DNA from: a virus
Taxonomy: Duplodnaviria > Heunggongvirae > Uroviricota > Caudoviricetes
Reading direction: 5' to 3' (one strand)
Virus record (IMG/VR): IMGVR_UViG_2671180366_000014
DNA: 19,464 nucleotides
Part shown: in pieces, positions 1 to 19,464 of the stretch
Numbering within the stretch: position 1 is the stretch's first letter
How the letters are laid out: each line of letters starts with the position of its first letter
Notes under the pieces: generated by a model
What the model was told of the DNA's origin: nothing
Databases searched by the model: none
What the model saw: only the letters and a program-made list of their open reading frames with translations
Translations under genes and position numbers: made by a program

Positions 1-825
1 CTATTTCTTCTCTGTAATTTTTACACTGTTTTCCAACTGCTTGATGCTGACCTGCGGGGTCGGCAACTCCTCAGGCATGGTTCCGCCAAGTTCCTGAATG
101 GTTTGCCTCACCTTGCGACCCACGTCAAAGTGTGTGGTGTTTGCTTGCTGTTTTGAATTCACGCCATCCCGCTTGAGTTTTTCTTCTGTTTGGGTAGCTC
201 GAAAGAGATTAGCCGCCAGTTCTGTTGAACCCATATGATCCAGGATCTTCTGATTCTTTTTCAGCCCCTTCCGCTGATGAATAGCTTTCTGATCTAATCC
301 ACCATACAGCCCCCGGTAACCATGATTCTGAAATATGGCGAAATCGATAGCTGTCGCTCCCCCAGCTTGCTGCGCTGCCTCAACCAATTGTTTGTTATGT
401 TCTTTCAATTCATTTCTCAGAAAAAGACGCTTTTCGTCTTCACGAAGTTGCCTGAAAGCTTCATCGTCAGCCAGCTCCTGCCGTCGGGTCTGGATAGCAA
501 AATAAGTTTGCCCTGCCGCAATAACCGGTTTCGCAGGGTCGCCGTTTTGTACTACCAGGTAACAGGCATAGCGGGAGAGATGAACATCTTCAAGTTCTCG
601 TTGAGCCCCTGAACCTAATACAACCATTTTGGTGGTTTCAACGAAATGGTCAGATGCAGCTTGATTGCTGGCTTCGCACGCTTGAGTCGCGCGGGCCAGT
701 ACCTTTTGAAAATTGCGCCAGTCCCGATAATCCAGTAACGGTGCCAATTCTCTAGCTGACCAAAATTCTTGCCCTTCAGTGCCATAATGCCGTATTTCTT
801 CAAAAGGTTGATGATGTTCGTTCAT
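1..825 (-). CDS. dinD: DNA damage-inducible protein D (DinD family), 274 aa
   Basis: ORF 1..837 minus; preferred start is the 5th codon (ATG at 825), which has GGAG 6 nt upstream, whereas the ATG at 837 has no RBS. N-terminus MNEHHQPFEEIRHYGTEGQEFW recognised from memory as E. coli DinD; a LexA box sits 46 bp upstream. Identity is unverified without a search. Confidence 0.75.
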   Translation of the reverse strand: MNEHHQPFEEIRHYGTEGQEFWSARELAPLLDYRDWRNFQKVLARATQACEASNQAASDHFVETTKMVVLGSGAQRELEDVHLSRYACYLVVQNGDPAKPVIAAGQTYFAIQTRRQELADDEAFRQLREDEKRLFLRNELKEHNKQLVEAAQQAGGATAIDFAIFQNHGYRGLYGGLDQKAIHQRKGLKKNQKILDHMGSTELAANLFRATQTEEKLKRDGVNSKQQANTTHFDVGRKVRQTIQELGGTMPEELPTPQVSIKQLENSVKITEKK

Positions 826-870
826 TGCCCACTCCATGTGATATCGATTGCAAAGAAAGTAAATCTGTAA

Positions 871-886
871 CTGTATTTATATACAG
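871..886. promoter_or_regulatory. LexA operator (SOS box) CTGTATTTATATACAG upstream of dinD
   Basis: Matches the CTGT-N8-ACAG consensus with an AT-rich spacer; lies 46-61 bp upstream of the proposed dinD start. Confidence 0.6.
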
Positions 887-975
887 TTGTGAGTATCTCA
901 CGTTCTCAGTGTGCTGGGCAAAAAAACATCGCAAAATCTGGAGCAGGCACGCAAAACAGAATTGAAGTTGCGGGG

Positions 976-1010
976 AAGAAAAATGCCGCTCTGTTTGAGT
1001 GGGCGGCATT
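976..1010 (-). terminator. possible rho-independent terminator (minus strand)
   Basis: Inverted repeat AATGCCGC / GCGGCATT (982-989 and 1003-1010) with a 13-nt loop; on the minus strand the stem is followed by TTTTTCTTC. The loop is long, so this is weak. Confidence 0.3.
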
Positions 1011-1322
1011 TGTGAAGGCTGAAAAGTAAGAATTAGTGTTACGAGTTACTCAATATTGAATCTGTTTGTAGAGTATTGGCTTCAATGCCGCATTGTAGCT
1101 GGTTTCTTCCTAATGCGATTTTTGATTACGTACACCCTTATGTACACGGTTTTTTCGGGTGCTTTGGTCAAAAGCCATTGTCTACATCGCTCACGATCGA
1201 GGTGTGTAACCCTGTTCAGGCTTGTTGTACTGCGCACGCGTATTGCTCGTGAAATTGATTGTGAGAGGTAAGTTAATCGCTATTTTTAGGAAGTGTATTT
1301 ACATAGAATGGGGAAACGGACT

Positions 1323-1353
1323 AAAAAGCTGCCTGTATGATAGGCAGCTTTTT
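1323..1353. terminator. bidirectional rho-independent terminator
   Basis: AAAAAGCTGCCT-gtatgat-AGGCAGCTTTTT: GC-containing stem flanked by an A-run and a T-run, 18 bp downstream of the stop of the 254-aa minus-strand gene. Confidence 0.55.
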
Positions 1354-1370
1354 AGGCTTACTTATTCCAT

Positions 1371-2135
1371 TTATCGCATTTGTGCTTCTTCTTCACGAAT
1401 ACGCTGAATAGCATTTGCTAAACGCAATTTGGAGTTGTCATCCCAATCTTGGGTTCTTTGGCCTACTGGTGCACATGGGGTAATTGAACCACTAACCAGC
1501 ATTTGACGAACTTCAGCAACTTCTTGTGCACTGATAGAAACGTGTGGTGAATGTGGGTTTTTGGTATCCATAATCAGCCCCCTCTGCAATAGAGCTTCGT
1601 TTACTTCGCTAATGGTTGAAACAGAGTCTTCTACTAATGATGCGTTAGTCCTGAAGTCTAAAAAACGTACAGTGCCGCCAGTGTATGGGTCAAGCTTTTT
1701 AGATTCTTCAATTGCTGATCTTGCGCAATGGCTATACATCCAGTTTTGCGCAGCAGCACCGCATCCTGAGCCTGTAAAGACAGCGAACAGTTCTTCCGTT
1801 TCGTTATTTTTTACAACTAATTTTTGACCTTTATCAAAAATCACTTCATTAGTTGATTTTTTCACAATATGTAAATTTACCGATTGACCAGTAGGTAAAA
1901 CAACTGGTGGTTCTTGTTGAGATAGGTCTCCTCGCCACCAATGCTTCCATAACTGAATCAAAAGACCATCACCGGCTAAAAGCATAACAAAATCATTTCG
2001 TGGAGCTAGCTTACCGAAGCCGGTATCGTCAATATACAGGATATGACCATCGTAGCCATGTGGGCTAAGATCAACAGACCACCTAGAGTCGGTCGCTACT
2101 AAGGCGTTAACACGATCATATACCGTTGTAGTCAT
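1371..2135 (-). CDS. hypothetical protein, 254 aa
   Basis: Long ORF followed by a terminator hairpin; weak RBS; no recognisable motif. Confidence 0.6.
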   Translation of the reverse strand: MTTTVYDRVNALVATDSRWSVDLSPHGYDGHILYIDDTGFGKLAPRNDFVMLLAGDGLLIQLWKHWWRGDLSQQEPPVVLPTGQSVNLHIVKKSTNEVIFDKGQKLVVKNNETEELFAVFTGSGCGAAAQNWMYSHCARSAIEESKKLDPYTGGTVRFLDFRTNASLVEDSVSTISEVNEALLQRGLIMDTKNPHSPHVSISAQEVAEVRQMLVSGSITPCAPVGQRTQDWDDNSKLRLANAIQRIREEEAQMR

Positions 2136-2304
2136 TATAGATGCTCATAAACCATTAAGGTTCAAAAACTCTATAGCAAATGTTGAAAGAAGCAAATTGA
2201 TTATACTTATTAATGCGATGTTGGGTGTCTTGATCTTTTAGCTGATGCTATGCGAAAGCAACGACAGTTTTGCTTGGTCATTGTAGTAAGACACCTCCTT
2301 TGCT

Positions 2305-2592
2305 TTATCGTAGCTGGCAATCTTTATCGCGATAACGCCTGAAGTACCCTCTCGCTTCCTCATCCATACCAAGAGCCGAATGAGTCCGCTTAACTGCCTG
2401 TCTTAAATCTCCGAATCTGTCTGTAGTTGCTGGTGGGCGTGCCGCCTTACGGATACATTCAGAGCGTCTGTTTGCTGCATGTTCACGTTCTTTATCGCCA
2501 TCTGCCAGCATCATGACTTCTGCCCATCGTGCGGCAGCTCTCCGGTATAGCCCTTTTGACTCCAGCTCTTCAGCTTTCCTGTCCCTTATCAT
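2305..2592 (-). CDS. PerC-family-like small transcriptional activator, 95 aa (tentative)
   Basis: N-terminus MIRDRKAEELESKGLYRRAAARWAEVM resembles PerC/Pch-type regulators of enterobacterial islands, recalled from memory; small basic protein. Confidence 0.5.
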   Translation of the reverse strand: MIRDRKAEELESKGLYRRAAARWAEVMMLADGDKEREHAANRRSECIRKAARPPATTDRFGDLRQAVKRTHSALGMDEEARGYFRRYRDKDCQLR

Positions 2593-2621
2593 TTCTGCCT
2601 CTCAGATTATATAGATAAGCA

Positions 2622-2728
2622 AAAAGGTGTTGGTTCAGTTGGTTCAGTTGGTTCAATTTGTAAAGAGCGTTGTTTTTATTGTGTTTTTTCTAAAATATTG
2701 AACCAACATCAACTCATTTTGAACCAAC
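2622..2728. repeat. left iteron-like cluster: 3 tandem GTTGGTTCA (2629-2655) plus 2 inverted copies TGAACCAAC (2699-2707, 2720-2728)
   Basis: Read directly. 2622-2665 is the exact reverse complement of 10256-10299 (44 bp); the flanking copies mirror the right-hand cluster with indels. Confidence 0.85.
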
Positions 2729-3208
2729 AAAAAGTGTCCGTGAACTAACACTCTGTCAAATAGTCACTACATATATTAACGGTGAAGACTAAATCCGCCA
2801 GCAAATAGCTTATATAGCACCGCTTTATGCCGCAGTTATGCTGGAACAGTAATCATTTCACAGAACCGCCTAACTACTATATGGCACCTGCTAAAAAGCA
2901 CATCAGCCTAGTCAGTTGATCGGTGCATGGATATCCTAACAATTCAACTATATAACGTGATCTCCCATGTCGATCTACTGTCATGCAATGATTAACAAAC
3001 ACATAGACACATCTGCTTGGCGCATTGATTAATCACTGATCATCCATCAGGATATGCGAACCACCGTCACCAGGTTAGGATGATTCTCAAAAGCCACCTG
3101 TATTCAATGCCTTTGATGGGTTTCATCCATAGTTATTTTCTCGTGACTGACATGGAGATTTTGATTTCAAGGTGTGCAAAAACTATCGCAGAGTACAATG
3201 GAGCTCAA

Positions 3209-4165
3209 ATGACTGTGGCACCAAAAGATCAAAGTTTGAAATCTGTAAGGGTGGGCTTTTACACAAGCTCTGAGAATATTCGCACTAGTAACAAGGGGTT
3301 AACCGCAGAGGCCTTTAAAAATCTGTATGATCGGTGTTCTAAAGACTTCAAGATGACCCACTATGCAGACTTTGGTGAAAGAGAACTTAAAATTCATTTT
3401 CTAGACATCTCACCCGAGGATGGCTCCTACTTCGGATTCATGTCTCGAAGAAGAAAAAGCGCAACACTGGCATATATTACAGATAAAGAGTGGGTGGAAG
3501 AGAAAATCCCTCTAGCCGGGGCAAAGACTCTTTCAGAACGTACATACTTTATTTATTATCCTCAGACAGACATTCTAGTATTGTCTTTAAATCATTTAGG
3601 TCCACGCCATAGTGACTTAGCCTTCCTTCTTTTCAACTCCAGTGATCGCGGAGTCCCTGTTTCTTTTGAAGCCATTTGGAAAGAAGAAAGCATCAAAGAA
3701 CTACTCGAAACTGGATCCAATCTAAGAAGCTGCGAGATTTCTGTGGCCATCCCAAGAAACTTCAATGCCGCACAGTATCAACTCGATGGAATGTTCGCGA
3801 ATCAGATGATTGAGATGATCAGAGGCACCAGTTCAAGCCACCTGACTATTTCGTTACGCGGACATTCTCCATTAAAAAGAAAAGCAAAGGGATGGCTTGA
3901 GGATGACGTTAAAAAAAGCCTTAAGGAGATGCTAGAAAAGTTCCCTGGTGGTGATGGTCGTTTAACTTTTGAGAAAGCAAATGTTGTTGCTCAGGGCGAT
4001 AAAAAGAAGAAAAGTCTTGTAGACGAAGTTCTTACGGTAAAGAAGATGGTGCCTATCCAAGCAGATGGGTATCCGACCGATACTGACGTTAAAAATGCTA
4101 TGCTACAAGCAAAGAATGACAACCTTAGGTATCTAACCCAGTACTATTTGGTTAGTCAAACGTAA
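3209..4165 (+). CDS. hypothetical soluble protein, 318 aa (ORF opens at 3080)
   Basis: ATG at 3209 has GGAG 5 nt upstream; the ATG at 3080 has a poorly spaced AGG. Region looks AT-rich relative to the rest of the window. No motif recognised. Confidence 0.6.
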   Translation: MTVAPKDQSLKSVRVGFYTSSENIRTSNKGLTAEAFKNLYDRCSKDFKMTHYADFGERELKIHFLDISPEDGSYFGFMSRRRKSATLAYITDKEWVEEKIPLAGAKTLSERTYFIYYPQTDILVLSLNHLGPRHSDLAFLLFNSSDRGVPVSFEAIWKEESIKELLETGSNLRSCEISVAIPRNFNAAQYQLDGMFANQMIEMIRGTSSSHLTISLRGHSPLKRKAKGWLEDDVKKSLKEMLEKFPGGDGRLTFEKANVVAQGDKKKKSLVDEVLTVKKMVPIQADGYPTDTDVKNAMLQAKNDNLRYLTQYYLVSQT

Positions 4166-4177
4166 CAGGAATACATT

Positions 4178-4615
4178 ATGAGTTCTCGGAAATTGTTTGC
4201 TGCCAAGTCATTGTTTGCTCTAGCTATGGCTATTGCTGGTGCCCATTTTTTACACGACCTAGATCACAATGCTGTCATTTCGGCTGCTGGTGCTCTTTCA
4301 ACTATTTCTGGAGTTCTCTTTGGTTTTGTTTTGGCATCAGTCACCATGCTAAGTAGCTTTGATAGTTCAAAGGGAATTGTAGGCGCTCTAAAAAGTAACG
4401 GAGTACTAAAAGGCATTATTGAGGGGCTTTTTGATACAGGAACTACGCTGATCACAGCCTGCCTATTAGCAATGATCTCGATGTTTGCCCCTGTTGTCAG
4501 CAATCTGCCTCTGGATTATTATGCCCTGCTACTCGCAGGGGCATATTTGATTATATCAATGATAACTTTTTTCTTTAACTGGAAATCTTTATCTAAAATA
4601 ATAAGTTACATATGA
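4178..4615 (+). CDS. small integral membrane protein, 145 aa, about 4 predicted TM helices
   Basis: AGGAA 7 nt upstream of the ATG; starts 12 bp after the stop of the upstream gene; four hydrophobic stretches of ~20 aa. Confidence 0.7.
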   Translation: MSSRKLFAAKSLFALAMAIAGAHFLHDLDHNAVISAAGALSTISGVLFGFVLASVTMLSSFDSSKGIVGALKSNGVLKGIIEGLFDTGTTLITACLLAMISMFAPVVSNLPLDYYALLLAGAYLIISMITFFFNWKSLSKIISYI

Positions 4616-4952
4616 TAAATATTTCAAAATGAGTCCCCCTGCTACGGATAGTCCTTGGCTTAAAAAATACCGTCACCGCTGAATACCCACACAGTGCCCC
4701 CACCCATTTAGTTGGCATAATGTATTCAACTGATTGAGGAATGGCTCCTCTTTTACTACCAAACGGCCATCGCTGGCGCATTCATCCGCTGGTAGTGGAA
4801 CTTTTTAGCCATCAGCGCCTCCCTAAATCAGTTCCTTACATCGCTCAAATTCAACAACCATTGTTGTAATCTTGCTGCTATCAAGTAACGCCTTTGTATT
4901 ACGCCGACTTTATCTTGCCAGCAACATACGCCATCCGATAATTTCGATGTTA

Positions 4953-4968
4953 CGCGCGCGTACTTGTC
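4953..4968. repeat. 16-bp direct repeat CGCGCGCGTACTTGTC, copy 1
   Basis: Exact match to 5239-5254; a partial third copy GCGCGTACT lies at 5331-5339. Sits in a non-coding gap. Confidence 0.7.
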
Positions 4969-5238
4969 GCAAAATATCAGACAAAAGCCAGATTCAGAAC
5001 GTCGTGATAACCACCAGCACAACATGAGAGGTCATGTAACGCGATTTATCACACCAGATACATGTGATTGGTGTACCCGCATAAAACATTGTCATAGCGC
5101 GTCCTGTGCGCATATACGCCGATAATCAACACATCACCACCACTCTGTCTCGTGTAGAGAACAGTTTCATGGTACTCCCCTCCATTGTGTGCGTACTGGT
5201 CGGACGCAGTTGCAAAACTTTTTGCAACTGATACCCCT

Positions 5239-5254
5239 CGCGCGCGTACTTGTC
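5239..5254. repeat. 16-bp direct repeat CGCGCGCGTACTTGTC, copy 2
   Basis: Exact match to 4953-4968. Confidence 0.7.
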
Positions 5255-5446
5255 TCGAAATTGGTGTTTTGCTGTGGCAGTGATATCAGAAAAATCTTCC
5301 TGTTTCACATAAAGCGGATATGCGCGTACTGTAACGACCCCATCAACGGGATCGGATTTGAAATCCTGACCCAAGCTATGTACCAAATGCCATGTCTTGG
5401 ATATATGATGATTGCCATTCTAAACAAAGCTAAAGGGAGGGTTGGT

Positions 5447-5803
5447 GTGAGGGGGCAGGCAGTTATAATTATTTTGTTGGGTTTAATTGTCGCAAAGTTA
5501 TACCCGACTTTATCGATGGTGTTTTTTGCCATTATTGGCGCAGCCATCTTTACTTATATCATTAAACATACCGCCTTGTGGTTCTATAAAATTGATATAG
5601 TTCAGAAGTTTGTACGTCCTGTGTCGATGTTATTACTAGCATTAATACCAATTGGTGTTGCTTATGTAATTGATGTTTTTTACCCTTCGGACACTGAAAG
5701 GTGGTTGATAGTTTTGTATTGTTATATTGGTGTAGCTCTCTTTTGTGGATTTCATTGGTGTTTCGAAAAGATCAATGACTCTATTTCAAAGAATAAAGAT
5801 TGA
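5447..5803 (+). CDS. small integral membrane protein, ~119 aa, about 4 TM helices (start uncertain)
   Basis: GTG at 5447 preceded by GGGAGG with 6-nt spacing; alternative ATGs at 5405/5408 lack an RBS. The upstream part of ORF 5189..5803 is not protein-like. Confidence 0.45.
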   Translation: MRGQAVIIILLGLIVAKLYPTLSMVFFAIIGAAIFTYIIKHTALWFYKIDIVQKFVRPVSMLLLALIPIGVAYVIDVFYPSDTERWLIVLYCYIGVALFCGFHWCFEKINDSISKNKD

Positions 5804-5822
5804 GGCCATCCGTGGCCATTCA

Positions 5823-7940
5823 CTAGTCATTATCTGGATCATTAGATAGCCAAGTAATGATGCCCAGTCTGGCGATGGTCCGTTTTTCCTGTTCAGGAAG
5901 AGAGTTAAAAAAACTCTTCCATTGAGGGGAGCGCCTGATACGTGAATCAACAATGTGCCCAGGCGCTTTTCCGTGTAGATTTTTTACTGCGCTCTGGAAG
6001 GCTGGCGAGGCAATTAATTTATCCGCAGCATCAGCCGCCCCTGCTCCACCAGCTAATCGAGCTTTACTCGCCAATCTTGCTCCAATATCAGCCCCAGCAA
6101 TGGCTCCAAGCGATCCAAAATGAGCGCCTACCATCGTGCCTATTTTTTGAATGTGTTTTGCTGCTAGTTCGTATGGAGCTGTTACCCGATTAAATCTGTT
6201 TACAAACTCATTCAGCTTACCAGTAGATATTTCATGCGCTTTAGCATTTTTTATTGCTCTGGCAACTTTGTATACATCATATAGTCCGCTCATTGTTTCT
6301 TTTGGCAAATGTTCAGCCAAAGTCTTTAGCTGTCCACTGTGTTGCAAGTTTTGCCACCAATCTGCAAAGCCAGATGGATTAAAGTCGGCCCCACGCTTCC
6401 CAGAGGAAAGCATATCTCTTAATGCTGTTCCTACTAGCTCCCTTCGCAATGTTCTTGATGGAGTATTTTGCATAATCTCACGAAACCCTCTCGCATCACC
6501 TTTTGCCATAGATTGAAGAGAATTCGTTACTTTATACGCTATATCCCCATTAAGTGTTTTCCCGCGAAGATTTACCATTTGCCTTTCTAAGTTTTTTCTC
6601 ATAGCTACAAGGCGTTGTGCGACTTCGAAATCTCGCAAGTATCCAGTATTGGATAAGACAGATTTTTGGTCTTCAGCTAAAGCTCCATATAGTCTTGATA
6701 GCGCTTCTTTATCAGCATCTTTGTATGGCCCCTGCTTTTTATTTAGGGCATCACCAACTAAACGCCTTTGCCTGTTTAAATTTGCATACGTTAGGATGCT
6801 ATCTGGGCCGGGGTTTATTGCTGTAAAAACTCGCTTTTCTATTGGGTCAAGATTATCCCACCCTCCTAAATCATCAGCGATTTTTTCCAGCATAGTGCTT
6901 GTGTTATTTGCTTCGACTTTTGTTCTTGGTGATAGAGCGGAATCAACACGTTTATATAACTGATCACTACGGTTTTTTAGTGCTTCCATTCTACTATTTA
7001 TCTGATAAATATATTTTTCGCTCATAGCTAACGCATCTGGCGCACCAGCAACATCATCGATTATCTTGCCAGCACTAGAGGCTAATTCGCTTATTGCTTT
7101 ATCTTCTTGAGCTTTTAACGCTGATCCTGTCCGTGACTTTAGGGCTTGCTCTACAGCTTGGTATTGCTCATTTCCTGATAAATGAGAAGGAAGAACTGAA
7201 TCAACATGAAGCCTATTTGCAGCCTCAACAATTTCTTTCTGAGGTTTTAGATCTAGCCCTTCAAGCGAAGAGGCAAGATTTGGGTTGCCTTGTGCAGATA
7301 ACTTACGAATTTTCTCTTCGGCAGGAGTAATCCCCTCAATATCTGGAATCGAAGAAACATTCTTCTTGGTTAATTTCCCAGCTATTTTATTAATTGCAGG
7401 GCCAGCAAGTTCGGCTACAGGGCCAGCCACAGCGCCAATAGCAGCGCCGGAAGCAACATCGCTATTTGTTCCATTGGCTACAATAGCCCCTTCTCCAGCA
7501 CCAAGCCCTGCGGCGGCAGCCAGTCTTGCCGCCCCTTTGGGAACCTGAGAAATAATCCCACCACCACTAACAAATGGCGCTGCTTGTCCAACGAACTCAC
7601 CAACATCTTGTGCGGTTGATGGTTTTGCCGCTAACTTCTGCTGTAGAGACTGAATTGCGGCTTGCTCTTCTGGTGTCATATCCTGAAACAGGCCAACACC
7701 TTTACCAACATCCATCAATCCACTGAGAACGCCATACATAAAACGGTCGAAACCGTTAGCATTATTAACAACATTTTCCTGTCTGGAATTTTCCTCTGGT
7801 GAAACCAAAGGTGATTGCTGCTGTTCTGGTTGGGCATCAAGCACAAAACCATCAGGAAGCTGTGAACTATCAGGAAACTGTGAGTTATCAGGTTGTTCAT
7901 CGAGCACAAAACCTTCCGGTAAGATTACATTTGCTGCCAT
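5823..7940 (-). CDS. hypothetical large protein, 705 aa, Ala/Gly-rich with glycine-zipper-like segments
   Basis: AGGAA 6 nt upstream of the ATG; start overlaps the end of the upstream gene by 16 bp. N-terminal tandem repeat LPEGFVLDEQP / LPDGFVLDAQP. Confidence 0.8.
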   Translation of the reverse strand: MAANVILPEGFVLDEQPDNSQFPDSSQLPDGFVLDAQPEQQQSPLVSPEENSRQENVVNNANGFDRFMYGVLSGLMDVGKGVGLFQDMTPEEQAAIQSLQQKLAAKPSTAQDVGEFVGQAAPFVSGGGIISQVPKGAARLAAAAGLGAGEGAIVANGTNSDVASGAAIGAVAGPVAELAGPAINKIAGKLTKKNVSSIPDIEGITPAEEKIRKLSAQGNPNLASSLEGLDLKPQKEIVEAANRLHVDSVLPSHLSGNEQYQAVEQALKSRTGSALKAQEDKAISELASSAGKIIDDVAGAPDALAMSEKYIYQINSRMEALKNRSDQLYKRVDSALSPRTKVEANNTSTMLEKIADDLGGWDNLDPIEKRVFTAINPGPDSILTYANLNRQRRLVGDALNKKQGPYKDADKEALSRLYGALAEDQKSVLSNTGYLRDFEVAQRLVAMRKNLERQMVNLRGKTLNGDIAYKVTNSLQSMAKGDARGFREIMQNTPSRTLRRELVGTALRDMLSSGKRGADFNPSGFADWWQNLQHSGQLKTLAEHLPKETMSGLYDVYKVARAIKNAKAHEISTGKLNEFVNRFNRVTAPYELAAKHIQKIGTMVGAHFGSLGAIAGADIGARLASKARLAGGAGAADAADKLIASPAFQSAVKNLHGKAPGHIVDSRIRRSPQWKSFFNSLPEQEKRTIARLGIITWLSNDPDND

Positions 7941-9268
7941 TTTCCGTTCCTGTAAATGATTTTCTGACCAGTTTTAGGGTTGGTTGCCGTTGCGCCTTCT
8001 GATATTCCTCCGGTTGCCGCTTTTGCCTGTCCAGTGCCAGCCTGTGATGTAGGCTGCCCGGAAACATCGTCAAATAGCTTCGCTTTCCTTCTTTCAAGGC
8101 TTTTTCTTAGCCCCTGAGGAATAGTTTCTCCATATGTATCGAGATACTCGTCAACCTGCTGGTTAAACTGCTGCCCCATAGCATTGGCGTTGATTTTTGC
8201 GGCGTTAACAATGTTATCCTTTGCCTCCTGCGACAGGCCGTTTCCAGCATTAAGCTGGTCTATGTATCCTTTGATTTGTCCCCATATGCCATCAGACCGC
8301 ATTACCTGAACCTGTTCGCCTTCACGAACGACTGACTGCGGGTCAAGAGATTTCATGTAGTTGAAGATAATCCCAAGTTGGGCAGCGCCAGTATTTACCT
8401 TGCTAAGGGCTTGCAGAGAGTTTGCCGCCGCTCTGACAGAGTTATAATTTTTGCCAAAATTGGTAATGTCAGAATTTAATCCCTTAATTAAGTCTGCTGA
8501 CGGCTTACCTTTTTGCCCCAGCTCCATTAGCTTCAATCCCATCTCATCTGAGTGAATTTGTGCTCGCTGAGCCCTGTCTAGTTGAGCGTTCTGGATATTT
8601 GCCCATCCTCTCGCGTTCTCCATGTCAGCCTGACGCATACTTTCATCCAGTCGCCCTTGCTCAAGTCGACGACCTTCCATTTGATCTTTGATATCGAAAT
8701 ACTTCTCATGACCGAGAGAAAACAGCGCCAGATTACCTGCGAAATGCTGGAAGCCCTGCGGGTCATTAACCTGCATTTCAGCAATAGTTTCTGGAGGGAT
8801 ACCTAAACGACGCATCTCCTGCTCATTATCTATCATGAACCTGCCAAATGCGCCCGGACCAAGCGATGAGGCTACCTGTGCTTTGAGCGCCAGATTGCCA
8901 TAATCATCCCTTTGAGCATCATCGACATAACTCATCCCTTTACGGACTTCCTCAAACTCTTCTGGGAATGCTGTAATAAGATTACGCATCTGCTCCCTGT
9001 CACCGGACGCATAAGCATCTGCATAACCTTTCTGGAATGCCGCTTTACGCTCCTGCTGTTGCTGCTGCTTATAAATATCAGCAACTCCAGCCAGACCACG
9101 AAGACCTGTCAGAGCAACGTTATTTGCACCTGAGCGAGCCAGTTCATTGTTTTCGCGGATCAGACCAAGCGTTGCGTTAATGTCGCTTGCCTTTGGCGCA
9201 TTCTCATTTTGCGTACCGATGCCAGCCAGAAAACCACCAGAATTAATACCCTGTTGCCACGTAGCCAT
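7925..9268 (-). CDS. hypothetical protein, 447 aa, Gln/Ala-rich, probably coiled-coil
   Basis: ORF 7925..9280 opens on GTG; first ATG at 9268 (MATWQQ...) lies 4 nt after the stop of the 57-aa ORF. Contains a QQQQQ tract. Confidence 0.8.
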   Translation of the reverse strand: MATWQQGINSGGFLAGIGTQNENAPKASDINATLGLIRENNELARSGANNVALTGLRGLAGVADIYKQQQQQERKAAFQKGYADAYASGDREQMRNLITAFPEEFEEVRKGMSYVDDAQRDDYGNLALKAQVASSLGPGAFGRFMIDNEQEMRRLGIPPETIAEMQVNDPQGFQHFAGNLALFSLGHEKYFDIKDQMEGRRLEQGRLDESMRQADMENARGWANIQNAQLDRAQRAQIHSDEMGLKLMELGQKGKPSADLIKGLNSDITNFGKNYNSVRAAANSLQALSKVNTGAAQLGIIFNYMKSLDPQSVVREGEQVQVMRSDGIWGQIKGYIDQLNAGNGLSQEAKDNIVNAAKINANAMGQQFNQQVDEYLDTYGETIPQGLRKSLERRKAKLFDDVSGQPTSQAGTGQAKAATGGISEGATATNPKTGQKIIYRNGKWQQM

Positions 9269-9272
9269 AAAT

Positions 9273-9446
9273 TTACCCACGTCCAGTTAAAGTGTAAGCC
9301 AGCGCCTTATCCATTAATCCCCGAGCAATTTCGTGGATCGTTGGCGCAACTCCTACCTCTGATTTTTTACGCTGCTCCTCCTGAATTTTCTTTATCGCTT
9401 CCATTTGCTTCTCACTTATCAATACTGGCTTTACTGAAATAGCCAT
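9273..9446 (-). CDS. small protein, 57 aa (MAISVKPVLISEKQMEAIKK...), not in the supplied ORF track
   Basis: Translated by hand on the minus strand: ATG at 9446 with GGGGG 4 nt upstream, stop TAA at 9273-9275 followed by ATTT-ATG of the 447-aa gene. Confidence 0.5.
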   Translation of the reverse strand: MAISVKPVLISEKQMEAIKKIQEEQRKKSEVGVAPTIHEIARGLMDKALAYTLTGRG

Positions 9447-9540
9447 AACGCCCCCTTAGAACTGTATAAAACAACAGTCATTATAGTTTCATAAAACGCA
9501 ACATTCATCATTGTGATTGCAAAATATGAAACAAACAGCA

Positions 9541-9574
9541 CAAAAAAATGCCACCGTTCAGTAGCTGGTGGCAT
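9541..9574 (-). terminator. rho-independent terminator (minus strand)
   Basis: Stem ATGCCACC / GGTGGCAT with an 11-nt loop; on the minus strand it is followed by a run of 7 T. Lies between the 152-aa gene and the 57-aa gene. Confidence 0.55.
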
Positions 9575-9600
9575 CGTTCTGTATGTCAGGTTTTGACAGT

Positions 9601-9622
9601 TTTTTTATGGACTCTAAAAACT
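9601..9622. repeat. 22-bp motif TTTTTTATGGACTCTAAAAACT (copy A)
   Basis: 20 of 22 positions identical to 15075-15096; core TTTTATGGACT also at about 16155-16165; a near copy TTTATGGAGTC at 9627-9637. Confidence 0.7.
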
Positions 9623-9626
9623 ATAT

Positions 9627-10085
9627 TTATGGAGTCGCATTACTCTTCATGGCGTGAGCTTTCCTGTTCTCTCTTTGTTCCTGGTTCCATGGATAAGTGT
9701 AATTGCCACCAGCAAAGACCATATTGATTTTGTGAGGAACCATTAAAGCGATATCAGCACTCATGTCACTGAATGAAACACAGTGCAGGCGTTCAAGCCA
9801 TTTGTATGCTGCTGCCGCTTCTCCCCACAAATTAATCCCTGCAAGTTCAACAATATCTCTGATGGAGCAGATATCAACCATCCCGTTAACGCCTGTAAAA
9901 CGGCGTTTAAAGTCGCCAAGATACTTTCTGAAAAGAGTTGCTTTCATTGGTTCAGAAAGGTCTATGTATGGGAACACAACCACATCAAGCAGCATCTCCC
10001 TTCTGTTGTTCATCGGTATTACAGATGGCAAATCGGATACTTTGCCAAATACATGATGAAAAGCCTTTGCGATTATCTTCATCAT
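9627..10085 (-). CDS. hypothetical protein, 152 aa
   Basis: ORF 9627..10088 opens on TTG; ATG at 10085 has GGGAG 4-5 nt upstream; followed by a terminator. Confidence 0.6.
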   Translation of the reverse strand: MMKIIAKAFHHVFGKVSDLPSVIPMNNRREMLLDVVVFPYIDLSEPMKATLFRKYLGDFKRRFTGVNGMVDICSIRDIVELAGINLWGEAAAAYKWLERLHCVSFSDMSADIALMVPHKINMVFAGGNYTYPWNQEQRENRKAHAMKSNATP

Positions 10086-10181
10086 CAATCTCCCACTGAA
10101 ACCAGTGATGTGGTGTTCAGATTTCGTAAAACACTCTCTAATGCCAGCCAGATGTTGTGCTCATCAATTCAGTCACATTGT

Positions 10182-10299
10182 GTTGGTTCAAAATACCGTG
10201 TTGTTGGTTCAGTGTTGGTTCAATAAAAAGAATAAAATCCTTATAAAACAATACACTTTACAAATTGAACCAACTGAACCAACTGAACCAACACCTTTT
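10182..10299. repeat. right iteron-like cluster: GTTGGTTCA at 10182, 10203, 10214 plus 3 tandem TGAACCAAC (10266-10292)
   Basis: Read directly; mirror image of the left cluster. Sits between the primase stop (10318) and the 152-aa gene start. Confidence 0.85.
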
Positions 10300-10317
10300 C
10301 TACGCACATGAAGAAGC

Positions 10318-13074
10318 TCATTCTTCAGATGAGTTATAATCTCCTGGCTGGTAATTGAGTACATAAACGTTTATTTGTCGTCCCTGAATACGTGGTGATT
10401 TTCTTTGGTATCCACGACCGCTGTTTGGTGGGGTTAGCATCCCGGCTTTTTTCAACACTTCAGCAAACTGTTTTGCGTTGAAACCACATGCGATCTCCTT
10501 TTCAAATGTGGCCGGGAATGTGTAGAAAATCATTGGGCTTTCGTCATGTTCTCCACGCTGACGGTATCCGGCTAAATCTTTGATGGGCAAATCTGCCGGG
10601 CTGTATGGAAATGGTGCAAAACGGCTAAGCCCATAGGCATTAAGAAATGCCTCCGTTTGTTCAATAATCTGCTGATGTTCTTTGTTACCTGTGCCGAACT
10701 CGCGCAACCATGCGTTATAGCTGTGCTGTATCGCATCACGGCATGTCTGAGCATCCCAGCCTGTTACAACTTCGCCTAACAGCAATGCTGCCTCCAGAAT
10801 GGCAAATCGCGCGGCTACACGGTGAACCTGCTCACCATAATCGGATGGGATCAGGCTTCTCCATCTGCTTTCGCAATCACGAACAGTTTTAATAGCCTGT
10901 TGCTGGTGGTCTGCCAGCCATTTAATCCACTCACGCCCGGCTGCGCCGTGGTGATGCTGGTAAGCGTCTTTCAGTGCGTCTGCGTGCTGTTTTCCGTTCT
11001 GGTAATCGTGAAAGCGTACTGCTTTACTCAACGGAATATTCAGCAGTCGCACCAGTTGCCCGGCTTTGGTTTTTCGCCCGGAAGTAGCGATAAATGTTTC
11101 TAAATCCATTTCTCCGGTGCTGATTGCCACTGTACGCCAGCGTTTTAGATCCCGGTTTCCACCATCTTTAGCGCCTTGCAGTTTCCCTACACCGTTAAAT
11201 AACGCATAGGCAGACTGTGAAACGCTGACAGGATCAGCGCCCTGACCAACTTCATCAAGCGGCATTAATCCGTCATTGTGGGCGGCGGCCTCATTTGCCA
11301 GCCCCAGCGCGGTTCCGTACCACGTCAGCCGCAGTAAATCAGGGTTGCCGTATAAGCTGCTCGCCACGTTTGCCGTGGTGGTCTTACCCGCGCTCGACTG
11401 CTCATAGAAATGAATGCCGAACCCGTCAGCGCCCACCAGCCCAATCAATGGCGCTGCCAGTGCTGCGCCGATCCCGGTCATCATTGAATAGTTACCAAAG
11501 GCCAGACGCGCCACGTTATCACGCCAGCTTTTCGCGCTCCCTGAGACGGTATATCCGGCTGCGGCTGAGCTTCTCCCGCTGAACAGCACAGGATTTTCAG
11601 GTGTTCCGATGATTTCCCCATCAGGCATGATGTACGCTCCGCATTGCCAGCCAGTGGCATGAGCAACACGCCACAATTCACGAGAGCCACTGCGTTGTAG
11701 CCAGTCTGCCAGTATTGCTCTGAGGCTGCTTTTGGTCGTGACATTTACCCCACCAGCTTTAAGTGTGCGCCATCCTTCACGTTCACCAATATCAGCCAGT
11801 GGAATGGCAGCGGTTGTCGGCGTTTCAGAACCAAACGACAGCCAGCGAAGAATGAGATACTGGTCTTTATCGTCTCTGCCAGTACCGATAACGCTTAACG
11901 GAGAACATAACCAGCTTTCGTTATTGATGATTTCTCCACTCTGGCTGTCAGCTCTCGGAGATACCCAATAAATACCATCCTCGCGGCTTTCTATTCTTGG
12001 TTTCAGTGGGTCGGTATCCATAACCTTAAAATCGCTTCCCTCAATGGTCTGTGGCTGCTGTTTCACGCCATTACCCTGTGGTTGGTACATTGACTTATTG
12101 AACGCTTCTGTGGCGCATTTAATGCCGTGTTTTTGGTGGTAATCATTCCAGTCTGCTTTGTGATCTGTCGGGGGTAATGCCACCCATCCAGAAACAGATA
12201 AAGCTGCTTTTTCTGCTGCTATTCTCCCCGTGTTTTGTCTTCCTTCGCTGTGGTCGTTATCCGCAGCAATGATGATTTGTGCTGAAGGAAATTTATCCCG
12301 CAGTACCTGGGCGACATATAACAGGTTCCCGGCATCAATCGCCGCCACTGTCAGCGCCTCTGGACGAATTAAATGGGCAGATAATGCCGTTGCCAGCCCT
12401 TCTGCGATTAAGATGCTCTGTGTTGTTTCTGGTGCGTTTATGGCGTGATATGCCCCTCGCTTTGCTGAACCTGTCAGGAGTCTTTTTTCACCATGTGAGG
12501 TAATAGTCTGTGCTGCTGTGACTGCGCCGGATTTATCCACCAGCGCCAGCAACAGAGATCCATCGGGCAACACGGGGAATGTAAAATCACCTACCCCTTT
12601 CGCAACCAGATAATCAGATTTGCCGTTTACAGCCTTTCTGCGCATGTCATCAAACTGACGGGAAAACGTATCCCGTCTTTGTTGTTCGTCCTTCTCTGCC
12701 CTTTTCAGGCGCTCCTGTTCGCGTCGCTGGCGCTCGGTTTCCAGTTGTTCCCGTTTCTGGCTGGTGGCTTCTGGTGTTTCCGTTGTCCGGTAATCAATAC
12801 CCAGAACATCAGCGGCAAGAAGCGCCGCCTCTGTTGTGTCGCAGTTATTTACGCGTTTAATTAAATCCAGCCCATCACCAGCGCCGCACTGATTACAGAT
12901 GAAGCTACCGCGCCCGTTGTCATCGAACCGGAATCGATCTTTGCCCCCACATGCAGGGCAGGGAGCATGACGGCGCGGAGAGTCAGGGACATTTATGTTC
13001 AGGCAGCCCAGCACATGAGGCCAGTTGTTTTCAGACGCACTGATAACCTGACGGATAAGATCAATGTTTCGCAT
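10318..13074 (-). CDS. DNA primase-helicase, 918 aa (N-terminal zinc ribbon, Toprim-like primase, C-terminal P-loop NTPase; P4 alpha-like)
   Basis: CPACGG...CNQCG zinc-ribbon motif, acidic IIIAADND Toprim-like stretch, Walker A SSAGKTT, Walker-B-like LMPLDEV; GGGGG RBS 6 nt upstream of the ATG. Confidence 0.9.
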   Translation of the reverse strand: MRNIDLIRQVISASENNWPHVLGCLNINVPDSPRRHAPCPACGGKDRFRFDDNGRGSFICNQCGAGDGLDLIKRVNNCDTTEAALLAADVLGIDYRTTETPEATSQKREQLETERQRREQERLKRAEKDEQQRRDTFSRQFDDMRRKAVNGKSDYLVAKGVGDFTFPVLPDGSLLLALVDKSGAVTAAQTITSHGEKRLLTGSAKRGAYHAINAPETTQSILIAEGLATALSAHLIRPEALTVAAIDAGNLLYVAQVLRDKFPSAQIIIAADNDHSEGRQNTGRIAAEKAALSVSGWVALPPTDHKADWNDYHQKHGIKCATEAFNKSMYQPQGNGVKQQPQTIEGSDFKVMDTDPLKPRIESREDGIYWVSPRADSQSGEIINNESWLCSPLSVIGTGRDDKDQYLILRWLSFGSETPTTAAIPLADIGEREGWRTLKAGGVNVTTKSSLRAILADWLQRSGSRELWRVAHATGWQCGAYIMPDGEIIGTPENPVLFSGRSSAAAGYTVSGSAKSWRDNVARLAFGNYSMMTGIGAALAAPLIGLVGADGFGIHFYEQSSAGKTTTANVASSLYGNPDLLRLTWYGTALGLANEAAAHNDGLMPLDEVGQGADPVSVSQSAYALFNGVGKLQGAKDGGNRDLKRWRTVAISTGEMDLETFIATSGRKTKAGQLVRLLNIPLSKAVRFHDYQNGKQHADALKDAYQHHHGAAGREWIKWLADHQQQAIKTVRDCESRWRSLIPSDYGEQVHRVAARFAILEAALLLGEVVTGWDAQTCRDAIQHSYNAWLREFGTGNKEHQQIIEQTEAFLNAYGLSRFAPFPYSPADLPIKDLAGYRQRGEHDESPMIFYTFPATFEKEIACGFNAKQFAEVLKKAGMLTPPNSGRGYQRKSPRIQGRQINVYVLNYQPGDYNSSEE

Positions 13075-13086
13075 TCTGGCCCCCGT

Positions 13087-13689
13087 TTAGTGCGTCACTG
13101 GTGCTTCTGGGATGCCGTTTTCGTTTAGTTCGGCAATAAAGCTGTTGTGAAGATCGGCAAGCACTTCTCGCCCAAACGAAGTGAGTGTTCCCTGTTCGAC
13201 ATCGAACATGTTGCTGTAAAAAATGATGGCATTCTTTGTTCCGACATCAACACCATATTTCTCGATCATTGCGCCCTCAATGTTGTTTGCCATAGCGAGG
13301 CGCTCTGCTACTGGATACAGCGGCATGGCGACGATGCCATTGGAATAAACAGAAACCACGGAATGATTGCCACTGTCATCAATAATGCTGACGGTGCCGT
13401 TTTCCTTTCTCATTTCATTGATGAATGCTGTTGCTATCAGCCAGCGCCACATAATCACGTGATGCTGTGATGTGTAATCGAAATATCCCTGGTTGCCGCC
13501 ACTGGCAATAGCGAGATGTATAAACATGCCTTCATCTGGTTTATCGTCATAATCCCCGGCATCCAGACGATTTACGGCATCAATATATGAGACGGTCTCA
13601 ACGCGTTCTGTCATGCCATCGTTGCTGCGGTACATGATGTTTACGCCGTCAGGCGTTGCTTCTGCATGGAAAGTTAAGAAATTATTCAT
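13087..13689 (-). CDS. hypothetical protein, 201 aa
   Basis: ORF 13087..13794; chosen start MNNFLTF at 13689, which overlaps the upstream stop by 8 bp; stop is 12 nt before the primase start. Confidence 0.55.
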   Translation of the reverse strand: MNNFLTFHAEATPDGVNIMYRSNDGMTERVETVSYIDAVNRLDAGDYDDKPDEGMFIHLAIASGGNQGYFDYTSQHHVIMWRWLIATAFINEMRKENGTVSIIDDSGNHSVVSVYSNGIVAMPLYPVAERLAMANNIEGAMIEKYGVDVGTKNAIIFYSNMFDVEQGTLTSFGREVLADLHNSFIAELNENGIPEAPVTH

Positions 13690-13903
13690 GTTTCGCCTCG
13701 CCTGAATGATTCTGTAACTCATATTTGCCCAACAATTCGTCTGCTTCCTGAATAGCTTCTGGTACGCCATTGAGCAGTGACATAACCGCGCCAATCATTA
13801 ACTTGTCTCTGTTGCTGGGGCTGGCCCCTTCAAGCCAGAACCCTAAAACAGTCTGAACCTGTTCGATGCGACATTGCGCTTCAATGAGCTGGATGTTGGT
13901 CAT
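13682..13903 (-). CDS. small hypothetical protein, 73 aa
   Basis: ATGA start/stop overlap with the upstream ORF (translational coupling). Confidence 0.5.
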   Translation of the reverse strand: MTNIQLIEAQCRIEQVQTVLGFWLEGASPSNRDKLMIGAVMSLLNGVPEAIQEADELLGKYELQNHSGEAKHE

Positions 13904-14163
13904 TTCGCACTCTCCACATCGATTAAACTGATATCTATCAGGGAGGTAACTTTTTGTAGCCAGCTATTGATTACTGTCGCCTGTTCCCCTCCCACCGAGG
14001 GAACAATCTCATTCATCACATGAACCAGACCTGTGCGTGCTCTGGTAAGCCGTTCAGTCGCGCAATCTGCGGGAGTGAATGTGTCTGGATATGGCTCTTC
14101 GCGCCCCAGCAATGATTCAATTTCCAGCTCACACGGATGACGATAAATTAAGTTGATATTCAT
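13900..14163 (-). CDS. small hypothetical protein, 87 aa
   Basis: ATGA start/stop overlap with the upstream ORF. Confidence 0.5.
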   Translation of the reverse strand: MNINLIYRHPCELEIESLLGREEPYPDTFTPADCATERLTRARTGLVHVMNEIVPSVGGEQATVINSWLQKVTSLIDISLIDVESAK

Positions 14164-14354
14164 TTTTCACCCCCAAGAATTACCAGCTCTGCACGGGCAT
14201 CGTTAACCAAAGATGAGCACGCTTTAATCGCATCCACGACATCAGCAGCGTCCATTTCTTCAGCCGAAAGACTGACAGCAACCAGGACAGCCGCTGCTTG
14301 CTCGATTAATTGAAGTGCGGACGTAAGGCGAGGGGTATTAATTGAGTTATTCAT
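14160..14354 (-). CDS. small hypothetical protein, ~64 aa
   Basis: ORF 14160..14411; ATG at 14354 (MNNSINT) overlaps the upstream stop at 14347 by 8 bp. Confidence 0.45.
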   Translation of the reverse strand: MNNSINTPRLTSALQLIEQAAAVLVAVSLSAEEMDAADVVDAIKACSSLVNDARAELVILGGEK

Positions 14355-15414
14355 TGGTTGCCCCCGTCTTTCCTGGCATTTCGCCACCTTCCAGCAGGAA
14401 ATGAACGTCACGAACGGCGAGATCCAATATCGCGAGCAACGCCTTCAGTTTTTCGTCTCGTGAGGGAGAGCTGCTCACCAGAATGTCATTAATCACTTCT
14501 GTCAGTGTGATGATCTGGCTTGTGCGTTCGAGGGGGTCCATATGCACATCGTAGGTTTTAATCATGTGCCACCTCCATGCGGATACGACCAACAAAAAAG
14601 CAGACGTTATCGCGCACCAGAGAACGGCGAGCATCGCGTTCAGACTCGGCAGCAATATGATGAATTTTGGCGGTAATTGTCGGGCAATCGCGGCGAACTG
14701 CGGCGATAATCCAGATAAATTGCGGTTTTTGGGTAGGGGTAGTAGCCAGCATGTGGCAGCCTCCTTCAGATAGCAGGTTACGCTACCACCGGAAACGCCA
14801 ATTTCGCTGGTGGTAGCCCAGACAGGGTTGGCGTAACCGGCTCTGAAGGATACCGGCGCTTCCGAAGAAGCCCCCGCCTGAGCCACCATTGATTGACAAA
14901 GGCGCTGGATTATACACCAACGCCCAAAAAATGGGTGAGTCAGACCTACGACATAAAAAAAGACGCTCGGCGCGTCATATGTCGCCTTCAGAATTTTCAG
15001 GACGCCAATCCCGGCACCCGTTTTATGAGGTGCCTTATAACCATAAACCGTGTTGCCGCATAACGGCAAGCTCTTTTTTATGGACTCCGAAAACTCACTA
15101 TTGGAAGAACCAGAAGCACAGTACATCGCGCTCATTTCGTTAACGTCACGCGCGTGGACGAATGTTTTTGTGGAGTCACTACACGAGCAGAACAGGTGAT
15201 CTACGACCAGAAATTCTCTGGCGCAGCCGCTGACCTTCTCAACGCTAACACCATCGACCGTAATTTCTGACATAGTTAAGGCATCCGCTCCTACCACCAG
15301 AAAATGATAAACTTTGCTTGTATCTGCTGTATTAATGCCAGACTTTGCTGTCATATTGCCGGATTTTGGCGACATACCAGCCAGTGAAAATATCTTCTTC
15401 TGGGCGGTTAGCAT
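14347..15414 (-). CDS. hypothetical protein, 355-aa open frame; gene structure ambiguous
   Basis: ATG at 15414 has GGAGG 6 nt upstream. The frame then stays open to 14347, but contains a second strongly RBS-preceded in-frame ATG at 14565 and overlaps an alternative-frame 64-aa ORF (14558..14752) that has its own GGAGG. See findings. Confidence 0.4.
15075..15096. repeat. 22-bp motif TTTTTTATGGACTCCGAAAACT (copy B)
   Basis: 20 of 22 positions identical to 9601-9622; lies inside the 355-aa open frame. Confidence 0.7.
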
Positions 15415-15590
15415 TTGTTAACCTCCACGAACTCCTTCATGAAACGTGCCAGCGGTTGCACGCATGGCGATTGATACCCGTCGCGATAAAACGTCACTCG
15501 GTTGTGAGACACGCTTTCGACAGTAACGAGTGCTCCGTGGGCATCTTTGTAGCGTTTTTGAGGTTGTGGTGTTCCTGTCGGCTTAAACAT
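15408..15590 (-). CDS. small hypothetical protein, 60 aa
   Basis: ORF 15408..15677; the ATG at 15590 (MFKPTG) lies 2 nt after the stop of the Rha-like gene; its own stop overlaps the start of the next ORF. Confidence 0.45.
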   Translation of the reverse strand: MFKPTGTPQPQKRYKDAHGALVTVESVSHNRVTFYRDGYQSPCVQPLARFMKEFVEVNKC

Positions 15591-16416
15591 GGACCGCCTC
15601 CAGACGCTTGGCGAGCCAGCGTTGCGACAGGCGGGTGAGTTCTCCTTTGCGCTGCTCATATTCCATGCCCATATCAATTAACGTGATATTGGTGCTTTCG
15701 AGATATGAGAGGTGTTCAAGCTGTTCTGCGTTCATATGGTCGCGAGGTTCGCCAGAATAGCCATTTATCCGCGCCCACTGCTTGGCAGTTAGCCCACCAA
15801 GAACGATACGAGAAATCATATTGCTCTCGTTTGTGTAGTGGTGTTGCTGCGTCGTTTTACCCATCTCGGCACGGGCCATATTCAGCGCATCGCACATTGG
15901 CTTAAAGTTGTTTGCGGCACTGATACGGGCTTTTAGCTGGCGACGATAGCGGGCGGCGATTTCAGGCACGCTACGCTGTAATTCTTCCTCGCACTGGATG
16001 AAATAACGGCGGATAGCGCGCCCCTGATCATTGCGTTCGATCATTGCCAGTTCTTTCGCCATTCCGACACTTAACAGATAGTCTTTGCCGGGTCTGCCAG
16101 AGTGCTTAATCTTGCTGTAAACCGCGCCATTCGGGCTTTTCCCCAAATTTGGGGAAATTGTTTTATGGACTGAGTAATCGTGCCCAATGGTGAAGTCATA
16201 TTCAGAGATGCGATCAGTGATCCATGTAGAGAAGTCTTTTCCCACGCCCAACGCTTTGTGTAACGCTTTTGCGCTAACAATATTGGTTTCACGCCCACCG
16301 ATATGACCAGGAATAACCGGGACAATTGCGGCAAATTCATTACCGTTAATTGTGCCCAGAGAGGCGTTCGGATGAGGGGCGGCCTCAGAAATTAATCTGC
16401 TTTTTTCGATGTTCAT
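15583..16416 (-). CDS. phage regulatory protein, Rha / antirepressor-like, 277 aa
   Basis: Segment DYLLSVGMAKELAMIERNDQGRAIRRYFIQCEEEL resembles the conserved core of Rha/Ant-type phage regulators, recalled from memory; GGAG RBS 5 nt upstream. Confidence 0.65.
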   Translation of the reverse strand: MNIEKSRLISEAAPHPNASLGTINGNEFAAIVPVIPGHIGGRETNIVSAKALHKALGVGKDFSTWITDRISEYDFTIGHDYSVHKTISPNLGKSPNGAVYSKIKHSGRPGKDYLLSVGMAKELAMIERNDQGRAIRRYFIQCEEELQRSVPEIAARYRRQLKARISAANNFKPMCDALNMARAEMGKTTQQHHYTNESNMISRIVLGGLTAKQWARINGYSGEPRDHMNAEQLEHLSYLESTNITLIDMGMEYEQRKGELTRLSQRWLAKRLEAVHV

Positions 16417-16428
16417 TTTCAGTCTCCG

Positions 16429-16860
16429 TTAGGCGGCGTTAAACGCGTTCGGGTAGAGTTTCAGAATGTCGGCAATTTCCTGCTGAGAAAGTCCGTTGTG
16501 ATCATTTATGTTCGCAAGATGGTTAACATGAGTGATCACTTTCAGAACATCACCACGGCAGGAGAAACGGTAGCGAAGGTGTGTTCCGATACCATCAGGA
16601 TTCTTTTCGTCGATACGCTCCAGAGTGATTCCAAGCTGGCGTTCTAACTCTGTTGCATAGTTACGACCAGAAGACAGACGGCAGTAGCGAAGAATGTCAT
16701 TTTCTGTCCATCCCTCTATACCAGTACGCAGCATATAGACTCTGGCACGATGCTTTTTCGGTGTGCGCTTTGGTGCTTGAAGGGATTTTGTCAGGGGCGT
16801 AACATCAGATACGCGAATATCTGAATTAGCCGCCTGTAATGGGCGGTTTTTCTTTTCCAT
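16429..16860 (-). CDS. hypothetical protein, 143 aa
   Basis: ATG overlaps the AlpA stop (ATGA); basic N-terminus. Confidence 0.6.
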   Translation of the reverse strand: MEKKNRPLQAANSDIRVSDVTPLTKSLQAPKRTPKKHRARVYMLRTGIEGWTENDILRYCRLSSGRNYATELERQLGITLERIDEKNPDGIGTHLRYRFSCRGDVLKVITHVNHLANINDHNGLSQQEIADILKLYPNAFNAA

Positions 16861-17078
16861 CAGGCCACCTTCCCGCGGCGTTCTGCCAGCCAGTTATTAA
16901 TTTCCACCGCATCAAACGCAGTCACGTTATCTGTTAGCTTCACTGGGCGTGGAAGAGTGCCATTTTTAACCCATCTATCAATAGTAGGCAGTGAAACACC
17001 TAGCAATTCCGGCATGCGAAAGCGACGGATGTATCCAGTTGTTGGGATAGCTGATGATGCTGGCTTGTGTGCTGTCAT
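16860..17078 (-). CDS. alpA: AlpA-family transcriptional regulator / excisionase-like, 72 aa
   Basis: Segment RMPELLGVSLPTIDRWVKNGTLPRPVKL is the typical AlpA/Vis-type HTH; located next to a P4-type integrase. Confidence 0.8.
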   Translation of the reverse strand: MTAHKPASSAIPTTGYIRRFRMPELLGVSLPTIDRWVKNGTLPRPVKLTDNVTAFDAVEINNWLAERRGKVA

Positions 17079-17160
17079 ATCTCTAGTAACCTCTCTGATA
17101 GCTCATGAAGTTACTTAAAGTTTAGTGGTTGCCCATACAGTATTTCTATTAAGACTAGAA

Positions 17161-17210
17161 TCTATTGAAAGAAATTATAAATCTATTGAAAAAATACCGA
17201 TCCACTGAAA
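17161..17210. promoter_or_regulatory. three direct repeats TCTATTGAAA / TCTATTGAAA / TCCACTGAAA spaced ~20 bp, upstream of the alpA operon
   Basis: Read directly in the AT-rich intergenic region 17079-17548; candidate operator or arm-type sites. Confidence 0.4.
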
Positions 17211-17548
17211 GATTGCAAATGCAGGTGGGATAATTATTTTCTTTATTTTCAATTAGTTACCAGTTTAAAAAATCATTGTTTTATCAAAGAGTTATATCTT
17301 TCATCGTCATTCATCATGTTTTTACATTTCTTTTTATCTTTTATTATTCAATTGGTTGAGTCGGTTTATAATGGCTCATGATGGCTTAAAATGGCTAATG
17401 ATAGCTGGCGTATCTTTTAGAGATGGGGTGATTACAGATGAACTAAGCCGAACAGATATAGCAATGGCTAGGCGAGAATTATCTATGCTGGTGGAGATGG
17501 GTAAACAGGTAATGCCCCGCCATTGCTTTGGAGGGGCGTGAAAAGTGA

Positions 17549-18199
17549 TTAGTCGAGATCGTGGACAGCTAATAAAGCCCGTGAGATTTTTTCTAGGAAT
17601 GTGGCTTTTGCTATTCCTTTATGGGATATCCCTTCATCCTTGATTAAGGTTTCTATGTCACGGTATATAGCTGTGCGATTAGGTTTCCCATTTTGGATGT
17701 AGGAAGATGAGCCTGATTTTTTTATCAGCAGATGTACTATCAACCCCATCATTTTCATTGTCCCGTTTTCCTCATCCTGCTTTCTATGCTGCCCACGTCC
17801 GCTGCGGTTGGTTTCTTTGATGTAGTTTACTAACTGGAGTCCTCCAAGGTTTCGGGCTTTTTCTTCCCAGCCCTTGGTGCCACGCAAATCATCAATCGCT
17901 TCTGATATTTTCTGAACAATTATTTCTGGTGTATTTGTGTCAATAAATGGGTAAGAAGCTAAGAAAATATCAAGGGCATGGCAAGGCTCGTCTTTACTAG
18001 TTTTTTCACCTCTGTACACCTTGATAGCTCTGGCAAGATGAGTTCTGACAAAATCGACATATTCGAAATTTTCCTCAGGCACATCGCTAATGCGCATAGA
18101 TGGGTTTAGGCCAGCCAAGGCCACAGCCATTTCATGAGGGGTAATCGATACAGATGAACAAAGCCGTTCGATTGGCGATTTTCTCAAGATGTTGTTCAC
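17549..18199 (-). CDS. hypothetical protein, 216 aa
   Basis: ATG overlaps the integrase stop (ATGA), so it is co-transcribed with int; no motif recognised. Confidence 0.65.
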   Translation of the reverse strand: MNNILRKSPIERLCSSVSITPHEMAVALAGLNPSMRISDVPEENFEYVDFVRTHLARAIKVYRGEKTSKDEPCHALDIFLASYPFIDTNTPEIIVQKISEAIDDLRGTKGWEEKARNLGGLQLVNYIKETNRSGRGQHRKQDEENGTMKMMGLIVHLLIKKSGSSSYIQNGKPNRTAIYRDIETLIKDEGISHKGIAKATFLEKISRALLAVHDLD

Positions 18200-19464
18200 A
18201 TTTGCCTCCGGGCTTTATCGAATGGCGTTACGTTGTAGTCTTTCCCGCTTTCCAGTGCCACCAGCAGATCAGCCCACTGTGCCAGCGCAGCTTTACGCTC
18301 ATCAAAATACTGATGGCGGTTATAAATCCCCTCCACACCCTTAATGCGATGATTGAGGCATCGTTCCGCTACGACAGGATCAACACCCAATGCTGCTAAA
18401 TGAGTACGTGCGGTACGCCGGAAGTCGTGAATCGTGAAATTAGGCACATCCGGCATTTCGGCGCGAACCTTAGCCAGTGCTACGGGTAAAGTGCTTTCCT
18501 GAATATGTGGGATCATTCTGTTTTGCATCTTCCTGGCTGGAAGCACCCATGCGCTATTACATGAAAAGGTGTGTAGCTCTCTCAACCATTCAACGGCAGG
18601 AGAAGGTAGAGGTATATCAATAGGGTCTCCGTTTTTGCTGCGTTCTTCCGGCAAATGCCATACCGCACCATCTAAATCAAACTCTTCCCATCGCGCGGCG
18701 CATAACTCCATCTTACGAACGCATAGTGCCAGCAATAGCTTAAATGTCAGTTCGTTCTGGCGGCTGAATCCTTTTGCGGTGCGCATAGCCTCGAATAGCC
18801 TGATAAGCTCATCGCGAGTTAGCCAACGGTCGCGGGAAACCTCTTTACCACCAGCATCAGATACTTCAAACGCTGAACAAGGGTTTATTTCCAGAGCGTG
18901 GCGTTTTATCCCATAGTCAAAGATACGGCGTGTCCAGCGTAATACATCTGTTGCTATCGTTGGTGCTCCTCGGTCAACGATACCTTTCAACATGTCGTCA
19001 ATGTGGCGTGGCTTAACGTCCTCTACCTTCATATGCCCAATGCAGGGGTTAATATCCTTATCAATTCTCCGGCGAAGGATATCGGGATGTTTCCATCTCG
19101 GAAGTATCTGGCGCTCGAAGTATTCGGAGGCCAGATCTGAAACACGCATGGCGTTTTTCTCAGCCTCCATTTTTGCCAGTGCTTCAGCTTTTCGTTCCTG
19201 TTTCTCTGCTGCTACGTCATAGCCAAGAGCAACTCTGGCTGACAGCTCTTTTGCTGTTTCTCTGGCTTTTGATAGTGACAGTTCGGAGTAAGAGCCTATA
19301 ACCATAGCCCGCTGCTTTCCTGCGAGCTTATAGCGGAATCGCCAGAACGGGACTGTGTAGTTTTTGGGGTAGCAAATATAAAGGCCGTTGCCGTCTGCCT
19401 TGCCATCAAATCTGTCTCCCGCCTTTATCCATGCGCGGATCTGCATATCTGTGAGTTTTGGCAT
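18196..19464 (-). CDS. int: tyrosine site-specific integrase (P4 / CP4-57-like), 422 aa
   Basis: C-terminal catalytic signature HDFRRTARTHL ... GIYNRHQY (R, H-x-x-R, Y); N-terminal arm-binding-like region; start codon lies at the window edge. Confidence 0.9.
   Translation of the reverse strand: MPKLTDMQIRAWIKAGDRFDGKADGNGLYICYPKNYTVPFWRFRYKLAGKQRAMVIGSYSELSLSKARETAKELSARVALGYDVAAEKQERKAEALAKMEAEKNAMRVSDLASEYFERQILPRWKHPDILRRRIDKDINPCIGHMKVEDVKPRHIDDMLKGIVDRGAPTIATDVLRWTRRIFDYGIKRHALEINPCSAFEVSDAGGKEVSRDRWLTRDELIRLFEAMRTAKGFSRQNELTFKLLLALCVRKMELCAARWEEFDLDGAVWHLPEERSKNGDPIDIPLPSPAVEWLRELHTFSCNSAWVLPARKMQNRMIPHIQESTLPVALAKVRAEMPDVPNFTIHDFRRTARTHLAALGVDPVVAERCLNHRIKGVEGIYNRHQYFDERKAALAQWADLLVALESGKDYNVTPFDKARRQM

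Follow-up and report, generated by a model that had tools for sequence, protein, structure and literature searches.

Replication of the satellite P4 needs two sites in cis, ori and crr. In the GenBank annotation of P4, crr (4291-4590) is located directly 3' of alpha (4636-6969), and ori (9086-9809), which has identical iterons, is found at a distance of 4.7 kb, flanked by diverging genes. For phage-inducible chromosomal islands (PICIs) and SaPIs the published origin has its iterons just downstream of rep, with two or more on either side of an AT-rich region and the two sets in opposed orientation; specific binding of these iterons is attributed to the C-terminal winged-helix domain of Rep. A clone of EcCICFT073 carrying pri-rep and the adjacent ori replicates by itself, which shows that a single locus can be enough there; the text of the published reports gives no coordinates or iteron sequences for this origin. 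EcCIMP1 is an experimentally mobile E. coli PICI, and excision, replication and packaging induced by its helper, the P22-like phage Kapi1, have been reported together with its transfer by that phage. No mention of a split origin was found in the PICI descriptions consulted.

The stretch of DNA analysed here (19,464 nt, referred to as the window) carries two inverted repeats which probably represent two halves of one composite replication origin with cargo in between. By analogy, P4 ori/crr is its closest counterpart. Both systems are small integrative satellites with two clusters of the same iteron kilobases apart. One cluster immediately follows the primase-helicase gene, and the other occupies an intergenic region between divergent genes. 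The primase domains of alpha and of the window protein are homologous. However, the two proteins have unrelated helicase and origin-binding parts (DUF927/SaPI-Rep-like in the window, D5_N/DUF5906/Pox_D5 in alpha), the iterons are 9-bp GTTGGTTCA in the window and 8-bp type 1 repeats in P4, and crr of P4 is made up of two 120-bp direct repeats whereas the window sites are mirror-image halves. Furthermore, a contiguous alternative exists in close relatives of the window island. Compared with PICI and SaPI origins, the proximal half of the window matches in position, opposed iterons and AT-rich centre, and the initiator is homologous to SaPI Rep. The published origins are a single locus beside rep, whereas here a double palindromic unit is found family-wide, the second half of which is 7.4 kb off in the window.

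An EcCIMP1-like island between dinD and yicC

The window represents an EcCIMP1-like PICI that occupies the dinD-yicC interval in E. coli. The ~18.5 kb between these two genes are in agreement with the PICI size of about 10-20 kb, int (18196-19464, minus strand) and AlpA (16860-17078, minus strand) lie at one end, and every core gene is on the minus strand. The island has its own pri-rep module, coding for a 918-aa Toprim/DUF927 protein and followed by an iteron array 19 bp past the stop codon. Phage capsid, tail and lysis genes were not found in the island, and its virion-related genes are limited to two ejection-protein homologues. The sole repeats found at the island ends are 10-bp TATGTACAC-type repeats. 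The gene order AlpA, antirepressor, Ash/Icd, Pri-Rep, ejection-protein genes and PerC is shared with EcCIMP1, whose primase is 99.6% identical to that of the window and whose origin is split likewise, with halves 8.4 kb apart and a perfect core of 48 bp. EcCIMP1 differs in its own integrase and insertion site (tRNA-Thr between proA and yagU, versus dinD/yicC), in extra cargo (DUF2824, a 678-bp ORF and a larger lytic-transglycosylase-type transfer protein) and in the genes occupying the variable slot.

The cargo between the two halves (2750-10141) comprises, in the ORF list, three ORFs on the plus strand (3080-4165, 4178-4615 and 5189-5803) and four on the minus strand (5823-7940, 7925-9280, 9273-9446 and 9627-10088). 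The ORFs 5823-7940 and 7925-9280 match PHROG 'DNA transfer protein' and Pfam Inj_translocase, respectively; these two genes are recognisable homologues of P22-type ejection proteins. PADLOC gave no matches to defence systems in the cargo. The first gene beyond the distal half (2305-2592, minus strand) codes for a PerC-family regulator (Pfam PerC, E=2.6e-33), and the distal half sits between diverging genes in the window as well as in each split island read. It had been suggested that every gene of unknown function lies between the repeats, but a 254-aa ORF (1371-2135) and several ORFs of the core module are located outside. An exchange of cargo between conserved flanks had also been considered. 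The cargo between the halves indeed varies, and the gene set adjoining the distal half is different in L002, L003, L004 and L086. The boundaries of this variable spot, however, are the distal half and a conserved gene of ~400 bp (5405-5803 in the window), and do not reflect recombination from repeat to repeat.

Two mirror-image iteron modules

The inverted repeat reported in the original prediction was confirmed: the 44 nt of 2622-2665 and those of 10256-10299 are exact reverse complements, and the perfect match stops there in both directions. A repeat search gave arms of 55 nt matching at 95% (2622-2676 / 10245-10299) and a second arm pair at 79% (2694-2736 / 10174-10216). The window has 11 exact copies of GTTGGTTCA, every one of them inside the two modules. 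With one mismatch allowed there are 18 matches, against 5.05 expected, a number reached in 0 of 200 shuffles. Each module is composed of three tandem GTTGGTTCA iterons, a 43-bp AT-rich spacer and three spaced inverted copies, so that both halves read as three iterons, an AT stretch (79-84%) and three iterons in opposed orientation, the layout of a PICI/SaPI-type origin.

The proximal half (R; 10182-10299, minus strand) begins 19 bp past the primase stop. Read in the direction of the primase gene, AAAAGGT is followed by three tandem GTTGGTTCA (10292-10266), the 43-bp spacer (10265-10223), which ranks fourth least stable among the 43-bp stretches of the window, and three spaced TGAACCAAC (10222-10182); its iterons are at 10182, 10203 and 10214 on the plus strand and at 10266, 10275 and 10284 on the minus strand. 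This right module is a canonical PICI origin by position and layout: it belongs to the known PICI/SaPI type because it lies just 3' of rep, because opposed iterons flank an AT-rich centre and because the protein is homologous to SaPI Rep helicases. The distal half (L; 2622-2749, plus strand) likewise opens with AAAAGGT and continues with three tandem GTTGGTTCA (2629-2655, starting at 2629, 2638 and 2647 on the plus strand), a 43-bp spacer (2656-2698) and three spaced TGAACCAAC (2699, 2720 and 2741, minus-strand iterons of which the last is degenerate). The indels noted earlier between the copies correspond to the differing spacing of the spaced iterons, 21/21 on the left versus 11/21 on the right. 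A linker motif, CTGGCTGGCA (10142-10151, minus strand), marks the last point that is collinear with contiguous origins. The outer flank of the distal half (2596-2621, acctttttgcttatcTATATAATc on the minus strand) is conserved and may be a -10 element or part of the origin.

The perfect core consists of three consensus iterons with the flanks AAAAGGT and ATTTGTAAAG, which are nearly invariant among E. coli modules and less so across genera. When seven distal halves were compared, taken from E. coli islands other than that of the window and from further genera, identity was 93% in iteron columns, 63% in the columns between iterons and about 40% in the flanks. The statement that a perfect core implies constraint or gene conversion is therefore borne out by its consensus iterons and near-invariant E. 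coli flanks. R halves of different islands resemble one another and so do L halves, which argues against the view that the perfect core arose by a recent duplication or by gene conversion; judged from these alignments, purifying selection alone would be enough to explain it.

Contiguous and split origins in related islands

In most related islands the two halves are ~50 bp apart and form one palindromic origin of ~300 bp directly after pri-rep. In the 10 relatives printed, the two halves adjoin within the ~300 bp after the primase gene, and their outer tandem arrays have the same inverted arrangement as those of the window; this layout was found in seven iteron classes (TGAACCAAC, GAGACAACA, TGAACCGAC, GTCGGGTA, ACGGGTTA, GTGGGTTA and TGGGATAAG). 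The contiguous form is present in 39 complete E. coli genomes, two of which were read. One of these (L085, E. coli ET479) shares both insertion site and iteron class with the window; the other (L084) has the same insertion site and a different iteron class. Window R can be aligned to the contiguous origin of L085 as far as CTGGCTGGCA; for window L the alignment sets in at the distal tandem array and continues from there. The L half has its homologues in the second half of contiguous origins and in distal halves from other genera. The linker CTGGCTGGCA, or a variant of it with one to two bases changed, comes after the proximal half in most iteron classes shown and in 7 of 14 split islands. Of the seven iteron classes, six have a 'cttttgcttatatata'-type tail behind the distal tandem array; for the seventh, L060, the printed sequence ends just short of this point. 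In islands with a contiguous origin perC is found directly after the composite origin or within about 0.5 kb. Its position relative to the halves varies between lineages, which indicates that rearrangements have occurred. Some contiguous origins have odd repeat units that are exactly mirrored, which suggests that gene conversion acts while the halves adjoin.

Split forms recur in Lonsdalea, Chimaeribacter, Rosenbergiella, Pantoea, Serratia, Leclercia and Cedecea, with gaps of 0.16-8.8 kb; in the window 7.4 kb of accessory genes separate the halves. The distal half is inverted in every split island examined, and layout and inverted orientation are retained in at least 13 split islands of eight genera. 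At ~10 loci of the window's iteron class only the proximal half was found within the 10 kb fetched. At these loci the distal half may be dispensable or farther away. In the PA45B-type island the distal half is nearly intact while the primase has been swapped for a P4-alpha-like one with different iterons, which indicates that a distal half can persist without its cognate initiator. A second cluster is found 0.4 kb from the first in L045 (AACCGACC-type iterons) and 1.1 kb from it in L074 (CAGGGGCA); these may be splits as well.

Pri-Rep and iteron specificity

The putative initiator Pri-Rep (918 aa; 10318-13074, minus strand) has a Zn-ribbon, a Toprim primase, a DUF927 helicase and a C-terminal tail with the motif YQRKSPRI. 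Pfam matches are Zn_Ribbon_Prim, Toprim_3 and DUF927, and matches to the SaPI Rep helicases 8TCH (E=1e-11) and 5DGK cover residues 401-813. The N-terminal 360 aa share 33% identity with the primase domain of P4 alpha (E=2e-41), the only part of alpha to which the protein aligns. Across iteron classes both halves and the C-terminal primase motif change together; the joint change of the halves is seen in contiguous origins, while the clearly split forms all belong to one iteron class. The C-terminal motif follows the iteron class irrespective of identity elsewhere in the protein: (Y/F)QRKSPR(I/V) pairs with GAACCAAC (body identity 62-100%), YQGRVRE(D/G) with AGACAACA (74-82%) and K(R/K)KALK(R/K) with ACGGGTTA. 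From this pairing we infer that the iterons are probably recognised by the C-terminal domain of the island's own Pri-Rep. A single-sequence AlphaFold prediction of this domain was unusable (pLDDT 39.5), and a phmmer search of the tail against the PDB returned noise only.

A probable composite origin and competing explanations

The reading as a composite origin is based on the computed anatomy of the repeats, their homology to contiguous origins, their joint change with the primase tail and the selective conservation of iterons. The paired iteron arrays of the original prediction, modelled on P4 ori/crr, are thereby supported, with the refinement that they are halves of one origin that is contiguous in relatives; Pri-Rep probably binds them. 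In the proposed mechanism each half would provide three tandem 9-bp iterons, an AT-rich stretch able to melt and three spaced opposite iterons. Helper-induced excision would come first, followed by binding of Pri-Rep to the two arrays. Next, a protein-mediated loop would bring the halves together, in the manner of P4 alpha at ori and crr; alternatively, each half would serve as an origin in its own right. In the window island and in EcCIMP1 the halves are separated by accessory DNA, which starts just past the linker CTGGCTGGCA and holds the P22-type ejection-protein genes and the variable gene slot. The contiguous form was presumably the older one. The self-replicating EcCICFT073 clone counts against a need for both halves.

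It was also considered that the proximal half is the sole origin and that the distal half mainly serves transcriptional control, as a divergent promoter/operator placing perC and the variable cargo under Pri-Rep. Plasmid Rep proteins act as repressors at repeats resembling iterons, diverging genes flank the distal half in every case, a TATATA-type motif after the tandem array is conserved in six of the seven iteron classes printed that far, and the distal half persists in PA45B-type islands without a cognate primase. However, a consensus scan found no sigma-70 promoter at either half, at the outer flank or anywhere in 2200-3200, only 13 nt separate a TATAAT from the ATG of perC, the distal half still has the complete layout of an origin with its AT-rich centre and opposed iterons, and in contiguous islands both halves form one palindromic unit. 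This explanation is therefore considered unlikely, although an origin role and a transcriptional role of the distal half are compatible. Still less credible is a functionless distal half, left over from rearrangement or recombination between related islands and yet to decay. The orphan distal half of PA45B-type hybrids, the ~10 loci without a distal half within 10 kb and the rearrangements seen from the position of perC would fit such a remnant, but the distal iterons are 93% conserved across genera as opposed to 63% of the intervening bases and about 40% of the flanks, the layout and inversion are kept in those 13 or more split islands, and the mobile PICI EcCIMP1 itself has the split form.

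Recombination at the repeats, with reversible inversion of the 7.4-kb segment as a genetic switch, is highly improbable. The near-perfect inverted repeat of 44-55 bp is long enough for occasional RecA-dependent inversion, but one orientation is seen in every genus examined. A synthetic probe for the inverted junction (the product of recombination at the core) matched 550 of 5,426 complete E. coli genomes, none with a coverage of at least 80%, and no invertase gene was found in the window; an invertible DNA switch was thus rejected. Terminal inverted repeats of an unrecognised transposable unit carrying the cargo, another proposal of the original prediction, would explain why a segment of accessory genes is bracketed by inverted repeats, and yet this is the least plausible reading, with next to no probability. 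Domain searches detected no transposase or recombinase between the repeats, the outer flanks (…gataagc / ctacgca…) lack a direct duplication of a target site, and in relatives the supposed ends are ~50 bp apart and change in sequence along with the primase. A transposon or IS element was rejected on these grounds.

Implications for PICI replication

PICI origins are at present described and annotated as one short locus past pri-rep. The family of the window has a double, mirror-symmetric origin that tolerates kilobases of genes between its halves, also in an island whose mobility has been demonstrated. Should both halves prove necessary, self-loading helicases of the Rep type would be able to assemble over long distances. 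Such long-distance assembly has been known for P4 ori/crr since the 1980s; to our knowledge, the reason for this build in P4 has never been explained. The natural series of gaps (0.05, 0.16, 0.9, 2.1, 4.6 up to 8.8 kb) offers a ready-made test of distance dependence. It can be speculated that the interior of the palindromic origin is a privileged slot for cargo. Pri-Rep might loop out the enclosed genes, or both halves might fire so that the cargo is replicated first, co-directionally with the converging transcription units. In either case the ejection-protein and variable genes in between would have a dosage or expression coupled to induction, and the series from contiguous to 9 kb would show a P4-type ori/crr evolving from a single origin. 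The two iteron arrays mark the place of cargo insertion in these islands, including that of candidate anti-phage or virulence genes. The link between C-terminal motif and iteron may provide a readable specificity code from which cross-replication between satellites could be predicted.

Gene order of the island and identity of its primase

The island is situated between the E. coli host genes dinD (1-837) and yicC, and strain W46 harbours a near-identical counterpart of the window. Its minus-strand order is integrase, a 216-aa ORF, AlpA, antirepressor, Ash/Icd with C4 and isrK RNAs, several small ORFs and a 918-aa protein (Pri-Rep; 10318-13074) with Zn-ribbon, Toprim and DUF927 domains, which is the gene layout of a Gram-negative phage-inducible chromosomal island (PICI). 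It shares 99.6 % identity with the primase of EcCIMP1, a PICI at tRNA-Thr for which excision, circularisation and transfer by the P22-like phage Kapi1 have been demonstrated.

Both RNAs are encoded on the minus strand inside the Ash/Icd region and score above the Rfam gathering score (C4 antisense RNA, 14806-14893, 79.9 bits; isrK, 14956-15033, 67.8 bits); they make up the RNA-based immunity module that P1, P7 and P4 are known to carry. Repeats of the type (T)ATGTACA(C) at both island ends (window 1138-1148; 31490-31550, just past the integrase, in the compared locus L001) look like integrase arm-type sites. In E. coli STN0717-20 an island with a contiguous origin is followed by two tandem dinD genes (14741-15565 and 15907-16731); one copy is apparently carried by the island, which hints at integration at or within the dinD end.

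Two iteron modules, one of them with the layout of a PICI origin

The inverted repeat of the original prediction is real: 2622-2665 is the exact reverse complement of 10256-10299, over 44 nt. The perfect match ends at 44 nt on both sides, and a repeat finder reported arms of 55 nt with 95 % identity and a second, looser arm pair farther inside. The arms belong to a left, distal module (2622-2749, plus strand) and a right, proximal module (10182-10299, minus strand). From outer to inner side each consists of AAAAGGT, three head-to-tail copies of the iteron GTTGGTTCA, a 43-bp spacer (79-84 % A+T in the two modules) and three irregularly spaced copies in opposite orientation. All 11 exact copies of GTTGGTTCA in the window are located within the two modules; at one mismatch or less 18 copies were observed against 5 expected, a number reached in none of the shuffles.

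The right module begins 19 bp past the primase stop. Residues 401-813 of Pri-Rep, the helicase part, match the solved structures 8TCH and 5DGK of SaPI Rep helicases, enzymes that self-load and recognise iterons by a C-terminal winged helix. SaPI iterons are found directly after the rep gene, flanking an AT-rich centre on both sides, and this is exactly the layout of the right module, which thus appears to be an ordinary PICI origin. The two repeats look functional, and a PICI replication origin whose halves have been separated by cargo explains them best.

Contiguous origins in relatives

Primase relatives from other species were represented by 77 loci, with 10 kb fetched per locus. Iteron arrays of several sequence classes directly follow the primase stop in nearly all of these, with a length of ~260-300 bp in many. 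In the printed loci the long array comprises a right-type module, a ~50-bp linker, usually containing CTGGCTGGCAG or a close variant, and a second module. The latter ends with three tandem iterons that point opposite to the initial three, and a 'cttttgcttatatata' tail follows. This tandem array plus tail equals the left module of the window read from outside. The side-by-side arrangement was found with iterons of the classes TGAACCAAC, GAGACAACA, TGAACCGAC, GTCGGGTA, ACGGGTTA, GTGGGTTA and TGGGATAAG, and in several islands the outer arrays mirror each other exactly, odd units included.

The contiguous form also occurs in 39 complete E. coli genomes. ET479 combines a contiguous origin with the dinD/yicC site and the iterons of the window, and STN0717-20 has one at dinD/yicC as well, but with GAGACAACA iterons. 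Against ET479, the right module of the window aligns as far as CTGGCTGGCA (10151-10142) and the left module from the distal tandem array onward. Since the halves align to one contiguous origin, the 7.4 kb between them is cargo inside a composite origin, of which the left module appears to be the other half. The contiguous form is probably the older one because it is present in all iteron classes, and evolution would have started from it.

Within the 153-aa ORF of the window, 9931-9955 (GTTGCTTTCATTGGTTCAG) resembles two degenerate iteron units and is 76 % similar to the tandem array. This stretch is found ~360 bp past the primase stop, slightly farther out than the distal array of contiguous origins (about +260 to +320), and may be either a chance resemblance or a decayed remnant. 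In Yersinia pekkanenii three long composite origins are found at -5712, -1130 and +51, counted from the primase end, two of the three adjoined by short primase C-terminal fragments, which suggests tandem or partially duplicated islands.

Separated halves in several genera

Separated halves were found in Lonsdalea, Chimaeribacter, Rosenbergiella, Pantoea, Serratia, Leclercia and Cedecea as well as E. coli, with gaps of 0.16, 0.9, 2.1, 4.6, 5.8, 6.1, 6.7, 7.1, 7.4, 8.3, 8.6 and 8.8 kb. All split islands examined have an inverted distal half. The linker motif is kept beside the proximal half in some split islands and missing there in others, and the position of the regulator gene perC (2305-2592, minus strand, in the window) differs between islands; together these suggest, without proving it, that more than one split event occurred. 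Distal halves from seven lineages share 93 % identity at iteron positions, 63 % between iterons and ~40 % in the flanks, a pattern that selection on putative binding sites would produce. Module sequence is present in 536 of 5,426 complete E. coli genomes, at a median of two places per genome.

In E. coli SFE8 (NZ_CP051219.1, 67627-68044) the perC-side module matches a chimeric probe carrying the R-type (right-module) spacer for 77 nt into that spacer, at 95 % identity; its distal half therefore has a proximal-type AT-rich spacer, possibly acquired by exchange between halves. In L038, L041 and L064 the linker motif after the proximal half reads CTGGCTGGTGG, which in the Leclercia adecarboxylata locus L058 stands on both sides of the cargo. 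It includes the E. coli Chi sequence GCTGGTGG, so that the cargo boundary may be a recombination hotspot; CTGGCTGGCA of the window is not Chi. Five loci (L016, L022, L024, L029 and L063) carry two direct copies of GTAAGAC(A/G), e.g. CCGTAAGACAGTGTAAGACAG, ~10-45 bp inward of the distal half, which they precede; in L022, L029 and L063 a gene that points inward has its conserved start (…GGGATTTGCTCAT) ahead of them. This pair, absent from E. coli islands, could serve a different regulator as operator.

Proposed recognition by Pri-Rep and comparison with P4

A short motif near the primase C-terminus tracks iteron class and not overall protein relatedness. Every protein of the GAACCAAC class has (Y/F)QRKSPR(I/V), with bodies 62-100 % identical to that of the window; the AGACAACA class (74-82 % identical) has YQGRVRE(D/G), the ACGGGTTA class K(R/K)KALK(R/K) and the GAACCGAC class VTRK(T/S)LRI. 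Protein tail, proximal iterons and distal iterons therefore change together. Of the computational evidence, this joint change argues most strongly that Pri-Rep would read both halves, from which we infer binding.

The proposed analogy with the paired arrays of P4 holds for the layout. The annotated crr of P4 consists of two 120-bp repeats packed with type 1 iterons and directly follows the alpha primase gene; these iterons recur in ori, 4.7 kb off between diverging genes. By position, crr is matched by the proximal half and ori by the distal half. The island is nevertheless not a member of the P4 ori/crr family: homology to alpha is confined to the primase domain and does not include the helicase and DNA-binding parts. 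In E. coli PA45B the island at the same chromosomal site carries a P4-alpha-like replacement primase (11593-13944; Zn-ribbon, Toprim, DUF5906). The GGTACAGG/CTGTACCAC iterons that go with this primase form two arrays (10340-10460 and 11460-11570) in inverted orientation to each other, 1.1 kb apart and bracketing two small genes; split origins thus also occur with a second family of initiators. Next to perC of PA45B the GTTGGTTCA distal half persists as a nearly intact orphan.

Alternative explanations for the distal half

That orphan is an argument for regarding the distal half as a relic, since PA45B-type islands retain it despite a primase with its own GGTACAGG iterons; about 10 loci moreover show none in the 10 kb fetched. 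The iterons, however, are selectively conserved, which does not fit a relic. A promoter or operator function would be compatible with the divergent gene setting and the TATATA tail, gained no support from a promoter scan, and could coexist with an origin role. The suggestion that the repeats are terminal inverted repeats of a transposable unit was abandoned: neither a transposase nor a target duplication was found, and the 'ends' abut in relatives. Against an inversion switch, a synthetic inversion junction gave no full-length match in the 550 E. coli genomes matched by the probe, and no invertase was found.

Cargo of the probable split origin

The proximal half is adjoined by genes conserved among E. 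coli islands, encoding a 153-aa ORF, a 57-aa ORF and homologues of P22 gp20-type and gp16-type ejection proteins. A variable slot adjoins the distal half, occupied in the window by 361-aa and 145-aa ORFs and in B2.3, PA45B, AR_452 and MP1 by other genes. Cargo thus differs among islands, as had been proposed, but the second boundary of the variable part is a conserved ~400-bp gene (5405-5803) and not the other repeat. Genes diverge from the distal half in every annotated E. coli case, and raw ORF maps suggest the same in other genera. In L. adecarboxylata a chloramphenicol acetyltransferase gene (21771-22448) lies just outside the distal half; the slot beside this half can therefore carry antibiotic resistance.

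EcCIMP1 additionally carries DUF2824 and a lytic-transglycosylase-type protein. The ejection-protein homologues are encoded at 5823-9280 (minus strand) in the window, 20347-25005 in L004 and 5481-10649 in L086; the 451-aa ORF matches Pfam Inj_translocase and the 705-aa ORF the PHROG 'DNA transfer protein'. These genes raise the possibility that the satellite supplies its own ejection proteins to the capsid of a podovirus helper.

Follow-up and report, generated by a model that had tools for sequence, protein, structure and literature searches.

What do two adjacent genes, here called A and B, do for the Escherichia coli chromosomal island that carries them? The question arises from a stretch of 19,464 nucleotides (hereafter the window), in which a first-pass annotation had proposed a soluble sensor paired with a membrane effector, carried by a satellite as defence cargo, belonging to no named family and possibly new. 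Gene A (3209-4165, plus strand) is a 957-nt coding sequence for a protein of 318 aa (RefSeq WP_001528727) that is predicted to be cytoplasmic, RexA-like and a distant member of the DUF6731 family. Gene B (4178-4615, plus strand) encodes a 145-aa, predicted four-helix inner-membrane protein resembling RexB (WP_000098670). By their ORF coordinates the two genes are 12 nt apart, and sequence inspection identified a ribosome-binding site for each on the plus strand: GGAG at 3200-3203, 5 nt ahead of the ATG at 3209, and AGGA at 4167-4170, 7 nt ahead of the ATG at 4178. The annotated arrangement of two plus-strand genes 12 bp apart, each with a good ribosome-binding site, was thereby confirmed.

The frame from the first ATG to the stop over gene A in the ORF list runs from 3080 to 4165 and would give 361 aa. 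The sequence places the real start at ATG 3209 and not at 3080, because GGAG lies at 3200-3203, because 31 homologues of 309-323 aa align with gene A from ATG 3209 onward and because RefSeq records the same coding sequence; in the Klebsiella copy, the alignment shows indels in the stretch 5' of 3209. Comparison of the E. coli and Klebsiella copies yielded dN/dS values of 0.056 for A and 0.065 for B, indicating that both are protein-coding genes under strong purifying selection; with a dN/dS of about 0.06 in both genes, a chance pair of open reading frames was rejected. The module had also been called richer in AT than the backbone, and its G+C content is indeed 40.9%, below the 45.7% of the window and the 51.1% of the primase gene. 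An AT content just as high recurs in several other stretches of the island.

Compared stretches of the window between 1300 and 6000 are 100% identical to E. coli ETEC6 (NZ_CP041627), where dinD and yicC flank the inserted island. The island encodes a tyrosine integrase (18196-19464, minus strand), a TOPRIM/DUF927 primase (10318-13074, minus strand) and perC (2305-2592, minus strand), together with an AlpA-type regulator, an Ash-family gene and a P22-type injectosome translocase gene. This gene set identifies it as a PICI-like phage satellite. The repeat-bounded region of the first-pass annotation was also found, its inverted repeats of 55 nt (2622-2676 and 10245-10299) being 95% complementary.

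Blastn comparison with sister islands delimited a variable cargo slot in which the pair resides. Similarity in the backbone stops at 2729-2751 and is back at 4774-4944, so that the breaks set approximate limits of 2730-4773 for the slot (no strand applies), with conserved flanks at 2314-2729 and from 4774-4944 on. Megablast with window positions 1300-6000 found matches in about 553 of 5,426 complete E. coli genomes, typically over no more than perC and the DNA that follows the slot; only 41 E. coli genomes contain the A-B module, and the module had no megablast match among phage genomes. In sister islands the slot holds other genes, for example a 147-aa protein gene with an Abi-family gene (annotated as a pseudogene in the one copy inspected), two small genes accompanied by an ImmA/IrrE peptidase gene, one small HTH gene, or hypothetical genes alone. 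Since sister islands exist without the A-B pair, the pair is dispensable for the island. The content thus varies between conserved flanks and includes an Abi-family gene among the alternatives, as in a satellite hotspot. The same variable-slot pattern has been described for satellite defence hotspots (e.g. PMC9122126), and the likeness extends to those of P4-like elements and PICIs, where related islands differ in the accessory or defence genes that occupy a slot between conserved backbone genes. A search of the searchable literature found no description of this slot (from perC to the 131-aa/705-aa genes of the dinD-yicC island) or of its A-B cargo.

The DNA upstream of gene A had been described as a long AT-rich leader. 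The intergenic stretch does measure 616 nt (2593-3208) with 39% G+C; it is a composite, of which only 3024-3208 travels with the pair. Blastn against islands with other cargo assigned it to the island backbone as far as about 2729-2751. The window from 3024 to 4611, comprising the upstream region, A and B, shares 82% DNA identity with a Klebsiella satellite, and the mobile unit therefore consists of about 185 bp of upstream DNA plus the two genes. This co-moving upstream region (3024-3208, plus strand), presumed to hold the promoter and operator, contains a palindrome, TGATTAATCA (3026-3035), and an inverted repeat, CTGATCATCCATCAG (3036-3050), both conserved in the Klebsiella alignment. A promoter scan for the sigma-70 consensus at >=9/12 found no match within 2593-3208. 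Past the pair, a consensus scan identified a weak terminator-like hairpin with a T-run at 4736-4760 (plus strand), about 120 nt beyond the stop codon of B, as a possible transcript end; the call is tentative because such sites are no commoner than in shuffled sequence.

The association of A with B extends well beyond this island. At each of the 17 loci examined, the gene next after the A-like one, on the same strand, is B-like; the spacing, anything between an overlap of 38 nt and a gap of 25 nt, suggests co-transcription. The B-like genes at these loci encode proteins of 132-150 aa with four hydrophobic segments, one copy (L002) ending at a contig end. The order is kept even for A-like proteins only 17-22% identical to A, and A and B diverge in step. 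A related-locus search with the narrow A-family alignment returned three genomes only. The genomic settings are diverse: the pair lies directly 3' of an S24 cI-like repressor gene, in the same orientation, in the lambdoid prophage at locus L003, which is the rexAB position in lambda; in other loci it lies beside the primase in the Klebsiella satellite, between Q and the lysis genes in phage cdtI, next to a lysis cassette, beside DinI genes at one end of a Rahnella prophage, and next to the integrase of a 14.6-kb Vinavirales (tectivirus-like) element in Vibrio. Across satellites, lambdoid prophages and this Vibrio tectivirus-like element, the two genes travel together.

Protein A is basic (pI 8.9). 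It had no match at E <=1 to Pfam models, including DUF6731, or to PADLOC models, and NCBIfam gave no significant match for A or B. In PHROGs, A belongs to phrog_7651 and B to phrog_8552, both families without assigned function. Homology searches recovered A-like proteins throughout the Enterobacterales, and relatives at 43-49% identity carry the Pfam domain DUF6731 (PF20505). Searching 1.84 billion cluster representatives with the A-family profile retrieved 136 proteins at E <=1e-3, with named members from Yersinia, Pseudoalteromonas, Shewanella and Vibrio; of the 94 full-length ones among them, retrieved with the profile of the narrow alignment A1, 83 match DUF6731 (best E 3e-68). The homologue of A at locus L003 scored 20 bits against DUF6731, for which the cut-off is 27. 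By these sequence comparisons A is a distant member of the DUF6731 family with demonstrable homology, and its own lack of a Pfam match at E <=1 places the enterobacterial subfamily (309-323 aa) outside the current DUF6731 model. Searches of the literature for DUF6731, PF20505, WP_001528727, WP_000098670 and PDC-M67 found no paper; PDC-M67, a PADLOC candidate system, gave weak matches to a few members of both the A and the B families and may therefore be a further relative.

To the structural side of the comparison we applied an AlphaFold2 model of the A monomer computed with the family alignment (pLDDT 79.8, pTM 0.73). In this model a beta-rich N-terminal domain extends as far as about residue 155, residues 160-282 make up a middle domain with four strands and three or four helices, and residues 291-310 form a C-terminal helix. 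Foldseek against the PDB returned lambda RexA (8twq_B) as the top match with an E value of 2.4e-6 and a probability of 1.0, followed by RdgC. In the model of A, the succession of strands and helices fits the split globular/dimerisation/globular layout of RexA. Superposition on the crystal form of RexA gave a poor global TM score of 0.33-0.36, plausibly because RexA was crystallised closed around its hinge, differing from the domain arrangement of the model. In its modelled form A has the RexA/RdgC-type fold, built from a globular domain in two parts, a central domain of the dimerisation type and a helix at the C-terminus.

Sequence comparison of A with RexA gave weak but colinear signals. BLASTP aligned the two proteins over 128 residues with an E value of 0.005, spanning a GP..SDL motif (G131-P132..D136-L137) that is invariant across the A family, and in hhalign DUF6731 aligned with four RexA sequences over 143 columns at an E value of 0.0045. 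Hhalign gave no significant result for the A alignments with the single lambda RexA sequence (E 0.19 and 0.022), nor an informative one for the narrow alignment A1 with the four RexA sequences (E 0.15), and the A-family profile had no match among PDB sequences. The RexA models PF15969 and PDLC02339 did not match A at E <=1; in the positive control, lambda RexA was detected at 1e-96 and 1e-108 and the lambda proteins were recognised.

Hydropathy analysis identified four hydrophobic segments in B, and an AlphaFold model of low confidence (pLDDT 68.7) contains four long helices. Charge distribution and the positive-inside rule predict a cytoplasmic location for both termini and for a central loop (about residues 61-84), and this loop is the most conserved part of the B family. 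The same topology has been predicted for RexB and for Sbash gp31, and mutations in the loop inactivate Sbash gp31 (PMC6426596). B and RexB are nearly equal in length (145 and 144 aa), with four hydrophobic segments at similar positions in both. BLASTP of B against RexB revealed no similarity, and the RexB models PF15968 and PDLC02340 had no match to B at E <=1. The connection of B to RexB is indirect: the B-like partners of two other DUF6731 genes, at L009 and at the Vibrio locus L018, match the PADLOC RexB model colinearly (E 1.2e-4 and 1.6e-4, respectively), and the L018 protein is clearly homologous to B of the window (tblastn E 6e-15). Alignment of the B family with a 20-sequence RexB profile in hhalign extended over 92 colinear columns with an E value of 3.6e-4 and a probability of 37%, scores that membrane helices inflate. 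A B-family HMM scored the single RexB sequence above only about 99.4% of composition-matched shuffles (p ~0.006), a marginal result. Among viral structures in BFVD, the B model had no fold match at E <0.001, and the 50 best-ranked matches did not include lambda RexB; the second-best, non-significant match was a 165-aa Sbash protein taken, from its length alone, to be gp31. Homology of B to RexB is therefore likely but not established, given a moderate shuffle control, the lack of a significant viral fold match and the position of RexB outside the top 50.

These data fit the architecture of the initial proposal, a sensor and a membrane effector that would serve as satellite defence cargo, in the RexA fold, the RexB resemblance and the variable slot; they do not support the suggestion of a possibly new pair outside any named family: the relatives of A are DUF6731 proteins, both proteins have PHROGs families, and the pair is remotely RexAB-like. 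RexAB is the oldest known and founding abortive-infection system. The pair is best explained, and rather probably so, as a RexAB-type two-component phage-exclusion (abortive-infection) module that is accessory cargo of a PICI-like satellite; an anti-phage function is probable. As in lambda RexAB, the sensor gene comes first and is adjacent to a gene for a four-TM protein of about 145 aa with predicted cytoplasmic termini and loop. The differences from lambda RexA/RexB (PF15969/PF15968; PDB 8TWQ) are a structure-based identity of about 15% between A and RexA, an additional 39 residues in A, and a separate upstream region for the window pair in a satellite slot, whereas rexAB is co-transcribed with the repressor.

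Lambda RexAB, Sbash gp30/31, CarolAnn gp44/43 and P. putida RexABpp suggest, by analogy, a mechanism for the pair. In it, A would be a dimeric sensor that binds DNA non-specifically and is switched on by the infecting phage, through either one of its components or a DNA-protein intermediate. Once activated, A might engage the cytoplasmic loop of B, which would then oligomerise or open as a channel and depolarise the membrane. The ensuing fall in ATP would abort the infection through growth arrest or cell death, and the satellite and its host clone could thereby be protected from competing phages.

Only five Rex-like systems have been described so far (PMC12894663), and the pair can be compared with them. 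RexABpp of P. putida prophage P1 (PP_5643/PP_5644; Rosendahl et al. 2026, PMC12894663) differs in being prophage-borne and two genes from the repressor, and RexBpp is longer, with mutations reported up to residue 181. Sbash gp30/gp31, CarolAnn gp44/gp43 and Butters gp30/gp31 each combine, like A and B, a soluble protein and a four-TM protein in one operon. The purified soluble partners from these actinobacteriophages are longer than A (372 aa for Sbash gp30 and 370 aa for CarolAnn gp44). The Sbash genes overlap by 41 nt, and several DUF6731 pairs similarly overlap by 38 nt; the central cytoplasmic loop that is functionally important in Sbash gp31 is in B the part with the highest conservation. 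Sbash gp30 and gp31 nonetheless have no detectable sequence similarity to the pair (hhalign E 0.035 and 0.26).

Butters differs in its reverse logic, and the comparison raises an alternative in which A is the toxic or antiviral effector and B only keeps it sequestered until an infection sets it free. Such inverted polarity is how the Rex-like pair Butters gp30/gp31 operates (PMC12894663), and the architecture and tight operon linkage of A and B are compatible with either polarity. However, in four of the five described Rex-like systems neither partner is dispensable and the membrane protein is the effector (PMC12894663), and the conservation of the B loop fits a regulated effector, as judged from the Sbash gp31 loop mutants, at least as well as a passive anchor. 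We regard this inverted arrangement as unlikely.

The pair might instead mainly serve the life cycle of its element, either by biasing the lysogeny/induction switch or by modulating host proteolysis or energy through B. Lambda RexA acts on the bistable CI/Cro switch independently of RexB (PMC11077077), and in prophage L003 the pair points the same way as the repressor gene. In the window, however, the pair sits in a satellite cargo slot and not beside a cI repressor; most other loci also lack a neighbouring repressor and have the pair in moron or cargo positions. Retention of B in 17 of 17 loci and the existence of sister islands without the pair likewise speak against a life-cycle role, which seems to us improbable to a similar degree.

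A narrower possibility concerns A in isolation. RdgC, the recombination-associated DNA-binding ring dimer that followed RexA in the Foldseek ranking, has in common with A a two-domain scaffold that had previously been reported for RexA; A could accordingly be imagined as an RdgC-like recombination or replication modulator for the element with B as an unrelated membrane neighbour, a combination that we consider very unlikely; a stand-alone function of the RdgC type was rejected. Least credible of all is a different membrane-coupled defence of the Kiwa kind, or an unrelated toxin/holin-like pair resembling Rex in size and layout: Kiwa likewise consists of a protein of about 300 aa and a four-TM protein (KwaB with DUF4868, and KwaA), and helical membrane proteins do yield weak spurious profile matches, but the pair does not show a KwaB DUF4868 domain with a four-TM KwaA gene upstream, and Kiwa was rejected. 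All of these alternatives are less well supported than the RexAB-type reading.

As a RexAB-like pair, A and B represent a further case of a known type of system and not a new principle. In the annotation of the island, two 'hypothetical proteins' of a variable cargo slot thereby become a defence candidate open to testing. A broader proposal, to which we give an even chance, is that DUF6731 proteins and their four-TM partners form a large unrecognised branch of the Rex superfamily across Gammaproteobacteria, carried by satellites, lambdoid prophages and tectivirus-like elements and missed by defence finders; its triggers would be unlike those of lambda Rex, and the satellite copy would protect both the satellite and its helper. 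A link between DUF6731 and Rex would assign a function to one uncharacterised Pfam family and two PHROGs families, and would mean that satellites carry a Rex-type defence that escapes the PADLOC, Pfam and NCBIfam models applied here. It would also provide diverse natural pairs for comparative and structural work. If the proposal is true, many natural variants would become available, 70 years after Benzer, for working out how a RexA-type sensor opens a RexB-type channel.

The cargo of the island is bracketed by an iteron block present in two inverted copies (2622-2736 and 10174-10299; three repeats of GTTGGTTCA), whose 55-nt arms are 95% complementary and which share a further 43-nt pair; 7.5 kb of cargo is enclosed between them. 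One copy directly adjoins the start of perC. The other lies against the stop codon of the primase gene (TOPRIM/DUF927) and looks like a replication origin. These iterons also adjoin the primase in a Klebsiella satellite (L023 8810-9089).

Within the bracketed region, two neighbouring palindromic elements, TGATTAATCA and CTGATCATCCATCAG, lie at 3026-3050, some 160-180 nt ahead of gene A, the RexA-like gene of the candidate module. Both are kept in the Klebsiella copy of the module and its upstream region, and they could serve as an operator for some regulator. Immediately downstream of the cargo slot, a plus-strand gene (5408-5803) encodes a 131-aa membrane protein; it is kept in the sister islands, and its product matches Bax1-I below threshold (E 1.6e-4; 22 bits, with the cut-off at 34). 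The minus strand at 5823-9280 carries a P22 gp20-type injectosome translocase gene (7925-9280; PF16928, E 1e-74) and a neighbouring gene for a 705-aa protein to which no family was assigned. It is unusual for a satellite to carry ejection-protein genes as cargo when, within the window, it has no capsid or tail genes.

Outside the iteron bracket, a 254-aa gene (1371-2135, minus strand) without a Pfam match to its product occupies the interval between dinD and perC. In two E. coli sister islands (H22 and H23), similarity to the window starts only at about 2509 and extends rightward; the dinD-side end of the island may therefore be a second variable region. Towards the other end, Rfam matches on the minus strand to a C4 antisense RNA (14806-14893, 79.9 bits) and the Hfq-binding RNA isrK (14956-15033, 67.8 bits) both fall within a long ORF (14347-15414) annotated as 'ash family protein'. 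These matches suggest a P1/P7-type C4-ant immunity cassette, and also that the ORF codes in part for RNA and not for protein.

Compared with locus L012 and two DUF6731 proteins, the PADLOC models PDC-M67A/B weakly matched two DUF6731 members, at E 7e-4, and one four-TM partner of the gene B type, at E 1e-3. Judged from these similarities, the candidate system PDC-M67 may be a further Rex-like pair, one previously marked as a defence candidate. A Rex-like pair, of 351 aa and 150 aa, is present in Vibrio phage 10N.286.54.F4_PE001 (PQ189356; L018 1389-2896), where it adjoins the integrase of an integrated 14.6-kb Vinavirales (tectivirus-like) element. Rex-type modules thus extend beyond tailed-phage prophages and their satellites.

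Follow-up and report, generated by a model that had tools for sequence, protein, structure and literature searches.

Homologues of the P22 ejection proteins gp20 and gp16 in an EcCIMP1-like phage satellite of Escherichia coli

Introduction

Why would a chromosomal island without capsid, tail or lysis genes carry a tightly coupled operon for large, Ala- and Gly-rich proteins? The question was raised by three minus-strand genes in a 19,464-nt stretch of viral DNA (IMG/VR record IMGVR_UViG_2671180366_000014; "the window" hereafter means this whole stretch). An earlier note on this DNA described the three products as proteins of unknown function for which no homology could be confirmed, guessed from their composition that they resembled phage virion internal or ejection proteins in a satellite-like island, and suggested a role in superinfection exclusion or in interference with phage DNA entry.

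In phage P22, gp20 forms the periplasmic tube of the DNA-injection conduit and gp16 its inner-membrane end. Kapi1 is a P22-like podovirus (Lederbergvirus). EcCIMP1 of E. coli MP1 was shown experimentally to be a Kapi1-dependent, AlpA-controlled and transducible phage-inducible chromosomal island (PICI), the one member of its family with demonstrated excision, replication and transduction by a helper, in what is the sole experimental paper on the family (Pick, Stadel & Raivio, ISME J 2025; PMC11773190).

Results

Organization and putative control elements of the operon

On rereading, the sequence contained all three minus-strand ORFs with the junctions described earlier, and the second and third genes overlapped by 16 bp as stated. 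The features of the locus are as follows.

5408-5803, plus strand: 131-aa membrane protein with four transmembrane segments (transmembrane scan; WP_001363070.1 in the RefSeq copies)
5823-7940, minus strand: 705-aa ORF (gene 16), its start overlapping the end of gene 20
7925-9268, minus strand: 447-aa ORF (gene 20) with an ATG start; the mechanical ORF from an upstream GTG has 451 aa
9273-9446, minus strand: 57-aa ORF with an ATG start and the ribosome-binding site AAGGGGG at 9457-9451
9463-9532, minus strand: putative promoter/operator (-10 element, inverted repeat, cross-genus conservation)
9550-9574, minus strand: Rho-independent terminator, GCCACC...GGTGGC followed by T7 (terminator scan and sequence reading)

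The junction between the 57-aa and 447-aa genes reads GGGTAAATTTATGGCT (TAA-ATTT-ATG), and the stop of gene 20 and the start of gene 16 overlap by 16 bp in AAATGGCAGCAAATGTAA; the identical overlap was found in phage Kapi1. The same three CDSs are annotated in RefSeq in identical copies of the locus. Genes 20 and 16 have a GC content of 44-48%, compared with 51% in the island backbone, and both are under purifying selection, with dN/dS values of 0.09-0.19 against phage homologues. Their length, GC content and dN/dS indicate that the 447- and 705-aa ORFs did not arise by chance. The Ala/Gly/Gln-rich composition described earlier held for the gp20 homologue (A 11%, G 11%, Q 10%), whereas the gp16 homologue was Ala/Gly-rich (A 13%, L 9%, G 9%) and not Gln-rich.

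The terminator at 9550-9574, which is kept in E. coli sister islands (alignment), ends the upstream replication region, and the triplet is therefore a separate transcription unit. The putative promoter has a perfect -10 element (TATAAT, 9485-9480) and no good -35 element. An inverted repeat, GTTTCATA / TATGAAAC (9532-9525 and 9493-9486), adjoins the -10, and a second -10-like element, TATAcA, lies at 9468-9463; all three elements were invariant in an alignment of Escherichia, Serratia, Erwinia and Raoultella. A consensus promoter scan of the region upstream of the operon called no promoter, the -35 being missing. The conservation points to 9463-9532 as the putative promoter and operator of the operon. 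The 57-aa gene is its conserved first gene, and the product, which is not a structural protein, is probably a ribbon-helix-helix (RHH; Arc/MetJ/CopG-type) DNA-binding regulator. It is unrelated to gp7.

Homology of the two large proteins

Profile searches identified the 447-aa protein as a homologue of the P22 ejection protein gp20. In a Pfam search, residues 12-219 matched PF16928 (Inj_translocase) with 251.1 bits and E 1e-74, far above the curated cut-off of 29.7 bits, and the protein matched phrog_917 with E 1e-133. Kapi1 gp20 aligned with it without gaps over 447/447 aa at 75% identity. The alignment is a mosaic, with about 97% identity over residues 1-65 and 195-447 and a divergent middle; this middle segment is 66% identical to gp20 of the O26-type island. 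In the shared segments, dN/dS was 0.09-0.11. Gene 20 lies directly upstream of gene 16 and overlaps it, as in Kapi1.

The 705-aa protein was likewise identified by its alignments as a full-length homologue of the ejection protein gp16. It matched phrog_6704 over its full length (E 1e-174), phrog_770, "DNA transfer protein" (E 1e-50), and Kapi1 gp16 (Kapi1_058; 41% identity over 701 aa, E 4e-147). No Pfam family was matched at E <= 0.01 (the gp16 family being PF26808), and BLASTP gave no significant similarity to gp16 of P22 itself. Identity to Kapi1 gp16 is about 93% in the N-terminal 180 aa and about 30% in the remainder; over the C-terminal 500 aa, the proteins in the gp16 position of Sf101 and APC_JM3.2 reach 63%. 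The C-terminal two-thirds were at most 63% identical to any sequenced phage and at most 58% to any IMG/VR prophage. A Kyte-Doolittle scan of the 705-aa protein detected no classical transmembrane helix, and neither a signal peptide nor a transmembrane segment was detected in the gp20 and gp16 homologues. The stretch of the 705-aa protein that had been called glycine-zipper-like falls within the N-terminal, approximately 93% Kapi1-like 180 residues. The matches to PF16928, phrog_770 and Kapi1 gp16 overturn the description of these proteins as lacking confirmed homology; the guess that they were virion internal or ejection proteins was right and now has a basis in homology.

An EcCIMP1-like island

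By its gene set and backbone identity, the locus sits in an EcCIMP1-like PICI, a phage satellite of E. coli, in agreement with the satellite-like context proposed earlier. The island is about 17 kb long, within the 15-20 kb or so typical of this type, lies between yicG and yicC in strain EcPF7, and encodes an integrase, AlpA, AntA, Ash and a Toprim/DUF927 primase (Pfam). It has no capsid, tail or lysis genes, and genes 20 and 16 are its sole virion-related genes. Window positions 10124-16870 (6.7 kb) are 94-99% identical to EcCIMP1 at the nucleotide level, and amino acid identity is 99.6% for the primase, 97% for AntA and 87% for the RHH protein. The gene order is shared: int, AlpA, AntA, Ash, primase, a small ORF, P22-type ejection (E) protein genes, and accessory genes including PerC.

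The two islands differ in their integrase (29% aa identity) and AlpA (34%), which are variable among EcCIMP1 relatives too (Pick et al.; PMC11773190), and in their insertion site, yicC/yicG-dinD for the window island and tRNA-Thr at proA/yagU for EcCIMP1. EcCIMP1 has 14-7-20-16, whereas the window has 20 and 16 alone; a tblastx search of the window found no remnant of genes 14 and 7. The gp20 proteins of the two islands are 18% identical and the gp16 pair has no significant similarity, the EcCIMP1 gp16 having 906 aa with a transglycosylase domain and the window gp16 705 aa. The EcCIMP1 genes had been labelled "DNA transfer/DUF2824", with the statement that there were no structural genes and a guess at a packaging role (PMC11773190). 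A Kapi1-like prophage was present in only 2/21 EcCIMP1 strains (Pick et al.; PMC11773190).

Recurrence of the operon and exchange of its alleles

The RHH gene was found in 503 E. coli genomes, where it was followed by the window-type trio (83 genomes), the O26-type 14-7-20-16 (181) or the MP1-type cargo (72). As a unit, the trio was found again in 83-86 E. coli genomes, where its islands have one of two replication modules, and the same architecture with different alleles occurs in Serratia; trio and membrane gene were also found together with a different replicase, DUF5906. Sister islands carry 14-7-20-16, to which the O26 type adds a SieA homologue. Between island variants, gp20 and gp16 were 13-27% identical or had no significant similarity; the primase, gp7 and gp14 were 97-99% identical. 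At least three distinct full-length allelic sets occur on near-identical backbones. IS1 or IS3 elements were inserted in the trio of several E. coli copies, and the genes are therefore dispensable for the host.

In 86 E. coli genomes the gp16 allele of the window was present with >=99% identity; in IMG/VR a fully identical copy (100%) occurred in only two contigs, both of them islands. The allele was absent from the sampled phages. From the complete E. coli genomes with copies at >=99% identity, four copies were inspected (three loci and the identical trio of one of them), and all were island-borne. The possibility, raised earlier, that the region is a remnant of a resident prophage was not borne out: the genes have homologues among P22-like structural genes, yet their slot within a self-contained island is fixed, and the allele was seen only in the two island-borne IMG/VR copies and, at >=99% identity, in complete E. 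coli genomes.

The slot was followed across genera in 15 GTDB species matches together with loci of Serratia, Raoultella and Erwinia. Throughout this set, a homologue of the primase gene precedes a homologue of the RHH gene; AntA and/or Ash were also seen in most loci with an available upstream flank. The genes led by the RHH gene code for virion proteins that act in crossing the envelope or delivering DNA. In Escherichia and Serratia these are P22-type E proteins; Klebsiella, Leclercia and Pectobacterium have podovirus internal-virion (ejectosome) proteins; Pantoea, Erwinia, Lonsdalea and Chimaeribacter have a tape-measure protein (TMP) with a putative chaperone; and Rahnella has a baseplate hub.

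The membrane gene beside gene 16

The 131-aa gene is convergent with gene 16, 19 bp apart, and accompanies the trio also in the DUF5906 islands. It occupies the position of sieA in P22, the match being one of position and orientation alone. The protein had no similarity to PHROG, phage, PADLOC or SieA entries. As a SieA candidate it was rejected: there was no BLASTP similarity to P22 SieA, no phrog_7745 match, and the FxRYPxEAxxFNK motif was absent. The corresponding protein of the O26-type island is a SieA homologue (29% identity over 108 aa, E 8e-8, RYPGEA present), and in EcCIMP1 the gene after 16 encodes a lipoprotein. No known defence system was found in the window.

Discussion

The evidence from gene content and homology tips slightly in favor of the locus being a helper-exploitation operon of an EcCIMP1-like satellite of P22-like podoviruses, whose gp20 and gp16 would be loaded into helper capsids and deliver the island DNA. 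When the helper goes lytic, the operon would be switched on and island gp20 and gp16 would enter the helper-built procapsids, with gp7 and gp14 provided by the helper. After adsorption, the ejected proteins would make a trans-envelope conduit through which island DNA could pass into the next cell. The gene order, which is that of P22 and Kapi1, and the 16-bp overlap as in Kapi1 are consistent with such delivery, as are the N-terminal parts of both proteins, which are almost the same as in Kapi1, the known type of helper. The purifying selection on both genes and the conserved slot with its exchanged content fit as well. P22 virions can incorporate foreign E proteins; gp7 is exchangeable, and gp20 and gp16 have to match each other (Leavitt et al. 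2024; PMC10883804), which would explain why 20 and 16 were retained together. Selection would most probably have favored control of the entry step, which may give independence from the E-protein alleles of the helper and escape from exclusion proteins such as SieA. SieA is made by the very lysogens that a satellite most needs to enter, and SieA escape mutations map to gp16 and gp20 (PMC10883804).

Several points weigh against delivery. Transduction of EcCIMP1 is very inefficient, at about 5e3 per ml (PMC11773190), leaving a dedicated delivery module with no demonstrated benefit. Both E-protein sets would be made in one cell, and the island has no way to keep its versions for particles of its own. 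Phages with widely different E alleles are excluded by P22 SieA and by type-B SieA, with partial escape of the HK620 set only (PMC10883804); a divergent allele is therefore no guarantee of escape. The SieA homologue of the O26-type islands suits another view, that exclusion was what the block was acquired for and that the E genes were carried along with it. The IS insertions in several copies and the presence of a Kapi1-like prophage in only 2/21 EcCIMP1 strains also count against delivery.

The same proteins could instead sabotage the helper at the injection step, which we consider unlikely. Island gp20 and gp16 would mis-pair in helper virions and yield non-infectious helper particles, much as single gp16 or gp20 swaps between P22 and Sf6 gave normal particle numbers with the foreign protein inside and no infectivity (PMC10883804). 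Satellites commonly hinder their helpers, and identity between EcCIMP1 and its helper Kapi1 is only 18% for gp20 and 13% for gp16. However, the Kapi1 titre after induction was not lowered by EcCIMP1 (PMC11773190), the island's own particles would be equally poisoned, and the Kapi1-like C-terminus of gp20 and N-terminus of gp16 in the window suggest compatibility, not conflict.

The superinfection exclusion or entry interference proposed earlier found no direct support. Low levels of gp20 and gp16 in the uninduced cell would have to block an incoming P22-like conduit, and EcCIMP1 does add superinfection immunity against Kapi1 in Kapi1 lysogens, where no known defence system was found (PMC11773190), as in the window. 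Yet gp20 and gp16, with neither signal peptide nor transmembrane helix, normally act from outside the cell; better candidates adjoin gene 16, namely the O26-type SieA homologue, the EcCIMP1 lipoprotein and the four-transmembrane protein of the window; and it is hard to see how the tape-measure protein or baseplate hub found in the same slot elsewhere would exclude from inside the cell. This explanation therefore appears quite improbable.

We are just as doubtful that the E genes serve to let defective or incompatible P22-like prophages lacking 20 and 16 mobilize the island. An "insurance policy" of this kind was proposed after alpA_1 of EcCIMP1 was shown to substitute for the Kapi1 excisionase (PMC11773190), and foreign E-protein sets function in P22 virions (PMC10883804); prophages that lose the E genes alone and keep the rest of the late operon should, however, be rare, and the rapid swapping of gp20/gp16 alleles on near-identical backbones would be left unexplained. 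Finally, a decaying late-operon fragment of a P22-like phage, acquired by illegitimate recombination perhaps with a sieA-type gene, could account for the colinearity with phages (14-7-20-16-sieA), the IS insertions in some copies and the lower GC content, but is highly improbable given ORFs that are uninterrupted in about 80 genomes and show dN/dS of 0.1-0.2, a fixed slot after a conserved regulator and promoter across genera, at least three full-length allelic sets, an allele not found in sampled phages, and a loss of 14 and 7 that left exactly the co-dependent pair and looks selected.

The cross-genus slot invites a wider reading, which is possible though doubtful: PICI-like satellites of Enterobacterales may generally use the RHH-led slot for their own delivery or penetration proteins, matched to the helper morphotype, and so control entry, for example in escape from SieA or TMP-targeting Sie proteins, a strategy that would have gone unrecognized. 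The slot and its allele swapping point to the entry step as contested in conflicts among satellite, helper and host. For E. coli MP1 with Kapi1, the recognition of these genes as the P22 14-7-20-16 block and the O26-type SieA homologue suggest candidates for the "packaging" genes and the immunity factor of EcCIMP1. Satellite finders that bar tail or virion genes will miss or misclassify such elements, and prophage finders will label them defective P22-like prophages.

Comparison with known systems

The closest phage counterpart is the P22-like block (P22 14, 7, 20, 16 and sieA; Kapi1_055-058), with which the window shares homologous proteins, their order and a convergent membrane gene after 16. 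The mosaic variation of the window proteins is also that described for phage E proteins (PMC10883804). The 20/16 overlap is 16 bp in the window and Kapi1 and 1 bp in P22. Unlike the phage genes, those of the window lie in a satellite of about 17 kb without coat, portal, terminase, tail or lysis genes and stand behind an RHH gene and promoter specific to the island, not in a phage late operon.

P4, whose helper is the myovirus P2, has the late operon sid-delta-psu. It resembles the window island as an enterobacterial integrative satellite with a tyrosine integrase, an AlpA-type regulator, Ash/Icd-like genes and a large Zn-ribbon/Toprim primase-helicase, and in having a separate operon directed at the helper virion. 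A P4-like assignment by a psu-delta-sid operon was rejected: the window ORFs scanned with Pfam contained no Psu, Sid or Ogr/Delta domain, and an RHH-20-16 operon follows the primase instead. The helper of the window island would be a podovirus, and the island's operon gives virion-internal proteins, not capsid-size determinants.

The cf-PICIs, EPIPs and PLE11 are alike in encoding part of the virion themselves (PMC10085698; PMC12822802). The cf-PICIs encode capsid, portal and connector proteins (PMC10085698), and EPIPs encode capsid-related proteins and a TMP, EPIPs and PLE11 being tape-measure-carrying satellites (PMC12822802); the window island differs in encoding internal ejection proteins only, with no sequence relationship to these systems. 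The usual view has been that satellites take over the helper virion whole and act chiefly on capsid size, packaging specificity or helper gene expression, whereas this family reserves a conserved, separately regulated slot for the proteins that take DNA through the envelope of the recipient, the alleles of which are swapped much faster than the backbone diverges.

The three-gene operon encodes homologues of P22 ejection proteins

The three minus-strand open reading frames were located exactly where the earlier note had placed them, and the same three CDSs are annotated by RefSeq in identical copies of the locus. The features of this region are as follows.

5408-5803, plus strand: 131-aa membrane protein with four TM segments, convergent with gene 16 and 19 bp from it, in the position equivalent to sieA
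5823-7940, minus strand: gene 16, 705 aa (ORF, homology)
7925-9268, minus strand: gene 20, 447 aa from the ATG (ORF, homology)
9273-9446, minus strand: 57-aa gene, probably for a ribbon-helix-helix (RHH) protein (ORF; strong RBS, AAGGGGG)
9463-9532, minus strand: putative promoter region (cross-genus conservation)
9574-9550, minus strand: rho-independent terminator upstream of the 57-aa ORF, separating it from the replication genes

The junction between the 57-aa ORF and gene 20 reads TAA-ATTT-ATG, and genes 20 and 16 overlap by 16 bp (AAATGGCAGCAAATGTAA), both as first read. The Ala/Gly/Gln-rich composition ascribed to the two large proteins held for the 447-aa protein (gp20), whereas Ala, Leu and Gly, and not Gln, are abundant in the 705-aa protein (gp16). 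No classical transmembrane helix was predicted in either. From composition, the earlier note had guessed at virion internal or ejection proteins, and database matches demonstrated that this was correct: the 447-aa protein matched Pfam PF16928, "DNA/protein translocase of phage P22 injectosome" (P22 gp20), with 251 bits, as well as phrog_917, and the 705-aa protein matched phrog_6704 end to end and also phrog_770, "DNA transfer protein". Megablast against phages yielded the P22-like coliphage vB_EcoP_Kapi1 (Lederbergvirus; Kapi1 below), with 90% nucleotide identity over gene 20 and into the beginning of the gene after it; the gene order in Kapi1 is needle, 14, 7, 20, 16, and its genes 20 and 16 likewise overlap by 16 bp. 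Searches of PDB sequences by phmmer with gp20 and gp16 gave no match.

Both island proteins are mosaic relative to Kapi1. The island gp20 aligned to Kapi1 gp20 without gaps at 75% identity, with residues 1-65 and 195-447 approximately 97% identical and a divergent middle that shared 66% identity with a sister-island gp20. The island gp16 was 41% identical to Kapi1 gp16 over its full length, with approximately 93% identity in the first 180 residues and 30% in the remainder; over its C-terminal 500 residues, it shared 63% identity with its counterpart in phages Sf101 and APC_JM3.2. The same kind of mosaicism has been reported for the ejection (E) proteins of P22-like phages (PMC10883804). The segments common to the island and phage proteins displayed dN/dS values of 0.09-0.19. 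The data establish genes 20 and 16 as intact, selected gp20/gp16 homologues inside a satellite.

Recurrence and exchange of the module in E. coli and Serratia

Whether the triplet recurs as a unit had been left as a check, and it does so, both in E. coli and, with the same architecture, in Serratia. Of 5426 complete E. coli genomes, 503 contained the RHH gene and its promoter region. Three variants of the module were observed behind it: the window-type trio (83 genomes), an O26 type comprising DUF2824 (gp14), gp7, a 473-aa gp20 and a 701-aa gp16 (181 genomes), and the MP1 type, carried by EcCIMP1, a phage-inducible chromosomal island (PICI) of E. coli MP1, comprising 14, 7, a 439-aa gp20 and a 906-aa transglycosylase-bearing gp16 (72 genomes); the three counts refer to megablast matches with a query coverage of 80% or more and not to verified island copies. 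Between the variants, gp20 was 18-27% identical and gp16 had no significant similarity, whereas the primase, gp7 and gp14 were 97-99% identical, indicating that the cassette has been exchanged on an almost constant backbone. Serratia islands repeat this trio arrangement with different alleles, the RHH gene being followed by genes for gp20 (448 aa) and for a gp16 of 943 aa that bears SLT and P22_gp16 domains.

The window-type cassette, together with the membrane gene after 16, was also found with a different replicase, DUF5906, and other accessory genes. At the same yicG/dinD site, the loci L013, L014 (14362-16713), L030 and L031 carry a DUF5906 primase-helicase, not Toprim/DUF927, beside this cassette, and replication modules have therefore been swapped too. 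In several E. coli genomes (H11, H17-H20; H155, H156, H160), IS1 or IS3 has inserted within the trio, and chromosomal copies are thus inactivated from time to time.

The island context and the allele distribution ruled out that the genes are left over from a resident prophage. The C-terminal allele of the window's gp16 occurred in 86 E. coli genomes, always with at least 99% identity, and in only two IMG/VR contigs, both island-borne, whereas the gp16 of approximately 40 true P22-like prophage contigs in IMG/VR was 41-58% identical to that of the window.

Other delivery proteins occupy the same slot in other genera

A GTDB scan with the RHH alignment yielded 15 species-level loci, all 15 with a homologous primase (62-100% aa identity) a few kilobases upstream. 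In Escherichia sp., 14-7-20-16 followed the RHH gene. In Leclercia, Klebsiella and Pectobacterium (L016, L017, L018 and L028, ~9200-17000), three or four large proteins of the podovirus internal-virion/ejectosome type lay behind it, matching phrog_418 "internal virion protein", phrog_1044/992 (transglycosylase-bearing internal proteins), phrog_3003 and phrog_684 "virion structural protein". PICI-like islands of four species of Pantoea and of Erwinia, Lonsdalea, Chimaeribacter and Serratia silvae had a 108-aa protein and a tape-measure protein (phrog_1107, up to 1200 bits) where others have the P22 E proteins, along with the homologous primase and RHH gene (L011/L012, L020-L022, L024-L027 and L029, ~9150-12700 in each); the tape-measure protein was full-length in most loci (857-1188 aa) and split or truncated in L022 and L025. 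In Raoultella, the slot held TerS-like genes and a gene for a 605-aa protein whose C-terminus is transglycosylase/TMP-like; in Rahnella (L023), it held a baseplate hub, a TerS-like gene and two small proteins. The slot thus consistently holds virion proteins that act when the envelope is penetrated or DNA is delivered, in some cases accompanied by a small terminase, and the type of module differs by lineage, presumably following the morphotype of the helper.

According to a preprint of December 2025, tape-measure proteins in satellites are known only from EPIPs and a proposed PLE11 case (PMC12822802), and SatelliteFinder counts tail genes as forbidden components for PICIs; the slot pattern therefore seems unrecognised in the searchable literature. 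If the pattern, which is drawn from homology and synteny, holds, satellite-borne genome-delivery modules across genera would be the new part of this study.

The 57-aa protein and its upstream region

Homologues of the 57-aa protein, a probable RHH protein, number 45 and come from Escherichia, Salmonella, Serratia, Klebsiella, Raoultella and Erwinia; they share the invariant core GVAPT[IL]HxIARGLxDKAL. Comparison of the RHH profile with the PDB returned only noise, and a Foldseek search of the PDB with the predicted model returned nothing. A gp7 origin of the ORF was rejected, as it has no similarity to Kapi1 gp7 and the junction alignment contains no gp7 3' end; tblastx of the whole window revealed no trace of gp7 or gp14.

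The 90 bp upstream of the 57-aa gene are conserved even across genera. They include a perfect TATAAT at 9485-9480, lacking a -35, an inverted repeat (GTTTCATA/TATGAAAC) that abuts it, and a second invariant -10-like TATAnA 13-17 nt downstream. The promoter scan called no sigma-70 consensus promoter upstream of the operon. The region looks like a regulated promoter, an assignment made from cross-genus conservation only, and it could be controlled by its own RHH product, by AlpA or by a factor from the helper. More speculatively, the arrangement of TATAAT and TATAnA resembles the sigma-70 pause elements of Q-dependent late promoters.

Envelope proteins encoded after gene 16

In P22, gene 16 is followed at a distance of 23 bp by sieA, which is encoded on the other strand. 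The O26-type sister islands (L003:3680-4294 and L004:3680-4294) carry a gene convergent with 16 that encodes a 204-aa SieA homologue, 29% identical to P22 SieA over 108 aa (E 8e-8), with an RYPGEA motif and a phrog_7745 match. Leavitt et al. (2024, PMC10883804) reported sieA genes only in P22-like prophages, and a satellite-borne sieA may be unreported so far.

In the window, the 131-aa gene is separated from gene 16 by a short GC hairpin (5804-5817), has a low GC content (36%) and always travels with this gp20/gp16 cassette. Its identification as SieA was rejected, as the ORF had no similarity, motif, PHROG or phage match; the protein is a candidate exclusion factor. In EcCIMP1, a predicted lipoprotein gene on the same strand as 16 follows it (L005:6632-7330, 232 aa, lipobox LLAGC), and in Serratia, a convergent gene for a single-TM protein.

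EcCIMP1 adds to the superinfection immunity of Kapi1 lysogens, and the paper names no responsible gene (PMC11773190). The 232-aa predicted lipoprotein is a candidate for this phenotype. The earlier note had proposed exclusion or interference with DNA entry for the large proteins themselves, and exclusion through resident expression is one rival explanation for the module; such a role of gp20/gp16 was not supported, and we infer that the envelope proteins after 16 are better candidates for the immunity conferred by EcCIMP1.

Proposed working of the module

P22 virions incorporate foreign sets of E proteins, which are functional there; gp7 can be exchanged, whereas gp20 and gp16 function only as a matched pair (Leavitt et al., 2024, PMC10883804). 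This co-dependence predicts that 20 and 16 can be retained without 7 and 14, which is the window's minimal module. Upon helper induction, the RHH-led operon would be expressed and the island gp20 and gp16 would enter helper procapsids, a step that fits their Kapi1-like N-termini; gp7 and gp14 would be supplied by the helper, and the island proteins would then form the conduit for island DNA in the next cell. The pay-offs could be independence from helper alleles, escape from Sie-type blocks or better establishment after entry. SieA stops injection at the inner membrane and escape mutations map to gp16 and gp20 (Leavitt et al., 2024, PMC10883804). The broad specificity of SieA argues against a simple escape model (PMC10883804).

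The matched-pair requirement also bears on a rival explanation, interference with the helper by mis-pairing of island and helper E proteins. The module might otherwise serve as insurance for defective helpers, a further rival. The last rival, that the genes are passive passengers, has the selection evident in both against it. The role of genes 20 and 16 in the satellite is directly testable in the existing EcCIMP1/Kapi1 system.

The host island and its relation to EcCIMP1

The window represents an integrated ~17-kb island flanked by yicC on one side and yicG/dinD on the other. Read in the minus-strand direction, its genes are those for a tyrosine integrase, an AlpA-type HTH protein, AntA, DUF4222 and Ash, followed by a gene annotated as Icd-like by RefSeq in the identical copy of E. 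coli strain EcPF7, a Zn-ribbon/Toprim/DUF927 primase, a 153-aa ORF, the triplet, and accessory genes including a PerC-like gene. No exact repeat of at least 11 nt was found between the two island ends of L001 in the stretches examined for att repeats. A Bro-N protein (window 1-837, minus strand) appears to be chromosomal dinD and would mark the island boundary.

At the accessory end, the PerC-family gene (2305-2592, minus strand) was 54% identical to the PerC-like LEE repressor of EcCIMP1. The variable accessory region of the window contains a gene pair of 361 aa and 145 aa (3080-4615, plus strand; phrog_7651, phrog_8552), where sister islands carry Abi, ImmA/IrrE or RnlAB genes. The pair had no PADLOC, Pfam or NCBIfam match and may represent a defence or accessory system that is still uncharacterised; for the trio and the accessory genes, neither PADLOC nor NCBIfam pointed usefully to a known defence system.

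The EcCIMP1 paper (PMC11773190) was the only result of literature searches on satellites carrying ejection proteins of the P22 type. It states that no structural genes are present, suggests a packaging role and does not recognise in these genes the P22 set of ejection proteins. EcCIMP1 excises only upon induction of Kapi1, requires its own alpA and integrase, and is transduced by Kapi1 at low frequency (PMC11773190). Over 10124-16870, the window shares 94-99% nucleotide identity with EcCIMP1; the two primases are 99.6% identical in amino acids, whereas the integrase (29%), AlpA (34%) and the E-protein module differ. The element is a member of the published EcCIMP1-like PICIs, with a minimal variant of their E-protein module.

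What the first reader, a model, noticed from the sequence alone, without database searches (positions are those of the whole stretch)
10182..10299. Iteron array immediately 3' of the primase-helicase gene is a candidate origin of replication
Six copies of the 9-mer, three of them in perfect tandem, lie within 120 bp directly after the primase stop codon in an AT-rich context. In P4-like satellites and in PICIs the origin is typically an iteron array close to the replication gene. The motif shares a TGAAC core with the P4 type I iteron TGTTCACC (reverse complement GGTGAACA).
Basis: partly seen in the sequence, partly recalled or inferred. Interest (0 to 1): 0.5.

Follow-up and report, generated by a model that had tools for sequence, protein, structure and literature searches.

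The report
Replication origin of a phage-satellite island
The repeats right after the primase-helicase gene are very probably the binding sites from which this E. coli phage-satellite island (a PICI) starts copying itself, a known design; what had not been seen is an identical second repeat block 7.4 kb away.

Summary
The 9-mer GTTGGTTCA occurs 6 times at 10182-10292, starting 25 bp after the primase stop codon. In the whole window there are 11 exact copies against 0.14 expected. The copies are two opposed sets, not six direct repeats. Three spaced copies (11 and 21 bp apart) and three in perfect tandem face each other across a 43-bp spacer of 16% GC.

The window is a chromosomal island between dinD and yicC, laid out like a Gram-negative PICI (int, alpA, icd-like, DUF4222, primase, perC). 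PICI and SaPI origins are known to lie directly 3' of the initiator gene, as opposed iteron sets around an AT-rich centre.

Comparative evidence supports the origin reading:
- 55 of 62 related loci keep this layout.
- At least nine different iteron sequences occur, and each goes with its own version of the primase's last ~25 residues.
- A nearly identical element exists as a 12-kb circular episome.

The two arrays bracket variable cargo. The proposed link to the P4 iteron is not supported.

Verdict: a new member of a known kind. No experiment was possible, and which array fires is unknown.

The parts
10318..13074 (-). Pri-Rep gene. The 918-aa product has a Zn-ribbon, a TOPRIM primase domain and a DUF927 helicase domain.
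   Evidence: Pfam: Zn_Ribbon_Prim 2.8e-15, Toprim_3 6.1e-15, DUF927 3.5e-47. Residues 401-813 match PDB 8tch_A 'Pathogenicity island protein' (E=1e-11) and the SCCmec Cch helicase 5dgk (E=0.007). Residues 7-361 are 33% identical to P4 alpha.
10354..10425 (-). Codons for residues 884-907 (NSGRGYQRKSPRIQGRQINVYVLN), the inferred iteron-reading tail. Residues 891-896 lie at 10387-10404.
   Evidence: Each iteron class has its own tail sequence. Only 7 of 985 alignment columns separate TGAACCAAC primases from TGAGACAAC primases, and 5 of them are residues 891, 892, 893, 894 and 896.
10293..10317 (-). 25-bp linker between the stop codon and the first iteron, carrying the semi-conserved motif TTCATGTGCGTAG.
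   Evidence: The motif is conserved after the stop codon across loci of different iteron types. Its role is unknown.
10266..10292 (-). Array A, proximal set: three perfect tandem 9-bp iterons (GTTGGTTCA on the - strand).
10223..10265 (.). 43-bp AT-rich spacer (16% GC), the candidate melting site. It contains the semi-conserved motif TTTTATAAGG (- strand).
   Evidence: The motif is kept across iteron types. The central gap has a median of 45 bp and a median GC of 0.22 in 55 loci.
10182..10222 (+). Array A, distal set: three iterons at 10182, 10203 and 10214 (spacing 21 and 11 bp), opposed to the tandem set.
   Evidence: The 11/21-bp spacing is conserved in relatives.
10143..10151 (-). Conserved non-iteron box CTGGCTGGC, about 30 bp beyond the last iteron.
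   Evidence: Present in loci of at least five different iteron types. Its role is unknown.
2629..2655 (+). Array B: three perfect tandem iterons (GTTGGTTCA).
2656..2698 (.). Array B AT-rich spacer, also 43 bp (21% GC).
2699..2749 (-). Array B: three spaced iterons at 2699, 2720 and 2741 (the last has 1 mismatch), spacing 21 and 21 bp.
   Evidence: The 21/21 spacing is shared by distal arrays in many of the other split loci shown.
2593..2628 (-). Conserved box CACC-TTTTTGCTTATCTATATAAT between the array B tandem set and the perC start codon.
   Evidence: A similar TTTTGCTTATATA box follows the distal tandem set in compound and split origins, including a plasmid whose primase is only 43% identical. 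The sigma-70 scan made no call here. Its role is unknown.
2750..10181 (.). 7.4-kb variable cargo segment between the two arrays.
   Evidence: None of its ORFs of 80 aa or more has a homologue in the inter-array segments of 11 other split loci. In the episome L086 the arrays are only 1.8 kb apart.

Best explanation
**What it is.** Array A (10182-10292) is the core of the vegetative replication origin of a PICI-type phage-satellite island.

**How it most likely works.**
1. The island's own 918-aa Pri-Rep protein combines a TOPRIM primase with a DUF927 helicase of the SaPI-Rep type. It recognises the 9-bp iteron TGAACCAAC through its extreme C-terminus, about residues 884-907 (inferred from covariation).
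2. Protein assemblies load on the two opposed iteron sets, probably one hexamer on each side as proposed for SaPI Reps (inferred by analogy).
3. They melt the 43-bp, 16%-GC spacer between the sets. The protein then acts as its own helicase and primase on the excised circular element (inferred).

**Array B.** The second array (2629-2749) carries the same iteron in mirror orientation and is bound by the same protein (inferred). It is either the second half of a bipartite origin, since in many relatives the two halves are contiguous, or a second origin or control site.

**Shown here:** the anatomy, its conservation, the protein-DNA covariation, the homology of the helicase domain and the existence of an episomal form.

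**Not shown:** binding, melting and actual initiation.
For: **Anatomy.** The array has 3 + 3 opposed iterons around a 16%-GC, 43-bp spacer, 25 bp after the stop codon.

**Published design.**
- Gram-negative PICI origins lie immediately 3' of pri-rep, with two iteron sets flanking an AT-rich region. The EcCICFT073 pri-rep-ori segment drives plasmid replication (PMC6092414).
- SaPI Reps are self-loading helicases whose C-terminal winged-helix domain reads 6-12 iterons placed right after rep, half on each side of an AT-rich centre and in opposite directions (PMC9371898, PMC7581432).

**Island context.** Gene order is int, alpA, antA, DUF4222, ash, icd-like, primase, perC, all on one strand. This parallels EcCICFT073. 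The site, yicC-dinD, is also used by the published EcCIRM13514.

**Helicase homology.** Residues 401-813 match a SaPI 'Pathogenicity island protein' structure (8tch, E=1e-11) and Cch.

**Conservation.** 55 of 62 loci with primases 52-100% identical have at least 4 exact copies of one 8-mer, in both orientations, within 200 bp of the stop codon. The first iteron lies 21-46 bp after the stop, and the central gap has a median GC of 0.22.

**Concerted change.**
- At least nine iteron sequences occupy the same positions in an otherwise alignable backbone.
- Each iteron type has its own C-terminal tail.
- For pairs more than 90% identical over the rest of the protein, tail identity averages 0.96 when the iteron is the same and 0.59 when it differs. 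5 of the 7 discriminating columns are residues 891-896.

**Arrays far from the tail-coding DNA still match.**
- The distal arrays found 0.3-9 kb downstream in the split loci carry the locus's own iteron, including minority types.
- In L057 the only array is 7.6 kb upstream, yet it is the type its tail predicts.

**Episomal form.** NZ_CP148430.1 is a complete 12,152-bp circular record with a 99.7% identical primase, int, perC and both arrays.

**No competing signal.** No DnaA box, sigma-70 promoter, terminator or Rfam family competes for the sequence.
Against: - No replication, binding or melting experiment exists for this element or this primase allele.
- The tested PICI origin (EcCICFT073) uses a non-homologous Pri-Rep (BLASTP E=1.2), so the argument rests on architecture and on homology to SaPI Rep.
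- The fold of the C-terminal region could not be established. The AlphaFold models had pLDDT 41 and 54, a PDB profile search found nothing, and the best Foldseek hit was Cch at only E=0.03 and TM 0.33.
- The tail is encoded 60-130 bp from the iterons, so part of the covariation could reflect physical linkage rather than selection.
- Three of 62 loci have no array after the gene.
- The strand can fold into a long hairpin (z = -4.5).
- With two arrays present, the site of initiation is not known.
Confidence: 0.8

Rival explanations
1. Array A is bound by Pri-Rep but is not where synthesis starts. It would be an auxiliary cis element like P4 crr, or a copy-control array like the P1 incA or F incC iterons that lie downstream of the rep gene. 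The true start would be array B or some other site.
For: - In P4 the array directly 3' of alpha is crr, and ori lies 4.5 kb away.
- The window has two arrays with the same iteron.
- Distal arrays are themselves a conserved family with their own 21/21 spacing and AT-rich spacer.
- That P1 and F keep control iterons downstream of rep comes from my own knowledge and was not tested here.
Against: - In about half of the relatives all 12 iterons sit in one block of about 300 bp right after the primase gene, so the origin must be there.
- Array A keeps the AT-rich centre with the conserved TTTATAAGG motif, which is degenerate in array B.
- Control arrays in P1 and F are direct repeats without a central AT-rich gap (my own knowledge).
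- In PICIs and SaPIs the tested origins are the arrays 3' of rep (PMC6092414, PMC9371898).
Confidence: 0.12
2. The opposed repeats act as a nucleic-acid hairpin, in RNA or extruded DNA. This would be a terminator, attenuator or processing site between the primase gene and the downstream cargo genes, not a set of protein binding sites.
For: The - strand RNA of 10160-10320 folds at -49.8 kcal/mol, z = -4.5 against shuffles. Concerted iteron changes in relatives would also preserve such pairing.
Against: - The arms are not colinear: one is a 9-bp tandem and the other is spaced 11/21 bp, which forces 2-nt and 12-nt bulges.
- No T-tract follows, and the terminator scan makes no call in the array.
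- Compound origins contain extra iterons in direct orientation that have no pairing partner.
- Array B sits upstream of perC in the opposite orientation, not in a 3' UTR.
- A hairpin does not explain a threefold repeat of one 9-mer in each arm, or the covariation with a protein tail.
- There is no Rfam family match; the best hits are chance miRNA models far below their thresholds.
Confidence: 0.03
3. The repeats are operators for a transcription factor of the island, such as PerC, AlpA or Pri-Rep acting only as a regulator. They would control expression of the downstream genes and have no role in replication.
For: - Array B abuts a conserved TTTTGCTTAT..TATA box just upstream of perC.
- Array A lies in the 229-bp gap before the next gene.
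Against: - The arrays stay with the primase gene whatever gene follows: perC in some loci, an ssb-like gene or others elsewhere.
- The only protein feature found to track iteron type is the primase tail.
- No sigma-70-like promoter is called in either region.
- A regulatory side role of the distal array is not excluded and is compatible with the best explanation.
Confidence: 0.05

Closest known systems
Origins of Gram-negative PICIs, e.g. EcCICFT073 (Fillol-Salom et al. 2018, PMC6092414)
   Same: - Same host species and the same island plan: int, alpA, icd-like, DUF4222, primase, ori, then perC.
- The origin lies directly 3' of the primase gene, with tandem iterons, an AT-rich gap and opposed iterons.
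- The integration site yicC-dinD is shared with the published EcCIRM13514.
   Different: - The initiator is not homologous. The window has a 918-aa TOPRIM+DUF927 protein, against a 584-aa 'DNA primase family protein' in EcCICFT073 (BLASTP E=1.2), a 607-aa protein in EcCIRM13514 and a RepA-type helicase in EcCI042.
- The iteron differs: TGAACCAAC here, TCTACC there.
- Here the origin is split into two arrays 7.4 kb apart.
- The island is larger (about 18 kb against 8.5-12 kb for the published E. coli PICIs) and carries P22-type ejection genes instead of capsid genes.
SaPI origins and Rep helicases (SaPIbov1, SaPI1; Ubeda et al. 2007 as cited in PMC7581432 and PMC9371898)
   Same: - The helicase domain is homologous (8tch E=1e-11; the Cch/DUF927 lineage).
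- There are 6-12 iterons immediately after the gene, half on each side of an AT-rich centre and in opposite directions.
- Specificity lies in the C-terminal end of the protein (for SaPI; here).
   Different: - The host is Gram-negative.
- The primase is fused and is of the P4-alpha TOPRIM type.
- Iterons are 9 bp rather than 5-6 bp.
- A second distal array is present.
- The winged-helix fold of the C-terminus is not confirmed here.
Satellite phage P4 ori / crr with alpha protein
   Same: - The N-terminal Zn-ribbon and TOPRIM primase domain is homologous (33% identity over aa 7-361).
- There are two iteron-bearing cis regions kilobases apart, one directly 3' of the primase gene, with iterons in both orientations.
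- An icd-like gene, an ash gene and an alpA/vis-like gene are present.
   Different: - The helicase and the DNA-binding end are not homologous to alpha.
- The P4 iteron TGTTCACC is absent from the window.
- The genome annotation names no psu, sid or delta gene.
- In P4 the gene-proximal array (crr) is two 120-bp direct repeats, not one opposed pair around an AT-rich gap.
Iteron plasmids with a separate control array (P1 incC/incA, F incB/incC). From my own knowledge, not tested here.
   Same: Several arrays of one iteron are bound by one initiator, and one array lies downstream of the rep gene. This raises the possibility of initiator titration or pairing between arrays.
   Different: - The initiators are unrelated (RepA/RepE winged-helix dimers that need DnaA and host DnaB).
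- Their control arrays are direct repeats without an AT-rich centre.
- No DnaA box lies near either array here.

Membership tests
PICI/SaPI-type replication origin | The origin lies immediately 3' of the initiator (pri-rep / rep) gene. | tested here: met
   The first iteron starts 25 bp after the TGA stop codon. The median offset is 25 bp in 55 related loci.
PICI/SaPI-type replication origin | Two sets of short iterons in opposite orientation flank an AT-rich region, with at least two iterons per side and 6-12 in all. | tested here: met
   3 + 3 opposed copies surround 43 bp of 16% GC. The criterion is taken from PMC6092414 and PMC9371898.
PICI/SaPI-type replication origin | The initiator is a self-loading helicase of the SaPI Rep kind. 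| tested here: met
   DUF927 scores 3.5e-47. Residues 401-813 match 8tch_A 'Pathogenicity island protein' at E=1e-11 and Cch (5dgk) at E=0.007. PMC7581432 links DUF927/Cch to SaPIbov1 Rep. Self-loading itself cannot be tested here.
PICI/SaPI-type replication origin | A C-terminal winged-helix domain of the initiator reads the iterons. | tested here: inconclusive
   Covariation of residues 884-907 with iteron type is strong. The fold is not established: pLDDT is below 50 in this region, there is no PDB profile hit, and Foldseek gives only Cch at E=0.03.
PICI/SaPI-type replication origin | The ori fragment supports initiator-dependent replication of a plasmid. | not testable with these tools
   This needs cloning. 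Indirect support: a 12,152-bp circular record has a 99.7% identical primase and both arrays.
Gram-negative PICI (the element as a whole) | int, alpA and pri are present and transcribed in one direction, in a small island at a specific chromosomal site that is not a prophage. | tested here: met
   int, AlpA-family gene and primase all lie on the - strand. The island spans about 18 kb between dinD and yicC. The site is shared with EcCIRM13514.
Gram-negative PICI (the element as a whole) | Helper-phage-dependent induction and packaging. | not testable with these tools
   No lambda-type cosN was found. The cargo includes P22-type ejection proteins, which hints at a P22-like helper but proves nothing.
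P4-like satellite ori/crr | An alpha-type protein, homologous along its whole length, whose C-terminal domain binds type I iterons. | tested here: not met
   Only aa 7-361 align to P4 alpha. The helicase is DUF927, not the alpha type.
P4-like satellite ori/crr | The type I iteron TGTTCACC is present in the cis elements. | tested here: not met
   There are 11 exact copies in P4, all in crr and ori, and 0 in the window.
P4-like satellite ori/crr | Two separate iteron-bearing cis regions, one directly 3' of the primase gene. | tested here: met
   The arrays lie at 10182-10292 and 2629-2749. The P4 layout is given. This is a resemblance in layout only.
P4-like satellite ori/crr | P4 hallmark genes psu, sid and delta. 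| tested here: not met
   None is annotated in the island, and none appeared in the Pfam or PHROG scans of the larger ORFs. Not every small ORF was scanned.

The most novel reading that the evidence does not exclude
The island uses a bipartite origin. Two mirror-image Pri-Rep-binding units must pair, by looping as P4 ori and crr do, either to fire or to limit replication. They also form conserved borders of a swappable cargo cassette: recombination between the arrays of different islands would exchange whatever lies between them. Here that cargo includes P22-type ejection proteins. In this reading the distal unit also places Pri-Rep next to the conserved TTTTGCTTATATA box, which would couple replication-protein occupancy to expression of the downstream genes.
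Probability: 0.2. Interest if true: 0.55.

Novelty: new member of a known kind. Interest (0 to 1): 0.35.

Why it matters
It places a widespread island family on the map of satellite replicons. Part of this 1.3-kb region is found in 530 of 5426 complete E. coli genomes, and relatives occur across Enterobacterales. The replicon joins a P4-type primase to a SaPI-type helicase and uses a PICI-type origin.

The comparative data also yield a compact, testable recognition code. About six residues (891-896) track a two-base change in the iteron, and at least nine natural protein/iteron pairs are available. That could be used to build orthogonal replicons, or to predict which satellites are compatible in one cell.

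The split origin bracketing variable cargo suggests how such islands acquire and exchange accessory genes. All of this follows an already described design, so the result refines knowledge rather than overturning it.

Tried and rejected
**Structure of the protein.**
- An AlphaFold2 model of the full protein with 30 homologues of at least 80% identity had mean pLDDT 41.
Neither model is usable for a fold claim.
- Foldseek on the weak model gave only Cch at E=0.03.
- A PDB profile search with the C-terminal alignment found nothing.

**Other possible functions of the repeats.**
- Rfam gave only chance miRNA-model hits far below threshold.
- The sigma-70 promoter and terminator scans made no call in either array.
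- No DnaA box lies near either array, and the window total is at chance level.
- There is no convincing lambda cosN and no tRNA.

**Identity of the element.**
- The published att core GAGCAGATTCAA of EcCIRM13514 gave only one near-match beside yicC, so the island ends were not defined.
- Megablast of the region against phage genomes found no match.
- I searched the supplements of PMC6092414 for this iteron or primase and found neither.
- The ED1a genome is not in the collection. I therefore could not tell whether the fourth published Pri-Rep allele is this one.

**Rejected idea.** Homology with the P4 iteron is rejected.

Full report
**1. Observation**

Between the primase stop codon (TGA at 10318-10320, - strand) and the next gene (start at 10085) lies a 229-bp gap. 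It holds GTTGGTTCA on the + strand at 10182, 10203 and 10214 (spacing 21 and 11 bp). On the other strand the same 9-mer forms a perfect 3x tandem at 10266-10292.

The two sets face each other across 43 bp of 16% GC (10223-10265), in a window of 45.7% GC.

The motif is far above chance. There are 11 exact copies in the window against 0.14 expected, and 0 of 200 shuffles reach 11.

It did not say that the copies are 3 + 3 inverted.

**2. A second array**

The other five exact copies, plus one copy with a single mismatch, form array B at 2629-2749. Array B has three tandem copies, a 43-bp spacer of 21% GC, and three opposed copies spaced 21 and 21 bp.

Array B aligns with the reverse complement of array A. 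The 40-nt stretch GGTGTTGGTTCAGTTGGTTCAGTTGGTTCAATTTGTAAAG is identical in both.

The arrays are therefore mirror images 7.4 kb apart. Array B lies just upstream of a PerC-family gene (2305-2592, - strand).

**3. What the element is**

The window is 100% identical to E. coli W46. It is an island of about 18 kb between dinD and yicC.

All its backbone genes lie on one strand: integrase, an AlpA-family regulator, AntA, DUF4222, Ash, an Icd-like gene, four small ORFs and a 918-aa primase. Cargo follows, and then perC.

This is the plan of Gram-negative phage-inducible chromosomal islands (PICIs). EcCICFT073 shows it too: int, HTH regulator, icd-like, DUF4222, primase, ori, ssb, perC. The yicC-dinD site is used by the published EcCIRM13514.

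PMC10111431 already lists DUF927 among PICI primase domains. It also describes a downstream zone that captures phage late genes.

**4. The protein**

Pfam finds a primase Zn-ribbon, a TOPRIM domain and DUF927.

- Residues 7-361 are 33% identical to P4 alpha, and nothing beyond that aligns.
- Residues 401-813 match a solved staphylococcal 'Pathogenicity island protein' (8tch, E=1e-11) and the SCCmec helicase Cch (5dgk).
- PMC7581432 states that DUF927/Cch is related to the SaPIbov1 Rep helicase. It also states that SaPI Reps use their C-terminal domain to recognise iterons directly downstream of the gene.
- PMC9371898 adds further detail: 6-12 iterons, an AT-rich centre, half the iterons on each side pointing in opposite directions, self-loading, and probably two hexamers.

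Array A fits that description point by point.

**5. Comparative test**

A scan of one genome per species returned 77 loci. Of these, 64 had a usable primase match, with primases 52-100% identical across Enterobacterales.

- Of the 62 loci with at least 200 bp after the stop codon, 55 have at least 4 exact copies of one 8-mer in both orientations within 200 bp.
- In those loci the first iteron lies 21-46 bp after the stop (median 25). The central gap has a median of 45 bp and a median GC of 0.22.
- Four more loci have three exact copies. Three loci have no array after the gene.

The iteron sequence itself varies between lineages: TGAACCAAC, TGAGACAAC, TGAACCGAC, AACCGACC, TAACCCGT, TAACCCAC, TACCCGAC and TGGGATAAG. 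Positions, spacing and several non-iteron motifs stay alignable throughout. These motifs are TTCACATGCGTAG after the stop codon, TTTATAAGG in the spacer, and CTGGCTGGC beyond the last iteron.

Between a TGAACCAAC locus and a TGAGACAAC locus, the same two bases change in all 12 copies.

**6. Who reads the iterons**

Each iteron class goes with its own version of the last ~25 residues of the primase:

| Iteron | C-terminal tail |
|---|---|
| TGAACCAAC | QRKSPRI.GRQ(I/F/Y)(N/R)VYV |
| TGAGACAAC | QGRV-RE.GRQIRVY |
| TGAACCGAC | TRK(T/S)LRIDGKQPRFVV |
| TAACCCGT and TAACCCAC | KKAL..(I/M)GGKQH.FY variants |
| TGGGATAAG | QIRTPRLKH.NNAR |

- Among 985 alignment columns, only 7 separate the 27 TGAACCAAC primases from the 5 TGAGACAAC primases. 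Five of the 7 are residues 891, 892, 893, 894 and 896.
- For pairs more than 90% identical over the rest of the protein, tail identity averages 0.96 when the iteron is shared and 0.59 when it differs.

One caveat applies. The tail is encoded within about 130 bp of the iterons, so physical linkage could contribute to the covariation.

Three facts argue against linkage as the whole story:

- The sequence between the tail-coding codons and the iterons is conserved between classes.
- The distal arrays found up to 9 kb away carry the locus's own iteron, including minority types.
- In L057 the only array lies 7.6 kb upstream of the gene, yet it is the type its tail predicts.

I could not confirm a winged-helix fold. 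The models were of low confidence. The only structural hit was Cch at E=0.03.

**7. Two layouts of the origin**

Relatives have one of two layouts.

- **Compound.** 12 iterons sit in about 260-300 bp, in the orientation pattern ---+++++-+++.
- **Split.** 6 iterons sit after the gene, and 5-7 more lie 0.3-9 kb downstream.

The window is of the split kind.

The distal arrays form a conserved family. They share the tandem triple, CAATTTGTAAAG, an AT-rich spacer, often 21/21 spacing, and a TTTTGCTTAT..TATA box on the outside.

The DNA between the arrays is not conserved. None of the window's inter-array ORFs of 80 aa or more has a homologue in the corresponding segments of 11 other split loci.

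**8. An episomal form**

NZ_CP148430.1 is a complete, circular 12,152-bp record from an E. coli genome. It carries a 99.7% identical primase, the same int and neighbouring ORF, and perC.

It also has both arrays with 12 exact iterons, only 1.8 kb apart.

This shows that the element type exists as a free circle and that the inter-array cargo varies. It does not by itself prove replication.

Other TOPRIM-DUF927 elements of 7-22 kb are also deposited as plasmids. One has a primase only 43% identical, yet shows the same iteron layout and the same TTTTGCTTATATA box.

**9. Comparison with P4**

The P4 record places crr (4291-4590) directly 3' of alpha and places ori 4.5 kb away. Both carry TGTTCACC in both orientations.

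The window has no TGTTCACC. Its DNA-reading end is not homologous to that of alpha.

The shared TGAAC pentamer is therefore not evidence of relatedness.

What P4 does offer is a functional precedent for two separated iteron regions served by one initiator. It also warns that the gene-proximal array need not be the start site.

**10. Rivals**

- **Hairpin.** A long hairpin is thermodynamically possible (z = -4.5). However, the arms are not colinear, no T-tract follows, compound origins have unpaired direct copies, and a hairpin does not explain the protein covariation.
- **Promoter or operator only.** There are no consensus calls in either region. The arrays stay with the primase gene whatever gene follows.
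- **Control or crr-like element.** A role for array A alone remains possible at roughly 0.1.

**11. Verdict**

Array A is, with about 0.8 confidence, a Pri-Rep iteron array that functions in replication initiation of a PICI-type island.

The design is already described, so this is a new member of a known kind. The additions are the TOPRIM-DUF927 initiator allele, the mirror-image second array bracketing variable cargo, and a short C-terminal specificity segment with at least nine natural variants.

Interest is 0.35.

Noticed in passing
window 5823-9280 (- strand): The cargo between the two arrays encodes two P22-type ejection (E-) proteins. One is 451 aa and matches Inj_translocase PF16928 (1.3e-74) and phrog_917 'released from the phage upon host infection'. 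The other is 705 aa and matches phrog_6704 and phrog_770 'DNA transfer protein'. Neither hits PADLOC. A satellite that carries its own ejection proteins may point to a P22-like helper, or to tampering with helper DNA delivery.
   Followed up: partly
window 2593-2628; also L003, L008, L023, L044, L088 and the distal arrays of the split loci: A conserved box, CAC(C)-TTTTGCTTAT(A/C)TATA, always follows the outer tandem iteron triple. It is kept even in a plasmid whose primase is only 43% identical. In the window its TATAAT lies just 14 nt from the perC start codon, too close to serve as an ordinary promoter for perC. Its function is unknown.
   Followed up: partly
window 10143-10151; also L003, L008, L015, L044, L046: A non-iteron motif, CTGGCTGGC, lies about 30 bp beyond the last proximal iteron and is kept across at least five iteron specificities. 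It contains two CTG triplets. It could be a primase start site or a host-factor site; this was not tested.
   Followed up: no
L081 14188-14197, compared with L003, L005, L008: The experimentally tested EcCICFT073 origin shares the non-iteron motif GCCGCGCCA (TGGCGCGGC) with the compound origins of this family, although the two initiators are not homologous. This hints at a shared origin backbone or a common host-factor site.
   Followed up: no
window 17366-17406: A 20-bp unit (TTAAAATGGCTAATGATAGC) is repeated twice in the 470-bp gap between the alpA-family gene and the int-side ORF. It may be a regulator binding site in the island's control region.
   Followed up: no
L033 (Yersinia pekkanenii): This locus has three compound iteron arrays, at -5736, -1154 and +27 relative to the primase stop codon. 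The primase match is stretched over 3.8 kb, which suggests tandem or nested copies of the replication module.
   Followed up: no
L057 2340-2520: A complete iteron unit, preceded by the hairpin-like motif that normally follows a primase stop codon, sits directly upstream of an integrase gene, while this locus's own primase gene has no array after it. This may be a remnant of a neighbouring element or a relocated origin.
   Followed up: partly
window 14347-15414 (- strand): The Ash-domain ORF is annotated in RefSeq as an incomplete pseudogene (L001 19180-19815), so part of the island's early region may be decayed.
   Followed up: no
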